This document shows positions 1 to 64,000 of a DNA stretch of 64,000 nucleotides, one piece after another. This stretch comes from Acidimicrobiia bacterium (GTDB lineage Bacteria > Actinomycetota > Acidimicrobiia > Spongiisociales > Spongiisociaceae), in NCBI GenBank assembly GCA_041576165.1, contig JBFGLM010000004.1, forward strand, positions 1 to 64,000, read 5' to 3'. Position 1 is the stretch's first letter; every line of letters starts with the position of its first letter. A model generated the notes under the pieces. That model was given only the letters and a program-made list of their open reading frames with translations. It was not told the origin of the DNA and did not search any database. The position numbers and the translations under genes are program-made.

Positions 1-381
1 GCCACCGACAGGGCCCTGCCAGAGCACTCGTGGCTCGAGCATCATTCCAGACGGATCATTGATGAACGGGAAGAGGCCGGTGTCAGGATTGATGTCCTTC
101 GGCTTTGTGCCGGCCTCGTAGATGGTTACTTGGTGAAAGCCGTCTACGTTGAACGTCACCTCCCCGCCGGCCGAGATAGCCACGGCACCCGGGACAATTC
201 TGTCTACCGCGTGGAAGGACGCGTCGTCGGTACAGCCAAGTCCTGGGTTGCAGCCCGTGCCGAGATCCGGCCGCCCGAACTGCATGGTGGCGGTGTCTGG
301 TGGGCCCGCCCCGACGGGCATTGCGGTCAAAGCGACGAGCACGAGGGTGCTCGCCAAGACGGTGATCACACGCCTTCGCAT
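1..381 (-). CDS. Secreted protein, possibly cupredoxin/plastocyanin-like (partial, runs off left edge)
   Basis: Not in ORF track. AAGGAGG SD then ATG at 381; open frame MRRRVITVLASTLVLVALTAMPVGA (signal peptide)...VAISAGGEVTFNVDGFHQVTIY... with no stop before position 1. Confidence 0.65.
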   Translation of the reverse strand, partial: MRRRVITVLASTLVLVALTAMPVGAGPPDTATMQFGRPDLGTGCNPGLGCTDDASFHAVDRIVPGAVAISAGGEVTFNVDGFHQVTIYEAGTKPKDINPDTGLFPFINDPSGMMLEPRVLWQGPVGG

Positions 382-661
382 TGACGTGACCTCCTTTGTC
401 CCCCATGTGGCCGACGGGCGTCGGCCGCGAACGGCTCAAGCTACACGTGGAGCGCTGCCCGTGGGACAGAGCGCATGCACGTCGCCGGCTCCGATGAGGG
501 GGCCCGATAGCGCCTGAGCAGGAGCGCGGCGTTCAGGCACAACGCGAAACCAGCCACGCCGGAGAGACGGATGCCCGGATCGTCGCCGGTGTTGCGACCG
601 AATGTGAACCGCATGGAGAATGTCGCCACCCGGCCGTCTGGCCCATCGTGGCGCGAGGTAG

Positions 662-1192
662 CTAGACGCCCGGCACCGGCGGCTCGGGCGGGCGGGCCTG
701 GTGGAACTCGGATTTGGCGTTCTGGACCTGGGCGATCAGCTTGCCAAACAGCGCCTCGAGGTATTCGAGACGCTGATGAGCGAAATCTTCGTTCTCGAGC
801 CGGATCTTGCGCGCCTCGCCCTCTGCGCGCCTTACCAGCAGGTTGGCCTCCTCGACCGCTTCAGCGATGATGTGGGATTCCGAGACCAACTCCTCGGCCT
901 TGCGTTTGGCTCGGTCCACGATGCTGCGGGCCCGCTCGTTGGTCCGGGCGACAAACGCTTCCCGTTCCCGGATCATCCACCTGGCCGCTTTCATCTCATC
1001 GGGAAGACGGTCGCGCAGCGTCATGAGCATCGACAGCATCTCGTCGCGGTCCACCATCACGTTGCCGGACAGCGGTACAGCTTTGGCTTCCTCGACAGCA
1101 ACGATCATCTCGTCGATCAGCTCTTGCAGCTCGCCCACCGTCGGCACCTTCGACGCCGATTCCTGGGGCTCCTCACCGTGTTCGGTGTCCAT
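662..1192 (-). CDS. Conserved coiled-coil protein (ATP synthase b/DivIVA-like) downstream of coaD
   Basis: AKAVPLSGNVMVDRDE...LPDEMKAARW motif and conserved position after coaD. Confidence 0.8.
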   Translation of the reverse strand: MDTEHGEEPQESASKVPTVGELQELIDEMIVAVEEAKAVPLSGNVMVDRDEMLSMLMTLRDRLPDEMKAARWMIREREAFVARTNERARSIVDRAKRKAEELVSESHIIAEAVEEANLLVRRAEGEARKIRLENEDFAHQRLEYLEALFGKLIAQVQNAKSEFHQARPPEPPVPGV

Positions 1193-1194
1193 GA

Positions 1195-1674
1195 TCACAG
1201 TTCCAATCTTTCGACCAGGCGCTTCCACACCGACGCCGGCACGAGCTCTTCCACCCGCTCACCTCCCAGCTGCGCCACTTCTTTGATCAGCGAAGACGAC
1301 AGGTAGCCGAATTCGGGGCTGGTGGGGATGAACCAGGTGTCGATCCCGGAGAGATGTGTGTTCATCTGGGCCATCTGCAGCTCGTACTCGAAATCCGAGG
1401 CAGCCCGCAATCCTTTGACAATTACATCCACGCCGCGTTCTAGTGCGAAGTCGACCAGCAGCCCTGTGAAGTGTTCCACCCGAACGCCGGGCGTCTCGGC
1501 AAACAACTCGGACAGCATGTCAACCCGCTCCTCTGCCGTAAAAAGCGGGGTTTTGGACGGGTTGCGGATGACCCCCACCAGGACGTCGTCGAATACGCCG
1601 ACCGCCCGGTGAATCACATCCACATGACCGAGCGTCGGCGGATCGAAGCTGCCCGGACACAGCGCCGTCGTCAA
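1195..1674 (-). CDS. coaD: Pantetheine-phosphate adenylyltransferase
   Basis: CPGSFDPPTLGH, VKGLRAASDFEYE, SSSLIKE motifs; TTG start after AAGGAG, overlapping rsmD stop. Confidence 0.97.
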   Translation of the reverse strand: MTTALCPGSFDPPTLGHVDVIHRAVGVFDDVLVGVIRNPSKTPLFTAEERVDMLSELFAETPGVRVEHFTGLLVDFALERGVDVIVKGLRAASDFEYELQMAQMNTHLSGIDTWFIPTSPEFGYLSSSLIKEVAQLGGERVEELVPASVWKRLVERLEL

Positions 1675-2213
1675 CCGTTCTCCTTCTCGTAGCGCCACAG
1701 CTGAGTCGTTCCGTACGCCCGCTCGCCCGCCGCCTCCAGCCCGGGAATTTCGGGTCGCTCCTCTCCACTGCGCCGGTGAAGAACGACCAGCGCCGCCGGC
1801 CGGAGAATCCGAACAAGCGAGCACATGATGGCACCTATGGACGCCAATGACGCGGAATACGGCGGATCGACAAAGGCCACATCGTATGGACCGGACGGGC
1901 GTTCCACGAACGACTCGACCGTCTCGGGCACTACGACTCCGCCGAGGTCCAGTCGCTCGATGTTGGTGCGCAGCGTCGTCAGGGCAGCCCGATCCGCCTC
2001 TACGAAGGTGGCCGATGCCGCCCCCCGGCTGAGCGCCTCCAGTCCCAAGGATCCGGATCCGGCATAGAGATCAAGCACGTCAGCGCCCGGAATGTATTCG
2101 GCGATGGCCGAGAACAAGCCTTCGCGTGCCCGGTCGGTCATCGGGCGGGTGGTGGCGTGGCCACGGGGCCCGTCGATCCGGCGTCCCCGGGCGGTCCCGG
2201 CGATGATCCTCAT
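1671..2213 (-). CDS. rsmD: 16S rRNA m2G966 methyltransferase
   Basis: MRIIAGTARGR, TRP, VLDLYAGSGSLGLEALSRGA, DPPY. Confidence 0.95.
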   Translation of the reverse strand: MRIIAGTARGRRIDGPRGHATTRPMTDRAREGLFSAIAEYIPGADVLDLYAGSGSLGLEALSRGAASATFVEADRAALTTLRTNIERLDLGGVVVPETVESFVERPSGPYDVAFVDPPYSASLASIGAIMCSLVRILRPAALVVLHRRSGEERPEIPGLEAAGERAYGTTQLWRYEKENG

Positions 2214-4396
2214 GAGATGAACAGCCACTCGACCGCATCGCCGAGCAGCGCCCGGACCTCGTCCCTGATGGCCGGGTGACGATCCAGGCTGGGGTCGTCA
2301 TCGATCAGTGCAAACGCTTCGCGCCGCGCCGCGATCAGCGTCTCCGCATCGCGCAGGATGTCGGCTACCCGCAGGTCCGAGAGCCCCGACTGACGTGCCC
2401 CGAACACGGTCCCCTGTCCGCGTATGCGCAGATCCTCCTCTGCCAGGCGGAATCCGTCGGTGGTGGCGACCATCGCCGCGATCCGCGCCTTACCCTCCTC
2501 GGTGGTGGGGTCGGCAATCAACACACACTGGCTCTGGTGCTTTCCCCTGCCCACCCGGCCCCGCAGCTGATGTAGTTGCGACAGGCCGAAGCGGTCCGCG
2601 TCCTCGATGACCATGATCGCGGCGTTGGGAATGTCGATGCCCACCTCGATGACGGTGGTCGCCACCAGCAGATCCAATTTCCCGTCACGGAAGGCGGCCA
2701 TGGCTTCGTCTTTGTCCCGGGGGCTCATCTGGCCATGGAGCAGGCCGACTGCCATGTCGCTGAAGACGCGGGAGAGACGGGCGTGCTCCGCCACCGCCGA
2801 CGAGGCCTCGACCTTGGGTGAATCCTCAACGAGCGGGCAGACGACATAGCCCTGACGTCCGGCCGCAACTTCCTCGCGCACAACCCGGTACACACGCTCT
2901 AGTTCTGGGTCTGAGCCGCCCACCGCCCAGGTGTTGATCGCGATCCGCCCCGGAGGGAGCTCGTCGAGGATGGAGACGTCCAGGTCGCCGTACAGGGTCA
3001 TGGAGAGGGTGCGGGGAATCGGGGTTGCGGTCATGATCAGCAGATCGGGATCGGCCGCATCGCCTTTCTCTTTCAACTTCACCCGCTGATGGACGCCAAA
3101 ACGGTGCTGCTCGTCCACGACCGCTACACCCAGCTGGTCGAAATTCACGCCCTCCTGGATGAGGGCATGGGTGCCGACCACTATGTCCACTTCGCCGGCC
3201 GCCACCAGCTCCAGCAGCTCGGGCCGGGTGATCGAGTCCTTGAAATTGGCTCGGGCACTGTTGGAGGTGAGCAGCGCCAGCCGCACCTCATGATGACTGC
3301 CCTCCGTCTTCGCCGCCTCGAACAAACTCACCATCCCGCGCGGGTCGGGCCAGGCGTCTGGTGTCATGCCGGCCAGGTCTAGGAGGTCGGCGATCCCACG
3401 GAAATGTTGCTCGGCGAGGACCTCGGTGGGAGCCATCACAGCCCCCTGGTAGCCGCCCTGCACACCGACAAGCAGCGATGCCACCGCCACCACTGTCTTG
3501 CCCGAGCCAACCTCACCCTGCAGCAGCCGGTGCATCGGTTCGGGCCCGGCGAGATCGCGGCGGATCTCCTCCATGACCCGCACCTGGGCGCCGGTCAACG
3601 TGTACGGAAGTGCACCGATGAACTCGTCGAGGACTGAACCGTCGGTTTGATGCCGAATGCCGACTGACTGACTGGCATTCCACCGCTTGGTGAGAGCCAG
3701 CGCAACCTCGAGGCGGAAGAACTCATCGAACGCCAGCCGAGTGCGGGCGGGGGCAACGTCGTCCAGCGCGTCGGGAAAATGGATCGAGCCGAACGCCGTG
3801 TCTCGCGCCCCCAAGCCCAACCTGGCAACCATGTCTGCGGGCAGCGGGTCGGCGATGGGACGGGACCGAGCCAGAGCATTGTGCATCGCTCGGCGCAAGT
3901 AGCCGGGACCCGCGGCGCCCACTCCGGGATGGATGGGGACCACCCGCCCGGTCACCAGGCTCTCGCCGCCCGACTGCAGCACGTCCACGGCCGGACTCTT
4001 CATCTGGAGCCGCCCCCGGAAGCGCTCAACCTTCCCGGACAACGCAACCTCGGCCCCCTCGGACAGCTGGCGGGCCCGGAAACCCTGGTTGAACCACACG
4101 GCTTTCACGGTTGCTGTGCCGTCCGAGAGCTGGGCTTCAACGATCGTCAGGTTACGACGGGGACGGCGGGTCGACACGTTCTGTACCGTTGCGAGAACGG
4201 TCACCTCTTCCCCGACCGGGACGGCATTCAGATCGACCTTGGTGCTGCGGTCGATGTAGCGACGGGGAACATGCATGAGAAGATCAGCCACGGTCTTGAC
4301 CCCCGCCTCGGCGAGGTCGGCGCCCCGCTTGCCACTGAGGCCTTTGACCTGTTGTACCGGAATCCCGGCCAGGTACGCCAGCGTCCGCCCGGTCAC
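2210..4396 (-). CDS. recG: ATP-dependent DNA helicase RecG
   Basis: RLLQGEVGSGKT, DEQHRFG, MTATPIPRT, QLHQLRGRVGRG. Confidence 0.98.
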   Translation of the reverse strand: MTGRTLAYLAGIPVQQVKGLSGKRGADLAEAGVKTVADLLMHVPRRYIDRSTKVDLNAVPVGEEVTVLATVQNVSTRRPRRNLTIVEAQLSDGTATVKAVWFNQGFRARQLSEGAEVALSGKVERFRGRLQMKSPAVDVLQSGGESLVTGRVVPIHPGVGAAGPGYLRRAMHNALARSRPIADPLPADMVARLGLGARDTAFGSIHFPDALDDVAPARTRLAFDEFFRLEVALALTKRWNASQSVGIRHQTDGSVLDEFIGALPYTLTGAQVRVMEEIRRDLAGPEPMHRLLQGEVGSGKTVVAVASLLVGVQGGYQGAVMAPTEVLAEQHFRGIADLLDLAGMTPDAWPDPRGMVSLFEAAKTEGSHHEVRLALLTSNSARANFKDSITRPELLELVAAGEVDIVVGTHALIQEGVNFDQLGVAVVDEQHRFGVHQRVKLKEKGDAADPDLLIMTATPIPRTLSMTLYGDLDVSILDELPPGRIAINTWAVGGSDPELERVYRVVREEVAAGRQGYVVCPLVEDSPKVEASSAVAEHARLSRVFSDMAVGLLHGQMSPRDKDEAMAAFRDGKLDLLVATTVIEVGIDIPNAAIMVIEDADRFGLSQLHQLRGRVGRGKHQSQCVLIADPTTEEGKARIAAMVATTDGFRLAEEDLRIRGQGTVFGARQSGLSDLRVADILRDAETLIAARREAFALIDDDPSLDRHPAIRDEVRALLGDAVEWLFIS

Positions 4397-6000
4397 TCGA
4401 TCGAGGCGAGGTAGGGGTACAACGGCTGCCTCCCGTTCACGCTCACCACCTCCAGGTCTGGATACTCCGCAGCCATCAGCTCCGTGAACGCTTCAACGGC
4501 AGTCGGCTCGTGTCCGTCGCCCAGAAACAGAGTCACCAACTCGGCCTCAGGCGTCACCGCATGGCGGGCCAGATCGCGCAGTGCGCTCATCTGATCCGCC
4601 GCGACCGCGGCGATCTTCCCCTCGACGAGCACGAGCCAATCCCCTGCCGAGACCTGCCCGGCGGCCGTCTCGGCATCCCGGACCGCTTGGGTGATCTCGC
4701 CGGTGACAACCTCCCCGGCGGCCCGCTCCATCCCGGCGACCACGGCGTCTGGATCTCCCTCGGGCAGATACCCGAGCATGGCTGCGATCCCCTCCGGAAT
4801 CGAACACGTCGGAACAACGTAGACCGACTTGGTGCTCAGCTCGTCCAGGCGGCCCGCCACCGGAACGATGTTCTTGTTGTTTGGCAGGACGACCACGACG
4901 TTCGCCGGGATCTGCTCCACTTCAACGAGCAGCTCCTCGGTAGAGGGATTCATCGACTGTCCACCGCCGACGACCGACTGGACGCCTAGCTCCCGGAATA
5001 CCTCGCGCAGCCCGTCGCCTGCCGCCACCGCCACTACCCCAAGCGGTGCCTCAGCGAAAGCCGGCAGCGGCTCGAACCGGTGGTGGGATGCGTCGGCGCT
5101 CTGCTCGAGCAAATCTGTGACACGGATGTCGTAGGGGCGCCCGGCCCTGATCCCGGCCTCGATTGAGCGCCCGATCTCGTCGGTGTGTATGTGACAGTTG
5201 TACGTACCGTCGCCCCCAACCACGACTATCGAGTCGCCGATCTCGGACCAGGCGGTTTTGAGGTCGCCCACGTTCTCGTCCTGCGCCTCCAGGAAGAACA
5301 TGACTTCATACCGCAGATCGGCCACTGCTGGGGCTTGGGAGGGATCGACTTGTTCGCGAGCCACCGCCGCCGACACGATCGGCTCGGGCAGCGGCGTCTG
5401 CACGCCCGTGGTTTCTTCGACAAACGCCCCGAACATCAGCAACAACCCGGCGCCGCCCGCATCGACGACCCCGGCCTGTTTCAAGACCGGCAACAAGTCG
5501 GGCGTCTGCTCCAGCGCTTGCAGTGCCCGGGCATACACAAGCTCGATCAGCCGACTCAAGTCCTCGGCCTGGTCGGATTCTCGGGCTCCGCTGGCCGCCT
5601 CCCGGATAACTGTGAGGATGGTGCCCTCGACGGGGCGCACCACACTCTCATAGGCGGCTTCCGCAGCACGGCTCAAGCCCTCGATGAGCTGGGCCATACC
5701 CACCCGGTCGCCTCCACCAAAGGTCTCGGAGAGGCCGCGCAGGATCTGGGACAGGATCACGCCGCTGTTGCCGCGGGCGCCCATGAGCGACCCGTGCGCA
5801 ATGGCCGCGGACAGCTCCGCCATCGTCTTGGTGCCTTCACATGCGGTCAGTACCGAACCGACGGTGAGTGCCATGTTCGTGCCCGTATCGCCGTCGGGCA
5901 CCGGATAGACGTTGAGACGGTTCAATACGTCCCGATGCTGGACCAGGCCCTGGTAGTAGCGCTCCATCACGCGTTTGATGTCATGGGCATTGAGCGTCAT
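4393..6000 (-). CDS. DAK2-domain protein (FakA/YloV family)
   Basis: LNVYPVPDGDTGTNM, GARGNSGVILSQ, GGQSMNPS; conserved position upstream of recG. Confidence 0.93.
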   Translation of the reverse strand: MTLNAHDIKRVMERYYQGLVQHRDVLNRLNVYPVPDGDTGTNMALTVGSVLTACEGTKTMAELSAAIAHGSLMGARGNSGVILSQILRGLSETFGGGDRVGMAQLIEGLSRAAEAAYESVVRPVEGTILTVIREAASGARESDQAEDLSRLIELVYARALQALEQTPDLLPVLKQAGVVDAGGAGLLLMFGAFVEETTGVQTPLPEPIVSAAVAREQVDPSQAPAVADLRYEVMFFLEAQDENVGDLKTAWSEIGDSIVVVGGDGTYNCHIHTDEIGRSIEAGIRAGRPYDIRVTDLLEQSADASHHRFEPLPAFAEAPLGVVAVAAGDGLREVFRELGVQSVVGGGQSMNPSTEELLVEVEQIPANVVVVLPNNKNIVPVAGRLDELSTKSVYVVPTCSIPEGIAAMLGYLPEGDPDAVVAGMERAAGEVVTGEITQAVRDAETAAGQVSAGDWLVLVEGKIAAVAADQMSALRDLARHAVTPEAELVTLFLGDGHEPTAVEAFTELMAAEYPDLEVVSVNGRQPLYPYLASIE

Positions 6001-6101
6001 CGCGGCCGAGGATATCGGTTTGCATCCCGGATCCGGACGATCCGGGGAATCGGGCCCCTGCGTCGGTCCGATCTCGCAACCTGTCTATGCTCACCGCCAC
6101 C

Positions 6102-6314
6102 ATGCAAGGTGTAGTCAAGATCTACGACCCCAGCACGGGTGCGGGCGTCGTCATTCGCGACGACGATCGGGGAGAGGTTTACCTGCGACCCGGTTCGCTG
6201 AAGGGAAGTGTTTTCCGGCTTCTGCGCCAGGGTCAGCGCATCATCTTCGATGTGGAAGAAGCCGAGGGCCGCTTGTTCGCCCATTCTATCCGGATGGGAA
6301 GCGACGGTCGCTAG
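6102..6314 (+). CDS. Cold-shock-domain-like small protein (degenerate RNP motifs)
   Basis: MQGVVKIYD...FRLLRQGQRIIFDV pattern resembles the CSD fold. Confidence 0.75.
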   Translation: MQGVVKIYDPSTGAGVVIRDDDRGEVYLRPGSLKGSVFRLLRQGQRIIFDVEEAEGRLFAHSIRMGSDGR

Positions 6315-6396
6315 GCCGAACTCTCCCGGTCCCGCCCGCCCGCCCCAATGCCCGATCGGTATAGTCAGGCGATAACGATCGCCGAGAGGAGAAGTC

Positions 6397-6630
6397 GTGG
6401 TCCAAGCTTATGTGCTCATCCAGACGGAAGTCGGGAAGGCAGCGCAAGTCGCATCGGCCGTACGGGACATCGACGGTGTAGACACGGCCGATGATGTGAC
6501 CGGACCGTATGACGTCATCGTCAAGGCAGAGGCGTCGGATGTGGACCAGCTCGGCAAGCTCGTGGTGGCGCGCATCCAGGCCATCGAGGGCATTACACGC
6601 ACGCTGACGTGCCCGGTGGTGCACCTCTGA
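6397..6630 (+). CDS. Stand-alone Lrp/AsnC ligand-binding-domain protein
   Basis: VQAYVLIQTEVGKA...VTGPYDVIV...GITRTLTCPVVHL; AGGAG SD. Confidence 0.92.
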   Translation: MVQAYVLIQTEVGKAAQVASAVRDIDGVDTADDVTGPYDVIVKAEASDVDQLGKLVVARIQAIEGITRTLTCPVVHL

Positions 6631-6718
6631 ACCGAGTTCCTGCTCGGAACCTCTCGGGAGAAACGGAGGGCCGCTCGCCTCTCACGGGAAAGAAGCCCGG
6701 CGCCGCTTACGTCGAAGC

Positions 6719-7789
6719 TCAGTCGGCGGTTCTCCGATAACCCGATCGCCGGCGGTGGCGATCGAACGCATACTCGACCAGTTTGGTGATCAGCTCGGAG
6801 TAGCTGAGCCCTTCGTATTCCCATAGCTTGGGGTACATCGATATCGGCGTGAAGCCGGGAAGTGTGTTCACCTCGTTTACAAGGAGGTCACCGCTGCCGG
6901 TCAAGAACAAATCGACCCGGGCCAATCCCTCAACCTGCAACGTTCGGTAGGTGGTCAGCGCCAGCTCCCGGGCAGCGGCCGTAGTGGGCGCCGTCAGCGG
7001 TGCCGGGATCAGCAGCTCGGCCTGGCCCAGGACGTATTTGTCTCGGTAGTCGTAGAAATCCTGGCTGGGCACGATCTCTCCCGGCGCCGAGCTCTGCGGG
7101 TGCTCATTGCCCATCACTGCCACCTCGATCTCGCGACCGGCCACAAATGCCTCGACCAGAGCGCGTTCACCGTAGTCCAGGGCGGCGCCCACGGCCTTCA
7201 GCAGCGCATCGGAGCTGTCCACCTTGGCCACCCCGACCGACGACCCCTGGGCGGCCGGCTTCACGAAGCACGGAAAGCCGAGTTCTTCCCCGAGCCGCTC
7301 GGCCTGGGCCGGCGTGAGGCCGGGGCTGTCCACCGTCCGGAAAACCCCCTGGGGTATCCCCGCGTGGTGCAGCACAGCCTTGGCCATGTCCTTTTCCATG
7401 CACAATGCCGACGCGAGCACGCCGGCCCCGACGTAGGGGACACCCACAACGTCAAGGAGGCCCTGCAGAGAGCCGTCCTCGCCAATTGTCCCGTGGATCA
7501 GCGGGAAGACGACTGCCTCCGAGCTGTCGCCGAACGCCTCGAATAGCGGGGCCGGGAACTGCGACGCATCTCCAAGAGCATTGGGCGATGGCAGTTGCGT
7601 GGCATCGGGTAAATCGGCCAGCGCGTCGGTGGCATCTACCCACTGACCCTCACGGGTCACACCGACGATGCGCACATCGAACTGATCCTGATCTGCGGCG
7701 CGGCTGACGTGGAAGGTGGAGACGCACGACACTTCATGCTCCGCCGATGGGCCCCCGTAGACGAGCACCAGCTTGGTGTACCCGTTCAT
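6719..7789 (-). CDS. ddl: D-alanine--D-alanine ligase
   Basis: YGGPSAEHEVS, HGTIGEDG, GSSVG, FYDYRDKY, NEVNTLPGFT. Confidence 0.96.
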   Translation of the reverse strand: MNGYTKLVLVYGGPSAEHEVSCVSTFHVSRAADQDQFDVRIVGVTREGQWVDATDALADLPDATQLPSPNALGDASQFPAPLFEAFGDSSEAVVFPLIHGTIGEDGSLQGLLDVVGVPYVGAGVLASALCMEKDMAKAVLHHAGIPQGVFRTVDSPGLTPAQAERLGEELGFPCFVKPAAQGSSVGVAKVDSSDALLKAVGAALDYGERALVEAFVAGREIEVAVMGNEHPQSSAPGEIVPSQDFYDYRDKYVLGQAELLIPAPLTAPTTAAARELALTTYRTLQVEGLARVDLFLTGSGDLLVNEVNTLPGFTPISMYPKLWEYEGLSYSELITKLVEYAFDRHRRRSGYRRTAD

Positions 7790-7869
7790 GGCCACGCAGC
7801 ATAGGTACTGTGACCCGGACTTTCGATGATGCTCCCGCCGGCCGCGGCCGGCTCGAACGAACGGGAGAC

Positions 7870-9168
7870 ATGCGGTTCACCAGCGAAGAAATCGCCAAGA
7901 TCACCGGCGGCGATCACAGCGGCCCGCCGGCCGCCGTCCTGCGTGCGGTCATAGACAGCCGCATCGCCCGAGAGCACGACCTCTTCATACCGGTGCGAGG
8001 TGAGCGAGATGGGCACGACTTCATCCCGGCTGCCCTCGACGCGGGCGCTGCGGCATACCTGACGGAGTACGAGCCGGTCGGGGGGACGGCCATCAGGGTG
8101 GAAGACACACTCCGGGCACTGCATGATCTGGGCCGCGCCGCCCGCGATCTTGTGCCGGATCTAGTGGTGGCCGTGACGGGCTCGGTGGGCAAGACCACAG
8201 TGAAGGAACTCTGCCTGGGCGCCTTCAGGCATTTCGGCGTCGTGGAGGCCAGTCCGGCCTCTTACAACAATGAGCTCGGCGTCCCGCTGACCCTGATCAA
8301 CGCCATCGTACCGATCGATGCGCTGATCGTTGAGATGGGGGCACGCGGGCAGGGACATATCCGCCACCTATGCACCATCGCCCGCCCAAAGGTGGGGATC
8401 GTCACCACCGTGGACGCGGCCCACCTCGAGCAGTTCGGGACACTGGAGGAAGTTGCCCGCGCCAAGGGCGAACTCGTTGAGGCGCTGCCCACCTCCGGGC
8501 TGGCGGTGCTCAACGGCGACGACCCACTCGTCGCGCCGATGGCCGCCATCACCGACGCTCGAACCGTTACCTTTGGGTTGTCGAGCTCGGCCGACGTCCA
8601 CGCTCGTGATATTCGCATGGACTCCGACCTGCGCGCTCGCTTCCGGCTCAGTTCGCCGTGGGGGTCGGCCGACGTCTGCCTGGCGGTGAACGGCCGGCAT
8701 CAAGTGGCGAATGCGCTGGCGGCGGCCACTCCTGCCCTGTGGGCCGGCCTTGTTCCCACTCAGGTCGCCGATGGCCTGGCCCAAGTCAAGCCTCCGGATG
8801 GGCGCATGGCGATCAGGCATGCACCATCTGGCGCTGTCATCATCGATGACACCTACAACGCGAACCCCGCGAGCGTGCGAGCTGCTTTCCAGTCGCTCGC
8901 TGCTCTGCGGGTAGAGCGGAGGATTGCGGTGCTGGGCCTCATGGCTGAGCTGGGCGACACCAGCCAGGCCGCACACCGCGCCATCGCCGCCGACGCAGAA
9001 CAGCTCGGCATCGAGTTGGTCAGCGTCGATACCGACCTCTACGGGATTATGCCCACCCCGATCGGCGACGTTGCCGACCGGATCGGGCCGCTCGACGACC
9101 GTTGCGCGGTCTTGGTCAAGGGAAGCCGCGTGGCTGCGCTGGAGCGGGTGCTCCCGCTGCTCCAATGA
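7870..9168 (+). CDS. murF: UDP-MurNAc-tripeptide--D-Ala-D-Ala ligase
   Basis: VTGSVGKTTVKE, NNELGVPLT, EMG, IIDDTYNANP, LVKGSR. Confidence 0.95.
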   Translation: MRFTSEEIAKITGGDHSGPPAAVLRAVIDSRIAREHDLFIPVRGERDGHDFIPAALDAGAAAYLTEYEPVGGTAIRVEDTLRALHDLGRAARDLVPDLVVAVTGSVGKTTVKELCLGAFRHFGVVEASPASYNNELGVPLTLINAIVPIDALIVEMGARGQGHIRHLCTIARPKVGIVTTVDAAHLEQFGTLEEVARAKGELVEALPTSGLAVLNGDDPLVAPMAAITDARTVTFGLSSSADVHARDIRMDSDLRARFRLSSPWGSADVCLAVNGRHQVANALAAATPALWAGLVPTQVADGLAQVKPPDGRMAIRHAPSGAVIIDDTYNANPASVRAAFQSLAALRVERRIAVLGLMAELGDTSQAAHRAIAADAEQLGIELVSVDTDLYGIMPTPIGDVADRIGPLDDRCAVLVKGSRVAALERVLPLLQ

Positions 9169-9321
9169 GCGGTGTGCTTTCCCTAGCCACCGCCGGCGGC
9201 CAAGATACGGCTGCGGGAGGCTCGTCCAGTCGGCAAGTCTCCTTACTCCAGGCCATAGACCTGCCGATGATTCATCTACCGACCTGAACCAGTAGCAGAC
9301 ACCAGGAACACAGCGAGGGCC

Positions 9322-11127
9322 ATGGCAGGACCTGCAGCCCCCATCGAAAGCGCTCCGAGCGGATTCCGCGCGCGGGCTATTCGGCTTGGGCTGCAGTTCT
9401 CCGGCGGTGCGCTCCTGCTGGTGACGGTCGACGCGGTACTGGCCGGCATCGAAGCGACCCCCGACCTCATCGGCACCGTCTCCCTGGCCGCCGTCAGTCT
9501 GGCCGCGCTGGCGATCGTCGAGTGGGAGGCCGTCGCGCAGCGCCGGATCGGTTCCGTGCTGCTGTGGTTGTGGAGCTCGCTGATCCTGTTCCTGCTGGCC
9601 CGGGCGCTGACGTTCGAAGAGCTGATCGTCCCGATTGTCGGCCTATCGATGGTTGCCATCGTCGTTGTGGCCGTCATCGGCCAGACCTTCGGCCTGGTCC
9701 TCTTCGCTTCGTTGGTCGCTGCGGCCAACATCGCCATCCCGTGGATGACGCACGACGACCCATCTTCAGTGACCCTGATGATCACGATCGCCGCGTTCGC
9801 GGCCGTCGCCATCATCGCCCGGCTGCTGACCGCTGCCTACCGCCGCGAAGTAGTGCAAGCACGAGCCAGCCTGGCCGCGCTGGCCCGCCAGGAAGCGAAT
9901 TTCGAGCGCCTCTACGAGGTGTCCCGAACCATCGCCGCCGGCGACAGCCTGGCCAACGTGGTTCCTCAGCTGGTCGGGCGCATCGGCACCTACCTCGCTG
10001 CTGAGGTCGGTGTGGTGATGCTGCGGGACGACACCGGCCTCTCGCTCGAGGTGCTGTCGCCAATCTGGGCGGCCGGCCACACTCTCGACCTGGCCGGGTA
10101 TCGGGTTCCGATCCAGGCCGACGACCTTCTCGCCGAGACGTACCGTCTCGGCGAGGCGCGTATCTTCCGCAAGCTCGACCGCGCCGCCTTCGACTCGGGC
10201 CTGCTTGGCGAGCTCGGACTTACTTCAGCGATGGTCGCACCGCTCCGAGTGGGCGGGCGCTCGATGGGCCTGATCATCGTCGGCGACAAACGGGGCGGCC
10301 TGTTCGAGAGCACCGACCTAGAGGATTTGATCTCCTTGAGCGCACCGGCGGCGCTTGTCCTCGCCCAGCTCGACCGCTACCAGGAGGCGGCGGAAACCAG
10401 CCGCCGCATGGAGGAGCTTGCCCGGATGAAGACCGACTTCGTGTCGGTGGTCAGCCATGAGCTGCGGACCCCGCTGACGTCGATCATCGGGGCCCTCGCC
10501 ACGCTGGCCCGACCCGAACTGGCCCCTGAGCGGCCGGCGGCCCAGGAATTGCTCGGCTCGGCCCGGAACCAGGCCGATCGCCTGCGCCGGCTGATCGAGG
10601 ACCTGCTGATGGTCTCACGCATCGAGAACCGGGCGCTGCCACAGCAGCCCGAAAAGATCAAAGTCGAGGTGCTGCTGCGCGACGTCATGGCGACCATCCC
10701 CGACGCGGAATCGCGGGTGAGCCTCCGGGTCGACGAGGACGCATCCGAGATCGAGGCGGACGCCGATCACTTCCAGCGCATCGTCATCAACCTGATCGAA
10801 AACGCATTGAAATATGCGCCGAACTCACCAGTCGAGGTCGTCGCCACGGCCGTGCCCAATCAGACGATCTCCATTTCGTTCATCGACCACGGACCCGGTA
10901 TTGCCCTCGAGGCCCGGGACCGCGTCTTCGAACGATTTCAGCAGTTGGAGCCGTCCGCCACCCGGTCTCAGGGCGGCACCGGCTTGGGGCTGAACATCGT
11001 CAAAGGCCTCGTGACGGGCATGGGAGGCCGCATCGAGCTGTCCGAGACCGAGGGAGGGGGCGCGACCTTCACCGTCTTCTTGCCCAAGGCACCGGGATCG
11101 CTGTCGCAGCGGATCACCATTCTGTGA
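9322..11127 (+). CDS. Membrane sensor histidine kinase with GAF domain
   Basis: N-terminal TM helices, GAF-like segment, H-box SHELRTPLT, N-box NLIENALKY, DHGPG, GGTGLGL. Confidence 0.93.
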   Translation: MAGPAAPIESAPSGFRARAIRLGLQFSGGALLLVTVDAVLAGIEATPDLIGTVSLAAVSLAALAIVEWEAVAQRRIGSVLLWLWSSLILFLLARALTFEELIVPIVGLSMVAIVVVAVIGQTFGLVLFASLVAAANIAIPWMTHDDPSSVTLMITIAAFAAVAIIARLLTAAYRREVVQARASLAALARQEANFERLYEVSRTIAAGDSLANVVPQLVGRIGTYLAAEVGVVMLRDDTGLSLEVLSPIWAAGHTLDLAGYRVPIQADDLLAETYRLGEARIFRKLDRAAFDSGLLGELGLTSAMVAPLRVGGRSMGLIIVGDKRGGLFESTDLEDLISLSAPAALVLAQLDRYQEAAETSRRMEELARMKTDFVSVVSHELRTPLTSIIGALATLARPELAPERPAAQELLGSARNQADRLRRLIEDLLMVSRIENRALPQQPEKIKVEVLLRDVMATIPDAESRVSLRVDEDASEIEADADHFQRIVINLIENALKYAPNSPVEVVATAVPNQTISISFIDHGPGIALEARDRVFERFQQLEPSATRSQGGTGLGLNIVKGLVTGMGGRIELSETEGGGATFTVFLPKAPGSLSQRITIL

Positions 11128-11171
11128 CAGCCGGGCTGATACAGCCGGTGCCGGCCCGGCATCCCGGCTCC

Positions 11172-11963
11172 TCAGCTGGGGGGCGCCACGGCGGCTGCCG
11201 CCGCGTGAAAGCCGCCATCGACGTGTATCACCTCGCCGGTGGTCTTTGTCGCCCAGTCCGACAACAGCACGCACACCATTCGGGCCACCGGCTCGGGGTC
11301 CGTCACATCCCAGCGGAGCGGCGCGCGTTCGTCCCAGACGTCCTGGAAAACACTGAAGCCCGGAATCGATTTGGCAGCGACCGTGGCGAGTGGCCCGGCC
11401 GACACGGCGTTGACCCGGATGTCGTCCGGCCCGAGATAGGCCGCGAGGTAGCGCGTGACCGAGGCCAGCGCCGCTTTGGCGACACCCATCCAGTCATAAC
11501 CGGGCCAAGCCTGAACGCCGTTGTCGAAGTCGAGCGAGACCAGCGACCCTCCGCCGGCCGCCCGGAGCAGAGGCAGCAGACCGGCGGCCAGCGCCTTCAG
11601 CGAATACGCCGAGGTCGTGAACGCCATTTGGGCGGACTCGGGAGGCGTGGTGAGAAATGAGCCGCCCAACGCATCTTCCGGCGCGAACGCAATGGCATGT
11701 AGCGCTCCGTCGATTCCCCCCCAGCGCCGATCGAGCTCGCCGACCAGCGACTCCATGTGCGCGGCATCGTTGATATCCAGTTCCACCACATCGGGTGTGT
11801 CGGGCAGTCGCTGGGCGGCCCGCTCGGTCAACCGGATGCCGCGCCCGAACCCTGTGAGAACGAGCTGGGCCCCTTGCTCCTGCGCGAGCTTCGCGCTGTG
11901 CCAGGCGATCGAGCCGTCGGTGAGAACCCCGGTTATGAGCAGGCGTTTGCCTTCGAGCAACAT
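11172..11963 (-). CDS. fabI: Enoyl-ACP reductase (FabI/InhA type)
   Basis: GKRLLITGVLTDGSIA, HAIAFAP, YDWMGVAKAAL, IHVDGG. Confidence 0.93.
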   Translation of the reverse strand: MLLEGKRLLITGVLTDGSIAWHSAKLAQEQGAQLVLTGFGRGIRLTERAAQRLPDTPDVVELDINDAAHMESLVGELDRRWGGIDGALHAIAFAPEDALGGSFLTTPPESAQMAFTTSAYSLKALAAGLLPLLRAAGGGSLVSLDFDNGVQAWPGYDWMGVAKAALASVTRYLAAYLGPDDIRVNAVSAGPLATVAAKSIPGFSVFQDVWDERAPLRWDVTDPEPVARMVCVLLSDWATKTTGEVIHVDGGFHAAAAAVAPPS

Positions 11964-12065
11964 GGCGTTCCCTCCGTCTGCGAGCAGCGGACTGTAGCGA
12001 GCCGGGCGCATTCCATGCCGGGGCCGAGGGGGATTGACGGCGCCTGGATCGGCCACGCCGGGCAT

Positions 12066-12428
12066 TCAGAAGCTTGCCCCGAAATTGGCAACCCCTCGTA
12101 GCCCGAGACCCATCACGAACAGGAGAATCAACCCCCACCACAACCTGGGTCGCCGGCGGATCTGGGCGCGGTAGATGTAGACGAATGTGAACGTGAAGAG
12201 GATCACAAAGCCATAGAACATGTGGATGCTTCCGGGTTCCTCGCCCTGTCCGAACATGATGAGGCCGATCCCGATCTGGCCGAGCATGGCGACCACAGAG
12301 CCGGCCACTACCCCTTTGAAGAATCCATCGATCGGACGCTTGACGATCTCGTATCCCAGTGCCACCAAGCCGCTCGCGCCGGCGACGACAATCGCGACCC
12401 AGGCGAAGGTGGCGTGAAATGCGGCCAA
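12066..12428 (-). CDS. Small four-TM membrane protein
   Basis: Four hydrophobic segments with an HMFYG motif; operonic position. Confidence 0.8.
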   Translation of the reverse strand: MAAFHATFAWVAIVVAGASGLVALGYEIVKRPIDGFFKGVVAGSVVAMLGQIGIGLIMFGQGEEPGSIHMFYGFVILFTFTFVYIYRAQIRRRPRLWWGLILLFVMGLGLRGVANFGASF

Positions 12429-12429
12429 C

Positions 12430-12996
12430 TCAACCGGCCTCCAGCTGCGCCATCTCGGCTCGGGCCGACGTGACCATGGCTTCGACGATCGGCTCGGATG
12501 CTGGGCCTTCCCGCAGGTCAGCCGTCAACTCAATCTGCACCCCGCGTCCCGGCGGCAGGTTGACCGGATTGCGGGGATGTACGCCCCGCAGCGTGCGTGG
12601 CATCTCTTCCAGGTCGTCGATGACGCGGGTGGAGGGGTGTTTGCGCATGACGGTTGCCATCCGGGCTGCCATTTCGCGGTTGCGCCCACCCAGCAACACT
12701 GTCTTCTGCATGCCCGGCCGCCCGAAACCATGCAACGACACGGCACAGGTGACGTGGTGTATGAACCGGCGAAGCCCGTGCGAATCAGCCGGATCGAAGT
12801 TGGTCGACGGTACGTGCCACCACAGATCCTCCGGCTGCTCGACCACGTAGAGAGACGCTCCCGCGCGTTGCGCGGCCCGCCGGGCCAGCTCGGCAGTGCC
12901 GGTTTCGATGCCCCCATGCAACGCCATGAAGCCCACTATCCCGGACAGCGACACATCCTCGACCACGCCGTCGTGCGCGAGGAGGTCAGCCAGCAT
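12430..12996 (-). CDS. Poly-gamma-glutamate hydrolase family (PghP/YjqB-like)
   Basis: ALHGGIETGT, HVPST, SLHG, GVHPRNPVN, GVQIEL motifs. Confidence 0.8.
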   Translation of the reverse strand: MLADLLAHDGVVEDVSLSGIVGFMALHGGIETGTAELARRAAQRAGASLYVVEQPEDLWWHVPSTNFDPADSHGLRRFIHHVTCAVSLHGFGRPGMQKTVLLGGRNREMAARMATVMRKHPSTRVIDDLEEMPRTLRGVHPRNPVNLPPGRGVQIELTADLREGPASEPIVEAMVTSARAEMAQLEAG

Positions 12997-13063
12997 TGCA
13001 ACGAGGGTAGCCGGATCGGGGTAGTTGCCTCTGGCCGGACGGGGAACGGGTGAGTCTCGCCGC

Positions 13064-13348
13064 CTACGGCACTTCGATCAGCTGGCCGGTGCGCAGGTCC
13101 AAGACAAACTCGCGGTCGGTGGTGGAATCCGCGATCCACTGAGCCAGCGCCGAGCCCGGTTGGCGCACGATCCACCACGCGTAACGAGCAGAGCCCGAGC
13201 CGTTGCGAAACACGTCGCGCGCCTTGCGAGCGTGCTCGATCGCGTCGACCTCGGTCTCAAACGTGCCGATCACTGTCTCTCGCGGTGGGGGGGCTGGGCG
13301 GCCCGGTTGAAACGTCAGCTCTATGAATTCAACTGCCTCAAATGACAT
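13064..13348 (-). CDS. Hypothetical protein, 94 aa
   Basis: Plausible composition and orientation; no recognisable domain. Confidence 0.7.
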   Translation of the reverse strand: MSFEAVEFIELTFQPGRPAPPPRETVIGTFETEVDAIEHARKARDVFRNGSGSARYAWWIVRQPGSALAQWIADSTTDREFVLDLRTGQLIEVP

Positions 13349-13563
13349 GGCTCAGTTCGCTTCCGCGGTTCCCCCTTGCACACCGGCACGATGGCACCAA
13401 CTGGCTGCGATACCATCGCATTCCGCGCCGGCGTACCGCGGGACTCCCCGGCCGTGCCCCACATGCTGGCCCCAATGTACACGCTGACACTTGCAAAGGA
13501 AGCGAATCATTCGCGCCATGAGCGTCCGGGCTCCCACCTTCAGTGGGGTATGACCCTCGGAAA

Positions 13564-14034
13564 TCATCCAGGTTTTGTCACATCGGCCACAATGGCATCG
13601 AAACATTCCACGAGGTCGGAGGGTGCGAGGTGGATCGCCACCCCGTGCTTGCCTCCCCCCAACGACACTTCGTCGTGCTCGAGCACCGCGGCATCGACGA
13701 TGAGCGCCCAGCCTCCGGTGGCGCCGAAGGGGGTGACGGTCCCGCGGACGTAACCCGTGACTGCAGCGAGCGCGTCCTCGTCGGCCATCGACACCCGGCT
13801 GACGCCCAGCTGCCGCCGCACCTTCGGCCAGTCGATCACCCGGTCGCCGCCGATTGCCACCAACCTGTAGTCGTCGCCGGACAGCCGGAGCACCAGCGTC
13901 TTGACCAGCGCCGCCAGTGGAACCCTGCGCGCCCGGGCGGCCTCTTCGGCAGTGTCGACCTTGCCGTAGGTGACGACTCGATGCTCGATGCCGGCTCGAG
14001 CCACCGCCTTCGTCGCCGGCGTGTCGGGGACCAT
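13564..14034 (-). CDS. YbaK/EbsC aminoacyl-tRNA editing family protein
   Basis: VKTLVL, TGYVRGTVTPFG, GGGKHG. Confidence 0.9.
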   Translation of the reverse strand: MVPDTPATKAVARAGIEHRVVTYGKVDTAEEAARARRVPLAALVKTLVLRLSGDDYRLVAIGGDRVIDWPKVRRQLGVSRVSMADEDALAAVTGYVRGTVTPFGATGGWALIVDAAVLEHDEVSLGGGKHGVAIHLAPSDLVECFDAIVADVTKPG

Positions 14035-15644
14035 CAAGTGGTGAAGACGTCCGAGTACTGGTCGCGAACCACCTTCTTGTCGAACTTGCCCGTCCCGGTT
14101 TTGGGGAGCTCGTCCACAAAGACGTACTCGTCAGGGAGCCACCATCTCGCAACCCGATCCGACAGGAATTGATTCAGCTCCTCTCCCGAGACCTCCGCAT
14201 TGGGTACGGGCACTACCAGCGCCAGCGGGCGCTCCTGCCATTCGGGATGTTTGATGCCGACCACCGCCGCTTCTGCCACGTTGGGGTGCGCCATGATCGT
14301 GTTTTCGAGATCGATCGACGAGATCCATTCACCACCAGATTTGATGACGTCCTTGGCGCGGTCAGTGATTCGGACGTAGCCCTCGGGAGTGATCTTGCAA
14401 ACGTCACCGGTACGGAGCCAGCCGTCGACCATGGTCTCTGAGCTGCGCGCATCTTTGTAGTACTCGGCGGCAATCCACGGGCCCTGGATCAACAACTCCC
14501 CGAAGGCTTCGCCGTCGTGAGGTAGCTCGTTCCCTTCCTCGTCGACGATCTTCACCCGCAACCCCGGAATCGGAAGGCCGGCCGTTTCCAGAAAGTCGAG
14601 TTGGCGATCCCAATCCCAATCCTCCATGTCCGGCTTGAGGAGGGCAACGGCGGCAACCGGGTTGGTCTCCGTCATACCCCATCCCTGGACGACCTTGATG
14701 CTGCGGTTCTTCCAATACCAGTCGATCATGGCCCGGGGAACCGCCGATCCACCGCAGAGGAATGAGTGGATGCTGGAGATGTCCCGATCGGGGTGGTCGG
14801 TCAGGAACTGCTGGATCCCGAGCCAAACCGTGGGAACTCCTGCCGAGAACGTCACCCGCTCGCTCTCGATCAGATCGACCAGACCGGCGGGCGAGAGGTC
14901 GGGCCCAGGATACGTGATCTTGGCCCCGGCGGTGGTGGCCTGGAATGGATATCCCCACGCAGCGGCGTGGAACATGGGAACCACCGGCATGAGATTGTCG
15001 GCGGATGAGATCGGCTTGAAGGCCATGCCCGATATGGTGTGCAGGTAGGTCGAACGTTGCGTGTAGGCGACGCCCTTGGGATTGCCGGTAGTGCCCGACG
15101 TGTAACAGAACATCATCGGTGAGCGCTCGTCCAGCTCGGGCCATTCGCCGTGCGGTGCAGCGTCAGCGATCAGGTCCTCGTAGGCGATGGCATTGGGCAA
15201 TGTCGTGTCCGTCGAGTCACCCATCACGATGAACTGCTTGACCGTGTCCAACTCGGCCGCGATCGGTTCGAGAGCGGAGACCAGATTCGGATCCACGAAC
15301 ACGACCTCGTCCTCGGCGTGGTTGATGATGTAGGTCAGCTGATCCGGGAAAAGGCGGATGTTGAGCGTGTGGCAGATGCGACCCGTGTTCGCAGTCGCCC
15401 AATACAGTTCGTGATGCCGCTGGTTGTTCCAGGCGAAGGTGCCCACCGCATCGCCCCGCTCCACTCCGAGGCCGGCGAGTGCGGTTGCGAGGCGGCGGAC
15501 CCGACTGTCCGTTTCGCCGTACGACGTCACCTGCCTTGACAGGTCGGGTTCCACCGACACGATCTGCTGATCCGGATGAATGCGGACGGCGCGCTCGTAC
15601 AGCGTCGACAGCAACAGCGGATAATCCATCATATGCGGGGGCAC
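14034..15644 (-). CDS. Fatty-acid/acyl-CoA ligase (AMP-binding)
   Basis: [44 protein letters not shown]; GTG start after AGGAGG. Confidence 0.93.
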
Positions 15645-15673
15645 CCGTACCTCCTCTGCCTGATCGCCATGAC

Positions 15674-16276
15674 CTAGATCTCGTCGAGGAGTTTGCGCTT
15701 CTTCGCCTCGAACTCTTGGTCGGTGAGCACGCCATCCCGCCACAGGCGAGCCAGCTTCTCGATCTCATCGGCCTTCGACAACGGTGCTCCGCCTTCGATG
15801 GCGAGCAACCGCGATTCGCGATACTGGTAGATGAGCGCCTGTGTCTCCTCCGGACTGGGGATGTCGGCATACCGGCTCTGGCCGCCCTCACCCGCCGACT
15901 CGATGATCAGATCGCCGGACCGCAGTATCCGTTCACCGACGGTCTGCGAATAGGAGACGTTGTCGATGCGCTCCAGCGGGATCTCTTTGCCCCGGCGGGC
16001 GATCACGCCCTCCCGGATGATCAGGCGCTCGTTGGTGATGATGTACTTCGTGAACAACCACGAGACCCACTGCCGGGCGCCAACGAACAGCCCGGCGAGG
16101 AGGGCCAAGCCGGCTCCGATGAGCCGAACGGTGCCCTCGAGTGTCGTGAGCAGGACCACCGCCACGACAAGTCCCACGATGAAGGCGACGATCGGGATGA
16201 TCAGCACCTTCCAATGCGGACGAAACTCGGTCTCGACCCGTTCACCGGGGCTGAGCAGTCGTTCCGGATACGCCAT
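15674..16276 (-). CDS. Membrane-anchored bacterial PH-domain protein with C-terminal SHOCT domain
   Basis: Two TMs, YIITNERLIIREG...RILRSGDLIIESAG, LARLWRDGVLTDQEFEAKKRKLL. Confidence 0.9.
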   Translation of the reverse strand: MAYPERLLSPGERVETEFRPHWKVLIIPIVAFIVGLVVAVVLLTTLEGTVRLIGAGLALLAGLFVGARQWVSWLFTKYIITNERLIIREGVIARRGKEIPLERIDNVSYSQTVGERILRSGDLIIESAGEGGQSRYADIPSPEETQALIYQYRESRLLAIEGGAPLSKADEIEKLARLWRDGVLTDQEFEAKKRKLLDEI

Positions 16277-16368
16277 GGGCGGATGATAGGCCAGGCGGCA
16301 TTCGCCGGCGCCGGCCACAGGGCGCCGTTCTTGGCTCAAAAACCATGGGCCACCGGCCATCGTTGAAA

Positions 16369-16442
16369 CGCGAAAACAATCATTGGCTCGCGAAAACGAA
16401 CCAACGCTGTCGTTTGCCCGGGTAAAGACGCGGTCGTAACGT
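16369..16442 (+). promoter_or_regulatory. Promoter of putative ncRNA-1 with upstream tandem CGCGAAAAC motifs
   Basis: CGCGAAAAC at 16369 and 16389; -35 TTGCCC 16414-16419, 17-bp spacer, -10 TAACGT 16437-16442. Confidence 0.7.
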
Positions 16443-16449
16443 GCCGCTC

Positions 16450-16855
16450 GCCGCATAGAGGAGACTCTCAGCGGTGCCTCGGAAACGAGGCAGGCAACCG
16501 GACGGAGACGAACGGTTGCCGAACCCGGACGGTGCTTCGGCACGGGACGGGAGCTCGGAGGTCGCGGATTCGTCCGTGAGCAATGAGTACGGCAGGCAGT
16601 GGGCCTCGCTCACCAGCCGCCGTCTCGGCGCCGGCTGCGGCTGGCGTGGAGAATTGCTCGGACCGGGTTTCGGCCCGGAGCGAGCGAACCGGTGTCGCCG
16701 GCGCTTCGGCGACGGTGGCAGCGGACAGAAGCGGTTGAGAAGGCGCTTCGCACGTCTCGGACGGAGACCGGCCTTCGGGTCGGGTCGCCGAAAGGGACAC
16801 TGAAACCCCGAGAGGGTGCTGACTTCGGTTCGTACTCGCTCGGGGTTTCGCTATG
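16450..16855 (+). ncRNA. Putative structured ncRNA-1 (~405 nt, hairpin chain, GGA-rich)
   Basis: About 11 consecutive stem-loops, 7 TTCG loop-position tetramers plus GAGA/GAAA loops, promoter upstream, terminal hairpin 16802-16849; no credible ORF. Confidence 0.75.
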
Positions 16856-16858
16856 TGC
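16802..16858 (+). terminator. 3'-terminal hairpin/terminator of ncRNA-1
   Basis: GAAACCCCGAG...TTCG...CTCGGGGTTTC followed by GCTATGT. Confidence 0.6.
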
Positions 16859-16939
16859 GTTGCGGTGCAGCTGTAGCCATAGCCACAGCCGCGTCTGGCC
16901 ACAGCTGGGGAGCAATAGAGCGGGGAACGGAACAGCCCC

Positions 16940-17103
16940 AAACGCGGAAAATCCCGAGGGAGTTCTGGCCGAAACCATCACCCTCTCGGGACTTCCACAC
17001 CCTGCAGGTGCTCCAGTGCCCGAAGGTACTGTTCCCCCTGCGGGGCTTCCAGGCCGACCTCTCGGTCTGCCCTTCCCTGCCCCGGGTCACCCCGGTGCAG
17101 TAC
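16940..17103 (-). ncRNA. Putative structured ncRNA-2 (~165 nt, hairpin chain with GGA linkers)
   Basis: Minus strand CCGGG-GTGA-CCCGG, GACC-GAGA-GGTC, CCCC-GCAG-GGGG, CAGTACC-TTCG-GGCACTG, CACCT-GCAG-GGTG, terminal hairpin 16996-16946. Confidence 0.72.
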
Positions 17104-17108
17104 GTGGC

Positions 17109-17183
17109 AATGTAGAACGCTGGCGCCTGCGTGACAACCCCAAACCGCACCTTTGTTTTCGCGTCCTAGCAAAAGATTTCGCG
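17109..17183 (-). promoter_or_regulatory. Promoter of putative ncRNA-2 with upstream tandem CGCGAAA(T/A)C motifs
   Basis: Minus strand CGCGAAATC (17183-17175), CGCGAAAAC (17163-17155), -35 TTGTCA (17137-17132), 17-bp spacer, -10 TACATT (17114-17109). Confidence 0.72.
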
Positions 17184-17214
17184 ATACCGGCGGGGCCGCC
17201 GCAATCGCTGCGAA

Positions 17215-17236
17215 TGTCACAGCCTCCCCGTATAGT
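17215..17236 (+). promoter_or_regulatory. PafBC/RecA-NDp-like DNA-damage promoter
   Basis: TGTCAC-N10-TATAGT, 7 nt before the ATG. Confidence 0.6.
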
Positions 17237-17243
17237 TACACGC

Positions 17244-18047
17244 ATGTCATTGGACACGTTGTCGCCGAGCCGGGCATCGGATTTCAAGCTCTGCCCGCAG
17301 CTGTTCAAGTTCCGGGCCATCGACCGGCTGCCGGAGCCGACCACTGTCTATCAGGCTCGCGGCACGACGGCACACCTGGCGCTCGAGTGGCTGTTCGATC
17401 TGCCTCCCGATCAGCGCCGGCCCGAAGTCCTATACGACCTCTTCCGCAAGGCGTGGACGCAGCTGCGGGGCGACGAGCAGTTCGCCGAGCTGTTTGCGTC
17501 GACTGATGATGAGCGGGAGTGGGGTGTGGAGAGCATGCAAGTACTCGCCAACTACTTCGCGCTGGAAAACCCGGCCGGTGTCGTGCCGGTGGACCGGGAG
17601 CTCGACATGATGGAGGAGGTCGGACAGCTGACGATCCGGGGAATTCTCGACCGCATCGACGAAAACGGGGACGGGGAGCTGGTCATAACCGACTACAAGA
17701 CCGGCAAGGCCCCACCGGAGCGTTATGCGCTCGGTGCCTTCTTCGCCTTGAAGATATATGCGTTGCTCATCCGCAACCGAATGGGCCGTACCCCCCGCCA
17801 GCTGCGCCTCCTGTACCTCGGGAATTCGGTGATGTATCAGATCCGGGTGGACGACGCCCAACTCGATGCCATGGAGCGGCAGCTGTCAGCCTTGTGGTCC
17901 GCCATCAACCGTGCCATCGAGGAACAGCGCTTTCCCCCCCGCCCCTCCCGGCTGTGCAACTGGTGCTCGTTTCAGTCTCGCTGCCCGGCCTTCACCGCCG
18001 AGGCCCCCGGCGGCCCCGAGCAGCTGCGGCTCGCCGCTACCGGTTAG
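17244..18047 (+). CDS. RecB-family PD-(D/E)XK nuclease
   Basis: LSPSRASDFKLCP, RGILDRID...DYKTG, CNWCSFQSRCP (four Cys); real start 17244, not 16599. Confidence 0.92.
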   Translation: MSLDTLSPSRASDFKLCPQLFKFRAIDRLPEPTTVYQARGTTAHLALEWLFDLPPDQRRPEVLYDLFRKAWTQLRGDEQFAELFASTDDEREWGVESMQVLANYFALENPAGVVPVDRELDMMEEVGQLTIRGILDRIDENGDGELVITDYKTGKAPPERYALGAFFALKIYALLIRNRMGRTPRQLRLLYLGNSVMYQIRVDDAQLDAMERQLSALWSAINRAIEEQRFPPRPSRLCNWCSFQSRCPAFTAEAPGGPEQLRLAATG

Positions 18048-18071
18048 CCAGCGCGGGGTTCGTCGATCGGC

Positions 18072-19205
18072 TCAGTGCTCCACGACGAGGAGCCCGGAGC
18101 GCACCTTGGGAGCGAACCACGTCGATTTCGGGGGAAGCCAGCGACCAGCATCCGCTACGGCCATGATGTCCTCGATGGTGGGCGGCTCCAGCAGGAACCC
18201 GATCGCAAGCCGGCTGGTCTCGCGCTCGAGCATCGTCACCGGATCGCTATCCACCCGGTAGTCGATTCGATGCTCGTCATACACTCCGAGACCCGTTTGG
18301 ATGATCTCCTGGTGCACGAGCGAGACGTCGAGGCGGTCAACCTGGTCCAGCGGGCGATCCCCCACGCGCTCGAGCCGATACCACCGGCCGCCCATGCACA
18401 ATCCGACGACACCCGGTGCAGCTCGAATGTCGCGGTCGGACGGAGAGACGCGCCAGGTAGGCCCGATCCGGTCGAAGAAGTCGACGGGAGCCTGCGCGTT
18501 CACCACCCGGTGATAACCGAACACCTGCATCTCGGCGGCCGGGAAGGCAACGATCAGAATGTCTATCTCGGGTTCGCCCGCCATCGCAGCCGCCATCCTG
18601 TGGTGGCCATCGCTGATATACAGACGATCCATCTCCTGGATTGGGACCGGAAGTTCTGCATCGGCCACACGCCACACCCGGTGGGCGATTCCATCATGAC
18701 CGATGTACTCAACGACCGGCGGGCCGGTCGCGGCCGCGGCGGTGGCTTCGCCGGCGGATGCGTCGGGCCGCCACATCACCGAGATCGGGCTGGGGTTGAT
18801 CCCGGTCTCCGCATAAAATCGGGCAAGCGCCGCTACTCGCCGGTCCAGCACCCGCTCGTGTCCCAGAATCCGTCCAGCATCGGACGGCCGGATCGAGGCG
18901 ACCACACCTCGCTGGCAGTGCCCGTGATCGGACATCTCGTAGACGTAGAAAGCGGGCGGCGCCGGCGGGGTGAAGTAGTTCTCGAGCAGCCGGGCGAGCT
19001 GGGCGCGGGAGCGGCGGCCGAGTTCATCTGGATCGAGGTCGGGATCCGGCATGTCCTCCGGAGACAGAATCACCGTGAGGAAGTTGTCCGGGTGGGCTTG
19101 GGCAAATGTGAACCGTTCTTCCGGCCGCAGCGCGTCATAGGGCGGCGCCACCACGGTCTGGACGGCTTCGGGTAGCGGGAGCCGTGCCGATATCGGATGA
19201 ATCAC
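18072..19205 (-). CDS. DUF1015 family protein
   Basis: APPYD, GHE, YISDGHHR, LPPKSTWFAPKVRSGL. Confidence 0.9.
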   Translation of the reverse strand: MIHPISARLPLPEAVQTVVAPPYDALRPEERFTFAQAHPDNFLTVILSPEDMPDPDLDPDELGRRSRAQLARLLENYFTPPAPPAFYVYEMSDHGHCQRGVVASIRPSDAGRILGHERVLDRRVAALARFYAETGINPSPISVMWRPDASAGEATAAAATGPPVVEYIGHDGIAHRVWRVADAELPVPIQEMDRLYISDGHHRMAAAMAGEPEIDILIVAFPAAEMQVFGYHRVVNAQAPVDFFDRIGPTWRVSPSDRDIRAAPGVVGLCMGGRWYRLERVGDRPLDQVDRLDVSLVHQEIIQTGLGVYDEHRIDYRVDSDPVTMLERETSRLAIGFLLEPPTIEDIMAVADAGRWLPPKSTWFAPKVRSGLLVVEH

Positions 19206-20410
19206 TCGTGTCCTCTGACACTCAGGTCAACAACCTGGGGCAGTGCGCGGATCGAGTTCTGGGTATCTGTGGAAGGCACCGCCGACAGCGACAGGCGGGC
19301 CACAGCTCCAATGCCGCCGGCAAAGATACGGTTTTCCATGTCCTGCACATTGATGCCGGCCCGGCGGACCTCAGCCAGGATCGCGGAAAGTACACCGACC
19401 ACGTTGTGATGGCGGACGACCATGCTGGCCCCGGCCGACGCCTCGAGCAGATTCACCGCATTGCGAGGCCGGCCCGCATGGTGCTTGCGGAGCACCTCCA
19501 GTACGGCCGCCGCGACCGCTTCCTGCGCCTGTTCGGTCGAAGCGCCAATGTGGTGGGTGCCGTAGACACCCGGGTGCTGGGCAAACTTCGAACTGAACTG
19601 CGCGGTGCCTGAGCCCGGCTCGTTGTGGAATACGTCGACGCCCACCCGTAGCCCTCGGTTGTCTATCGCCGCCACCAGATCTGACTCGTCGGCCACCAGC
19701 TCCCCGCGTGATGTGTTGAGCAGGATTGCCCCCGCACGCAGGTGCGACAGGAGCGAAGCGTTGATCATGCCCTTCGTCGCATCCGAGAGGGGAACGTGAA
19801 ACGACAGCACGTCGGATGCGGCTGCCAGCTCCTCCAAGGAATCCACCAGCCCCATTCGCAGACGGGTCAGCAGCTCACTTGCCCGTGGGGACCGGTTCGG
19901 CCGGTCGAGCGTGACGATGTGCATCCCGAAACCAGCCACCCGCTGCGCGACCTCCTGGCCGATCGAACCCAGCCCAACCAGGCCGAAGGTGCGGCCGTAA
20001 AGGCCCCTGGCCCGGCTGAAGCGGCGCTTTTCCCAGCGTCCCTCGCGGAGCGCTGCCACGTTGTCGGGCACGCTGCGATCGATAGCCAGCAACAAGGCCA
20101 GAGTCAGCTCGGCCACTGCGATGGCGTTCTGGCCGGGGGCGTTGGACACGGTGATCGCTGCGTTGGAGGCAGCCGCGACGTCGATCGTGTTGGTGCCCGC
20201 GCCCGCCCGTACGATCAGCGCCAGCCGGTCTGCCGCTGCAATGGTCTCGGCCGTCACCCGGGTGGAACGCACGACCAGCGCGTCGTATCCGCCTATCGCA
20301 CCCGGCAAGCTGTCTTGGGTCAGATCCGCAGCCTCTGTCGCCTCCCAACCCTCATCACGGAGCGCTTCCATGAAGGACGGTGTCAGCGCATCGGCCACCA
20401 GAACTCTCAT
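19202..20410 (-). CDS. serA: D-3-phosphoglycerate dehydrogenase-like D-2-hydroxyacid dehydrogenase with ACT domain
   Basis: RAGAGTNTID, GLVGLGSIG, NTSRGE, HIGASTEQAQ, C-terminal HHNVVGVL ACT; coupled to DUF1015. Confidence 0.75.
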   Translation of the reverse strand: MRVLVADALTPSFMEALRDEGWEATEAADLTQDSLPGAIGGYDALVVRSTRVTAETIAAADRLALIVRAGAGTNTIDVAAASNAAITVSNAPGQNAIAVAELTLALLLAIDRSVPDNVAALREGRWEKRRFSRARGLYGRTFGLVGLGSIGQEVAQRVAGFGMHIVTLDRPNRSPRASELLTRLRMGLVDSLEELAAASDVLSFHVPLSDATKGMINASLLSHLRAGAILLNTSRGELVADESDLVAAIDNRGLRVGVDVFHNEPGSGTAQFSSKFAQHPGVYGTHHIGASTEQAQEAVAAAVLEVLRKHHAGRPRNAVNLLEASAGASMVVRHHNVVGVLSAILAEVRRAGINVQDMENRIFAGGIGAVARLSLSAVPSTDTQNSIRALPQVVDLSVRGHE

Positions 20411-20455
20411 GGCAGGGACGATACCGGTTGCTCATGCTCCCAACGAGCCAGCCGG

Positions 20456-22126
20456 TCACGTCCGTGGGGTTGGACGACCGCGACAGTCCAGGCCTTCACC
20501 GGGCCGGTAGGTGGCGAACACAGAATCCGCCACCACCTGGCCGTCGGGATAGACGCGCTCACGGAAGGTCTCGACCCGAGTGCAGGCGCCGAGGGAGCTC
20601 ACGGCCTGGCCGGTCTGGGCGACTGCGGTGTGCGGCGTCGAATACATCTGAACCGTGATGGACGTGTCGGTGTACGAGGTCCAGATCAGGACGTGGTACG
20701 GCGTCGTGTTGTGGATGACGAGGTCGGGCACCGGGAACGAGACGGTGGCTTCTCGACCGTACGGATAGCGGCTGATGTAGATGCTGTGGCTCTGGTATTC
20801 GGGAATGTCCAGGCCGGCAAAGAAGGCCGCGTTGAACAACGTGGTGGCGAACTGCGAGATACCGCCGCCAACGGCGTCGTCGAACCGGCCCGATTGGATG
20901 ACGCCGGCCGATACGAAACCATTGTCCCTGGTGCGCCGGCCTACGTACTCGTTGACCGAGAACACCTCGTCGGGCGCAATCACATATCCCCGAATGATGT
21001 CGGCGATCCGGTGAATATTGGTGACCCGCGTCTGACAACAGGCGTGCTCGGTCGTGAACTCGCCGACCAGATCCGTCACGCCCAGCTTGCGAGCCACCAG
21101 CAAGCTCTCGTCGTTGCTGGGCGGACGCAACGGCGCCTCGATCGGCTGCGGTGTATCACCCAGCACCACCGCCTCGAGCATCGGGACGATGGTCGAAGCG
21201 CAGCAGACCGTACGCGTGTCACGCAGGTCGGCGAACACCGGCCGGTCGTCGACCACGTCGAAGGTGGGTTCCAAGTCGCCTACCCATACGTCGGCGAACA
21301 GCGATTCGACGTACTGGAGGGCCTCCGAACCATCGAACTCCAGCTCCAGGTGCCCGCGCTCGCTGGTCGTGCTCATCCACGAATAGAGCGGCTTGGGCGG
21401 CACCCAGCGGGCGGTGTCCCCGATGGTCACGATTATTCCGGCCGCGACCCGGTTCTTGATGCCGGCCACCAGTGACTCGGCCTCACCGAAGAGGATCGGA
21501 CTGGGTATTTCCAGCCATGCGCCCCGGAGATGGGAATAGTCGCCCGTCGCAACCCCATTGGCGATCGCACCTACGATCTGCTCCACGTCCAAACCGCGCC
21601 CCGGCGCTCCCTCGACGGCGACGAGAACCTCGCCGTTGAACGTGGCCGAAGGATCGACCGGCTGGCGGTCGATTGCCAGCGGGTGGCGGGCCAGCAGCGA
21701 TCTGGCCGCATCGGCGTCGAAGGTGTGGACCACGTCTACCCGGCGGCGGTCGTCGAGATTCACAGCCCACCCATGAAACTGTTCCCACAGCGAACCCGCC
21801 CGACCCGCATCGAGGATGGCCGCCCGGGTGGCGTCACTATCGATCCCAACACCCAGCTCCCCGGCCAGGAACTCGATCGTCTGGTCGCCAAGGTCGATCG
21901 TTACCGGGCTCGACTCCACCCGCTCCGCAGATGCAGCGAGCACCCCATTGAGGTCGGCCTCGCCCATGCCGCCCACGAGACGGTCTTCCAGCGAAACGTT
22001 GCGCAACGCCGCACCGTCGTGCAGGCGCGTGTCAACCAGCCACGCCCCGACTGCCAACCCGCCGGCTATGACCAGCAGCGCGGACGTGAGCAGCGGCTTG
22101 TTCCACCAGCGTCCTACTAGCCACAC
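20456..22126 (-). CDS. VanW family protein with putative peptidoglycan-binding domains
   Basis: N-terminal TM, VGGGISQFATTLFNAAF, HSIYISRYPYGREATV; start GTG 22126 or ATG 22138. Confidence 0.9.
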   Translation of the reverse strand: MWLVGRWWNKPLLTSALLVIAGGLAVGAWLVDTRLHDGAALRNVSLEDRLVGGMGEADLNGVLAASAERVESSPVTIDLGDQTIEFLAGELGVGIDSDATRAAILDAGRAGSLWEQFHGWAVNLDDRRRVDVVHTFDADAARSLLARHPLAIDRQPVDPSATFNGEVLVAVEGAPGRGLDVEQIVGAIANGVATGDYSHLRGAWLEIPSPILFGEAESLVAGIKNRVAAGIIVTIGDTARWVPPKPLYSWMSTTSERGHLELEFDGSEALQYVESLFADVWVGDLEPTFDVVDDRPVFADLRDTRTVCCASTIVPMLEAVVLGDTPQPIEAPLRPPSNDESLLVARKLGVTDLVGEFTTEHACCQTRVTNIHRIADIIRGYVIAPDEVFSVNEYVGRRTRDNGFVSAGVIQSGRFDDAVGGGISQFATTLFNAAFFAGLDIPEYQSHSIYISRYPYGREATVSFPVPDLVIHNTTPYHVLIWTSYTDTSITVQMYSTPHTAVAQTGQAVSSLGACTRVETFRERVYPDGQVVADSVFATYRPGEGLDCRGRPTPRT

Positions 22127-22166
22127 GGCGGAAAGCATACGAAGGATGAGCCGGTACCGCGCGGAA

Positions 22167-22188
22167 TGTCACACCCGATTCGTACTGT
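22167..22188 (+). promoter_or_regulatory. PafBC/RecA-NDp-like DNA-damage promoter
   Basis: TGTCAC-N10-TACTGT upstream of the small ORF and adnAB. Confidence 0.6.
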
Positions 22189-22219
22189 GAGTGCCAGAAG
22201 CTCACTACGGAGGATCGAC

Positions 22220-22393
22220 ATGCAGATCACAGCAACGGAGCCGGTCCCACTCCGAGTCGAAGCAGCCGGCCTGGGCATTTCAGATGCCGAGGAAGCGCTC
22301 GCCGCGGCCGGGATATCGTTCATGACCCAATTCAGCGCGCCGGCGGATCGGTGCGGATGGTGTGCGAGCCGGACCGTCCCGGCGGCCGCCTGA
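22220..22393 (+). CDS. Small hypothetical protein (57 aa, CGWC motif)
   Basis: GGAGG SD, ATG 22220, stop 13 nt before adnA. Confidence 0.65.
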   Translation: MQITATEPVPLRVEAAGLGISDAEEALAAAGISFMTQFSAPADRCGWCASRTVPAAA

Positions 22394-22406
22394 CGGCGGA
22401 GCGCCC

Positions 22407-25388
22407 ATGGCCTACGCTCCCGCCGTGGTCGACTCGCACATCGAACCGGGAGCGTGGGATGCCGCCATCGCTCGCGTCGACGGCCCGCAGCTGATAGTGG
22501 CCGGTCCCGGCACCGGCAAAACGGAGTTCCTCGTCCGGCGGGCGGCCCACCTCATCGATGACCTGGGAATCGCAGCAGACCGCGTGTTGCTCCTCACGTT
22601 CTCGCGCCGGGCCGCTGCGGACCTGCGCCGCCGGGTGGAGGATCGAATCGCACGCTCGACCACCGGAATTCCTGCTTCGACCTTCCATTCGTTTGCGCTC
22701 CGTCTCCTGGAACTGCACGCCCCGGCCGTCCTCGGCTGGTCATCGTTGCCCACCATCCTGACCGGACCGGAGCAAGTGGCGCTGGTAGCGGAGCTGCTGG
22801 CCCAGGAAACGGAGCAGTCATGGCCGGCCCCGTTTCGCGCGATGCTCACCACCCGTACGTTCGCCGCCGAGGTTGCCGACTTCGTGATGCGGAGCCAGGA
22901 ACGGCTGCTCAGCGCAGAGACCCTGGCCGCGCTCGCCGCACAGCGAGCCGACTGGCGGGCCCTTCCAGACTTCGTGCGGCGGTACCACGAGCGGCTGAAA
23001 CGCGACCACCGGATCGATTACGGTACCCTCCAGGCCCAGGCAGTACGGTTGCTCGGCGATCTGACGGTGCGGGCCCAGGTCGCAGAACAGTATCGCTTCG
23101 TGCTGGTCGACGAATACCAAGACACCACAGTCGCCCAGGCCGGCCTGCTGGACGGCCTCACCGCAGTGCGCCGGAACCTCACCGTCGCCGCCGACCCCTA
23201 TCAGTCCGTGTACTCGTTCCGAGGCGCCGAACTCGACAACGTCGCCGAGTTCCCTCACCAGTTCCGGGACCCGACCGGCGCTCCTGCCCGCCGCGTGGTC
23301 CTCAGCACATCGTTTCGGGTGCCCGCTGCGATCCTCGGAGCGGCTGAGCGGCTCACAGCCGGCGAGCTCCCCGGTGGTGCCGGGCCGGTGCAGCCGGCCG
23401 CGCACCAGGGCCGCGTGGACGTCCACCTGTTCGACCAGCTGTCCCATGAGGCGGACTGGATCGCGGAAGAGGTGCAGCGCCTCCACCTAGAGGAGGGCAT
23501 CGCGCTAGACGACATGGCGGTGCTGGTACGGACCAAGCGCCGGATATTGCCCGAGCTCTCCCGTGCGTTGGAACGGCGGTCTATCGCTCACGACAAACCG
23601 GAGTCGCGCCTGGTGGATCATCCGGCCATCCGGCCGGTCTTCGATTGCGTGGCGCTGGCCATGGACGACGGCCCGATGACCGACGCGTCGGCCACTCGAC
23701 TGCTGCTCGGTCCGCTCTTCCGGGCGTCGATCGGCACGCAACGTGACCTCGATCGAATGCGGGCCCGTACGGGTGCCTCGTGGCGAGAGCTGTTCGCAGA
23801 CCATGTCGCTGGGGGACGTCCCATGGCCCTCCTGTTGCAGGATCCCGCCTGGGCGGGTGAGTGGCCGGCCGCCGACGGCTTCTGGCACCTCTGGACCTCC
23901 CTTCCCCAGTTCCCGACCATCGTGGCTGATCCCGACCTGGCCGACCATCGAACGGCCTGGACATCCTTTTCCCAAGCACTGACCCGCCTGGCCGAGCGTG
24001 ATCCCAGAATGACGCTGGCGACATATGTGCAGCTGGCAGATGCCGACGACTTCGAAGCCACCCCCATGCTTTCGTACCGGCGTCCCAACGAAAAGCGGCT
24101 CACCCTGACCACGCTCCATCAGGCCAAAGGCCTCGAGTTCGAAGTCGTGTTCATCGCCGACGCCGTGGAGGGCGTGTTTCCCGACCTCCGGCGCCGGCGT
24201 TCGATCCTGCAGACGGAACGCTTGTCGAACCAAGCGCCGGAAGGCGCCCGGCGCCGGCAGCTCCGCGAGGAGATGCGCTTGGCCTACGCCGCGATGACCC
24301 GGGCGCGGCGCCGCGTGGTGTGGACGGCGACAGAGGCCGGTCTCGACGAGGGCGAAAACCGGCCGAGTCGTTTCTTGCTGGCGGTCGCCGGCACCGACGA
24401 TCCCAGTGCCACCCGGGCGCCTGACAGATCCGGCTCTCCGGTGACGATTGCGGAAGCAGAGGCGCTCTTGCGTTCAACCCTGGCCGATCCTGCCGCGGCC
24501 ATCCCGCTCCGCCTGGCGGCGGCGGCAGTGCTGGTCGCCCGCCCACATCCGGAGTTGCGCGACCCGCGCTCGTTTGCACTCACTCGCCGTCCCGGCCCGG
24601 CCACGGGCGTAGTGCAGTTGCCGCTCCGTATGTCGCCCAGCCAGGCCGTGGCGTACGAACAGTGTCCCCGCCGCTACGTCCTGGAGCGGCGTCTCCGGAT
24701 CGGGAGCGAACCAAGCGTCTACATGGCGTTTGGGTCCCTCATCCACGCCGTGCTCGAGGCGGTGGAGCGGGTTGCGGCGGGCCGCCAGGCCCGCTCTACC
24801 CTCGCGGAGGCGCTGGCGGCGCTGGACAAGCGATTTGCCGACTACGACTTCGGGCCCGGAGCGTGGCGCGACGCCTGGTACCGGCGGGCCCAGCGATGTT
24901 TGCGCAATCTGTATGAACACTGGCCCAGACCCGAGGACCGCGCCGTGCTGCTGGAACACCGCCTGAGGCTCCAGCTGGGCGGCGTGGACTGGCACGGTAT
25001 CGCCGATCGGATCGAGACGGCGAGCGGCCAAGACGGTCTCCGGATCGTGGACTACAAGACAGCCACGCAACCTCCCCCGGCGGCGGAAGCTGCGGTGTCG
25101 CTTCAGCTTGGGTTCTACTTGCTGGCCGCTCGAGCCGACGAGGTCGTCGCCGAGTTCGGCGAACCACGAGAAGCGGAGTTCTGGTACCCGATGAAGACCT
25201 CACGGCCGGACAAGCCGATCGTGCTCGACGCGGCCCGGATCGAGGAGGTGGAGTCCCGGCTGATCGCGACTGCGGACTCCCTGGCACAGGAGGACTGGAC
25301 ACCGCGGCCGAACGAGCGTTGCGACCGGTGCCGGGTCCGGATTCTGTGTCCCGAGTGGCCCGAGGGTCGCGAGGCGTTCGTCCGATGA
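22407..25388 (+). CDS. adnA: UvrD-like helicase/RecB-like nuclease, AdnA-like subunit
   Basis: AGPGTGKT, DEYQD, TLHQAKGLEF, C-terminal DRIE...DYKT; tandem with a paralog. Confidence 0.85.
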   Translation: MAYAPAVVDSHIEPGAWDAAIARVDGPQLIVAGPGTGKTEFLVRRAAHLIDDLGIAADRVLLLTFSRRAAADLRRRVEDRIARSTTGIPASTFHSFALRLLELHAPAVLGWSSLPTILTGPEQVALVAELLAQETEQSWPAPFRAMLTTRTFAAEVADFVMRSQERLLSAETLAALAAQRADWRALPDFVRRYHERLKRDHRIDYGTLQAQAVRLLGDLTVRAQVAEQYRFVLVDEYQDTTVAQAGLLDGLTAVRRNLTVAADPYQSVYSFRGAELDNVAEFPHQFRDPTGAPARRVVLSTSFRVPAAILGAAERLTAGELPGGAGPVQPAAHQGRVDVHLFDQLSHEADWIAEEVQRLHLEEGIALDDMAVLVRTKRRILPELSRALERRSIAHDKPESRLVDHPAIRPVFDCVALAMDDGPMTDASATRLLLGPLFRASIGTQRDLDRMRARTGASWRELFADHVAGGRPMALLLQDPAWAGEWPAADGFWHLWTSLPQFPTIVADPDLADHRTAWTSFSQALTRLAERDPRMTLATYVQLADADDFEATPMLSYRRPNEKRLTLTTLHQAKGLEFEVVFIADAVEGVFPDLRRRRSILQTERLSNQAPEGARRRQLREEMRLAYAAMTRARRRVVWTATEAGLDEGENRPSRFLLAVAGTDDPSATRAPDRSGSPVTIAEAEALLRSTLADPAAAIPLRLAAAAVLVARPHPELRDPRSFALTRRPGPATGVVQLPLRMSPSQAVAYEQCPRRYVLERRLRIGSEPSVYMAFGSLIHAVLEAVERVAAGRQARSTLAEALAALDKRFADYDFGPGAWRDAWYRRAQRCLRNLYEHWPRPEDRAVLLEHRLRLQLGGVDWHGIADRIETASGQDGLRIVDYKTATQPPPAAEAAVSLQLGFYLLAARADEVVAEFGEPREAEFWYPMKTSRPDKPIVLDAARIEEVESRLIATADSLAQEDWTPRPNERCDRCRVRILCPEWPEGREAFVR

Positions 25389-28300
25389 CGTCCTTCGTTC
25401 CAACACCCGAGCAGCGCCGCGTCATCGAGTGGCCACTGGCGCCTGTGCGGGTGGCGGCGGGTGCGGGGACCGGCAAGACCACCACTCTCGCCTACCGGGT
25501 GGCAGAAATGGTCGATCGCTACGCCATCCGGCCCGACCAGGTACTGGGGATCACATTCACCAACAAGGCCGCCGGCGAGCTGGCCGCCCGCATTCGCGAG
25601 GTCCTCGGTATCCGTTTGGAACCGGGCGACGCCGTCGACGTGTTCACCTACCACGGTTTCGCCGCCCAGCTGCTGGGCGACTACGGGCTCCGGGTTGGGG
25701 TCGAACGAGGGTCGGCCGTGGTGACGCCCACCTTCGCCCGCCAGCTGCTGCTTGACGCCGTTACGGTCGCGACGTTCGAGCAAACCGACATCACCGCCCG
25801 CCGCAAGGTGATCAGCGACCTCGACAAACTGTCCTCCGATCTCGGCGACAATCTCCTCACCCCACAGGATCTGGCGGACTACATCCGGCGGTCCGCAGCC
25901 GCCGCCGGGGGGGACATTCCCCAGACAGAGCTCGAGGCAAAACGATCCGAATACGCCACGGTTCTCGGTCACTACTCCGTCCGTAAACGCAGCTTGGACG
26001 CGCTCGATTATGCCGACCTCATTCGTCTCGGCTACGAGCTCGTCCGAGATCATCCCGATACCGCCGCGGCGATCCGCGAGCAGTACCGCCTGGTGCTGCT
26101 CGACGAGTATCAGGACACCAACGCGGCCCAGCGGCGCCTGCTGCAGGCCGTATTCGGCGGAGGATTTCCGGTCACTGCCGTCGGCGATCGCGACCAGACG
26201 ATCTATGAATGGCGGGGCGCGTCCTTGGAGAACTTCGCCCGGTTCCAAGAACATTTCCCCCAGGAGGACGGAACCCCTGCCGGCAACGCAGGGCTGACGT
26301 TGAATCGGAGAAGTGGCGCACGCATTCTCGATGTGGCGAACATCGTTCGATCCCAGGTACGGGGTGAACCCGTCGATCCCCTCCGGCCCCTGGACGACGC
26401 GCCGGCGGGGACGGTGTCGGTGGCCTGGCATCGCACCTCCCGACTGGAAGCCGATGCCATTGCTGAGGAGGTGGCGCGCCTCCACCGCGAAGAAGGTGTC
26501 CCGTGGAGAGAGATGGCCGTCCTCTTCCGCAAGAACAAGGACATCAGCCTGATCAGAGATGCTCTGGAGGATCACGGCGTACCCATTCAGGTGGCCAACC
26601 TGGGCGGACTCCTCACCGTTCCCGAGGTCGTTGAGGTGCATGCCTGGCTGCGGGTGCTGGCAGATGCCGACGACACACCTGCCCTGGCCCGGCTGCTCAT
26701 GGGGAGCCGGCATCGGGTCGGGATGAGCGACATGCGCAAGTTGGCAGATTGGGTACGGGCCCAGGATGACGACCCCGCTGACGAGGATGAGGCACTCCCG
26801 CAGCACACACTGGTGGAGGCTCTGGAACACCTCGACCGAGTCGAACTCAGCGACGACGGGCGGGCCGCCGCAGTTGCATTCGTAAACATGTTCCGACGAC
26901 TGCTCGCTGCGGCCCAAGGCAGTTCGTTGGTCGAGCTGGTTCAGCACATCCTGGCCGAGACCGACGCGTGGCGGGACGTGGCCGCGATGCCGGAGACGGC
27001 CCAACTGTCCGCGCGCCTCAATCTCTACCGGTTCCTCGACCTGACGGAGAGCTGGAGCCCGTTGGAGGGACGGCCGTCGCTGCACGCCTTCCTCGCGTAT
27101 CTGGAACTCATGCAGGAAGAGGACATCGAAGAGCTCGACACAGCCCGCATCTCAGATGACGACGCCGTGACGCTCCTCACCATCCATCGGGCCAAGGGCC
27201 TCGAGTGGGATGCAGTGTTCATTCCGGCCGCGTACCGCAACAACTTTCCGAGCGGCGTGCGGCTCTACGAAGACCCATACGTCCAGGCCGCAATCCTGCC
27301 CTATGAGCTACGCCTCGATCGGGCGGACCGACCACCGATCAAGGCGGAGATGACCCAGCGCGACCGCCAGGCGCTCCTCAAGGATCGCCACGCCGACCAG
27401 GAATGGCGGCTGGCGTACGTAGCCGTCACCCGGGCTAGGCGGTATCTCTACCTGAGCGGGGCAGCGTGGACGGGCACTCCCCGGCCCAACAAGACCCCGG
27501 CCAAACCCAGTGCGTTGCTCGAGCTGGTTGCCGGCCTCCCCCACGTGTCGCGAACGGCGTGGGTGGACGATCCGGGTGAGCGTCCGGAAACGCTGCGTTA
27601 CGGGCCCATGGACGCCAGCCCGGACCCCCTTTTCCCCCAAGGTTGGGACGCAGCGTTACGGGCCGCCATTGAAGATCCCGGCACCGTTGTCACCTGCGCC
27701 GTCGAGCACAGCACGGTCGAGGCGTACCATGCCAAGGTGTCCGAATTCCAGGAGATGCTCTTCTCACTGCCGGACCCCGTGGACGACAGTCCCGAGCCGG
27801 AGCCACTCCGTGCCTCTGTGACAGGTCTAGTGACGTACGCCACCTGCCCCCGGCGTTACTACTGGGCCGAGATCGATCGACTGCCCCGCCGCGCATCACC
27901 GGCGGCCCGACGCGGCGTCGATCTGCACCGCCGGATCGAGATGCACAACCGGGGGGCAATTCCGTTCGATGATCTCGAACCAGATCTATATGACGTCGTG
28001 CCTGCCGAGAACGAAGGAGCGGAAGAAGCCGAGTCGGCGTACCAGCGGTTCAAGTCATCCCGGTTCGCCCAGTCGCAGCCTCGCTTCATCGAGGTCCCAT
28101 TCGACCTCCGTCTCAACGATGACGCCCGGATTCGCGGCCGCATCGACGCCATCTACGAGCATGGCTCCGACCATTGGGAGATCGTCGATTTCAAGAGCGG
28201 CCGGCCCTCGCACGATCCAGCAGCCGTGGTCCAGCTCCAGGCCTATGCACTGGCGGCCCGGCGAGCCGGCTTTGCACCCTACGTACCCGACCGGCTCGAT

Positions 28301-28519
28301 GTGACCTTTGCCTATTTCGGCGGCGGGCTGACTGAGCGGACCCATTCGGCCGACGAGGCCTGGGTCGATGAGGCCGAGCGAGATCTCCTCTCCATCGTGA
28401 GGCTCATCGAGACGGAGCAGTTCGAGCCGACGCCGTCCGCCGTCTGTCCCAGCTGCGATTTCTTGAACTTCTGCCCCGCCGGCCAGGCATGGGTCGATGA
28501 GCACGCACCAACCACCTAG
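25385..28519 (+). CDS. adnB: UvrD-like helicase/RecB-like nuclease, AdnB-like subunit
   Basis: [30 protein letters not shown]...DFKSG; ATGA overlap with adnA. Confidence 0.88.
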
Positions 28520-28971
28520 ACGAACCGCCCGTCGCGCGTCTCGAGCAGGATGGTCACCGGGCCATCGTTGATCAGCGCTACGTTCATATGCGCCCCGAAC
28601 TCGCCGCAGGCAGCAGCAACGCCCGCCTCCTCGATGTGGCGCACCACCACGTCCACCAGTGGCTGGGCGATCTCGGGGGCCGCAGCATCGGTGAACGACG
28701 GTCGGCGCCCCTTGCGGGCGTCGCCATAGAGTGTGAACTGCGACACGACGAGGACCGCCCCGCCCACGTCCACCACCGAACGGTTCATCTTGCCCTCGGT
28801 ATCCGGGAAGATACGCAGACCGAGCACCTTGGCCGCGAGCGCATCGGCGTCTGCCGCGGTGTCGCGATGAGTGGCGCCCACCAGCGCCAACAAACCGTGC
28901 CCGATGTCCGCCACTACCCGACCGTCCACCGTCACGGAAGCCCCGGTCACCCGCTGCACCACCGCCCGCAT
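28516..28971 (-). CDS. dtd: D-aminoacyl-tRNA deacylase
   Basis: [19 protein letters not shown]. Confidence 0.97.
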
Positions 28972-29021
28972 CCCTGGGACGCTAGCGCCGGATAGTCTCG
29001 CGGCCGGCAAGGAGGCGAAAA

Positions 29022-30062
29022 CTGCACGGATACCGGTTGCACCGCTGGGACGGCGATCTTCACTGGGACGAGATCACGGTCCCTCGACCGGGAGCCGGTG
29101 AGGCGCGTATCAGCGTCGAGGCCTGCGGGATCGGTGGGACGGTCGTCCGGTATGTACATGGCAGCCTCAGCCATGATCACGCACTGCTTCCACGGGTACC
29201 GGGCCACGAGCTCGTCGGAATTGTGGATGCGGTCGGCAACGTCGAAACCGACGCGCACCTGGTGGGACGGCGTGTGATGGCGTACTTCTATCTGATCTGC
29301 GACGAGTGCGGCCCGTGTAGAACCGACGCCGAGCCGAGATGCGAACGCCTGTCCGGCCGGGTAGGCGTCCATCGCGATGGAGGATACGCCTCGTCGGTGG
29401 TGCTCCCCATCAGCAACCTGTTGCCAGTGCCCGACGGCGTCGACCCGGTAGCCGCCACTGTCATCCCTGATGCAGTGGCTACCCCCGTCCACGTACTCCG
29501 GCGCACCGGCACCACTGCGTCAGATCGAGTGGTCGTCATCGGCGCAGGTGGCGGGGTCGGCATTCACATGGTGCAGGTAGCGGTGCATGCAGGCGCCGCA
29601 GTGGTCGGGATCGACGTCGGGTCGGAGAAAACCGCCGCGATCGCTCGGTATGGAGAGTCCCGCGATGCCTCCCGCGGGTGGGAACGATTGAAGGCCCCAT
29701 CCCTCTTCAACGGCGAACTGCCGACGGTAGTGATTGATCTGGTGGGAAAACCCGAGACGCTCGACTGGGGATTCAGCGCGCTGGCCTCCGGCGGGCGCAT
29801 GGCCATACTCGCTTCGTCTGATGACGTGTCGTTCACGCTCGGACCCCGCCGGCTGGTCTTGCAGGAGCTGAGTTTGCTCGGATCCCTCTATGCCTCACGC
29901 CGGGAAGTGATGGAAGCCGCCGACTTGATAGCCCGCCGATTCGTACAACCCGTGATCGGCGAGGTGGTGGGACCGGAACGAGTACCGGCCGTACACGCGC
30001 AAATAACACACGGCGATCTGATCGGGCGCGCCGCAGTGGTATGGGCCAGGGGCGCCCGATGA
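29022..30062 (+). CDS. Zinc-dependent alcohol dehydrogenase (MDR)
   Basis: GHE, structural-Zn CDECGPC...C, GAGGGVG; start CTG 29022 (or TTG 29037). Confidence 0.9.
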
Positions 30063-30634
30063 AACGTTGTGCGTGGGTCCCAGCGGATGACCCTCTCTAC
30101 GTCGCGTATCACGACGCTGAATGGGGTGTACCGGTCTATGACGACGCTGGCTTGTTCGAGCTGCTGACACTCGAAGGCGCTCAGGCCGGCCTGTCGTGGC
30201 GGACAATTCTCAGCAAGCGCGCCGGATACCGACAGCTCTTCCACGGTTTCGACCCCGCAGCCGTTGCGGCCATGACCCCAACCGACGTGGACCGGCTCAT
30301 CGAAGACCCTGCAATCGTGCGCCATCGAGGCAAGATCGAGTCGACCGTCACCAATGCCCGGGCGATCCTGGCGCTACCGGACGGTGATTTCGCCGGCTTC
30401 ATCTGGGGATTCGTCGGCGGCCGCCCGGTGGACGGCAACCGCCGTGCCGTCACCGACCTGCCCGCCCACACTGAGCTCTCCCGCCGGGCGTCGGTAGAGC
30501 TGAAGCGCATGGGCTTCCGGTTTGTCGGGGCCACGACCGTCTACTCGTTCTTCCAGGCGGGCGGATTGATCAACGACCACACCCTGGATTGCTTCCGGTA
30601 CGCCGAAGTTCTGCTGCTATCCGGCGGAGGCTGA
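30059..30634 (+). CDS. tag: DNA-3-methyladenine glycosylase I
   Basis: RCAW, YHDAEWG, LEGAQAGLSW, NDHTLDC. Confidence 0.96.
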   Translation: MKRCAWVPADDPLYVAYHDAEWGVPVYDDAGLFELLTLEGAQAGLSWRTILSKRAGYRQLFHGFDPAAVAAMTPTDVDRLIEDPAIVRHRGKIESTVTNARAILALPDGDFAGFIWGFVGGRPVDGNRRAVTDLPAHTELSRRASVELKRMGFRFVGATTVYSFFQAGGLINDHTLDCFRYAEVLLLSGGG

Positions 30635-30658
30635 GCTGCCTGCATACAATCGACACCG

Positions 30659-33010
30659 ATGGCAGGCCGCACCACCGACGAGCGACGGATGACCAACAGC
30701 CCGGAATGGCCGGCGGAACCCGGTCGGCCCGCCGTTATCGTGTCGGACGCGGCCAGCAAGCTGGAGGTCGAGCTGGTTGAGGACTGGATTCGGCGGTCAG
30801 TCCCAGGGGGCACACCGACCTCGCTCGTGCGGGTCCCTCCGTCCCGACGGCGCAGGCCCGGCCGGCGCATCGATCCGCGCCTCGCGCCCAACTTGTCCCG
30901 CGGCGACAACCCGCTCGTGATCCCGATCCGCGTCGTTTGGACGGCCCAAGAGACCCACGGGCGAAGGAGCTTGGTGTTGCGCGACTTTTTGACTTTGCGC
31001 GATCCTCGCGATCCGGATCTGGTCACCCAGCATGTCATTCTTCGACGTCACCCCGAGCGGGTTCACCTCGTCATGGGTGACCCGGCTGGAGCCGGCGAGC
31101 TGAGGGAACTGTGGCAGTCCTCCGTGGAAGCCGACGCGTTCGACGAGTTCGTGGCGCGCCGGGCCTGGTTGGCGCTGGAGCGGGCAGAACGGCGCCTGCG
31201 CGGCACTCGCTACAAGATCCCCAAATTCGTCAAAGAGGAGATCCTCCAACGCGCCGAGTTCCGGGAGGGCCTGGTCCGGCTGGCTCCCCAGCTTGGGCGA
31301 CCGATCGAGCAAATGACGCGCAAGGCCGGGCGGTACCTCAAGGAGATCGCGGCCAGCCACAGCCCATTCGTCATCGATCTGGTCGCCAGCGCCATCCGGC
31401 TCCTGTACCGCCAGGGATACGGCCGTATCGACTACGACGCTCGCCAGTTCCAGGAGCTGTACACCCTCGGGACCCGGTATCCGCTCGTGTTCTTGCCGTC
31501 GCACAAATCAAACCTCGACCACCTCGTTCTTCAGTACCTGCTGTGGGAGAACAACCTCCCACCCAACCACACAGCAGCCGGCATCAACATGAACTTCTTC
31601 CCGGTCGGCCCTCTGATTCGGCGCACCGGGGCCTTCTTCATCCGCCGTTCCTTCAAAGACAACGAAACCTACAAATTCGTCCTCCGGTCCTATCTCGAGT
31701 ACCTGATCGAAAAGCGCTTCCCGCTGGAGTGGTACATCGAGGGAGGCCGCAGCCGGTCCGGCAAGTTGCTGGCGCCCAAATACGGCATGCTCGTCTATGT
31801 GGCCGACGCGCTCCGTCACGACAAATCGGACGACGTGTATTTGATCCCGACGTCGATCGCCTACGACCACATCCAGGAGATCGGCGCCTACAGCGCAGAG
31901 CAACGAGGTGAACAGAAGGAGAAGGAGTCGGCTGCCTGGATGGTGCGGGCGATCCGATCACTTCGCAAGCGGTACGGCAACATCCATCTCCGATTCGGCG
32001 AGCCGCTGTCTTTGGCCAAGGAACTCGATCCGTCGCTGGATGGTGACGCCCGCTACCTCGACATCCAGAAAGTTGCGTTCGAAGTATGTGTCCGGATCAA
32101 CCGGGCCACGCCCATCACGCCAACCTCGATCGCGACGGCTGCGCTCCTAGCCAACCCCGACCGGGCTCAGACCTCGACCGAGCTATCCGCAGCCATGGGA
32201 GAGCTGATCGACGAGATCGCAGAGCGCAGACTTCCGACCACAGTTCCGCTGCGCCACCTGCGTACCGAAGCCGGTATCAAGGACGTCATGGCGGGCCTGG
32301 CGGAACACGGTCTCGTCGAGATCATTGCGGACGGTCCCGAGACCGTCTACCGCATCCGCGAGGACGCCCACGTCGGTGCGGCCTTCTATCGCAATACGAT
32401 CATCCATTTCTTCGTGAACGCAGCGATTGCGGAGTTGGCGCTCGTTGCTGCCCTCGAAGCTGAAGACGCCCCTCTGGATGCCTTCTGGACTGAGGTCTCC
32501 AATCTCCGGGACCTGTTGAAATTCGAGTTCTTCTTCCCCGAGCGCGACGAGTTCCGGGAAGAGGTCCACCAGATCCTGAGCCGGATCGCAGACGACTGGC
32601 CGGAGCGCGTCGAGGCTGGGCCGGACCCCACCAGGGAGCTCCTGCACCGCATCCGGCCCGTCCACGGACCATGGGTGCTCCGGTCGTTCTTCGAGTCATA
32701 CGTTTTGATCGGGCAGACGCTGCAGCACGACGCAATCGAAGGTACTTCTGACGAAAAGGGGCTCATTGCCGCAGCCCTCGCTCGCGGGAAGCAACACCAG
32801 GTGCAGCGCAAGATCAGAGCTCCGGAAGCGGTTTCTCAGTCACTCTTCAAAACGGCACTGCAGCTGGCCGACAATCGGGGACTTCTCGACGAGTCCGTCC
32901 CGGGGATCGCCGTTCGCCGGGCCGAATTCGCAGCGGAGCTGGCCACCCGGCTCGACCGGCTCGACCTGTTGGCCCTGATCAGGGCAACGCGCGACGATCC
33001 ATCCGTATGA
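30659..33010 (+). CDS. plsB: Glycerol-3-phosphate O-acyltransferase
   Basis: SHKSNLD, GAFFIRRSF, YIEGGRSRSGK. Confidence 0.93.
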   Translation: MAGRTTDERRMTNSPEWPAEPGRPAVIVSDAASKLEVELVEDWIRRSVPGGTPTSLVRVPPSRRRRPGRRIDPRLAPNLSRGDNPLVIPIRVVWTAQETHGRRSLVLRDFLTLRDPRDPDLVTQHVILRRHPERVHLVMGDPAGAGELRELWQSSVEADAFDEFVARRAWLALERAERRLRGTRYKIPKFVKEEILQRAEFREGLVRLAPQLGRPIEQMTRKAGRYLKEIAASHSPFVIDLVASAIRLLYRQGYGRIDYDARQFQELYTLGTRYPLVFLPSHKSNLDHLVLQYLLWENNLPPNHTAAGINMNFFPVGPLIRRTGAFFIRRSFKDNETYKFVLRSYLEYLIEKRFPLEWYIEGGRSRSGKLLAPKYGMLVYVADALRHDKSDDVYLIPTSIAYDHIQEIGAYSAEQRGEQKEKESAAWMVRAIRSLRKRYGNIHLRFGEPLSLAKELDPSLDGDARYLDIQKVAFEVCVRINRATPITPTSIATAALLANPDRAQTSTELSAAMGELIDEIAERRLPTTVPLRHLRTEAGIKDVMAGLAEHGLVEIIADGPETVYRIREDAHVGAAFYRNTIIHFFVNAAIAELALVAALEAEDAPLDAFWTEVSNLRDLLKFEFFFPERDEFREEVHQILSRIADDWPERVEAGPDPTRELLHRIRPVHGPWVLRSFFESYVLIGQTLQHDAIEGTSDEKGLIAAALARGKQHQVQRKIRAPEAVSQSLFKTALQLADNRGLLDESVPGIAVRRAEFAAELATRLDRLDLLALIRATRDDPSV

Positions 33011-33663
33011 GGAAGCTGTGGTCGCGCCCTCCGACGTTCGAGGACCGGGCGGCCGCCGGACGGGCGCTGGCCGAGGAGCTGGAGGATGCCGCCGGCCGTG
33101 ATCCGGTAGTGCTCGGCCTGCCCAGGGGCGGTGTTGCGGTTGCTGCCCCCGTGGCCGAGCAATTGGGCGCGCCTCTCGACGTCTTGGCCGTGGCCAAAGT
33201 GGGGGTTCCCGGCCATGAGGAGCTGGCCGCCGGGGCAGTCGGCGAGGGCGGCGTCGCGGTCGTGAACGAGGGCGTCGTGCAGCGCTACGGGATCAGCCCT
33301 GCGACGTTGGAGTCGGCGATCGCAGCCGCCCAGGCCAAGGTGGAGGCCCGGCTCGCGGAAATCCGGGCCGTGGTGCCCCGGATCGAAATAGAAGGCCGGA
33401 CAGTGATCATCATCGACGACGGCCTTGCCACCGGCGCGACCGCCCGTGCTGCGATCGAGGTGGCCCGGGCGGCGGGCTGCCCGCACATCGTCCTGGCCGT
33501 GCCCGTAGCCCCAGCCGAAGCGATCGAAGGCTTTACGAAGCTGGCCGACGAGGTTGTAACCGTGCTGACGCCGCTCGATTTTCAGGCCGTGGGCATGTGG
33601 TATCGCGACTTTTCGCAGACCACGACCGACGAAGTCATCGAGCTGCTGCGTGCAGCCAGATGA
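33007..33663 (+). CDS. Phosphoribosyltransferase-family protein
   Basis: GLPRGGV, IIIDDGLATGAT, WYRDFSQTTTDEV. Confidence 0.92.
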   Translation: MRKLWSRPPTFEDRAAAGRALAEELEDAAGRDPVVLGLPRGGVAVAAPVAEQLGAPLDVLAVAKVGVPGHEELAAGAVGEGGVAVVNEGVVQRYGISPATLESAIAAAQAKVEARLAEIRAVVPRIEIEGRTVIIIDDGLATGATARAAIEVARAAGCPHIVLAVPVAPAEAIEGFTKLADEVVTVLTPLDFQAVGMWYRDFSQTTTDEVIELLRAAR

Positions 33664-34646
33664 ATACTCCCCCCGAGGGGCCGCCGATCTCACCCGGCCG
33701 GCGCCGGGAGCTCCACTACTGGATGCGGCTGACCCGAACGCTGGATGACCAGATCATCACGCTATGGAAACAGGGTCGGGGCGTAGGTGGCACGTTCAAC
33801 CAACGTGGGCACGAAGCGATCAGCGTGGGGGCCGGATCGGCTTTGGGACCTGACGACGTTGTTGCGCCCATGCACCGAGATCTGGGGTGCTATCTGCTGC
33901 GGGGCATCACACCCGAGCGGATCATGGCCAGCCAGCTGGGCCGGGCCACATCTGTCAATGGTGGCCGGGACGCCAACCTGCACGGATGCGGTGACCTCGA
34001 CCTGAACATCATCGGATTCGTGAGCCATCTGCCGCAATCCCTGCCGGTGGCAGTCGGAGCCGCGATGTCGTTCACGTATCGCCGTGAACCGCGGGTGGCC
34101 ATGACGTTCGTCGGCGACGGATCGTCGAACACTGGTTTGTTCCACGAATCGCTCAACCTCGCCGCCGTGCACCAGGCGCCCTTTGTCCTCATTGTCGAGA
34201 ACAACCAGTACGCCTACTCCACACCGCTCGCACAGCAGATGGCCATCGACGACATTGTGGTACGAGCCGCGGCCCACGGTGTGCCGGCCGAGATCGTGGA
34301 CGGCAACGACGTCGAGGCAGTGCGCACAGTGGTCGAGATGGCGGTCGAACGCGCCAGAGAAGGCGGCGGCCCAACCATGATCGAATGCAAGACGATGCGA
34401 ATGCTGGGACACGCCATCCACGACGGGGCCGAATACGTGCCGACCGAGCTTCTCGCCGAGTGGTCGAAGCGCGATCCCATCCTGAGGTTCGAGCGGGTGC
34501 TGCTCGAGAATGGCGTCATGACCGAGGCCGATCTTACGGCCGTGGCCAATGAGTGCCGTCAACGGGTGGCAGCTGCTGTCGAGTTCGCCGAGTCCTCGGA
34601 CTGGCCCGACCCCGCCACAGTTCTGGACGGGGTGTTCGCGCCATGA
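33660..34646 (+). CDS. TPP-dependent 2-oxoacid/acetoin dehydrogenase E1 alpha
   Basis: GHEA, HRD, GDG...NN TPP motif, GH...D. Confidence 0.93.
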   Translation: MNTPPEGPPISPGRRRELHYWMRLTRTLDDQIITLWKQGRGVGGTFNQRGHEAISVGAGSALGPDDVVAPMHRDLGCYLLRGITPERIMASQLGRATSVNGGRDANLHGCGDLDLNIIGFVSHLPQSLPVAVGAAMSFTYRREPRVAMTFVGDGSSNTGLFHESLNLAAVHQAPFVLIVENNQYAYSTPLAQQMAIDDIVVRAAAHGVPAEIVDGNDVEAVRTVVEMAVERAREGGGPTMIECKTMRMLGHAIHDGAEYVPTELLAEWSKRDPILRFERVLLENGVMTEADLTAVANECRQRVAAAVEFAESSDWPDPATVLDGVFAP

Positions 34647-35671
34647 CCGATGGCAACTTTGGATTCAGCGATACCGCCCCGGCGGTGAGCGACGACACCA
34701 AGATGAGCTACATCGAGGCTATATCGACGGCGCTGGCCGAGGAGATGCGGCGCGACCCGGACGTGCTGGTGCTCGGGGAGGACGTGGGCGGCACATTCGG
34801 TGGAGCGTTCAAGGTGACCAAGGGGTTTGCTGAGGAATTCGGCGACCGCCGGGTGATGAACATGCCGATGACCGAACTCGGCTTCATCGGGGCCGCCAAC
34901 GGCATGGCGCTGATGGGCCTACGGCCGGTGGTCGAGGTCCAGTTCGCCGACTTCATCAGCACCGGTTTCGATTCCATCGTGCAGTTTGCTGCGACCACCT
35001 ATTACCGGTGGAAGGGATCGGTGCCGTGGGTCATCCGGGCTCCGGCGGACGGCGGCATCCGGTCGGGTCCATTTCACAGCCAGAACCCGGAAGCATGGTT
35101 CGTTCATACGCCCGGCCTGAAAGTTGTGGCGCCCGCCACCCCCGCCGACGCCAAAGGCCTGCTCGTCGCCGCGATCCGCGACGACAACCCGGTGATCTAC
35201 CTGGAATCGAAACCCCTATATCGATCACTGGTCGACCATGTGCCGGCCGGCGACCACACCGTCCCACTTGGCCGGGCACGGATTGCCCGGAGCGGGACCG
35301 ACGCCACCGTCGTCACCTACGGGGCCATGGTCCACCAGGTGATCGCGGCGGCGGACTCCCTGGCTGCCGATGGCGCCGAGATCGAGGTTATCGATCTCCG
35401 ATCGCTCAAGCCGCTCGACATCCCAACGGTGCTCGAGTCCATCCACAAGACTGGTCGGCTCCTCGTCACCCACGCCGCCAACCGGCTCGCAGGGATCGGC
35501 GCCGAGATCGCAGCCGTGGTGGCCGAGGACGCGTTCGAGGCCCTCGACGCGCCGATCGCGAGGATCGGCGGGCTGGACGTGCCGGTGCCGTTCTCCCCGC
35601 CGTTGGAGGACGCCTACCGGCCCGACGCCCGGCAACTCACGGCCGCGCTGCGCCAGCTCCTCGCGTTCTGA
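34643..35671 (+). CDS. 2-oxoacid/acetoin dehydrogenase E1 beta
   Basis: GEDVG, EVQFADF, HSQ, IDLRSLKPLD. Confidence 0.94.
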   Translation: MTDGNFGFSDTAPAVSDDTKMSYIEAISTALAEEMRRDPDVLVLGEDVGGTFGGAFKVTKGFAEEFGDRRVMNMPMTELGFIGAANGMALMGLRPVVEVQFADFISTGFDSIVQFAATTYYRWKGSVPWVIRAPADGGIRSGPFHSQNPEAWFVHTPGLKVVAPATPADAKGLLVAAIRDDNPVIYLESKPLYRSLVDHVPAGDHTVPLGRARIARSGTDATVVTYGAMVHQVIAAADSLAADGAEIEVIDLRSLKPLDIPTVLESIHKTGRLLVTHAANRLAGIGAEIAAVVAEDAFEALDAPIARIGGLDVPVPFSPPLEDAYRPDARQLTAALRQLLAF

Positions 35672-35689
35672 ACCACTGGCCGCGCCGGC

Positions 35690-36898
35690 CTACTTCATGA
35701 TCTTCAGGTCGACCCAGACCAGCCGGTGATCCGAGCTAGGGAACGGGAAGACCCCGACCAACGCGAAGAGTGGATCATCCGACGTGGGCCAGAAAACCCC
35801 GGCATCCAGAACCGGAAGCCGACGCGACGGGAGCACGTAATGCACCCGCAGGTTGCCGGGCGCAGTGTCGGAGGAATCCGCAGTGTCCAGGGCCGGGTCG
35901 CCCACATGGTCGTTGTTGAGCCCGCCTTGCATCGCCCCCTGCTCCACTGGACCCGCGCTCTTCGGCATCGGGTCCGAGATGCGGGGATGATCCAGGAGCA
36001 GATTGGCCGCCTCGGCCGTGCTGTCACCGTCGAAAGGGTCGGCATTCTGGTCGCCCATGATCACGAACGGATGCCCGGGCACACCGCCAAACCGTCCGGA
36101 GTCGTCGTAGATGTATTGGGCGGCACCCGGGGTCACGTAGTCGGCCCAGAACCTGATCTCGTCATGGTTGCGAGTGCCATTGCGGTCCTCGGGGCCGTCA
36201 AACACCGGCGGGGTGGGATGGCTGACGAGCGCATGCACGATCTTGCCGCCGATACGGATCGGCACATCCCAGTGGCTCTTCGACGACAACCGAAATACGT
36301 CCAGTTCCATCGAGGTGTACCAGTCGGCGGTCGCCGGGCTGTCCGGGTCATCCGGCAGCAGGGCGCCAGGCATGTCCGCCCACAGGAAGTTCTGGAAGGT
36401 GCGCACCTTGTTCTGCAGGATTGGATACCTCGACAACAACAACATCCCAAACTGGCCCTCGAAGAATCCGAACCCGAAGGCGTCTCCGGGGCCGCTAGCC
36501 ACGCCGTCGTTGTCGAGGTCAAACCCGCTCGGTATCCCGGTATTGGACGGCGCCTGGAACACATGCCCCTAGTGAATCGGTTCGGCCCCATTCTGGCTGA
36601 CGCCGAGGTAGTTCTCCTGGAACAACACGGCGGCCGTTCCGTTGGGATCGAAATCGAACTCGTTGATCAGCAGCACATCCGGGCGGGTGCGCTGGATGAT
36701 CTCCGCCACCGCCCGAGCCTGAGCGTTGTTTGGGGTGAACAAATCGTTGATGAGGTCGCCTGCATTGAATCGGTTGAGCGAGGGGTTGAACGTGGCAAAC
36801 CGAACTTCAATCGACCGGGCCCTCGTGTCGGCTGCCGCAGGCAAGGTGAGCGCTGCGATCAGGGCGATTGTCAGCGGCAGGGTGGCCAAGCGTCGCAC
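35690..36898 (-). pseudogene. Secreted endonuclease/exonuclease/phosphatase (phytase-like) gene interrupted by in-frame TAG
   Basis: Signal peptide, FATFN, DVLLINEFD, then TAG at 36571-36569, continuing in frame to SNTG, HPTPPVFD, MGDQNAD, SDH. Confidence 0.8.
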
Positions 36899-36987
36899 AG
36901 GTACCCCCGAACTCTTGCGAACTGTCACAAAGCTACCGATGTGCGGGACTCCGTGCCGGATCGAAGAGAGCCCGGCCCGACCGTGTC

Positions 36988-37281
36988 TCAGGCTCGCCAG
37001 TCCAAGAAGGCCCCTCCGGCCGCGAGAGTTGCCAGCCAAACGGCGAATGCCAGCACGGGTATTCCGATCGTGATCCACGGTCGGGTGCGCCACCTTCGGA
37101 TCCCCAACAGCAGCAGCACGGCCCATACGATCAGCATTGCCGTGACCGCCCAGGGCGGGGCCACCAGCCCCGACACCAACATGAAGAAGCCGGCGACCAG
37201 GTGCAGGGCCAGGCCCACCAGCGCGTAGAGGACTTTGCGCGGGGTGAGCGGCGGGACCTCGGTAGAAACGGGATCGGTCAT
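36988..37281 (-). CDS. Small membrane protein (three TMs)
   Basis: Hydrophobic helices; TACAGT 8 nt before ATG. Confidence 0.75.
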   Translation of the reverse strand: MTDPVSTEVPPLTPRKVLYALVGLALHLVAGFFMLVSGLVAPPWAVTAMLIVWAVLLLLGIRRWRTRPWITIGIPVLAFAVWLATLAAGGAFLDWRA

Positions 37282-37349
37282 GCGCGCCCACTGTAGAGGG
37301 CGTCAACCGCAGCGCGGACCAGGGCTGGTCAGACGGTACCCTGAACCGG

Positions 37350-38228
37350 ATGGAGTGCTTCACGATCGACCTCGACGGGCCGGTTTTCGGCGTCGATTAC
37401 GGCGGGAGGGGCCAGCCGGTGGTGCTCGTGCATGGGCTGGGAGGCTCGCACCACAACTGGAACGCCCTCGCACCGCACATTGCTCATCTCGGGCACGTAT
37501 ACGCCCTCGACCTCCGCGGATTCGGCCGCACTCCCCCGGCCGGCCGGGGAACGACGGTCGACGCCAACCAGCGGCTCGTCCACCAATTCATCGAGCATCT
37601 CGATGCCGGGCCCGCCATGCTGATTGGCAACTCGATGGGCGGGATGATCTCGATGATGCAGGCAGCCCGGGAGCCGTCGTCGGTTTCCCGCCTGGTTCTC
37701 ATCAGCCCGGCCGCTCCCGCCTGGGACCGGGCCCAGGTGAACGCGCGCTGGGCCATCCTCAGCGCCCTCTACCTCGTTCCCGGGGTAGGCCACGCGGCGA
37801 TGAAACGGTATGAGAGCTCCCGCACGCCGGAGCAACGGGTCCACGAGAGCTTCACACTGGTGGCGGCCGACGCCGGGGGGCTGGCGCCTCTCCGGGATGA
37901 CCACATCGCGATGGCTCGCGAGCGCCGGACTCAACCCTGGGCCATCCCGGCCGTACTCGATGCCTACCGCTCGATCGTGCGCTATTACCTGCCGCGCGCT
38001 CGGTACGACAACATCGTCTCCTCGGTGCAGGCACCGACCCTGCTGGTGCATGGCAAGGTTGACCGTGTCGTGCCGTTTGTCGGCAGCCGGCGCCTGGCGT
38101 CTTTGCGCCCCGACTGGACCTTCGCCCCCCTCAACGGCGTCGGCCACGTCGCTCAGATGGAGGTGCCGGATCTGCTCGCGCGGCTCATGGACGATTGGAT
38201 TGGGGGCGCCGCTGCACTGTCGGCCTGA
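37350..38228 (+). CDS. Alpha/beta-fold hydrolase
   Basis: HGLGG, GNSMGG, D, GH catalytic pattern. Confidence 0.93.
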   Translation: MECFTIDLDGPVFGVDYGGRGQPVVLVHGLGGSHHNWNALAPHIAHLGHVYALDLRGFGRTPPAGRGTTVDANQRLVHQFIEHLDAGPAMLIGNSMGGMISMMQAAREPSSVSRLVLISPAAPAWDRAQVNARWAILSALYLVPGVGHAAMKRYESSRTPEQRVHESFTLVAADAGGLAPLRDDHIAMARERRTQPWAIPAVLDAYRSIVRYYLPRARYDNIVSSVQAPTLLVHGKVDRVVPFVGSRRLASLRPDWTFAPLNGVGHVAQMEVPDLLARLMDDWIGGAAALSA

Positions 38229-39962
38229 TCAGCGGCGAGCCCGGACCCAGGTCAAGAACCGCTTGCGCGGCCAGGTATTGACGACCAGTGCCGTGGGCGC
38301 CCAGCCCCGCTGGGACTGCAAAACGCCGTAACCCATCCGTTTGAGCTCGCCGGTGTGGTGGCTGTCCGTGGAGATCGTCATGTGTACGCCCCGAGACGCA
38401 GCTTTGCGGATCACATCAGCCGACGCGTCGAGCCGGTCGAGCGCACCGTTGATTTCCAGGGCCACACCTGTGGTTGCCAGTCCCTCCAGCACGGCGTCGA
38501 CGTCAAGCTCGATGCCGGGCCGGCGCCCGATGTACCGCCCGGTCAGGTGACCCACCGCGTTGACGGACGGATCCGCAATGGCTTTGAGAATCCGGGCCGT
38601 CTGCTGATCGGGACTCAAGTCGAAATGAGAGTGCACCGACGCCACGCAGAAGTCGAACTCCCGCCGAAACTCCTCGTCGTAATCGAGGGAGCCGTCGGGC
38701 CCGATATTGAGCTCACAGCCAAAGAGCAACCTCATTCGCGGGTACTGCGATTGCAACGCGACGATCCGGTCGCGGTGAGCGAGCATCTCCTCGCGGGTCG
38801 ACCCGTTGATAGCGAGATCCTCGCCGTGATCCGTGATCGCCAGGTAGGCATACTTGCGGGCCGCTGCTGCTTCCACCATCTCTTCCAGACTCGATCGTCC
38901 GTCGCCCGAGCGATCGGTGTGATAGTGGAGGTCGCCCTTGATGTCACTCGGCTGGACCAGATGGGGCAACGCCCGCTGGGCGGCAGCTTCGATCTCCCCG
39001 CTTGCCTCGCGCAACGGCGGCGGGATGAACTGCAGACCTAGTTCCGCATAGATCTCGGTCTCTGACGTACGGGCGACCGGCTCGTCGGTCTCGGCGTCAA
39101 ACAGGCCGTATTCGTTGAGTAACCAGCCTCGATCCATCGCCCGCTGACGCAAGGCGATGTTGTGGGCCTTCGACCCGGTGAAGTAGAGGGTGGCAGCGCC
39201 GAACTCTTCGGGCGCTACGACTCGCACGTCGATCTGCAGGCTTTGCCGGGTCAGAATCGACGTCTTGGTGGTTCCGCTGCCGATCACCTCGGTTGCCGCG
39301 CTGTGGTTCGCAACGGCATCCATAACCGGCGCCGGGTCGGTTGATGCGACCGTGATGTCGATGTCGCCGATCGTCTCGGCATGGCGACGCAGACTGCCGC
39401 AAAACGCCGTATTCGTCACCCCTGCCAGCTTTGACAGCTCGGCGACGAGTTGTTCGGCGACGGGCATCGCCTCCGCAATCGGCGTGCGCCGGTCTTTGCC
39501 GTGGAGCCCAAGACGTTCGATCGCACGCCCGATCTTCTCCTCGGTCGTGGCACCCAGGCCCGGGAGTTCCCGCAGCGCCTCGTTCTCGATCGCCTGTTTG
39601 AGATCATCGAGATTCTCCACACGCAGTTCGCGCCGGATCAGCTTCAGAGTCTTGGGACCAAGCCCGGGAACCTTTGTGAGTTCAACGAAAGCCGGCGGGT
39701 AGGAGGCCCGTAGTGTCTCGAGCTTGTCGACCTTGCCGGTATCGACAAACTCACGGATCTTGGCTGCGGTCGACTTGCCCACACCCTTTATCTTGGTCAG
39801 GTCTGCCGCCGACAGTTCGGTGACGTCGCGGGTATCACCCTCCAGACCATGGAGCGCGTTCTCGTAGGCGCGGGCTTTGAACGACTGCGGGTTCTCTTCC
39901 TCCAGCACGGTCAGCTTGGCCAGCTCGGCCAGCATGGCCATGATGTCTCGGTTGGTGACCAT
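38229..39962 (-). CDS. polX: DNA polymerase X with PHP domain
   Basis: [23 protein letters not shown]; PHP HYHT, TDH, TDSH. Confidence 0.96.
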
Positions 39963-40070
39963 CCCGCCAGGTTACGCCGCACGGCCACCGACTCGGCTCG
40001 CTCTCCCGGATCTCGCCGGAAGCCGGCTCCGGCGGTAGGTTGTTCCCACAAAACCCGACAGGATTGACTC

Positions 40071-41480
40071 ATGAGCATTGCCAGCGCCGGCTATTCGATC
40101 ACCATGCGCCTCTACCACCGCACCGATGACGAGACCGCGGTCGGTCGCATCACCACGACCATCGGCGAAGCCGGCGGCATCGTCAGCGCGTTCGACTTCG
40201 TCGACACCGAAGGAGACCGGACGACTATCGATGTCACCGCCAACGCCCGCGACGTCGATCACGCCGATGAGATCTCGGCTGCCGTGGACCATGTCGACGG
40301 CGTAACCGTTCACCATGTTTCGGACCGGACCTTCCTCATCCACCTTGGCGGCAAGCTCGAAGTCATACCCAAGGTCCAGCTCCGGACACGCGATCAGCTG
40401 TCGATGGCCTACACGCCCGGTGTGGCGCGGGTCAGCCGCGCTATCGCCGATCGGCCCGAAGACGCCCGCAACCTCACGATCAAAGGCAACACCGTGGCAA
40501 TCGTCACCGATGGCAGCGCGGTGCTCGGACTGGGCAACATTGGTCCTGCGGCGGCCATGCCGGTCATGGAGGGAAAGGCGGCGCTCTTCAAACGCTTCGC
40601 GGAAGTCGATGCTTGGCCGATTTGCCTGGCAACCCAGGACACCGACGAAATCGTACGCACCGTGGAACTGATCTCACCCGGCTTCGGCGGTGTCAATCTC
40701 GAGGACATCGCTGCGCCCCGGTGTTTCGACATCGAGGAGCGCCTCCGCGAGACGCTCGACATCCCCGTGTTCCATGACGATCAACACGGCACGGCGATCG
40801 TAGTGCTGGCGGCCCTCACCAATGCGCTGAAGCTGGTCGGGAAGCGCTTCGAGGACGTCACGGTGGCCCTGGCTGGTGCCGGCGCCGCCGGGGTGGCAGT
40901 CTCGAAACTCCTCATGGAAGAGAACATTGGCAACATCATTGCCGCCGATAGCCGCGGCATCATCCACAAAGGCCGTGACCTGGCTGACGCGTCCAAACAA
41001 TGGCTCGCCGAGAACACCAATCGGGATGGAAGATCTGGCGACCTGGTCGAGGCTTTGGACGGCGCGGATGTGTTCATCGGTGTCAGCGCCGCCGATCTTT
41101 TCCGGCCGGAGGAACTGCAGCGAATGGCCAAAAGCCCTGTTGTGTTTGCGCTGGCCAACCCCGATCCCGAAGTCGATCCGCGTGGTGCCCAGGAGTATGC
41201 CGCGGTGGTGGCGACCGGCCGGTCCGATTACCCCAACCAGATCAACAATGTGCTGGCGTTCCCCGGCGTGTTCCGGGGCGCGCTCGACGCCCGGGCGCCG
41301 AAGATCACCCAGGCGATGAACGTGGCGGCCGCTCGCGCCATCGCCGGGGTCGTTGCGGACGATCAAATGAGCCCGTCGTACATGATCCCGAGCATCTTCA
41401 ACCCGGAGGTCACGACGGAGGTTGCCAAGGCGGTGCGGGCCGCGGCTGCAGTCTCCGCCGACAGGACCTCACACCGATAG
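40071..41480 (+). CDS. NAD(P)-dependent malic enzyme with N-terminal ACT domain
   Basis: AYTPGVA, GLGNIG, MEGKA, FHDDQHGTA, GAGAAG, NNVLAFPG. Confidence 0.95.
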   Translation: MSIASAGYSITMRLYHRTDDETAVGRITTTIGEAGGIVSAFDFVDTEGDRTTIDVTANARDVDHADEISAAVDHVDGVTVHHVSDRTFLIHLGGKLEVIPKVQLRTRDQLSMAYTPGVARVSRAIADRPEDARNLTIKGNTVAIVTDGSAVLGLGNIGPAAAMPVMEGKAALFKRFAEVDAWPICLATQDTDEIVRTVELISPGFGGVNLEDIAAPRCFDIEERLRETLDIPVFHDDQHGTAIVVLAALTNALKLVGKRFEDVTVALAGAGAAGVAVSKLLMEENIGNIIAADSRGIIHKGRDLADASKQWLAENTNRDGRSGDLVEALDGADVFIGVSAADLFRPEELQRMAKSPVVFALANPDPEVDPRGAQEYAAVVATGRSDYPNQINNVLAFPGVFRGALDARAPKITQAMNVAAARAIAGVVADDQMSPSYMIPSIFNPEVTTEVAKAVRAAAAVSADRTSHR

Positions 41481-41492
41481 CACATCACCGCC

Positions 41493-42182
41493 TCACGGGG
41501 CCGCGGTCTCGTCCTCCTCGTCGTAGTCACGGGGCTCGTCGTAGTAGTCGAGGTGATCGAGCGGCATGACCAGCGACGTCAGGAAGTTCATGATGTGGGC
41601 CGTGATGCGTTTCATGAAGCGGTAGTAAAGAGCTCGGGCTACCGCGTCGGAGGCCGTGCCTTCTGATCGGTAGGCGGTACGGACGTGATCGTCGTACTCG
41701 TCGAGGAAGTCGTTTGCTTTGTTGATGAGCTTCTGGGCAGTCTCGGTGTCACCATCTTTGAACACGTCGGCGGCATCGGTCATCAGCTGAGCAACCGCGT
41801 CCCGATAGTGAGCCAGTTCGGCCTGATCGGGCGCGGTTTCGAAGTCCACCCCGTATTTGGCCAGGTCGTATATGTTCTTCGAATAGTCGCCGATCCGTTC
41901 CACGTCTTTGATGACGCTCATGAACGACAGCACCTGTGCAGTGTCGGTATGTGGAGCCACCGAGCTGTGGATGAGCAGGGCCTTGCGCACCTCCTGCTGC
42001 GCCGTGTTGATACCAGCGTCGGTGTCTTTCACGACCGCCTTGGTTTGTTTGGATTTGCCGCCCCCGAACACGGCCATCATGGCGGCGTCATAGACGATTC
42101 GGCTGTCGAGCAACATCTGATGGATGCGCTCTTCGACTTCCGACATGGTCGAAGGTGAACTGCGGAACCAACTCAGAACCAT
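41493..42182 (-). CDS. PhoU-domain protein
   Basis: KDVERIGDYSKNI repeat; follows the Na/Pi symporter. Confidence 0.85.
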   Translation of the reverse strand: MVLSWFRSSPSTMSEVEERIHQMLLDSRIVYDAAMMAVFGGGKSKQTKAVVKDTDAGINTAQQEVRKALLIHSSVAPHTDTAQVLSFMSVIKDVERIGDYSKNIYDLAKYGVDFETAPDQAELAHYRDAVAQLMTDAADVFKDGDTETAQKLINKANDFLDEYDDHVRTAYRSEGTASDAVARALYYRFMKRITAHIMNFLTSLVMPLDHLDYYDEPRDYDEEDETAAP

Positions 42183-42195
42183 CTGAACCTCCCTT

Positions 42196-43335
42196 CTACA
42201 GAATCAACACACCCAGCACCGGCACCAGGATGAATGCACATCCAACATACGCGACTGCGACGGTGCGCCGCCGCGTGGCAACGTTCGCCAGGTTTTCTGC
42301 CAGTTGCACCGGCACGTAACGGACCGCCGGGATCGTGAAGATCAGCAGGATCCCGGCGAGGTTGAACAACGTGTGGGTGAACGCGATCGTCAGCCCGTCG
42401 ACGGCCCCGGCACCAAGGGCGGCGAGCAATGCGGTGATCGTGGTACCGACGTTGGCGCCCAGCGTGATCGGATAGGCGTGGCGGACGACCAGAACACCGG
42501 ACGCAACCAGCGGTATGAGAATCGAGGTCGTGATTGACGATGACTGGACCGAGATCGTGACCAGCATTCCGACCACGATTCCCACCAGGCTGCTACGCGC
42601 CAGCGCGGCATTCAGCGACCGCTCGATCCGGGCCGCAACGAGTACTCGCATGTTCTTGGTGATGAGCGTGAGGGTCATCAGTATCAAGCCGATTCCGAGC
42701 GCCAGCAGGGCTACCGCAATTGCGCGCTCGTTGGTGAGAATGGCCTCCACCGGCCGTTCGATGACGCCTGCCAGCCATTTCACGGCCGCCTTGATGGGGC
42801 TGTCGAAGCTTCCGCCCAGCTCGGTCTGACCTGCAACCAGCTGTGAAATCCGGCTCGCCGTTGAGGACAAAAACCCGGTCATCAGTTCCAGCGGAAGCAA
42901 CACCAGAACCGCAATCACATTGAAGAAGTCATGCATGGTGGCGGCCGTGAACGCCCGGCGGAAGCCTTCCGTATCGCGAAGGTTTGCCAGAGAGACGAGA
43001 GTGTTGGTTACCGTCGTCCCGATGTTGGCGCCCATGATCATTGGGACCGCCGCCTCGACCGAGACCACGCCGGCTGCCACGAGCCCGACGATCGTCGATG
43101 TCGTCACCGATGACGACTGCACGAGAACGGTCGCAAGCACGCCCACGAACAACCCCGCTACCGGATTGGCGACATTCTCGAAGAGGGAATCGGTGAAGTC
43201 GCTCCCGAGGCCCTTGATGCCGGTTTCGAGCAGCTTGACGCCACCGAGGAACAGGTAGAGGAGTGCCACTACCACGATGGCCCGCAGCGGGGCCGGCATG
43301 TTGCGAGCGTGAGTTGATGAGGAGGGTTCCTGCAT
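42196..43335 (-). CDS. Na+/phosphate symporter (NptA/NaPi-II family)
   Basis: Two QSSS...GAN(I/V)GTT repeats. Confidence 0.93.
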   Translation of the reverse strand: MQEPSSSTHARNMPAPLRAIVVVALLYLFLGGVKLLETGIKGLGSDFTDSLFENVANPVAGLFVGVLATVLVQSSSVTTSTIVGLVAAGVVSVEAAVPMIMGANIGTTVTNTLVSLANLRDTEGFRRAFTAATMHDFFNVIAVLVLLPLELMTGFLSSTASRISQLVAGQTELGGSFDSPIKAAVKWLAGVIERPVEAILTNERAIAVALLALGIGLILMTLTLITKNMRVLVAARIERSLNAALARSSLVGIVVGMLVTISVQSSSITTSILIPLVASGVLVVRHAYPITLGANVGTTITALLAALGAGAVDGLTIAFTHTLFNLAGILLIFTIPAVRYVPVQLAENLANVATRRRTVAVAYVGCAFILVPVLGVLIL

Positions 43336-43392
43336 GGTCGCCGAGAGTATCAGCGCCTGTGCACTGCACCAACCGAGCCAAGCAACGCCGGG

Positions 43393-44610
43393 TCAGGCGC
43401 CGTTGCCACCCTGCGGCAGGAGGATCCGAAACGTCGATCCCTGGCCCAGCACGCTGTCGGCCTCGACGGCGCCTCCGTGCTGTTCCGCAACGTGCTTGAC
43501 GATTGCCAGGCCCAGTCCGGTGCCTCCGGTGGCTCGCGACCGGGCGGCATCCACCCTGTAGAAACGCTCGAAGATTCGTGGAAGATCCTGGTGGGGTATT
43601 CCGACGCCGTTGTCGGCAACTTCGATTACCGCGAGGTGGTCGCGCAGCTTGACTCGCAGGGTCACCCGGCCGCCGGCATGCGAATAGCGAGCAGCGTTGT
43701 CCAGCAGGTTTCGAATCGCCAGTGCGATGTCGGCCGAACTCCCCCTTACCGCAACGTGCTCGACGTCGATCACTAGCTTCACGTCCTCGGCGCTGAACCG
43801 GGCCGCCTCGTCGCTGGCCACGGCGCCGATATCAAGCAGCTCCATAGGCACCGTTTCCGTCTCGAGGCGCGACAGGTCCAAGAGGTCGGCGACGATCTGC
43901 GCCAACCTGGTCGCGTTGTCGTAGATGCGACGCGAGAAGTTGGCCACAGCCTCAGGATCGTCGTGGAGCGCAGTGAGCACTGTCTCAGCAGCCGCCTGGA
44001 TGGCTGCGACCGGCGTTTTCAGCTCATGGGAAGCGGCGGCTACGAAGTCGCGCCGGACGGAGTCAGCCTGCTGGCGCTGGGAGACGTCGGCAAGCTGAAG
44101 GACCACGGCTCGATCGAACGGCAGCGCGTGAGCAGTAGCCTCGACTGTGCGTGCGGGATAGTCGATGTCAAATTTGGCTGAGTGGCTCCGGCCATTCGCA
44201 GCCGTCTTGTCGACCGCCTCCCGCACAGCCGCCGGCGCCAGGCCATCCACGGATACCAGGCGCTCCCCGATCATCGACCGCGCAGCCGAGTTGGCAACGA
44301 CCAGCTGCCCGTCGCGAAATGCCAGGACACCTATCGACAGCGAAGAGAAGATGGCTGCTTGGAGATGGAGTTGGGCATCCAGCTCCGTCGTCTCGGACCT
44401 CAGCATCCGGGCTGCGCGGCGGCGGGCGCGATCCACAGATCGTACGGTCAGATTGAGACCAACCACGACGAACAAAATCACGACCAAGCCGGCAAGAGTC
44501 ACGGCCGGTGAGATGTCCGAGAAGACAATGCCGACCAACGCCAGCAGCAAACCGGCTGCGCCCAGCGCGGTCAGCGAAAAGCGTCGCTTGTTGCCTAGCT
44601 CACTGTCCAT
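43393..44610 (-). CDS. senX3: Phosphate-regulon sensor kinase (SenX3/PhoR type)
   Basis: RRDFVAAASHELKTP, FERFYRVD..RSR.TGGTGLGL; in pst/pho cluster. Confidence 0.85.
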   Translation of the reverse strand: MDSELGNKRRFSLTALGAAGLLLALVGIVFSDISPAVTLAGLVVILFVVVGLNLTVRSVDRARRRAARMLRSETTELDAQLHLQAAIFSSLSIGVLAFRDGQLVVANSAARSMIGERLVSVDGLAPAAVREAVDKTAANGRSHSAKFDIDYPARTVEATAHALPFDRAVVLQLADVSQRQQADSVRRDFVAAASHELKTPVAAIQAAAETVLTALHDDPEAVANFSRRIYDNATRLAQIVADLLDLSRLETETVPMELLDIGAVASDEAARFSAEDVKLVIDVEHVAVRGSSADIALAIRNLLDNAARYSHAGGRVTLRVKLRDHLAVIEVADNGVGIPHQDLPRIFERFYRVDAARSRATGGTGLGLAIVKHVAEQHGGAVEADSVLGQGSTFRILLPQGGNGA

Positions 44611-45313
44611 CGACGAACTTGTAGCCGAGACCCCGGATCGTGACAATACGTTCGGGGTGTGTCGGGTCGCGCTCAACCTTCATCCGCAAACGCCGGATGT
44701 GGACGTCGAGCGTTTTGGAATCCCCGAAGAAGGGGCTTCCCCAAACCTCATCAAGCAACAGCTCACGGGTTACCAGCCGCCCCCGCCGGCGCATGAGCGA
44801 CTCGAGCAGCTCGAATTCCTTGGGTCGCAGCTCGACGGCGTGGCCGGCGACGCGGACCTCATGCCGGCCTACGTCCATCGCAATCTCACCGCTGACTATG
44901 AGGTCATCTGAATCCGGTTCCTCGACTCCCCAGTCCTGCACCCTCCGCAGATTGGCCCGCACCCGGGACACGAGCTCGCGCATCGAGAAGGGCTTCGTCA
45001 CATAGTCGTCCGCTCCCAGCTCGAGGCCGGCGACCTTGTCCGCCTCGGTGTCCTTGGCGGTGACTATCACGATCGGCACAGAAGATTCGGCTCGAAGGCG
45101 GCGCAGTATGTCCAAACCCCCCACACCCGGCAGCATCAGGTCGAGAATGACCAGCTCCGGCACGTTCTCCCGCGCTCGGGCGAGAGCCTCGTGGCCGTCT
45201 GTGGCCAGGGTGACGGAGTACCCCTCACGCACGAGGTTGTATTTGATGGACTCTGCCAGCGTCTCCTCGTCCTCCACCAGGAGTATCGAGACGCTCGCCT
45301 CAGGTCGGTACAT
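44600..45313 (-). CDS. regX3: OmpR-family response regulator (RegX3/PhoP type)
   Basis: VEDE, LDLMLP, GADDYVTKPFS, KTLDVHIRRLR, TIRGLGY. Confidence 0.85.
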   Translation of the reverse strand: MYRPEASVSILLVEDEETLAESIKYNLVREGYSVTLATDGHEALARARENVPELVILDLMLPGVGGLDILRRLRAESSVPIVIVTAKDTEADKVAGLELGADDYVTKPFSMRELVSRVRANLRRVQDWGVEEPDSDDLIVSGEIAMDVGRHEVRVAGHAVELRPKEFELLESLMRRRGRLVTRELLLDEVWGSPFFGDSKTLDVHIRRLRMKVERDPTHPERIVTIRGLGYKFVDGQ

Positions 45314-45989
45314 CGACGTCGACCCAGCCCTCGGGAAACTCCCGGAACTCGCCGGTGAGCAAGAACGCCACCTGCTCAGCGATGTCGACCGCACGGTCGC
45401 CGACCCGCTCGAGAGCCCGACTGACCAGCATCATGCGCACCGCCCACTCGAGCAGCTCGGGATCAGGGCCGCAGCCGGCAACTTCCTTGTACATATTGCG
45501 ATTCAGCGCATCCACTGGTTCGTCCATCTCCGGCAACCGCAGCGCCAACGACAAATCGCGTTTGGTGAGCGATTCCATCGCGACCCGCAACATCGGCCCG
45601 ACCACACTCGCCATTTCGCGGATGTGCAAGAGGATCGTTTCGTGTGTCGGTAAACCGTTGGTCACCTCGACCAGGCGGGCGATGTTCGCCGCCTGATCAC
45701 CGATCCGTTCAATGGAGTGATTACAGCTGAGAATGAGCGACATGAGCCGCAGATCGCTGGCTACGGGTGTGTGCTGTGCCATCACCTCGTGCCAGCGGTT
45801 TTCGACCTCCAGGTACACCTCATCGATCTCCTGATCGCGCGCCCGGACCTCAGCAGCCCGATTGGCATCGCCGGCGGCAAGTGCGTCCACGGCATCTACT
45901 ATCTGGTGCTCGGCCTTCTCTGCCATATCGAGCAGGAGCACCTCGAGGTCGTTCATGGCCGCATGGAAGTTCGAGCGAACCTCTGTCAT
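45300..45989 (-). CDS. phoU: Phosphate signalling protein PhoU
   Basis: PVASDLR, ERIGD, ERVGD; follows pstB. Confidence 0.95.
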
Positions 45990-46843
45990 CCGAACCGCCC
46001 CGTGATGTAATCCTCCGTGTCCTGTTCTTTGGGATTGGTGAACAGGTCTGGAGTGCGCCCAACCTCAACGATGTAGCCCGCCCGGTCTGCGTCCATGTTG
46101 AAGAACACCGTATAGTCGCTCGCTCGGGCCGCTTGCTGCATGTTGTGCGTGACGATGATGATGGTGTATCTGACCTTCAACTCCTGTATGAGTTCCTCGA
46201 TCCGAAGCGTCGCCACAGGATCGAGCGCGGAAGTGGGCTCGTCCATCAAGATGACGTCCGGCTTCACCGCGATCGTCCGGGCAATGCACAACCGCTGCTG
46301 CTGACCGCCCGACAACGAATATCCACTCTGGTCGAGCTTGTCCTTGACATCATCCCAGAGTGCTGCCTGGCGCAAAGACTGTTCTACCAACTCGTCCATG
46401 TCGCCCTTGTAGCCGTTGATCTTGGCACCCCAGGCCACGTTGTCGTAGATGCTCTTCGGGAACGGATTTGGCTTTTGGAAGACCATCCCGATTCGCCTTC
46501 GCACCTCAACCGGATCGACATTCTCCCGATAGATGTTCTGGCCGTGGTACAGCACCTGACCGTCCACCCGGGCTGACGGTATCAGATCGTTCATCCGGTT
46601 CAGCGCCCGCAGCACCGTGCTCTTGCCGCACCCGGACGGGCCGATCAAGGCGGTGATGTGTTGGTCATAGAAAGTGAGTGACACGTCTTTCACAGCCCGA
46701 AAGTCGCCGTAATAGACGCTCATGTCGTGCGCTTCGATAGCAGAAGTGACACTGGTGTCAGTCATTGGTCGTGTTGGTTGTCGTGTATCCATCTGTCCTG
46801 GCTCGTTCGAGATTTCGAGCTCCATGCCCTCGGTCATGATCAC
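45986..46843 (-). CDS. pstB: Phosphate ABC transporter ATPase
   Basis: [37 protein letters not shown]. Confidence 0.98.
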
Positions 46844-48207
46844 ATTCTCCGTGCAAACCGATTGCGGAGGATCACGGCCGCTGCATTCAGAGTAAGCAGG
46901 AGCACGAGCAATACGATGATGGCAGCCGCGGCGATGTTCCTGAACTCATCCTGGGGCCGGCTCGTCCACTGAAAGATCTGGATGGGCAAAACAGTGAACT
47001 TGGAGAATGGCCCGGACGGATCTGCGGTGATAAACGTTGAAGCACCCACGACGACCAACGGGGCAGTCTCGCCCAAGGCCCGTGCCATGGCGAGAATGGT
47101 GCCGGTCAGAATCCCCGGCATGGCGTTCGGGAGAACGTGGCTCTTGGTGGTTTGCCACTTGGTGGCCCCGAGGGCCAGGCTCGCCTGACGGAGGGAACGG
47201 GGTACAGCCCTGATCGCCTCCTGCGCATTGATGATGATGATCGGCAGTATCAGTAGGCCGAGCGTCAACCCCGCTGACACGACCGTGCGGCCGTTGGCGG
47301 TGGAGTCGGCGCCTCCCGACAGGAAGGCCCCGCTCGTTAGAAACTGCAGGGTCCGGACGAAGATGGCGAGGCCCAGCATGCCGTAGATGATCGAAGGCAC
47401 CCCGGCGAGGTTGTTGATGTTGGTCTGGATCAAGCGGTTGAGCCGGTTGTCAGCGGCGTACTCCTCGAGATAGATCGCAGCGCCCACACCTACGGGAAAA
47501 GAGAAGAGCAAGGTGATCGCGACCACCCACATCGATCCGAACAGCGCCGTCCGCACGCCGGCGAGGGTCGGATCCGGCGATTGCGGATTGGTGACGAAAT
47601 CCCACGAGAGCCACGACCGGAATTCGAGAGTGGCGCCCGGAAACTGCTCCCCCGCTTGCCGCTCGACGTCGATCCGGTCGAACCAAGAGTCGAACAACGA
47701 CCAGGTCCCGAGGACGGTGGGCTGTATCACGCGGTCCACGACAATCCCCTGCACATCGTCCCTTCTGCGCGCGGGCAGGTCGCATCCGGGTGCCGGATCA
47801 GCAGATGCACACAACTCGGCATAGACCGCTGCATCCTCATAGACGAGGCCGTCCTCAAAGAAACGCTGCTCCCGTTCGAGGCGCCGGCCAACGTTCTGCG
47901 AAATCTCCGTGTTCAAGATCTGAATCAGCTGGCCCTTGTTGAGTGACGCCAGATCGGTATCGGGCGGCAGGCCAATCCGCTCGACGGCCTCAGCTGGGCT
48001 GACCACGTTCTCGACGGCCGTCAGACCGAAAGCGCTGTTGATGATGGTGATGAGCAGCGTCAGCAAGGCCAGCACCGCGACCATCAGGGCAGAGACGAAT
48101 CCCAGCTTCCACAACGCCGCACGCCGGTTGCGCCACCCCACATGGCGCTCGGCTTCGGGTCCCTTGGGGTAGGCCGCTTGCGGCAATGTCCGCATCGTGT
48201 CGCTCAC
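46840..48207 (-). CDS. pstA: Phosphate ABC transporter permease
   Basis: [25 protein letters not shown]. Confidence 0.96.
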
Positions 48208-49169
48208 TCGTACACCTCACGGAATCGAGCGACGAACCGCCGGCTCAGCACATTGAGACCCAGCGTGAGAACAAACAGCGTGAGTCCGATGGCGAAGATG
48301 CTGTTGTAGTCGATGGAGTTGTAGCTGAGATCTCCTCCGCTGATTCGCACTATGTGTCCAGTCATCGTCTCGGCCGACTCGAACGGGTTCAGGATGTAGC
48401 CAAAGATCGAGTCCTCGCCGAACCTGAAGTTCTTCGGACCGGCCCCGGCCGCGATTGCGACCACCATGGTCTCGCCGACCGCGCGCGAGATCGCAACGAC
48501 GAATGCGGCTGTGATGCCCGACAGAGCAGCGGGAAGCACGATACGCAACGACGTCTCGAGCTTGGTCGCCCCGAGCCCGTATGCGGCTTCGCGTAGTGAA
48601 ACCGGCACCGCATGCAGCGCGTCTTCCGACATGGAGCTGACGAGCGGAATGATGAGGATGCCCACGACAATTCCGGCAGATGCCGTGTTGAAGATCTTCA
48701 CCACGCCGTCACCGAGCAACACCCGGAGTAGTGGCGTCATGAACGTGAGGGCGAAATATCCGTACACGACGGTCGGGATGCCGGCCAGAACCTCGAGCAC
48801 CGGCTTGACCGAGGCGCGTACTCGCGGGGACGCGTACTCGCTCAGGTAGATGGCGGAAGCCAATCCCACCGGTAGTGCGACCACCATGGCGATGGCGGAG
48901 GTCATGAGCGTCGCCAGGATCAGCGGCCAGATCCCGAACTCGAGGATGGCCGGCTGCCAAACCGTTCCGGTGAGAAAGTCACCAAGTGCCGCTTCCTCCG
49001 ATTGGAAGAAGAGCAACGCCTCCTTTCCGAGCTCGAACACAATCCCGATTGTCGTGAGTATCGAGATCAGCGCCGCGCCGAGAAGGGCGACGCGAACCAG
49101 GACCTCCCACGGCCGGCGACGCCGGGCAAGCTGTGGAGCCGCCGCGACAGTATCTATCTGGCTGGTGAT
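48204..49169 (-). CDS. pstC: Phosphate ABC transporter permease (probable ATC start)
   Basis: LAGIPTVVYG, RAVGETM; first TM helix lies upstream of GTG 49040; AGGAGG SD 5 nt before ATC 49169. Confidence 0.93.
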   Translation of the reverse strand: MTSQIDTVAAAPQLARRRRPWEVLVRVALLGAALISILTTIGIVFELGKEALLFFQSEEAALGDFLTGTVWQPAILEFGIWPLILATLMTSAIAMVVALPVGLASAIYLSEYASPRVRASVKPVLEVLAGIPTVVYGYFALTFMTPLLRVLLGDGVVKIFNTASAGIVVGILIIPLVSSMSEDALHAVPVSLREAAYGLGATKLETSLRIVLPAALSGITAAFVVAISRAVGETMVVAIAAGAGPKNFRFGEDSIFGYILNPFESAETMTGHIVRISGGDLSYNSIDYNSIFAIGLTLFVLTLGLNVLSRRFVARFREVYE

Positions 49170-49230
49170 GAATGCCTCCTAGCCACTCGTTGAAATCCGC
49201 GGTAGATGCAAGGATCGACCGACGGCGGGA

Positions 49231-49300
49231 ACCGGCACGCTCCGCCCCCGGGAGGAGCGTGCCGGCTTTGCTCGGGCCGCGAGGCGCGGACTCCGAGCAA
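49231..49300 (-). terminator. Intercistronic hairpins between pstS and pstC (stabiliser/attenuator)
   Basis: CCGGCACGCTCC/GGAGCGTGCCGG stem 49231-49266 and TTGCTCGG/CCGAGCAA stem 49268-49300. Confidence 0.55.
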
Positions 49301-49347
49301 CTCGGATGGGGCGGTCGACCACAACGTGCCCTAACCCGAGCCTGTCC

Positions 49348-50442
49348 TCAGCTCACTGCGGCGGCGAGTTCGTTGGCGGCGCTTTGGAGGACCTTCGCCG
49401 GGGCCGGGAAGTAGCCGACCTCGACGATCTCCTCGTTGACATGCTGAAGTACGAAACTCAAGAACTCGCCGACTTGCGGCTTCTCCTCGATGATCGACGC
49501 CGTCGAGTACATGAACAGCGGACGGGCCAGCGGATAAGCACCAGCGTTCACCGTGTCGGCGCTGGGCTCGACACCCTCGATGTTGACGACGCCCAGCTGG
49601 TCGCTGTTCTCTGCGAAGTAGGCGTATCCGAAGAAGCCCACGGCACACGACGTCGACGGATTATCGGGATTGCAGCCGTCACCGGTGATGCCCTGCACGA
49701 GGACGTTGTCGTCCTCGGATAGCTGGGTGTTGTCGGCGGCCAGGATCGGTGCCTCATCCTCATCGAAGACTTCCTCGACGAAGTAGTCGAAGGTGCCGGA
49801 GTCGGTGCCGGGAATGAACCGTTGAATCGGATTGGGCGGGAACTCGGCTCGAACGTCCTGCCAGGTCTCAGCTGTCGAGAAGACAACCGCCAGCTCGTCA
49901 AATGTGAGGTCGGTGGCAAACGTGTTGGACGGGGATATGGTGACCGCCAGTGCATCCGTGCCAATTCGAAACTCGATTGGCTCACGGCCGATAGCCTGGC
50001 ATTGCTCGACTTCGCTCGACTTGATCGGGCGCGAGGCATTGGAGACATCCGACTCGCCGGCAACGCAAAAGCGCTCGAAGCCGGCGCCAGAGCCGATCGA
50101 GTCAATGGTGATCGTCCCAGCGTATCCCTCGTCCTCGAATCGGTCGACCATGACCTCGGCTAGAGGGAATACGGTTGAAGAGCCTGCGGTCACGATGTCG
50201 CCCGCAACTGCGAGCGGGTCTACCGGAGCGAGGCCCGCGACCCCTTCGGCCTCCATGTCAGGCGCTGCGGTCGTTGCGTCGGTCGCCGGCGCTGCCGTCG
50301 TCTCTGAGCCAGCCTCCGGCGCGGTGGTCGTGACCACGAGCTCCGCTCCATCCGATCCGCTGTCTCCGCCCCCGCCACATCCAGCTGCGACCAATGCGAC
50401 GGCCATGACTAGCCCGATCGCGCGCCAACGTCCATTCGTCAT
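49348..50442 (-). CDS. pstS: Phosphate-binding lipoprotein
   Basis: Lipobox VAAGC, AGSSTVFP, GSGAGF, DSGTFDYF, YPLARPLF. Confidence 0.96.
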   Translation of the reverse strand: MTNGRWRAIGLVMAVALVAAGCGGGGDSGSDGAELVVTTTAPEAGSETTAAPATDATTAAPDMEAEGVAGLAPVDPLAVAGDIVTAGSSTVFPLAEVMVDRFEDEGYAGTITIDSIGSGAGFERFCVAGESDVSNASRPIKSSEVEQCQAIGREPIEFRIGTDALAVTISPSNTFATDLTFDELAVVFSTAETWQDVRAEFPPNPIQRFIPGTDSGTFDYFVEEVFDEDEAPILAADNTQLSEDDNVLVQGITGDGCNPDNPSTSCAVGFFGYAYFAENSDQLGVVNIEGVEPSADTVNAGAYPLARPLFMYSTASIIEEKPQVGEFLSFVLQHVNEEIVEVGYFPAPAKVLQSAANELAAAVS

Positions 50443-50494
50443 CCGCACTTCTCCCTGTCCTAGATGTTGGGTCCGATCAACCCGAACGTGCGTG

Positions 50495-50550
50495 ACAGTA
50501 CGGGACCCGGTTAACCCCAAGCCTGACTGCCGGTTAACGGAGGGTGAACC
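50495..50550 (-). promoter_or_regulatory. PHO-box-like direct repeats and -10 of pstS
   Basis: Minus strand GTTCACCCTCC GTTAACCGGCA ... GTTAACC, then -10 TACTGT. Confidence 0.65.
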
Positions 50551-50577
50551 TTGTCGCCGGCGCAAAACGCCGGGAGT

Positions 50578-52878
50578 TCAGCCTTGGGGCACCCGGGCTG
50601 CAGCCGCCAGCAGGGAGGCCACAGTGTCGAAGTCTGCGCCGGCCGGCAGGAACACGTGGAATGTGTCGACCACCCGCCCGCCTTGCGTGTCGATCTTTGC
50701 AAACCGAACATCGATTTCGAGTTCGTGCATGACGCTCGACACGTCGTGTAACAAGCCGACGCGGTCGGCGCCGCGCAGCTCGACCCGATGTGTGCCGTGG
50801 TCGGCCCCGACAATGATCCGTGCTCGGGGCGCCACCGTCCCGTCCACCAGAGCTCGATAGTGCTGGTGTTTGGTCGCCAGGCGTTCCTCCAGCGGCAGCG
50901 AACCGGCCAAGACTGCGCGGAGGTTGGCCAGGACGGTCGGCCACCGCTCGCCGTCGATCGCCCCTTCGTTCAGCGAATCGACCACGTTGAATCGGTCCAC
51001 CACCACCCCGTCGGTCCTAGTCTCCAAGCGCGCCTCCAGAATGGAGATGTTCGACAGGGCTAAGACGCCAGACACCATGGCAAGCAGACCGGCTCGGTCG
51101 GCCGTGACGAGGACGAGATCGGACCACTCCTCGGTGTCCACTACGTCGATCCGGATGTCGTTTCCGGCCGGGGGCGGAGTCAACAGGAGGAGGTGTCGAC
51201 GCACCTCGCTGGCCGGCGTGCGCAGGGCGTACGCCTCCGACATGGCATCGAGGTGGTCCCGAATATGGTCGGCCGGGATCTCGTCAGAAAGCCGCTCAGT
51301 GACCTCGGTGATGCGGGCTGTTCGCAGCGGGCGAGGGCCGGCCGGAGCCGCGGTAATCGTCTCCATCGCCCGTACGAAGAGAGTGCGGATCAGTGATGCC
51401 CGCCACGACGTCCACACTTCGGGACCGGTGGCCCGAGCGTCGGCCACGGTCAAGAGATACAGCATCCGCAGCACATCGGCGTCCGCGATGAGGCTCGCCA
51501 CGCCCGCGCTCACGTCCGGATCGTCGAGATCGTGCCGGGTGGCCACCTGCGGCAGCAGCAGATGATGACGCACGAGTGTCCTGACGACGTCAACCGTCAC
51601 CGCGTCAAACCCGGCCCGTGCCCCAAACTGCCCGAAGAGTTCAGCCCCGGCCTCGGAGTGATCGCCCCCGGTCCCTTTCCCGATGTCGTGGAAGAGCGCG
51701 CCCAGCACAACCTCGTCGAGACTCCCCAACTCTTCAGCTATCTCCCTGACCCACGGCTCCTCCGACGCCGGTCCGGCCAACTGCAGGACCTCGGCAGCGG
51801 CCCTCCACAGGTGATCGTCGACCGGATGGAGATGGAACGGATCGAGCTGGGCCTGGGAAACGACGTGTCCCCACTCGGGCAGGGCGGCGTCGAGGAACCC
51901 GGCCGCCGTCAGCTGGTCAAACATCCGGCGGCCGGCCGGACCGCTGCCGGCCAGGCGCACGAATGCGTCGCGAGCTGCGTCGTCCCACAAACCGCCGCCG
52001 AAACGTGCAATGCTCCCGGCCTCATCGTCGTTGAGAGCCGGCCCGTCCGGATCTCGTTCGACTGCCGCAGCCGCAAGCTGCCAGGGGTGGATGCTGGTCG
52101 AGCCACGCTGGCTGAGACGAGACCTGACGCTGTGGAAGAGCCGCCCACCGACACTCCGAGCTTCGGCAGCTTGGGCAGGCACGTTGAGTGAGGCGGTCAC
52201 GCTGTTGTCCACTATGCGCGCCGCCCCGTAGATCTCGCCGAGAAAGGCTTTCGTGTCCATGCCAGCCGCGGACGCGGCTGGGGTTCGGAGGGAGAAGTCG
52301 AGAACGTCTTGCCGCCGGCCTGCTGCGCCATGTAGCGCCTGGCGCGCCGCGAGCAAACGGCTCTCGACCTCCTGCAGCCCATCCGCTGCGCTGGCAAGCT
52401 CCTCGTCGAAGGTGCCGAGCCAGCGCAGCATGTGGATCGAGCGCAAGCCGCCCCGGCCGGACTTGAGGTTGAGAGCCTGGGCGTGATACGGCTCGCGGGT
52501 CCGCCGTTCCAACTCCTCCGCTACGAGCGCCTCCCGCAGCCGCGCCGGCCGAGTGACGCGATCGATCCCGGCGCGCAGGGCTTCGAATACCTCCTCGTCA
52601 CCCCCGATCAGCCGGGCGTCGCGCAGGGAGCACAGCGTATCGGTGCGTTCGGCCGCCGCCTGCATGGCCTCGGACGGGGTACGAACCGCATGTCCCACCG
52701 CCAACCCGGCGTCCCACAAAGCTCGGAAGACGGGCGGAGCGTCGTTGACCCGGCGCGCAACCACCAGCATCAAGTCGATGTCGGAATACAGGCACAGCTG
52801 CTCGCGCCCGTATCCACCCACCGCAACCGCCGCCATGCCGTCCACCGCCATCGTGAATTCGATGACGGCCGCGTCCAT
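50578..52878 (-). CDS. glnD: PII uridylyl/adenylyltransferase (start uncertain, may extend to ~52970)
   Basis: AVGGYGR..SDIDL NTase, LKSGRGGLR, HDIGKG HD domain, two ACT domains; amt-glnK-glnD order. Confidence 0.92.
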   Translation of the reverse strand: MDAAVIEFTMAVDGMAAVAVGGYGREQLCLYSDIDLMLVVARRVNDAPPVFRALWDAGLAVGHAVRTPSEAMQAAAERTDTLCSLRDARLIGGDEEVFEALRAGIDRVTRPARLREALVAEELERRTREPYHAQALNLKSGRGGLRSIHMLRWLGTFDEELASAADGLQEVESRLLAARQALHGAAGRRQDVLDFSLRTPAASAAGMDTKAFLGEIYGAARIVDNSVTASLNVPAQAAEARSVGGRLFHSVRSRLSQRGSTSIHPWQLAAAAVERDPDGPALNDDEAGSIARFGGGLWDDAARDAFVRLAGSGPAGRRMFDQLTAAGFLDAALPEWGHVVSQAQLDPFHLHPVDDHLWRAAAEVLQLAGPASEEPWVREIAEELGSLDEVVLGALFHDIGKGTGGDHSEAGAELFGQFGARAGFDAVTVDVVRTLVRHHLLLPQVATRHDLDDPDVSAGVASLIADADVLRMLYLLTVADARATGPEVWTSWRASLIRTLFVRAMETITAAPAGPRPLRTARITEVTERLSDEIPADHIRDHLDAMSEAYALRTPASEVRRHLLLLTPPPAGNDIRIDVVDTEEWSDLVLVTADRAGLLAMVSGVLALSNISILEARLETRTDGVVVDRFNVVDSLNEGAIDGERWPTVLANLRAVLAGSLPLEERLATKHQHYRALVDGTVAPRARIIVGADHGTHRVELRGADRVGLLHDVSSVMHELEIDVRFAKIDTQGGRVVDTFHVFLPAGADFDTVASLLAAAARVPQG

Positions 52879-52999
52879 GGCAGCTGAGAGGAGGCGCCAC
52901 GAACCCTCCAGCGGGATTTGCCCCTTGTGGATGGAGTTCCTCAGCCGGAGATACGGCGCCAGCGGTCCGCTGGCGCCGTTCCTCCGGCCAGACGGCCGT

Positions 53000-54561
<1,562 letters not shown>

Positions 54562-54603
54562 GCGTTTCTCCTCCCTTCCACCCCATCAGGCTGGCCGGGT
54601 TGT

Positions 54604-54641
54604 GTTACGGGCCGATTACTGACGGGTGAAAGCCGCGTTGC
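54604..54641 (-). promoter_or_regulatory. GlnR-box-like array upstream of amt
   Basis: GCAAC-n6-TTCAC-n6-GTAAT-n6-GTAAC at an 11-bp period. Confidence 0.65.
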
Positions 54642-54709
54642 GACGCCGCGCCGAGCCCATTGACGCACGGGCCTGCCGTGGCCCCATCACCCAGCCCGCA
54701 GCGAGTGCG

Positions 54710-56788
54710 TCACAAGTCGGGCAGAACGATTCGGTGCGTCACCGTGATGTCGCGGGTCGCCCCCTCCGCTGCGACCCGCACCGGCAAGTTGACGCGGACC
54801 TGTTCGATCAGGCAGATGGCCTGGGTATCGGCGTCGCAGTAGACGATCGACAGATCCCCCGTGATGGCCGCCGCCCCCGAGGAGAAGTCGGCCGTGAACT
54901 GCAGCGGAAACGCCGGATTGACTTGCACGCCCAAACCCGCCGGATCGAACGTCACTGACGGGCTGTCGGCCGACCACTCGAAGCGGGACGGTGCGTCGGG
55001 ATTGACCTTGTAACCGTCGGGGATCTCCACCTGCAGCGTCAACGTCCCGCGACCGGCCGCAACAACCGCCGGCTCCAAGTCCAGGATGGTCCCGCGATAG
55101 GTGTCCTGATCGGCGTCTGGGAGGAATTCTTCGATTCCGCGGAATACGATCGTGGCCGCTTCGCCGGTGGCCGTGTCGACGGTCCGGATCGAATGGTTGT
55201 TGGTGTCCGCGACATAGAGGACACCATCCGCCAGGTCGATCCCGCCCGGTTCGTAGAACAGAGGATCGGGCCCGTCCCGCCAACCAGCATCCGCGCCGGC
55301 GAAGGTGGCCACTGTTCCGTTCTGGGCATCGATCTTCTTGAGTTTGGAGTTGTAGGTGTCCGCTACCCACACCACAGCCCCATCGGCCACCACCCCGAGC
55401 GGATGTTGCAGCAGCGCCTCGGTGCCGACGCCATCCTGGTCGCCGAATTCGAACAGACCCTGGTCGGTACCAGCCAGCGTGTGTACACCCTCGGAACCGG
55501 CGATGTCGGCCCATCTCACAGAGCTGCTCTCGGAATCGGCGAAATAGAGTCTGCCGCCGCCGTCCAGGGACAACGACGATGGCTGTGCGAGGGTCGAGGT
55601 CGCCAGGGTCGAGTTCTCGGTACCCTCGGCGCCAGAGCCCACGTAGGGGGCAATCGAATCAGTCGTGAGGTCGAACTCCCAGATCTGATGTGTGCCTGCC
55701 ATCGCCACGAACAACGAGTCGCCGTTCAGCTCCAGGTCCCAGGGCGAGTGCAGGCCAGTGGCTGCAGCGTCACCACCTGTTGGAGGGTAGGTGCCCTGTT
55801 GGCCGGTCCCGGCCGCCGTGGTTACCTCCCCGGACACCAGATCGATCGCCCGGATCGAGTGATTGCCGGTGTCGGCTACGTACAGGACGTCGCCGGTGGG
55901 GCCAACCGCCATCCCTTGCGGCTCGTCGAAGGCGGCGGCGCCGGCGGGACCATCGGCATAATCCTCGGCTCCACTGCCGTATACGGCTTGGACGTCGCCG
56001 CTCAAGGTCGCCCGCACGATCCGGTGGTGGTTGGTGTCGGCGATGAAGAGGCGGTCCCCGTCCACCGTGACCTTGCCTGGGAAAGAAAGGACGGTCTCCG
56101 GCAGCCCCTCGCTTTCCAAGCGCAGGTCGAGCGGTGTCCGGTCGAGGACACCCTCGTCTTCAAATTCGGCTACCAGGCTGGCGATGACCGGCTCGACCAC
56201 CTCATAGACGTTCTCGCCCGCGTGGTAGCCACTGACGTTGCCGGCCGGGTCGATCACGAACACTGTCGGCCATGCCCGGGCGCCATACGATTCCCACACC
56301 GCGAAGTCGCCGTCGTTGACCACCGGATGCTCGAGGCCGTAGCGCAATACCACCTGGCGGATGTTCTCGGTGTTGCGCTCCGTGTCGAATTTGGCCGAGT
56401 GCACCCCGATCACCACCAGCTCGTTGGGGTATTCCTGTTCGAGCCGCTCGAGATCCGGGATGATATGGATGCAGTTGATGCACCCATAGGTCCAGAAGTC
56501 CAGCATGACCACCTTGCCTCGCAGCTCCGCCAGCGCCAGCGGGCGGTCCGTGTTCAGCCAGTCGAGCCCATCGGGAAACTCGGGCGCGGCCAGCGTGCCT
56601 GCGTAGGAAACGTGCTCCGGCGCTTCTGGTGCGGTGGAGCGGGCCGGCAGCGAGGTAGAAGGAGTCGCCGGAGTCGAAGTCGCGATGGACGGCGGAGGAT
56701 CGGAGGACAAATCGGGCTGCTGGACCGATGTGGTGCAGGCGGCCGCCACCATTGCCATCCCGATTACCGGTGCGACCCAAGAACGCAT
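54710..56788 (-). CDS. Thioredoxin-like plus NHL-repeat lipoprotein (NHLRC2/SOQ1-like)
   Basis: Lipobox AAAC, DFWTYGCINC, VHSAKF, IADTNHHRI/VADTGNH repeats. Confidence 0.9.
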   Translation of the reverse strand: MRSWVAPVIGMAMVAAACTTSVQQPDLSSDPPPSIATSTPATPSTSLPARSTAPEAPEHVSYAGTLAAPEFPDGLDWLNTDRPLALAELRGKVVMLDFWTYGCINCIHIIPDLERLEQEYPNELVVIGVHSAKFDTERNTENIRQVVLRYGLEHPVVNDGDFAVWESYGARAWPTVFVIDPAGNVSGYHAGENVYEVVEPVIASLVAEFEDEGVLDRTPLDLRLESEGLPETVLSFPGKVTVDGDRLFIADTNHHRIVRATLSGDVQAVYGSGAEDYADGPAGAAAFDEPQGMAVGPTGDVLYVADTGNHSIRAIDLVSGEVTTAAGTGQQGTYPPTGGDAAATGLHSPWDLELNGDSLFVAMAGTHQIWEFDLTTDSIAPYVGSGAEGTENSTLATSTLAQPSSLSLDGGGRLYFADSESSSVRWADIAGSEGVHTLAGTDQGLFEFGDQDGVGTEALLQHPLGVVADGAVVWVADTYNSKLKKIDAQNGTVATFAGADAGWRDGPDPLFYEPGGIDLADGVLYVADTNNHSIRTVDTATGEAATIVFRGIEEFLPDADQDTYRGTILDLEPAVVAAGRGTLTLQVEIPDGYKVNPDAPSRFEWSADSPSVTFDPAGLGVQVNPAFPLQFTADFSSGAAAITGDLSIVYCDADTQAICLIEQVRVNLPVRVAAEGATRDITVTHRIVLPDL

Positions 56789-56882
56789 GTTCCCAGCTTG
56801 GCATGATTGAGTGGGGAGCGATACGGGCCGGCTATTACGAATGAATGAACGAATAGTGGCGTCGGCTGACCCTGAGGTCGAC

Positions 56883-57509
56883 CTACTTCTTGGCGGACGC
56901 GTAGTAGGGATCGGTGCCGGATGCATGATCCGTCACGTCGATCACCTCGGTCACCTCAGGCACAGCAGACATCAGGATGCGTTCGATGCCTTGTTTGAGC
57001 GTTACCGCAGCCATCCCGCAGCCCTGGCACCCTCCCATCAGCTCCAGGTACACGGAGCTACCGTCCACACTGATCAGCCGGGCGGCCCCTCCGTGGGAGG
57101 CGATGGCCGGGTTCACCTGTTGATCAAGTACCTGTGCGACCCGATCCGCCAGCGGTCCGGTCAGCTCACCGGGCACGTCGGCCACCGACACCGCCGGTGA
57201 AGGGCTGTTCGGGTTGTTCATTGCGAGTCCCGGCTGGGACGGGTCACTGGACATGGCAAGTGTGGCGCCCCTGAGATTCTCGATGTCCTTGCCCGCCAGG
57301 ATCACCGTGAGGTCGCCGTGTTTCTCCACGACGTCGTCCGGGCCCTTGTCGTCGATCGGTCCAAATGCGAGGTCATACGAGAATTGTGGTCCGCGCACGC
57401 CGGTTATCTCGACCATGAGACCGAGTTCCTCGCCGTCCGGCTCGGCGTCTCGGATCTCGATGATCTTCTCGAGCGCGTCGGGTGTGACAGAAATGACCGT
57501 CTCGGACAT
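56883..57509 (-). CDS. nfuA: Fe-S biogenesis protein NfuA
   Basis: Degenerate A-type N-domain plus NifU-C domain NPAIASHGG...GGCQGC...DVTDH. Confidence 0.9.
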   Translation of the reverse strand: MSETVISVTPDALEKIIEIRDAEPDGEELGLMVEITGVRGPQFSYDLAFGPIDDKGPDDVVEKHGDLTVILAGKDIENLRGATLAMSSDPSQPGLAMNNPNSPSPAVSVADVPGELTGPLADRVAQVLDQQVNPAIASHGGAARLISVDGSSVYLELMGGCQGCGMAAVTLKQGIERILMSAVPEVTEVIDVTDHASGTDPYYASAKK

Positions 57510-57583
57510 GGGTTTCTCCGATTGCTGCACGTGTACATGGTACCCGTGCTTCAACAGGATCCAGCATGCGCGAACATAAAAGG

Positions 57584-58801
57584 GTGCGTCGTATTGTTCT
57601 CGTGCTTCCGAGTTCGTCGTATCGGACGACCGATTTCGTTCATGCGGCTGCCGATTTGGGCGTGGAACTTGCAGTGGCAACCGAGGGACACCAGGCCTTC
57701 GCGGATCAGGATCCGGACCACTTCATCGAGATCGACTTGCGGAGTCCCCGCCGGGCGGCGGCCCAAATCGTCGCATGGGCCGAAACTCGCGACGTCAATG
57801 CCGTGCTGGCGGTTGACGACCTGGGGGTGGTGACCGCCTCGCTGGCGGCGCGCGACCTGGGGTTGATGCACAACGAGCCCGGGGCGGTGGCGGCCACCCG
57901 CAACAAAGCCATGATGCGTCGGGCGCTGAAAGACATCGTTCGCCAGCCCTCGTTCACGATGCTGGAACCGGGCGAACCGGCGGCCGACGCCATCCGTCAC
58001 GTCGGCGCTCCCGCTGTGATCAAGCCGCTGTCGCTGTCGGCCAGCCGCGGGGTGATCAAGGTCGATCATCCAGAGCAGGGTGATCGCACCGCCGAGCAGG
58101 TCCGGCGCGTGCTGGCCGGCACCGGAGGGAACCCGAACGAATCACTGCTGGTCGAGCGATTCATCAGCGGTCCGGAGGTCGCCATCGATGGATTGCTCGT
58201 GGCCGGCGAGTGGCACACGTTGGGCGTTTTCGACAAGCCGGAGCCGCTCGATGGGCCGTACTTCGCCGAGACGCTTTTCACGACTCCCAGCCGGCACCAT
58301 CCGGAGGTGGTGGCCGAGATCGAACGCACGGCCCGGGCGGCCGCGCGGGGCCTCGGGCTCGAGGAAGGAGCAGTCCACGCCGAGGTGCGGGTACACGGCT
58401 CTCATGTGGTCTTCCTGGAACTCGCCGCCCGCTCGATTGGCGGTCTGTGCAGCCGGGCGCTGCGCTTTGGCCTGCTGGATGCGTCGCTCGAGTCCATGCT
58501 GTTGCGCCACGCCCTCGGGCACAAGCCGCGCAGCGTGCGCCGCAAACAGGGAGCGAGCGGGGTTGCGATGATCCCGGTCCCCCGGTCGGGTCGTTTCGCA
58601 GGGTTCGGTGGGGCGGAGGCGGCCAGACGGGTAGAACACGTGACCGCCGTGGAGACGACGACCGCTCCGGGCAGCCGAGTGCGGAGCCTGCCTTTCGATG
58701 GAACCTACCTGGGCTTCGTCTTTGCGCAGGCCGACGATCCAGCCACCGTGCAGCGAGCTTTGACCGAGGCCGTGTCCATGCTGAAGGTCACCGTGAACTG
58801 A
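57584..58801 (+). CDS. ATP-grasp domain protein (amino-acid ligase-like)
   Basis: RNKAMMR, IKPLSLSASRGV, ERFISGPE, ELAARSIGG. Confidence 0.88.
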   Translation: MRRIVLVLPSSSYRTTDFVHAAADLGVELAVATEGHQAFADQDPDHFIEIDLRSPRRAAAQIVAWAETRDVNAVLAVDDLGVVTASLAARDLGLMHNEPGAVAATRNKAMMRRALKDIVRQPSFTMLEPGEPAADAIRHVGAPAVIKPLSLSASRGVIKVDHPEQGDRTAEQVRRVLAGTGGNPNESLLVERFISGPEVAIDGLLVAGEWHTLGVFDKPEPLDGPYFAETLFTTPSRHHPEVVAEIERTARAAARGLGLEEGAVHAEVRVHGSHVVFLELAARSIGGLCSRALRFGLLDASLESMLLRHALGHKPRSVRRKQGASGVAMIPVPRSGRFAGFGGAEAARRVEHVTAVETTTAPGSRVRSLPFDGTYLGFVFAQADDPATVQRALTEAVSMLKVTVN

Positions 58802-58943
58802 TCGGCGGCCGGCCTCTCGACGTGCATGGGAACGCAGCGGCGACCGGTCGCCGGAAAGAAAACTCCGGATGGGCCCCCTCAGTCGTACAGCAGCGCCAAT
58901 TGGGTGCCGATATTCTTCCCGCCCCTATGCAGCGACGGGCAGC

Positions 58944-60437
<1,494 letters not shown>

Positions 60438-60451
60438 TCCGGTGCCCAGAG

Positions 60452-61546
60452 CTACAGCGCCAGGACTCCTTGGACTTCCTGCATGCGAAGCACCCGCCGT
60501 CGCGTGATCTCGCTGGTGCCGTCCAGTAAGGCTTCGGTCTCCACCAGCACCCGGCCCAGTGGAAACGTCGTAACCCGGGGGTCAGGTGTCGGCTCGCCGC
60601 CCGGGGTCGTCGTGTTCCACGCCATCATCACGTCATCGGCTCCACCCATTAGCGCCGAAACGGCTCCCAGCGCGAGCCTCCCCGCGATCATCCGGTCATG
60701 GTAGGTAGGCCGTCCACCGCGGACCACGTGCCCGAGCACAGTTGCCCGCACCTGGACATCAGCATGGTCCTCCAGCCGGGACTCCACTTCTTCGGCCAAT
60801 CGAGTCGCCGACATCGGCACCCCCTCGGCTTTGATAATCAACACGCGCCGCTTGTCGCGCTCCGCTGTGAAGCTCTCGCGGATGATCTTCTCGACTCCGG
60901 CTACCAGCTCTTCTTCGGACTTGCTCACTTCGGGCAGTAGAACCGCGTCTGCGGCCGTGGCGACCGACGACACCATCGCCAGATAACCCGACTGGCGCCC
61001 CATCACTTCGACGATGAACGCGCGGCGATGGGATCTGGCGGTATCAGAGATCCGGTCGCACGCCTCGATGATGGTGTTGACCGCTGTGTCGACCCCGATC
61101 GAGTCTGAGGTGCAACCGATGTCATTGTCGATCGAGGCCGGTACTCCGACGACGGGCACAGCCGCGCACTCCCCGGCCAGCAGGTGTGCGCCGGCCAGCG
61201 TTCCATTGCCCCCGATGACGATCAATGCTCCGATCCCGATGCCTTGTAGCTGGCCGCAGGCCGCTTCCCGGTGCGCCTGTTCGAAAAAGCGGTCGCATCG
61301 AGTCGTTCCGAGCACGGTGCCACCCAGGCCCGTGATCAAGTCGATGTCGGCGACGGGAGCCAGAGTGCCCGAGCTGAGCACCGGCCTGGTGAGTGGACGG
61401 AAACTGCCATCGATGGCGCCGTCGAAGCCTCGCTCTATACCGATGACGCGCACTCCCCGGGCGGCTGCGACCTTCACGACAGCGAAGATCGCGGCGTTCA
61501 TGCCGGGCGCGTCGCCGCCCGAGGTCAGGACACCTATGGTCTTCAT
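60452..61546 (-). CDS. pfkA: 6-phosphofructokinase
   Basis: TSGGDAPGMN, IDND, EVMGR. Confidence 0.92.
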   Translation of the reverse strand: MKTIGVLTSGGDAPGMNAAIFAVVKVAAARGVRVIGIERGFDGAIDGSFRPLTRPVLSSGTLAPVADIDLITGLGGTVLGTTRCDRFFEQAHREAACGQLQGIGIGALIVIGGNGTLAGAHLLAGECAAVPVVGVPASIDNDIGCTSDSIGVDTAVNTIIEACDRISDTARSHRRAFIVEVMGRQSGYLAMVSSVATAADAVLLPEVSKSEEELVAGVEKIIRESFTAERDKRRVLIIKAEGVPMSATRLAEEVESRLEDHADVQVRATVLGHVVRGGRPTYHDRMIAGRLALGAVSALMGGADDVMMAWNTTTPGGEPTPDPRVTTFPLGRVLVETEALLDGTSEITRRRVLRMQEVQGVLAL

Positions 61547-61623
61547 TGCGGGTCGAGTGTACTGAGCCGGGTGGCTGCCGCCTGCGGTACGATCGAGGTG
61601 AGCACCCCGAGGGACGGACCGCC

Positions 61624-62976
61624 GTGCGAACAAAACTGGCCGCCGCGACCGCTGCTCTCCTGGTGCTGGCCGCCTGCAGCAGCCGGAGTTCCACGCCTGA
61701 GTCCACCCTCCCGGCACTCAGTTTGGCGGAAGCCACCACGACAACTGAGCCGGCCACAACTGTCTCCCCGGGAGCGGACGCGCCTCCCGACACCGCCGCG
61801 GCGGAAACTGTGCCCCCGACCACCGCGCCACCGGCAGCCATCCCCGATCTGCCCGGCAGCCTGGTGATAATCAGCAAAACCGGTGATCTGCTCGTCGCCG
61901 ACAAGGGTCGCCTGTCCGTTGCGGTACCCGCTCCGGACAATGGCATCATCACTCAGCCAACATGGGGTCCCGACGCCGGCCTCCTCGCCTATTCGCTGCT
62001 CGACCAATCCGGCCCCTGGCTGGTCATCACCGACGGCGCCGGCGACGAACTCGAACGGATCTCGACACCGTTCGTGCCGTTCTACCTGTACTGGAGCCCG
62101 GACGGCGCCCTGGTTGGAGCGCTCGGGGCGGGCCCTAGCGGCGCAGTGGAGTTCGGCGTCGGCGATGTGGGTTCCGGCACCTTCACCAGCCTGTCGGCAG
62201 GCCGGGCCTTCTTCTTCGATTGGTCCCCGGTGAACCCCGAGATCGTGTCTCATGCCGCGCCGGAGCGCCTCGCCACGGTGACGGTCGACGGTACCGAAAC
62301 GCCTCTTCCCACCGCGCCCGGATCGTTTCAGGCCCCGGAGTGGACGCCCGACGGGCGTTCGGTGATCCTGGCGATCAGCGTGGCGCCGGACGGGGCCAAC
62401 GCCCGAGGGGGGTGGCTGTTCGGGATCTCGGCCGGAGCGCAGACCGGCGACCAAGAGGTGGTGCTCATCGACCTCGAGACCGAACGGGTCACCACTCTCG
62501 TGACCTACGGCACCCAGATCGCATTCGATCTCAGCCCGGACGGGCGCAAACTCGCGTACACAGTGGCACTGGCATCGGGCAGTGCGTTTGTGGGCCCACT
62601 CGATGTGCTCGACCTCGAATCGGGTGAGACGGAGCGAATCACCGGCGAGCCGGTGCTGGGATTCGAGTGGAGTCCTGCTGGCAACGCACTGCTCTACTTA
62701 TCGGCCACCCCGGACAACCGGCTGCATTGGAGCGTGACGTCCGGCGGTGAGCAGACCACATATTCACCCCAACCTCCCACCGAGATGTTTTTCCTCCAGT
62801 ATCTCCCGTTCTGGAGCCAGTACGCCCGCAGCATGACCTTGTGGGCGCCGGACGGCTCGGCCTTCGTCTATCCACTGTTGACCCCGGAAGGCGAACAGGA
62901 AATCTGGGTTCAGCCGCTGGACGCCGACGAGCCGGTCTTCATTTCGACCGGTATCTTTGCCGGATGGTCGCATTGA
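61624..62976 (+). CDS. TolB-like beta-propeller lipoprotein
   Basis: Lipobox LAAC, T/P-rich linker, repeated W(S/T/A)PDG. Confidence 0.85.
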   Translation: MRTKLAAATAALLVLAACSSRSSTPESTLPALSLAEATTTTEPATTVSPGADAPPDTAAAETVPPTTAPPAAIPDLPGSLVIISKTGDLLVADKGRLSVAVPAPDNGIITQPTWGPDAGLLAYSLLDQSGPWLVITDGAGDELERISTPFVPFYLYWSPDGALVGALGAGPSGAVEFGVGDVGSGTFTSLSAGRAFFFDWSPVNPEIVSHAAPERLATVTVDGTETPLPTAPGSFQAPEWTPDGRSVILAISVAPDGANARGGWLFGISAGAQTGDQEVVLIDLETERVTTLVTYGTQIAFDLSPDGRKLAYTVALASGSAFVGPLDVLDLESGETERITGEPVLGFEWSPAGNALLYLSATPDNRLHWSVTSGGEQTTYSPQPPTEMFFLQYLPFWSQYARSMTLWAPDGSAFVYPLLTPEGEQEIWVQPLDADEPVFISTGIFAGWSH

Positions 62977-63019
62977 ACGGCGCGGTGCGCCGGACCCGGT
63001 GCTGGTACGTTCGGGGAAC

Positions 63020-64000
63020 ATGAGCCGCACACTCACCGCGGAAGATCTCTGGAGCATCCCCCGCGTCGGGGCACCCCAGATCGATCGCAGTGGAACCGTG
63101 CTCGTCGTTCCCGTGACGACCTACGACGCGGACGGCAATGCCCTGACCCGCCTCTGGCGGCTGGTTGGCGGCGACGCCGTGCCTCTCACGGGGACCGCGG
63201 AATCGGCCGCCCAACCGGCGATCAGTCCCGATGGGACCCACGTCGCGTTCGTGCGCAAGGTCGACGACATCCGCCAGATCCATGTCATGCGTGTGGATGG
63301 GGGCGAGCCGGAGCAAGTCTCCGACATGCCACTGGGCGCGTTCGGGCCGAAGTGGTTTCCGGACGGGGATGAACTCGTTTGCCTCAGCCACGTGTACCGG
63401 GATGCCTCGACGCTCGAGGAGGTCAAAGCTCGAAAAGCCGAACTCGAGGAGCGGCCGTATGACGTGCACGTGTCGGAGAAGCGGTTTTTCCGTTATTGGG
63501 ATGATTGGCTCACTGCCGGCCAGGTACCTCACCTCTGGAAGATCGACCTCGACACCCGGCACGCAACGGATTTGACCCCGGACTCGAGAGTTCACTGGGA
63601 TTTCGAGAGCACCGGTGCCCCGGCCGAGCACTTCGACATCTCCCCGGATGGCAACGAAGTGGCCTACAGCGCATTCCGCTCGGACGACGACGATGTCAAC
63701 CCAACCTATGCGGTTCGAACGGTTCCGGCCGCCGGCGGTGCTGTCCGGATCGTATCCGGTGACGGACCGGGGAACGCTGTCCGGCCCCGCTACACGCTTG
63801 ACGGCACCGGACTGGTCTACGGGCGCCAGCTACGAGATGACTTCTACGCAGACCGGCGGCGCCTGACTCTTCTGGATCGAGCATCTGGAGAGGAGCGAGC
63901 TCTGCTTCCAGCGTGGGACCGATCTCCGGATGCCTGGGCCGTCGGTGCCGACGCCGCCATTTTCTTCGTGGCGGAGGATGCCGGCCAGACCAAGTTGTTC
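63020..64000 (+). CDS. S9-family peptidase N-terminal beta-propeller (partial, runs off right edge)
   Basis: Not in ORF track. MSRTLTAEDLWSIPRVGAPQ...ISPDG...WFPDG...FFRYWDDW. Confidence 0.8.
   Translation, partial: MSRTLTAEDLWSIPRVGAPQIDRSGTVLVVPVTTYDADGNALTRLWRLVGGDAVPLTGTAESAAQPAISPDGTHVAFVRKVDDIRQIHVMRVDGGEPEQVSDMPLGAFGPKWFPDGDELVCLSHVYRDASTLEEVKARKAELEERPYDVHVSEKRFFRYWDDWLTAGQVPHLWKIDLDTRHATDLTPDSRVHWDFESTGAPAEHFDISPDGNEVAYSAFRSDDDDVNPTYAVRTVPAAGGAVRIVSGDGPGNAVRPRYTLDGTGLVYGRQLRDDFYADRRRLTLLDRASGEERALLPAWDRSPDAWAVGADAAIFFVAEDAGQTKLF

Follow-up and report, generated by a model that had tools for sequence, protein, structure and literature searches.

The gap at positions 16369-17183 of the window (the whole stretch of DNA analysed, 64,000 nucleotides of the Acidimicrobiia bacterium contig JBFGLM010000004.1) is occupied by two convergent RNA genes, a long one on the forward (+) strand and a short one on the reverse (-) strand. 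Our results suggest that these are probably two paralogous stand-alone genes for structured sRNAs, which share twin-box control and may act in trans by binding protein. The short-form (S) and long-form (L) RNAs represent a new family of sRNAs, and the regulon of this family has an unusual link to replication. The features of the locus are:

15674-16276, - strand: bPH_2 + SHOCT membrane-protein gene, conserved and flanking the RNA array opposite the nuclease gene
16369-16377 and 16389-16397, + strand: twin box of the long (+) RNA gene, CGCGAAAAC, 20 bp apart
16414-16442, + strand: sigma-A-type promoter of the (+) RNA, -35 TTGCCC (16414-16419), 17-nt spacer, -10 TAACGT (16437-16442)
16448-16853, + strand: long-form (L-type) RNA of ~405 nt with predicted ends, from fold and model match
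Parts of the L-type RNA: 5' hairpin H1 (~16449-16476), variable chain of tetraloop hairpins, core-like 3' part (16691-16853)
16802-16849, + strand: terminator hairpin of the (+) RNA, conserved stem CCCCGAG...CUCGGGG, short U run
16943-17103, - strand: short-form (S-type) RNA of ~160 nt with predicted ends, from fold, alignments and covariation
Parts of the S-type RNA: H1; H2 (GAGA loop); H3 (UUCG loop, conserved internal loop); terminator
16947-16996, - strand: terminator hairpin of the (-) RNA, homologous to the (+) 3' hairpin at 16802-16849
17109-17137, - strand: promoter of the (-) RNA, -35 TTGTCA (17137-17132), 17-nt spacer, -10 TACATT (17114-17109)
17155-17183, - strand: twin box of the (-) RNA gene, CGCGAAATC (17183-17175) and CGCGAAAAC (17163-17155)
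17231-18047, + strand: PD-(D/E)XK (AddB/Cas4-like) nuclease gene (Pfam PF12705, E 5e-36), sharing the twin-box region

The flanking genes are separated by 967 bp (PH-domain gene start 16276, nuclease gene start 17244), and the next-largest internal gap listed in the window measures 718 bp (6001-6718); in-frame upstream extensions of both flanking ORFs overlie the gap, and a crude gap finder gave the 967-bp gap no rank. An earlier note, made from the sequence alone, had described a mirror-image unit here, and its elements were found again. The two CGCGAAA(A/T)C motifs per side, 20 bp apart, were borne out by direct reading and by pattern search, and on both sides we could read a TTG -35, a 17-bp spacer, a TANNNT -10 and a following GCC(G/A)C, where 16 nt separate the twin box from TTGCCC on the + side (GCCGC after the -10) and 17 nt separate it from TTGTCA on the - side (GCCAC after the -10). 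A simple promoter scan reported the (-) promoter only (9/12 consensus positions; 0.2 expected in shuffles), not the (+) promoter. The 3' hairpins, which the earlier note had taken to be homologous (16802-16849 on the + strand, 16996-16947 on the - strand), proved to be so and have the make-up of intrinsic terminators, with a G+C-rich stem (16-19 pairs) and UUUC or UUUUCC after it; a simple terminator scan, which asks for 5 T in 8, passed them over on account of their shorter U runs. The tail-to-tail ends, expected ~85 bp apart, were placed ~90 bp apart by the predicted 3' ends of the two RNAs. The (-) twin box also lies ~25 nt upstream of an inferred promoter of the divergent nuclease gene, whose ATG (17244) is preceded at 7 nt by a -10 that we read by eye (TATAGT, 17231-17236); NCBIfam matches for this gene were below cut-off.

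The predicted folds agree with the chains of tetraloop hairpins that had been proposed. Thirteen local hairpins follow each other in the (+) RNA (z -9.75) and four in the (-) RNA (z -4.76), and for neither RNA did any shuffle fold as well. An alignment of 31 short-form sequences showed compensatory change, with changes on both sides, at 32/48 base pairs. Paired cells made up 93.1% as compared to 81.3% in shuffles, and compensatory cells numbered 192 as compared to 59 (0/500 shuffles reached either value), while control alignments with the partners slid by 1-3 columns gave 33-56% paired and 23-50 compensatory cells. The base pairs are therefore kept via compensatory change above the level of the controls, as in a structured ncRNA. 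The 5' hairpin and the terminator are common to both forms, and all that sets the long form apart from the short one is a series of additional hairpins, which is hypervariable. Conserved parts are the 5' hairpin, the internal loop of H3 and the terminator, with the invariant stretches lying inside stems, although the invariance of the terminator stem is partly built in, since most loci were gathered with a pattern demanding this stem and our covariance model (R1, built from short-form relatives) was trained on them. The 6-mers enriched in 133 dereplicated RNA bodies were CGCAAG (7.9x), GGAAAC (5x) and CUUCGG (3.3x, 293 copies).

We consider it extremely improbable that the gap holds no RNA genes and is explained by a gene for a small protein, by a repeat element or by chance. 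The gap is crossed by several ORFs (50-157 aa), but their GC content by codon position is flat (0.56-0.68 / 0.55-0.77 / 0.67-0.73), unlike that of the four flanking genes (0.64-0.73 / 0.41-0.46 / 0.76-0.83), and on this composition small protein-coding ORFs were rejected. The indels seen between relatives do not come in threes, the fold is backed by covariation, and the window's assembly contains just two copies of the RNA, those in the gap; the view of the locus as non-coding RNA genes is upheld by both composition and fold. One 268-nt contig from an RNA library equals 16482-16746, inside the (+) RNA, though such libraries can carry DNA. Neither the (-) RNA nor the flanking genes received a contig from this run, and from such contigs one cannot judge absence, strand or ends. 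The contigs of two DNA sequencing runs cover only parts of the locus.

Model R1 matches the (-) RNA, one of its own training sequences (E 2e-27), and the 3' 163 nt of the (+) RNA (16691-16853, E 2.6e-15). This match, together with the common 5' hairpin and terminator, agrees with the paralogy that had been suggested. With the same model the RNA was detected in 34/36 genomes of seven sister families, mostly in two copies each, and outside the order in 2/114 genomes of the class. BLAST found matches to the (-) terminator stretch in 6/16 genomes of other families in the order, and an exact pattern scan of species genomes gave at least 119 stretches, nearly all labelled as Acidimicrobiia/Actinomycetota MAGs. 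An Rfam covariance-model search, named in the earlier note as a check on novelty, pointed to no known family: Rfam 15 had no match at gathering score in the whole 64-kb window or in 20 homologous loci (117 kb), and at E up to 10 the region 16200-17300 gave chance-level matches only (best E 0.021), mostly to eukaryotic miRNA/lncRNA models. Full-text literature searches found no account of the RNA family.

Homologs between the PH-SHOCT and nuclease genes, another check proposed at the outset, were found in relatives, where the usual order is nuclease gene, short RNA, long RNA and PH-domain gene, in tandem. The flanks (bPH_2/SHOCT gene, PD-(D/E)XK nuclease gene) were conserved in 98/125 loci and synteny of the bPH_2/SHOCT gene was seen in 69/125; in relatives the distance between the nuclease start and the nearest box is mostly 60-125 nt. 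The mirror-image unit is thus present in the window but is not the conserved form, as relatives have the genes in tandem and one genome has them back to back. In the window the long RNA is inverted locally, which gives the convergent layout. The distance from the end of the last RNA to the PH-domain gene, which has the same orientation, is 60-200 nt in most relatives, as would be expected if the RNAs were cis-acting leaders (attenuators) of the PH-domain / AMP-binding operon that usually lies downstream on that strand. We find this very unlikely, since each unit has its own promoter and strong terminator and the units stand in tandem. In addition, 26 loci among the 119 pattern-scan matches listed have neither neighbour gene, the three of these that were annotated are convergent with unrelated genes, the long RNA of the window is directed away from the PH-domain gene and one genome has the two genes back to back.

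The box consensus over 176 unique units is TCGCGAAA(A/T)C, paired at 20-21 bp. Family promoters have a -35 TTGNNN, 17-18 nt and a -10 TANNNT, with boxes at about -60 and -80, and throughout the family the -35 is found 25 nt from the start of the proximal box. Related terminator hairpins for which 800 nt or more of upstream sequence was available numbered 170; a box on the same strand stands in those 800 nt for 169 of them, a twin box for 147 and an opposite-strand box for 26, and these counts support the single control element that had been claimed for both genes. All four CGCGAAAWC matches of the 64-kb window fall in the gap; the count itself is unremarkable (1.75 expected, 13/100 shuffles reach four), and what stands out is the arrangement as two mirrored pairs. 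The twin-box pattern occurs three times in the whole 5.1-Mb assembly (reversed control pattern, none) and at 2-7 sites per genome in five other genomes, which had one control match overall. Within the class, 111/201 genomes have a twin-box site as compared to 10 control matches; outside the class no enrichment was observed (the pattern matched in 21 genomes and its control in 19). In the class the twin box is a feature of the window's order and of some genomes of ~1 Mb, and most other families are without it. Four single twin-box sites in other genomes look like chance or sit inside genes, and these were set aside. One single site precedes disA, with the weaker CGCGAAT form.

Outside the RNA genes, the twin box recurs at the rpmH/dnaA control region. 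In an unbiased survey it was present (at most one mismatch) 327-396 nt upstream of dnaA in 20/28 loci, with 0/28 on the other strand and 0/28 inside the gene as controls. In Acidimicrobiia genomes of ~1 Mb that are without the RNA, the rpmH/dnaA control region was the sole twin-box site (6/6 checked). The boxes in the dnaA region do not keep the box-to-(-35) spacing of the RNA genes, and they lie 28-50 nt from the rpmH promoter, which is on the other strand. The third twin-box site in the window's assembly is at nrdJ, on a contig of 2.3 kb whose origin may be a different organism. The initial sample had nrdJ at 3/20 single sites, and an unbiased survey found a twin box before nrdJ in 4/29 genomes; this low count rules out nrdJ as a general member of the regulon, and we read the nrdJ link as lineage-specific because of it.

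An A run at the end of each box and a spacing equal to two helical turns (20-21 bp) are also features of phased A-tracts that bend DNA or of UP-like contacts for RNA polymerase, and either could take the place of a protein operator. That the element seemingly serves promoters on both sides, and that its distance to the rpmH promoter varies, would fit such a role. We nevertheless hold it to be unlikely, as the CGCG part is conserved as much as the A run and there are merely 2-7 sites per genome. Furthermore, the element is kept in the 1-Mb genomes, which are AT-rich and where A runs are common, yet CGCGAAA...CGCGAAA is found once per genome. No box was found within 1500 nt upstream of 16S in 4/4 complete genomes, so the rRNA operon lacks the element and a general strong-promoter element is ruled out.

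As did the earlier note, we infer a regulator protein and trans action of the RNAs. Each RNA gene comprises a sigma-A-type promoter, twin boxes upstream of it and an intrinsic terminator with a conserved stem, and one sequence-specific protein would bind the boxes and activate the promoters from this upstream position. RNA output would then follow whatever signal the box-binding factor reads at the dnaA region. No transcription-factor gene adjoins any of the annotated sites, whether at the RNA array, in the dnaA region or elsewhere. MtrA was set aside as a candidate box binder: the motifs given for the mycobacterial dnaA promoter in the consulted part of PMC2945938 (CACGCCG/CACGAGG or GTCACAgcg) differ in sequence from the box. 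The DNA element predates the RNA family, being present in the 1-Mb genomes without the RNA, and this would be a case of an existing regulon recruiting RNA genes. More speculatively, the twin box might be the mark of a replication or cell-cycle regulator not seen before, whose RNA arm, titrating a protein, was acquired in one order. S and L RNAs in step with initiator control would feed back on replication, on nucleotide supply or on RNA turnover. If true, the combination of such a regulator with an RNA arm would be a cell-cycle ncRNA circuit outside Proteobacteria.

Acidimicrobiia are abundant in soil, sea and wastewater. To our knowledge few of them have been cultured, and their gene regulation is largely unstudied. 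The results provide an order-wide, new family of structured sRNAs with a testable fold and precise gene models, together with a short and rare cis-element that connects them with the rpmH/dnaA region and, for certain lineages, with the ribonucleotide reductase gene. The twin box can also be used as a DNA-probe handle to fish out the putative regulator.

As for the action of the RNAs, it is quite possible, if somewhat short of probable, that they work in trans as a decoy or scaffold for a protein and not by base pairing. We favour protein binding because every hairpin loop is a closed UUCG or GNRA tetraloop and the conserved parts are H1, the H3 internal loop and the terminator. Closed loops are still compatible with base pairing through linkers or after processing. 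The RNAs could instead be classical base-pairing riboregulators of mRNAs, with the twin-box regulon (e.g. dnaA) as possible targets in a feed-forward loop, an explanation that we take seriously but find less than likely. Their genes stand alone, with a promoter and a terminator apiece, the sibling copies are under one control element and additional copies occur at unrelated places, all as expected for such regulators, and pairing with a target could involve the conserved purine-rich linkers and the GGAG stretch of H3. Against it, the loops are all of the tetraloop types, the invariant stretches lie inside stems and the middle part of the long form varies freely between relatives.

Among known RNAs, protein binding brings to mind the polymerase-binding RNAs of other bacteria, and some bacteria carry two 6S paralogs per genome. 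The S and L RNAs could do the work of 6S/Ms1, whereby an abundant RNA binds RNA polymerase and adjusts how much of it is free: two paralogs per genome are found here too, the 5' and 3' terminal hairpins suit a stable, abundant RNA, and 6S RNA (RF00013) was absent from 5/5 genomes of the order in a search that was positive in 5/14 controls. The window likewise gave no match to RF00013. Ms1 and 6S are described, in the part of PMC4191392 available, as a long hairpin with a central bubble, whereas here only local hairpins were folded, in the minimum-energy as in the consensus structures, as chains without 5'-3' pairing; 6S was rejected on both model and fold, and Ms1 on the fold. Ms1 fails by synteny as well, as its genes are flanked by HAD-IB hydrolase and oxidoreductase genes according to the main text of PMC9130861, which has no word beginning with 'Acidimicrobi', and the flanks here are the bPH_2/SHOCT and PD-(D/E)XK nuclease genes. 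A 6S/Ms1 role thus appears decidedly unlikely, and the likeness may be limited to an actinobacterial structured sRNA, probably abundant, with a possible protein-binding function.

The raiA motif has a model in Rfam. Its RNA, reported in Acidimicrobiia in the part of PMC10861870 consulted, is likewise a structured ncRNA of the same class, but the S and L RNAs match no Rfam model (1.1-kb region to E = 10; 20 homologous loci). They may be compared with three further systems. CcnA is a cell-cycle-controlled ncRNA of Caulobacter and resembles the S and L RNAs in having a promoter element common to replication-control genes, although it belongs to another phylum and has no sequence relation to them. 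Qrr1-5 and OmrA/OmrB are sibling sRNAs under one regulator, which act through a conserved single-stranded seed; duplicated genes with a common promoter element and conserved ends are found here as well, but no exposed seed-like stretch is evident. RsmX/Y/Z and CsrB/C are hairpin chains of variable number ending in an intrinsic terminator, and their paralogous protein-sponge genes are often in tandem and have an upstream activating sequence for GacA/UvrY. This is in line with our paralogous genes and their one upstream element (147/170 units), by which activation would occur here too. The two groups differ in the loops, which are closed UUCG/GNRA loops here and GGA-bearing ones in CsrB/RsmZ, and in the element, which here is a direct twin box that is also found at rpmH/dnaA.

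Every one of the four CGCGAAAWC matches in the window falls within the 967-bp gap between a bPH_2/SHOCT gene and a PD-(D/E)XK nuclease gene; they form two pairs on opposite strands, with the boxes of each pair 20 bp apart. On both strands the box pair is followed by 16-17 nt and then by a TTG-type -35 and a TANNNT -10 with a 17-nt spacer between them, exactly as described in an earlier note made from the sequence alone, and the hairpin chains and homologous 3' hairpins that it listed were all found in the gap:

15674-16276, (-) strand: bPH_2/SHOCT gene, one flank of the gap
16414-16419 and 16437-16442, (+) strand: -35 (TTGCCC) and -10 (TAACGT) of the (+) RNA promoter
16802-16849, (+) strand: terminator hairpin ending the predicted (+) transcript
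16996-16947, (-) strand: homologous terminator hairpin ending the predicted (-) transcript
17137-17132 and 17114-17109, (-) strand: -35 (TTGTCA) and -10 (TACATT) of the (-) RNA promoter
17244-18047, (+) strand: PD-(D/E)XK nuclease gene, the other flank

A promoter scan gave the (-) promoter 9 of 12 consensus positions, with 0.2 such matches expected. The predicted 3' ends of the RNAs lie ~90 bp apart, close to the ~85 bp claimed for a tail-to-tail arrangement. As folded, the (-) RNA (165 nt) forms four local hairpins (z -4.76) and the (+) RNA (409 nt) thirteen (z -9.75), and for neither of them did any shuffled sequence fold equally well. ORFs in the gap do not show the GC distribution over codon positions that is typical of real genes. 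The sole indication of expression for the RNA genes is one 268-nt contig from a metatranscriptome library, which equals 16482-16746 identically, entirely within the predicted (+) RNA, and which hints at transcription without being proof of it.

To look at conservation we used BLAST against 40 relatives, and the terminator stretch was found in 6 genomes. All six belong to the window's order but to families other than its own, the stretch often occurs there as two or three tandem copies, and the loci also have CGCGAAA boxes. An exact-pattern scan for the terminator stem, in which each prokaryote species was represented by one genome, gave at least 119 stretches, and nearly all those listed are Acidimicrobiia or Actinomycetota MAGs by title. 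The matches listed, the six relatives and the window together gave 197 terminator hairpins. Of these, 170 had at least 800 nt upstream; a same-strand box occurred within those 800 nt in 169, a twin box (two same-strand boxes at 20 or 21 bp) in 147, and an opposite-strand box in only 26. The consensus of 176 unique units reads gtCGCGAAAwc, 11 nt, ggtCGCGAAAAc, -35, 17-18 nt, TAnnTT, with 25 nt from the start of the proximal box to the start of the -35. Several loci have short tandem repeats near the RNA units or between them (L002 1160-1225, L005 (-) 1590-1700, G097:C1:1333333-1333953 and others), namely ccagtct-type heptamer runs, cgcgactcgtaactcg-type units and, in several genomes, CGCGAAT heptamer arrays.

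The units come in two lengths. In the short form, 61 of the 176 units, the proximal box lies 150-175 nt from the terminator, and in most of the remaining units, the long form, 225-475 nt; the (-) RNA of the window is short (173 nt) and the (+) RNA long (418 nt). RNAalifold of 31 short-type sequences gave the following consensus elements:

H1: outer stem, internal loop and inner stem with a GNRA cap
H2: hairpin with a GAGA or UUCG loop
H3: hairpin capped by a UUCG loop, with AGAC and GGAG in its conserved internal loop
Terminator: the fourth and last element

In this alignment 93.1% of cells were paired vs. 81.3% in shuffles (0/500 as high), two-sided changes were seen in 32 of 48 pairs vs. 22.8, and compensatory cells numbered 192 vs. 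59 (0/500 as many), which bears out the covariation expected of a structured RNA. Sliding the partners by 1-3 columns left just 33-56% paired. Eight pairs of the terminator stem are invariant, partly since the collecting pattern required them. Long-type RNAs have H1, a GGAGU stretch and the terminator in common, with a middle part hypervariable in both length and sequence. The 6-mers enriched across 133 dereplicated RNA bodies were tetraloop motifs, CGCAAG (7.9x), GGAAAC (5x) and CUUCGG (3.3x, 293 copies), and no further repeated motif was prominent.

A covariance model built from short-form relatives (R1) was searched over 151 genomes of the class. Seven sister families of the order supplied 36 of these, and 34 had the RNA, mostly in two copies; outside the order it matched 2 of 114, one marginally, and in the family of ~1-Mb genomes 0 of 35. 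Its only hits in the window's assembly were 16943-17108 (-), a member of its training set, and 16691-16853 (+), which lies outside that set (E 2.6e-15). Of 24 same-family genomes, BLAST detected the RNA in none; a syntenic RNA whose terminator is shorter occurs in one genome of the nominal family. The assembly (G000, with the window on contig C4) may be mixed or mislabelled: its DnaA (contig C7) is 53-55% identical to the nominal family vs. 60-67% to other families of the order, it has two NrdJ N-termini (contigs C138 and C44), of which one, encoded on a 2.3-kb contig, is most similar to family f2, and its stated contamination is 7.5%.

The usual gene order is nuclease (-), short RNA (+), long RNA (+), PH-domain gene (+) and AMP-binding gene (+). 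A PH or nuclease gene lies within 2.5 kb in 98 of 125 loci, and both in 46. In the window the short RNA keeps its usual place beside the nuclease gene and only the long RNA is inverted, so a local rearrangement has produced the convergent pair. The reading of the gap as sibling RNA genes with a shared upstream element is supported, and the mirror-image symmetry is incidental. In one complete genome the two RNA genes are arranged back to back. Neither neighbour gene is present at 26 of the 119 pattern-scan loci among the matches listed, and at the three of these that were annotated the RNA is convergent with a TetR/MMPL pair, a SpoIIE-type phosphatase gene and a methyltransferase gene. Since such copies adjoin unrelated convergent genes, the RNA genes stand alone, and a role as cis-acting leaders is very improbable. 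Elsewhere in the window, 5-13 kb from the RNA genes, are two adjacent UvrD-helicase + PD-(D/E)XK nuclease genes that resemble an AdnAB pair (22362-28519) and a gene for a methyladenine glycosylase (30041-30634).

The twin box also occurs apart from the RNAs. The window's assembly has 3 sites vs. 0 control sites, five other genomes have 2-7 each with 1 control match in total, and in the class 111 of 201 genomes have a site vs. 10 control matches, concentrated in the window's order and in ~1-Mb genomes (42 of 47, one site each). Beyond the class the pattern is not enriched: 21 genomes match it and 19 match the control. Among 20 single sites from 13 genomes, 8 precede dnaA, 3 precede nrdJ, 4 mark additional RNA loci and 5 are unassigned; all six sites checked in ~1-Mb genomes are upstream of dnaA, and on contig C7 of the window's assembly a twin box with one mismatch lies 345 nt before dnaA. 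In an unbiased survey starting from DnaA (at most one mismatch, two unpublished genomes left out), 20 of 28 loci had a twin box 327-396 nt upstream on the dnaA strand, with 0 of 28 on the other strand and 0 of 28 inside dnaA. This box falls between the divergent rpmH and dnaA genes; a conserved rpmH promoter on the opposite strand is 28-50 nt away. In one family (L213, L217-L220, L223) a DnaA box, TTGTCCACA, starts ~27 nt past the proximal box, so a putative box-binding factor and DnaA may sit side by side. The same survey design for nrdJ gave just 4 of 29; the assembly's own nrdJ site is on the 2.3-kb contig, which may be a contaminant because its product most resembles another family. In four complete genomes the 1500 nt upstream of 16S had no box, so the twin box is no general feature of strong promoters.

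The nuclease gene is divergent from the short-RNA promoter, with the nearest box mostly 60-125 nt from its start, and may be co-controlled from the twin box. L185 (G034:C19, 542-720) has a twin box and promoter before a different ~110-nt RNA candidate with an unrelated terminator hairpin; the regulon may include this as a second type of RNA. At L157 (G044:C8, 630-1472 (-)) a twin box with canonical spacing to -35/-10 precedes a ~256-aa ORF with no match in Pfam or NCBIfam. A weaker CGCGAAT twin at the start of disA in L193 (G167:C11), the gene for the DNA integrity scanning c-di-AMP synthase, may be due to chance. At L172 (G191:C25, ~1081-1200) GTGG-type repeats ~10 nt apart before an mraZ-like ORF, which we take to be probable MraZ boxes, matched the pattern by chance.

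Taken together, our results show two stand-alone, structured and conserved RNA genes with a rare upstream element that they share with the rpmH/dnaA region. We think it rather probable that the twin box binds one sequence-specific protein, which would activate the RNA promoters from ~-60 and ~-80; its core TCGCGA is its own reverse complement, and use by promoters on either side fits this. The mycobacterial MtrA motifs in the available part of one published account differ from the twin box (PMC2945938). As all loops are closed tetraloops and the conserved part is shape plus an internal loop, the RNAs would act by binding a protein, a tentative proposal that may well prove wrong. Action by base pairing is less likely, and a 6S- or Ms1-like role improbable.

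The novelty suggested by the earlier note agrees with Rfam 15, which had zero matches in the window and none in 20 homologous loci; at E up to 10 the RNA region gave chance-level matches only, mostly to eukaryotic miRNA/lncRNA models. Another 718 bp of the window (6001-6718), without an ORF of coding-like composition by a crude filter, had no Rfam match. Full-text literature gave nothing relevant on Acidimicrobiia small RNAs, nor on the box sequence with dnaA. Neither known 6S RNA nor Ms1 was recognised here: the 6S model had no match in 5 genomes of the order, and Ms1, in the accessible parts of the reports, is a long hairpin with a central bubble (PMC4191392) flanked by HAD-IB hydrolase and oxidoreductase genes (PMC9130861), whereas these RNAs lack that fold and these loci those flanks. 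As far as those parts describe Ms1, identity with it was rejected on both grounds. The feature is real. It represents a new sRNA family whose general kind is familiar (sibling sRNAs that share a promoter element) and whose hairpin-chain build and link to the initiator region are unusual.

Follow-up and report, generated by a model that had tools for sequence, protein, structure and literature searches.

A probable order-wide family of hairpin-chain small RNAs in uncultured Acidimicrobiia, with a promoter module common to replication genes

Among the closest described systems for a long, structured, non-coding RNA of an actinobacterial genome are those that bind RNA polymerase. Ms1 RNA (MTS2823 or scr3559) of the Actinomycetia has hairpins at both ends and is represented by a model in Rfam, according to the main text of PMC9130861, in which the string 'Acidimicrobi' does not occur. 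The gene of CoRP RNA of Corynebacterium is flanked by tRNA genes, and cleavage of the 516-nt RNA yields two fragments; in passages of its description, the authors expect further lineage-specific polymerase-binding RNAs (PMC11077062). 6S RNA forms a long irregular rod with a central bubble that resembles an open promoter. A different type of system is that of CsrB, RsmY and RsmZ, in which many stem-loops with GGA-bearing loops are arranged in a chain, a poorly conserved body is preceded by a conserved activating element and followed by a terminator, and several paralogues occur per genome. Qrr, PrrF1/2 and OmrA/B are sets of adjacent sRNA paralogues under a single regulator, which binds the same promoter module in front of each gene; every copy is separately terminated, and conserved single-stranded seeds pair with the targets.

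Seawater, sediments, soils and sponges harbour large numbers of Acidimicrobiia. The order considered here comprises uncultured Acidimicrobiia outside Acidimicrobiales, one of its families being labelled Candidatus Spongiisociaceae, and we know of neither a cultured member nor a described regulatory RNA in it. The passages retrieved by literature word searches held nothing relevant on non-coding RNA in Acidimicrobiia or on UUCG/GNRA sRNAs in Actinobacteria. A preliminary description of 64,000 nt of one such genome (the window: the whole stretch of DNA that was analysed) had proposed a structured non-coding RNA of ~405 nt on the + strand. We think it very likely that the region 16450-16855 is a real non-coding RNA gene of about 400 bases that belongs to an undescribed, order-wide family. 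The features on which this view is based are the following:

15674..16276, - strand: flanking gene of a bPH_2 + SHOCT membrane protein (Pfam PF03703, 6.9e-20, and PF09851)
16369-16375 and 16389-16395, + strand: two direct CGCGAAA boxes, starts 20 nt apart, 5' of the promoter of the RNA
16414..16442, + strand: predicted sigma-70-type promoter (-35 TTGCCC at 16414-16419, 17-nt spacer, -10 TAACGT at 16437-16442)
16449..16853, + strand: hairpin-chain sRNA of ~401-405 nt with 12 consecutive hairpins (from folding and loop scans)
16449..16476, + strand: two-tier, GAGA-capped 5' hairpin that begins at the predicted first base
16798..16856, + strand: conserved, terminator-like 3' hairpin (covariance model R1, 57.1 bits, E 1.9e-13)
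16941..16999, - strand: 3' hairpin of the second unit (R1, 69.6 bits, E 2.8e-17), with a canonical tandem GA beside its UUCG-capped stem
16947..17102, - strand: second family member, convergent, of the short class (156 nt), defined as a unit from promoter to 3' hairpin
17109..17137, - strand: promoter of the second unit (TTGTCA, 17 nt, TACATT)
17183-17177 and 17163-17157 (span 17157..17183), - strand: two CGCGAAA boxes of the second unit (motif scan)
17244..18047, + strand: flanking gene of a PD-(D/E)XK (RecB/Cas4-like) nuclease (Pfam PF12705, 5.2e-36), used as synteny anchor

The spacer that hosts the hairpin-chain RNA is 967 nt long and lies between the bPH_2-SHOCT gene on the - strand and the nuclease gene on the + strand. 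A -10-like TATCAT located 6 nt 5' of its ATG suggests that the bPH_2-SHOCT transcript is leaderless, and a -10-like TATAGT can be read 7 nt 5' of the nuclease ATG. Long open reading frames overlap the hairpin-chain region on both strands. GC content is flat across the codon positions of the spacer ORFs (0.61-0.79), whereas five neighbouring genes have GC2 of 0.41-0.49 and GC3 of 0.76-0.83. Pfam gave no match in the six ORFs that overlap the region, and tblastn matches are confined to the short conserved hairpin. The whole window had no match to Rfam 15 at the gathering score; when E values up to 10 were admitted for 16200-17300, the search returned only chance matches to plant and animal microRNAs and to leaders, all far under their cut-offs; no riboswitch or leader family matched. 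BLAST of the spacer against its own genome (65% G+C, 5.1-Mb assembly) gave the self-match only. A dispersed repeat of the REP or MITE kind was considered and rejected, since the spacer is single-copy and the matches to the motif and to R1 occur at this locus only.

The + strand of 16450-16855 is folded by RNAfold at -244.3 kcal/mol (z = -10.15), and none of 100 dinucleotide shuffles is equally stable, whereas the - strand of the same region gives -177.8 kcal/mol (z = -3.37). The comparison with shuffled controls strand by strand, which the preliminary description had suggested as a check, thus bears out its claim of a structure specific to the + strand. The minimum free energy (MFE) structure, to which the centroid is close, consists of 12 hairpins in series; UUCG closes six of them and a GNRA loop four (GAGA three times, GAAA once). 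About 70% of the bases are paired, the linkers measure 0-4 nt, and in both MFE and centroid the 5' and 3' ends of the RNA are joined by a closing contact of 2 bp only. All ten hairpin strings quoted earlier are present where expected, and TTCG is found at each of the seven positions then given (16536, 16569, 16669, 16705, 16747, 16774 and 16824) as well as at 16829 and 16847; the copy at 16747 sits within a stem and not in a loop. These nine occurrences in the 406 nt of 16450-16855 compare with 1.98 expected from the rate of the window (312 in 64,000). The tandem-GA internal loops had been described less exactly: the 2x2 loops exist, but they read GA/AA and GA/AG in the sequence, with G opposite A or G, and the canonical sheared 5'GA/5'GA arrangement is not there. 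When the 5.1-Mb assembly was scanned for perfect hairpins of at least 4 bp with a UUCG or GNRA loop, 16401-16800 on the + strand ranked first, with six per 400 nt against a mean of ~0.18, and the sole other 400-nt stretch with five such hairpins is an unrelated tandem repeat on another contig (C145).

The body of the RNA, from 16450 to about 16717, gave no homologue in loci from genome or metagenome collections. The searches comprised BLASTN in 41 relatives, sensitive BLASTN of the gathered loci and nuclease-anchored scans of genome and metagenome contigs, in which the best nuclease identity was 72-74%; the relatives found cover the promoter and the last ~130 nt only. Because the body has no detectable homologue, 10 of the 12 hairpins are supported by thermodynamics and not by covariation. 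The DNA runs gave short contigs, one of which (run X9), with two differences, carries a G to C variant at 16783 that would disrupt a predicted pair; we draw no conclusion from this variant. As for expression, another study's metatranscriptome includes a 268-nt contig that matches 16482-16746 at 100% identity, a stretch located entirely within the predicted RNA. This contig is strandless, with a depth of 2.9 and possible DNA carry-over, and we take it as no more than a hint of expression; that the RNA library does not cover the flanking genes is given no weight as evidence.

The promoter of the + strand RNA is called from consensus. Its second box ends 18 nt before the -35 element and the predicted transcript start is near 16449; both boxes belong to a 19-nt direct repeat. 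Searched with one pattern, the exact box pair occurs once in the genome, and the control with the reversed pattern gives no match. The -35 and -10 elements are weaker than those of the - strand unit, and a generic promoter scanner missed the + strand promoter because its score is below 9 of 12. The promoter of the - strand unit, on the other hand, is the only site which that scanner reported in 16200-17300, while shuffles average 0.1. At the other end of the + strand RNA, a short U run comes after the 3' hairpin 16798-16856, in which the tandem GA conserved elsewhere in the family is degenerate. The predicted start at ~16449 and the end of the conserved hairpin near 16850 coincide almost exactly with the limits proposed in the preliminary description. 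The convergent - strand unit is the best conserved part of the spacer as judged by BLAST. Its 3' hairpin, read from 16999 to 16941, nearly repeats that of the + strand RNA in inverted orientation, the partner arm of this inverted repeat being 16802-16848, and R1 matches the genome only twice, both times inside this spacer.

Of 61 genomes of the order, 59 have the nuclease gene. Its upstream DNA, up to 5 kb, was surveyed in 51 relatives that, together with the window, make 52 regions, and the synteny holds over the 11 families sampled. At least one box pair occurs in 48 of these regions, window included. Nearly all box pairs (80 of 82) are on the strand opposite to the nuclease gene, the inverted ones being the + strand RNA of the window and one unit in a single relative (G048). 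Among the 74 units whose promoter can be recognised, 70 have exactly 18 nt from box 2 to the -35 element. The box-promoter pattern was found in 71 of 76 other genomes of the order versus 7 of 224 other Acidimicrobiia, and its reversed control gave four matches in 301 genomes. Likewise, R1 matches 35 of 36 genomes of the order versus 10 of 114 others, where the matches are weak. The genome tallies for the nuclease, the box-promoter pattern and 6S RNA include four unpublished genomes (G028, G039, G264 and G305), on which alone no claim depends.

In the family, the 3' hairpin has an unpaired A, usually a tandem GA (the canonical sheared motif) and a UUCG cap, and then a short U run. An alignment of 51 sequences has compensatory changes in 6 of its 17 pairs and 8 invariant pairs; the invariant core, CCCGAG / CUCGGG plus GGG / CUC, is flanked by the compensated pairs. 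R1 scores about 70 bits on the sense strand versus about 30 bits on the antisense strand. When every promoter was joined to the 3' hairpin that comes next, 95 distinct units of 111-688 nt resulted; the RNA described here has 401 nt. Units are duplicated in tandem in family loci, with several copies per genome. Their bodies are not alignable, and the words of 6 to 8 nucleotides that are enriched in them are the tips of tetraloops only. Of the 780 MFE hairpins in the 95 units, 665 are closed by tetraloops, 312 of them GNRA and 273 UNCG; this makes 585 GNRA or UNCG loops on the sense strand (75%) versus 7 in 689 hairpins (1%) on the antisense strand, a difference which upholds the selection on RNA structure argued for in the preliminary description. 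The sense strand is more stable than the antisense strand in all 95 units, with median z values of -4.9 versus -2.8 in 18 randomly drawn cluster representatives. A hairpin begins within 8 nt of the predicted start in 77 of the 95 units, with a modal length of 26-28 nt. The + strand RNA of the window has the four traits by which the family was defined, namely the box-promoter layout, the R1-type 3' hairpin, the 5' hairpin with a UUCG/GNRA body and the position in the bPH_2/nuclease spacer. The hairpin-chain RNA is a new family and not a member of any known one. In our view its structured RNA gene is real and unusually clear, and its anatomy and regulatory context are well defined.

The regulatory context comes from the box pairs. 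Exact pairs occur three times in the genome, twice in the spacer and once 5' of the class II ribonucleotide reductase gene nrdJ (contig C138). If one mismatch is allowed, four more appear, making 7 in total versus 2 in the reversed-pattern control; one of them is 5' of a gene on contig C7 that was read as dnaA from its N-terminus, and the remaining three, which precede no named gene, may be due to chance. The contamination of the assembly amounts to 7.5%, and the nuclease of the window has 73% identity to that of other families versus 58-64% to that of the nominal one, so that contigs C7 and C138 may stem from another organism of the same order. A sample of 20 box pairs was drawn from other genomes of the order, outside the nuclease-upstream spacers, and the gene behind each pair was named by Pfam. 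Class II ribonucleotide reductase accounts for ten of them, DnaA for three, DnaB for two and further sRNA units for three, two of the latter beside a bPH_2-SHOCT gene (L186 and L194); the remaining two pairs precede an RcpC-like gene and, through a small ORF read as PadR-like, an inositol-phosphate synthase gene (inositol-1-phosphate synthase in Pfam; L197). Four complete genomes of the order have 2-5 pairs each, one of which is 5' of dnaA in every case, and a box pair is also found 5' of dnaA in the 1-Mb genome of a genus of another order. From these positions it follows that the sRNA genes share a rare cis element with genes for replication initiation, the helicase and dNTP supply. The passages retrieved by literature word searches contained no description of the CGCGAAA box motif or of a direct-repeat regulator of dnaA and nrdJ. 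The possibility that the locus itself is an oriC was dropped: the window has 10 DnaA-box matches versus 8.2 expected, which are not clustered near the locus, and the GC skew makes no turn.

Taking all this into account, we give a probability of roughly 70% to the reading in which 16449-16853 on the + strand is an independently transcribed, non-coding sRNA gene, a member of the family. Its product would be a stable, trans-acting RNA expressed from a replication-linked promoter. A unit of the family is formed by two CGCGAAA boxes 20-21 bp apart, followed after exactly 18 bp by TTGnnn, 17-18 bp and TAnnnT; by a hairpin at the very 5' end of the transcript; by a fast-evolving body in which short helices with UUCG or GNRA caps are arranged like beads on a string; and by a 3' hairpin with invariant core and a short U run. 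The transcript would stop at this last hairpin and accumulate as a nuclease-resistant, stable RNA, for which the hairpin chain may serve as stabilising bulk or as an additional binding surface of low specificity. Its level would be set by a box-binding factor that also regulates replication initiation, the replicative helicase and the supply of dNTPs. Against this reading it can be said that GC-rich DNA folds well anyway (antisense z of -3.4) and that the 3' hairpin core might be invariant because it is recognised as DNA or by the termination machinery instead of by a partner in trans.

With regard to the mode of action, a protein-binding RNA is favoured because the 3' hairpin alone is under sequence constraint and its helix, unpaired A and GA motif resemble a recognition site. 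That the RNA acts in trans via a protein which recognises the invariant 3' hairpin is a tentative proposal, to which we would give somewhat less than even odds. By analogy, the RNA may work as a protein sponge of the CsrB/RsmY/RsmZ type, with which it has in common the chain of stem-loops, the poorly conserved body between a conserved upstream element and a terminator-like hairpin and the several paralogues per genome. However, the loops of the family are UUCG or GNRA (585 of the 780 being GNRA or UNCG) and not GGA-bearing ones, each RNA has one invariant site and is not obviously multivalent, and the upstream element is a direct repeat common to dnaA, dnaB and nrdJ. The repeated sRNA genes with the same promoter module and individual terminators recall Qrr, PrrF1/2 and OmrA/B as well, but the RNA is unlikely to pair with targets, as some 70% of its bases are engaged in pairs, the linkers have 0-4 nt and, in difference to those sRNAs, there is no conserved seed. 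One candidate pairing, between the C-rich CUUCCCC with which box-driven leaders of nrdJ and dnaB begin and GGGGAAG of some sRNAs, was rejected, as the motif is absent from the RNA described here and is not enriched beyond GGAA tetraloops. A more far-reaching proposal, which we consider a long shot, is that the RNAs are the output arm of a new replication-control circuit, in which one box factor would act at dnaA, dnaB, nrdJ and the sRNA genes, and the 3' hairpin would have as its partner RNA polymerase (which would add a fourth class to 6S, Ms1 and CoRP), that same factor or another replication protein. If true, it would couple growth state to replication initiation.

A polymerase partner is also the core of a different explanation, according to which the RNA is the lineage counterpart of 6S, Ms1 or CoRP, that is, an abundant RNA whose binding to RNA polymerase, as core or holoenzyme, would adjust the free pool of the enzyme to the growth state. 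Like Ms1 and 6S, it would be a stable sRNA gene product of a few hundred nucleotides and of an abundant type, in a lineage with no recognisable 6S RNA: the 6S model (RF00013) has no match in the window, none in the whole genome and none in any of 41 genomes of the order. Conservation through synteny rather than sequence is a further trait held in common with Ms1, and the promoter is common to growth- or replication-linked genes. CoRP, too, is a long, lineage-restricted structured RNA outside the 6S and Ms1 families, an example of how actinobacterial lineages can own an abundant RNA class; the same passages of PMC11077062 propose that each species has one abundant type of polymerase-associating RNA and show that such RNAs can be long and unrelated in sequence. 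In addition, 'PH' is among the words listed for genes that flank Ms1 in Table 3 of PMC9130861, and a bPH_2 gene flanks the RNA described here. Nonetheless, the structure is a chain of 12 local hairpins in MFE and centroid, with neither the long rod nor the central bubble of 6S, and there is no Rfam match, to Ms1 or otherwise, at E up to 10. The flanking genes differ from those of Ms1, which are for a HAD-IB hydrolase ('inhibition of morphological differentiation') and an oxidoreductase, and no HAD family gene, HAD-IB hydrolases included, is found among the 36 ORFs scanned in the window (149-38228). CoRP differs in its location between tRNA genes and in being cleaved in two (PMC11077062). Furthermore, the family has several units per locus and several copies per genome, and the variation of body sequence and length (111-688 nt) among relatives would be odd for a polymerase mimic. 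We thus regard a counterpart of these RNAs as unlikely.

Still less probable, in our opinion, is a locus that works at the level of DNA or transcription without any function of the RNA in trans, whether as decoy sites that titrate the box factor or as strongly transcribed insulators between the bPH_2 and nuclease genes, with the hairpins rendering the by-product inert and terminating it. It would account for the promoter module and the terminator-like hairpin being the most conserved parts while bodies turn over freely, for the duplication of units in tandem and for the fact that, with 2-5 box pairs per genome, the 2-6 boxes of such a spacer are a large share of the sites. But a pure decoy has no need of RNAs of 150-690 nt, and the selection acts on the RNA strand, as seen in the 75% of extra-stable tetraloops in sense versus 1% in antisense, in the start hairpin of 77 of 95 units and in the 3' hairpin, with its covariation, its strand-specific UUCG cap and its ~70 versus ~30 bits. 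It is very improbable that the RNA is a cis-acting leader or attenuator, a long structured 5' region that governs whether transcription continues into the bPH_2-SHOCT gene or the nuclease gene. Although 80 of 82 units lie 5' of the bPH_2 gene, and co-directional with it, where the two are adjacent, the one described here points away from that gene and faces the convergent unit before the nuclease gene; each unit has its own promoter and a strong 3' hairpin, both flanking genes have their own -10-like hexamer 6-7 nt 5' of the ATG, in three families (f7, f8 and f11) the upstream DNA surveyed, up to 5 kb, showed no bPH_2 gene, and riboswitch and leader models gave no match. Finally, the genome has 65% G+C, the antisense strand reaches z = -3.4 and long ORFs overlap on both strands, all of which would be expected of a chance product of a GC-rich spacer, of a REP- or MITE-like dispersed repeat or of a missed protein-coding gene. 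The controls contradict this last explanation, to which we give next to no weight: the + strand fold (z = -10.15) is matched in stability by none of 100 shuffles, the sequence is single-copy with its 3' hairpin at this locus only, synteny extends over 11 sampled families, and there is neither a codon-position signal nor a Pfam match, with tblastn limited to the conserved hairpin.

Under the preferred reading of a trans-acting sRNA, a family that is present in nearly all sampled genomes, in several copies, with the promoter module of replication genes and an invariant hairpin, would be part of the core regulation of the order. For those actinobacterial lineages that have neither 6S nor Ms1, it also provides a concrete candidate for their 'missing' abundant RNA. 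The box motif, being a defined DNA sequence, can be used as bait for a new regulator of replication genes. Moreover, bodies that keep only hairpins with extra-stable tetraloops while their sequence turns over would represent an unusual mode of RNA evolution, and we think that such an architecture could be helpful for training RNA gene finders.

More distant homologues of the nuclease were collected at 38 loci (L142-L179, of which L149 belongs to the order). A bPH_2 gene is adjacent in two of them, both outside the order, and the spacers are short and of a different kind; a link to the 'PH' flank of Ms1 through these loci was rejected accordingly, as only 2 of the 38 adjoin bPH_2. R1 also gives two weak matches in other families (L284 and L285); both are hairpin-chain RNAs that lack boxes and whose 3' hairpin is similar, so that this type of RNA may be older than its promoter module.

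The CGCGAAA box pair, two direct repeats lying 20-21 nt apart upstream of the promoter of the predicted hairpin-chain sRNA, is also found outside the spacer of the window, on two contigs of the source assembly (C138:735-783 and C7:~3381, both on the minus strand) and at the fetched loci L180-L199, L282-L283 and L290-L295. Downstream of it lies a class II ribonucleotide reductase gene at 10 loci, dnaA at nine (two of them from another order) and dnaB at two. This recurrence ahead of ribonucleotide reductase, dnaA and dnaB suggests that the box pair marks a small replication/dNTP regulon under a putative common factor. The leaders of the box-driven nrdJ and dnaB often carry CUUCCCC-type C-rich motifs at their start, and a Hint (intein) domain is present inside the box-driven ribonucleotide reductase of genome G329 (L196:315-1700). 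Between the box promoter and nrdJ at L180-L185, L189 and L193 there is what we take to be a second promoter, overlapped by NrdR-box-like palindromes, and also paired TGTGGACAA-type sequences that we presume to be DnaA-box-like.

Besides the ~400-nt sRNA, the spacer of the window contains a shorter member of the same family, convergent with it, which has its own promoter and boxes:
16947-17102, minus strand: sRNA family member of 156 nt
17109-17137, minus strand: promoter of the 156-nt unit
17157-17183, minus strand: boxes of the 156-nt unit
Across the order, no other part of the spacer is as well conserved as this shorter unit. The 3' hairpins of both units face each other with ~90 nt between them. 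The genes on either side of the spacer, bPH_2 and the nuclease, have the -10-like hexamers TATCAT and TATAGT 6-7 nt ahead of their ATG (16277-16300 and 17225-17246), a spacing that fits leaderless mRNAs.

Two other Acidimicrobiia families also have hairpin-chain RNAs whose 3' hairpin is related (L284 in genome G129, L285 in G084); the CGCGAAA boxes are absent from these two loci. The one at L284 adjoins a cluster of DnaA-box-like sequences, and its downstream gene was read as a putative luciferase-like oxidoreductase. An Acidimicrobiia genome that does not belong to the order has a short bPH_2/nuclease spacer (L155:2215-2500) taken up by ~60-nt tandem repeats rich in CCACGTGG-like palindromes, and no sRNA units lie in it.

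The source assembly (5.1 Mb, 7.5% contamination) may be a mix of two organisms from the same order. The nuclease of the window has 73% identity to a genome of family f7 versus 58-64% to the nominal family f1, and the 49-nt box-promoter match on C138 is identical to one on a contig of G329, from family f2. Contig C145 holds a tandem array of a G-rich ~36-nt unit downstream of a coding region (~2170-2470, plus coordinates), which is unrelated to the sRNA.

Four ORFs of 100-113 aa in the window (26203-28304) have no match in Pfam; their GC3 is coding-like. In families f7 and f8, the region upstream of the sRNA array encodes small proteins in tandem that bear a 'YEAVEF' motif. Directly past the long sRNA unit of L084 (G034, family f11), a minus-strand ORF lying ~830-1380 nt ahead of the start of the nuclease gene was read as a putative ECF-type sigma factor.

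Follow-up and report, generated by a model that had tools for sequence, protein, structure and literature searches.

A previously undescribed family of structured small RNAs in one order of Acidimicrobiia, with an upstream double box that also precedes dnaA

Qrr1-5, LhrC1-5, PrrF1/2, and RsmX/Y/Z are sets of sibling small RNAs under a common activator-dependent promoter, and CcnA of Caulobacter is a cell-cycle-regulated small RNA that acts on the messages of master regulators. Among RNAs that bind proteins, 6S binds the RNA polymerase holoenzyme and Ms1 binds the core enzyme. Here we describe an intergenic RNA gene of an Acidimicrobiia bacterium that recalls several of these systems. Like the sibling families, it belongs to a set of paralogues, often in tandem, with a common upstream element and a terminator-type hairpin, and it mixes conserved modules with variable parts; unlike them, it has no sequence or model relationship to any of those sets and no Rfam hit, its host has no detected Hfq or ProQ, and its upstream element is also found at dnaA. 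The parallel with CcnA concerns what we propose below, namely a small RNA transcribed with replication or cell-cycle genes, in which a short G/C-rich box pairs with the leader of a master regulator. The two RNAs are not homologous, and whereas CcnA sets a C-rich loop against G-rich ribosome-binding regions, here a G-rich linker would face a C/U-rich box far 5' of the start codon. The sponges CsrB and RsmY share with the copy studied here several GGA motifs between hairpins, but in our RNA GGA is unenriched and lies outside loops, and CsrA is mostly absent from the order.

6S RNA is similar as a near-universal and probably abundant small RNA in its clade. Searches with the 6S model RF00013 gave no matches in this genome at E values up to 1 and none in 81 genomes of the order, while the same control search found 6S in 5 of 14 well-known genomes. 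Identity with 6S was rejected on this ground and on structure, as the consensus consists of four independent hairpin domains with neither a 5'-3' closing rod nor a central bubble. Ms1 is comparable as an actinobacterial intergenic structured RNA from a setting where 6S was not detected. According to the portion of the Ms1 report available to us (PMC9130861), that RNA is ~300 nt long, with a central bubble and short end hairpins, and its hallmark neighbor is a gene for a HAD-IB hydrolase ("phosphoserine phosphatase"). The RNA described here has 165 nt and four hairpins in a row, and Pfam searches of the 11 neighboring genes (9322-25388) found no HAD domain; measured against the length, bubble, and neighbor given in that portion of the report, identity with Ms1 was also rejected. 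The Ms1 synteny table includes the word "PH", and a PH-domain gene borders our locus; the string "Acidimicrobi" is absent from the main text of that paper (PMC9130861).

The window, by which we mean the whole stretch of 64,000 nucleotides that was analyzed, carries the RNA gene in a 967-bp intergenic region between a bPH_2/SHOCT membrane-protein gene and a PD-(D/E)XK nuclease gene. Its features are as follows.

16932-17105, minus strand: the RNA as a whole, conserved and noncoding, ~165 nt, with four helical domains, P1-P4
17156..17183, minus strand: upstream double box, CGCGAAAT (17183-17176) and CGCGAAAA (17163-17156), the two starts separated by 20 nt and the end 18 nt short of the -35 element
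17109..17137, minus strand: core promoter, TTGTCA (17137-17132), a 17-nt spacer, and TACATT (17114-17109); homologues have TTGACG-17/18-TACCTT (n = 12)
~17101-17103, minus strand: predicted transcript start, placed by promoter spacing alone
17077..17100, minus strand: P1 hairpin with GUGA loop, from the fold; 8/8 consensus pairs of helices 1-2 change on both sides
17070..17077, minus strand: G-rich box GGGAAGGG (family consensus GGGGAAGG) between P1 and P2, its GGAA unpaired in the fold; proposed seed
17051..17072, minus strand: P2 hairpin with GAGA loop (helices 3-4, 5/5 pairs covary), followed by an unpaired GGAA at 17050-17047
16999..17046, minus strand: P3 domain with apical UUCG loop, a lineage-specific variant, from the minimum-energy fold
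16944..16998, minus strand: P4, the long 3' hairpin, CCCGAGAGGG ... UUCG ... CCCUCGGG, with GGAAG pairing with UUUUCC at its base; the signature module of the family
16935..16943, minus strand: 3' tail GCGUUUGGG, the approximate RNA end, beyond which the conservation of alignment A1 fades
16448..16863, plus strand: RNA-B, a sibling of ~415 nt with ~13 hairpins in a string and a family-type 3' hairpin; matched by the covariance model R1 (below) at 16732-16863 with 39.3 bits
16369-16396, plus strand: double CGCGAAAA box of RNA-B, with promoter TTTGCC/TAACGT
17244..18047, plus strand: PD-(D/E)XK nuclease gene, divergent from the RNA (Pfam PDDEXK_1, E = 4.4e-35), true start ~17244
15674..16276, minus strand: gene for a membrane protein with bPH_2 and SHOCT domains, the other border of the intergenic region (Pfam and homologue comparison)

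The longest open reading frame (ORF) for the nuclease runs from 16599 to 18047 and covers the RNA. A first-pass annotation had judged the part over the RNA to be a spurious N-terminal extension, rightly so: nuclease homologues and the PDDEXK_1 domain start at about 17244-17262, homology begins at or after ~17244 in all 80 homologous loci, and the real start is placed at ~17244 rather than 16599. The double box is situated between the two divergent starts of the RNA and the nuclease gene. Among close homologous loci, 40 of 44 have a family RNA within 3 kb of the nuclease gene, and three of the four exceptions have no upstream DNA; none of 36 loci of distant nuclease homologues has one. The genome assembly (G000), built from a metagenome, comprises 5.1 Mb with 7.5% contamination, relatives having 2-4 Mb, and the short-subtype RNA of the window is closer to RNAs of another family (f4) than to those of its own; both observations call for caution regarding the origin of contigs such as C138, discussed below.

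The same annotation had described a noncoding minus-strand RNA of ~165 nt, built of five short hairpins, each followed by a GGA motif, and a long terminal stem. The minus-strand sequence at 16940-17103 is as it was described. The GUGA, GAGA, and UUCG hairpins and the long terminal stem are present in the minimum-energy fold, and the two "GCAG" hairpins are found neither there nor in the family consensus; their arms are instead joined to one another at the base of a single domain, P3. Four domains, P1-P4, make up the family structure, in place of the five hairpins and a stem that had been claimed. The minus strand folds at -88.2 kcal/mol (z = -4.75), a stability that 0 of 200 shuffles matched; the plus strand folds equally well (z = -5.87), so single-sequence folding cannot give the strand.

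Periodic hairpin-GGA units did not hold up as the organizing principle. GGA occurs 6 times, against 6.58 ± 1.69 expected, a count reached by 733 of 1,000 dinucleotide shuffles; the longer GGA[AG][GC] occurs 5 times against 2.86 expected (131/1,000 shuffles), and GGAA, a motif chosen post hoc, 4 times against 1.17 (11/1,000 shuffles). In the minimum-energy fold, four of the six GGA motifs are unpaired and none is in a hairpin loop, their places being linkers and stems, and the last GGAAG is itself paired, forming the 5' side of the terminal stem. What survives of the regularity is two GGA positions that are conserved in homologues, one in the GGGGAAGG box after P1 and the other after P2. The signal above chance comes from conservation and covariation, not from the GGA count.

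BLAST searches of 40 relatives recovered the 3' hairpin alone, in 7 genomes, and in none of the 24 belonging to the same family, making a covariance model necessary. In one relative, the same gene pair flanks ~1,450 bp that hold three tandem units, each with the hairpin. Among 80 loci fetched by the nuclease protein, 12 homologues align across the whole RNA and its promoter with 59-65% identity, and RNAalifold predicted 48 pairs in four domains, with compensatory changes at 14. Covariance model R1 was built from 13 sequences (these 12 and the window RNA) on the automatic consensus structure and was used to align 28 sequences, 26 of them distinct, from which the pair statistics were taken. Paired cells made up 96.9%, against 88.0 ± 0.4% in shuffles, and 32 of the 48 pairs changed on both sides, against 12.4 in shuffles, with 0 of 500 shuffles equaling the observed count; these statistics lean to the favorable side because the sequences share ancestry and their alignment was guided by the model structure. 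Homologue covariation had been named in advance as a check on the RNA, and its result is positive. When partners were slid, pairing fell to 38-63%.

P4 is conserved in sequence, and not in pairing alone, across 12 families: 8 of the 18 pairs in its helix 6 are the same throughout, and one G·U pair is kept in all 26 sequences. P1-P3 covary freely. The strand can be read from 196 G·U cells, with 96.9% pairing in the sense direction versus 81.5% in antisense, which fixes the minus strand; the oriented promoter concurs. This promoter, TTGTCA-17-TACATT at 17137-17109 on the minus strand, had been called correctly and is the sole promoter-like site in 16400-17400 (0.2 in shuffles); its -35 and -10 elements are conserved in homologues. 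A coding region was considered, as ORFs cross the locus on both strands, and rejected, since gaps of 1, 2, 8, and 12 columns in the alignment disrupt any reading frame and the substitutions are compensatory. The frame-breaking gaps, the conserved -35/-10, the covariation, and the G·U asymmetry together uphold the ~165-nt noncoding minus-strand RNA that was claimed. The locus is almost certainly a conserved structured small RNA gene that belongs to a previously undescribed multi-copy family. As in trans-acting small RNAs, the gene is intergenic, has its own conserved promoter, and ends in a 3' hairpin.

A scan with Rfam 15, likewise named in advance as a check, gave no matches at gathering scores in the 64-kb window, and an E-value scan of 16400-17400 had as its best result a plant microRNA model (E = 0.23; 21.7 bits against a threshold of 268). 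With R1, 99 matches came from 88 sources. The two copies of this genome share the one intergenic region and are the window RNA at 104 bits and the plus-strand match at 16732-16863 (39.3 bits). Within the same order, 133 of 151 genomes have matches, with 1-7 copies that are usually clustered and often in tandem; the count among high-quality genomes is 97 of 110. When genomes were sampled across the class, a match was present in 38 of 39 from this order and in 0 of 111 from the other orders. The family is limited to one order of Acidimicrobiia and is near-universal there. These order and class tallies take in two or three genomes flagged as unpublished, on which no separate claim is built. Copies away from the nuclease gene also occur; G084, G124, and G141, among others, have them on other contigs. 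Small RNAs of Acidimicrobiia appear unstudied; a full-text search, with most subscription journals outside its reach, found no paper on them.

The 3' hairpin is the sole part common to all subtypes and reads roughly CCCCGAGAGGG ... GGCUUCGGCC ... CUCGGGG. The 5' parts form classes, with predicted lengths from promoter to 3' hairpin of ~165, 370-390, 470, and 560 nt. The window RNA is of the ~165-nt class, here called type 1, with a variant P3: its upper P3 replaces the GCCCGC-loop hairpin typical of most homologues, all 7 of the 48 consensus pairs that it lacks are in upper P3, and the nearest variant is that at locus L024. The G-rich box between P1 and P2 is invariant or nearly so in alignment A1 and is present in 14 of the 15 top-scoring homologues, all ~163 nt long; the window copy reads GGGAAGG, not GGGGAAGG.

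Two genomes of the same family as the window genome (G002 and G008, the latter on contig C1, e.g., 940149-941989, 949490-951154, and 2284840-2286670) have up to 18 double boxes in tandem arrays with ~400-700 bp spacing, where R1 barely detects the RNAs. In the RNAs of loci L126, L128, and L138, GGGGAAC comes after a P1-like hairpin. R1 probably understates both the size and the diversity of the family.

The sibling RNA-B is convergent with the window RNA, the two ends being ~70 nt apart without overlap. Its fold has z = -7.84, and we observed 11 CGGA motifs in it against 4.9 expected (4/1,000 shuffles), this motif being chosen post hoc. The sole RNA run found, metatranscriptome X1, held 8% of sampled words; its one contig, of 268 nt and carrying no strand information, is 100% identical to 16482-16746, inside RNA-B, so that the window RNA and its flanking genes fall outside its coverage.

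Two CGCGAAA boxes, with starts 20-21 nt apart, precede 62 of the 79 best family matches and are followed by 17-18 nt, TTGAC(G)/TTGC, a further 17-18 nt, and TACnTT. The boxes are at about -57 and -78, on the same helix face. Across the order, 145 of 151 genomes have the double box, usually 1-5 times, and the backward-read control gave 5 hits in total. The 5.1-Mb genome has three, one before the window RNA, one before RNA-B, and one on contig C138 upstream of an nrdJ fragment. Conserved sequences are found downstream of the double box at four loci elsewhere, L139 and L142 (G034, G045) and L130 and L132 (G013, G009); one such pair has a noncoding stretch conserved between the two genomes, the other a conserved 226-aa ORF, and neither has an Rfam match. 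An Rfam search of contig C138 and 20 other double-box loci gave nothing usable.

Double boxes at a distance from the RNA genes pointed to dnaA and to nrdJ, the gene for a B12-dependent ribonucleotide reductase. With up to one mismatch allowed, 23 of 28 genomes have the double box in the same orientation upstream of dnaA, and the gene-body and reversed controls gave 0 hits; one of the misses had just 134 nt of upstream DNA. For nrdJ, 6 of 28 genomes have the double box upstream, five of these belonging to one family, and further cases are G145 and, in this genome, contig C138. The distance from the double box to the -35 element of the core promoter is ~100-150 nt at dnaA, versus 17-18 nt at the RNA genes, so the action of the box at dnaA may differ. 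The RNAs are probably co-regulated with dnaA. We also observed that the dnaA upstream regions (contig C7 of this genome at ~3100-3400, minus strand, and loci L145-L174) share the double box in the form CGCGA(A/G)A, and that the dnaA core promoter in the order is CTCTTGA-N17-ATACTCGC, with an inverted TTTC(T)CGC word before it. A P4-like hairpin seen by eye in the dnaA leaders of one family was discarded, as R1 finds none in 30 dnaA loci; its two hits there are weak, downstream of the gene, and on the other strand.

The dnaA leaders of the order have an ACUUCCC box, followed by DnaA boxes within the leader. CUUCCC, usually within ACUUCCC(C), occurs a few tens of nucleotides downstream of the dnaA core promoter, at a similar place in 22 of 23 leaders, and the same box is at the 5' end of 5 of 8 predicted transcripts from upstream of nrdJ, with three consecutive copies on C138. 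The ACUUCCC box is complementary to the unpaired GGGGAAG that is the best-conserved single-stranded segment of the short subtype (GGGGAAGG, between P1 and P2). In this genome, hand comparison set GCAGGGAAGGGCAG of the RNA opposite CUGCACUUCCCAGA of the dnaA leader with 4 + 6 bp and one mismatch. Complementarity of 6-8 nt is weak evidence, given that G/A-rich and C/U-rich boxes are common in GC-rich genomes. Strict GGGAAG occurs in about 25 of 62 family RNAs examined; the G-rich box is thus not universal and the dnaA box nearly is, so the dnaA box cannot exist solely for these RNAs. The dnaA leaders of G038 and G130 lack the box, and G130 does have a short-subtype RNA; in G057 the RNA box reads GGGGACGG, with weaker pairing to its own dnaA leader by hand comparison. 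Duplex energies of the RNA with the dnaA and C138 leaders were equaled by 172/300 and 296/300 shuffles, respectively, a measure that is unsuitable here as it pairs whole GC-rich molecules.

At C138:540-800 on the minus strand (locus L100), the transcript after the third double box would begin with three CUUCCCC repeats. This start is ~200 nt upstream of a second promoter, bearing a palindrome that we take to represent NrdR boxes, and of the nrdJ fragment at the contig end. The region was tried as a conserved partner RNA and rejected, BLAST against 120 other genomes giving 7 borderline hits (E = 0.0016-0.0094); a sub-threshold Rfam hit on C138 was to whalefall-1 (25.8 bits against 37). The full nrdJ copy, at C44:30853-33882 on the minus strand, consists of two matching pieces ~1.4 kb apart in one open frame of 2,071 aa, as compared with frames of ~1,150 aa in relatives, and its sequence suggests an intein or another large insertion.

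The best explanation overall, in which our confidence is evenly divided, is an independently transcribed family RNA that pairs in trans and is tied to replication control. It builds on the gene, its strand and structure, the order-wide distribution, and the double box held in common with the dnaA upstream region, all of which are observed. Each RNA gene would be transcribed from its own promoter, two CGCGAAA boxes followed by TTGACG-17/18-TACCTT, and the RNA would end in the near-invariant P4. One DNA-binding factor may drive both the RNAs and dnaA, and in some lineages a second nrdJ promoter as well. P4, likely a terminator, might double as a platform for a common protein partner, with the variable 5' part carrying the specificity. 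Neither Hfq nor ProQ was found in this genome, so any such partner of P4 would be new. In the short subtype, the unpaired GGGGAAG(G) would pair in trans with ACUUCCC(C) of the dnaA leader and of the nrdJ upstream transcripts, and this pairing could tune replication initiation and dNTP supply. We regard the pairing mechanism, suggested by complementarity between the boxes, as tentative.

The main rival is a decoy that sequesters a protein in the manner of 6S, Ms1, or CsrB. P4, and perhaps the multi-hairpin body, would titrate a conserved protein (RNA polymerase, a nuclease, or a regulator whose targets include the dnaA message), with copy number setting the dose. The sequence conservation of P4 fits such a role, with the 8 invariant pairs of helix 6 across 12 families next to freely covarying P1-P3; so do a 3' hairpin that alone is common to all subtypes, the 1-7 copies in tandem arrays, and a sibling such as RNA-B with its string of ~13 hairpins. 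The lack of canonical 6S in this genome and in the 81 genomes of the order that were searched may also leave the niche open. The consensus fold, however, has neither a 5'-3' closing stem nor a central bubble, and 165 nt is short next to the ~300 nt given for Ms1 in the portion of its report available to us (PMC9130861). A candidate partner protein is still only hypothetical, and the conserved 3' hairpin would suit the chaperone platform of a pairing RNA equally well; we consider a decoy somewhat unlikely. The specific form of a CsrA/RsmA sponge, in which GGA linkers bind CsrA dimers as in CsrB or RsmY, would draw on the four unpaired GGA motifs of the window fold and on a CsrA encoded in this genome (89 bits), but of the 151 genomes of the order, 12 have CsrA and 133 have the RNA. 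GGA is moreover unenriched and sited in linkers and stems instead of hairpin loops, just two GGA positions are kept in homologues, and no Rfam CsrB/Rsm model matched. Largely refuted by the distribution of CsrA, the sponge is a highly improbable reading. The csrA gene here, on contig C82 (locus L101:164-3153), is within a flagellar cluster of flgL, fliW, and csrA, then a fliA-like sigma factor gene, an arrangement that presumably reflects a FliW partner switch and that also speaks against a sponge.

It is also conceivable that the RNA product is irrelevant, and that convergent or divergent transcription acts in cis on the neighbors by interference or promoter competition. The place beside the nuclease gene, kept in 40 of 44 close loci, would be accounted for, as would a double box between two divergent starts and two RNAs that converge. 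Compensatory changes in 32 of the 48 pairs nevertheless show selection on the RNA fold, the ends of the two RNAs are ~70 nt apart with no overlap, and copies are found away from the nuclease gene (G084, G124, and G141), which together make a purely cis-acting element very unlikely. A structured repeat acting at the level of DNA, such as a REP- or MITE-like palindrome or a recombination site with no RNA role, would agree with multi-copy imperfect palindromes in tandem arrays and with a plus strand that folds well too. Against it, the invariant G·U would be an A·C mismatch on the other strand, the UUCG tetraloop speaks for an RNA, as does the conserved, oriented promoter that precedes each copy, and this genome has just two copies, at one syntenic locus; such a repeat is scarcely to be expected.

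The independently transcribed, trans-pairing RNA that we prefer can be extended to a wider RNA layer of replication control. A factor recognizing paired CGCGAAA boxes would switch dnaA, the second nrdJ promoter, and an expandable array of RNAs, and these RNAs, each with a 5' seed and a P4 handle, would feed back on the leaders via GGGGAAG:CUUCCCC. We think this extension unlikely; if true, it would represent a new chaperone-dependent RNA system in bacteria without Hfq and ProQ.

The family is new and absent from Rfam, and its covariance model, covarying structure, and phylogenetic range are ready for RNA databases. R1 could annotate these RNAs in hundreds of metagenome-assembled genomes, where long spurious ORFs cover the loci. 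The invariant 3' hairpin points to a possible new RNA-binding partner in organisms where no Hfq or ProQ was found, and the common double CGCGAAA element, which links the RNAs with dnaA and in certain lineages with nrdJ, offers a testable entry point to replication control in bacteria not yet brought into culture.
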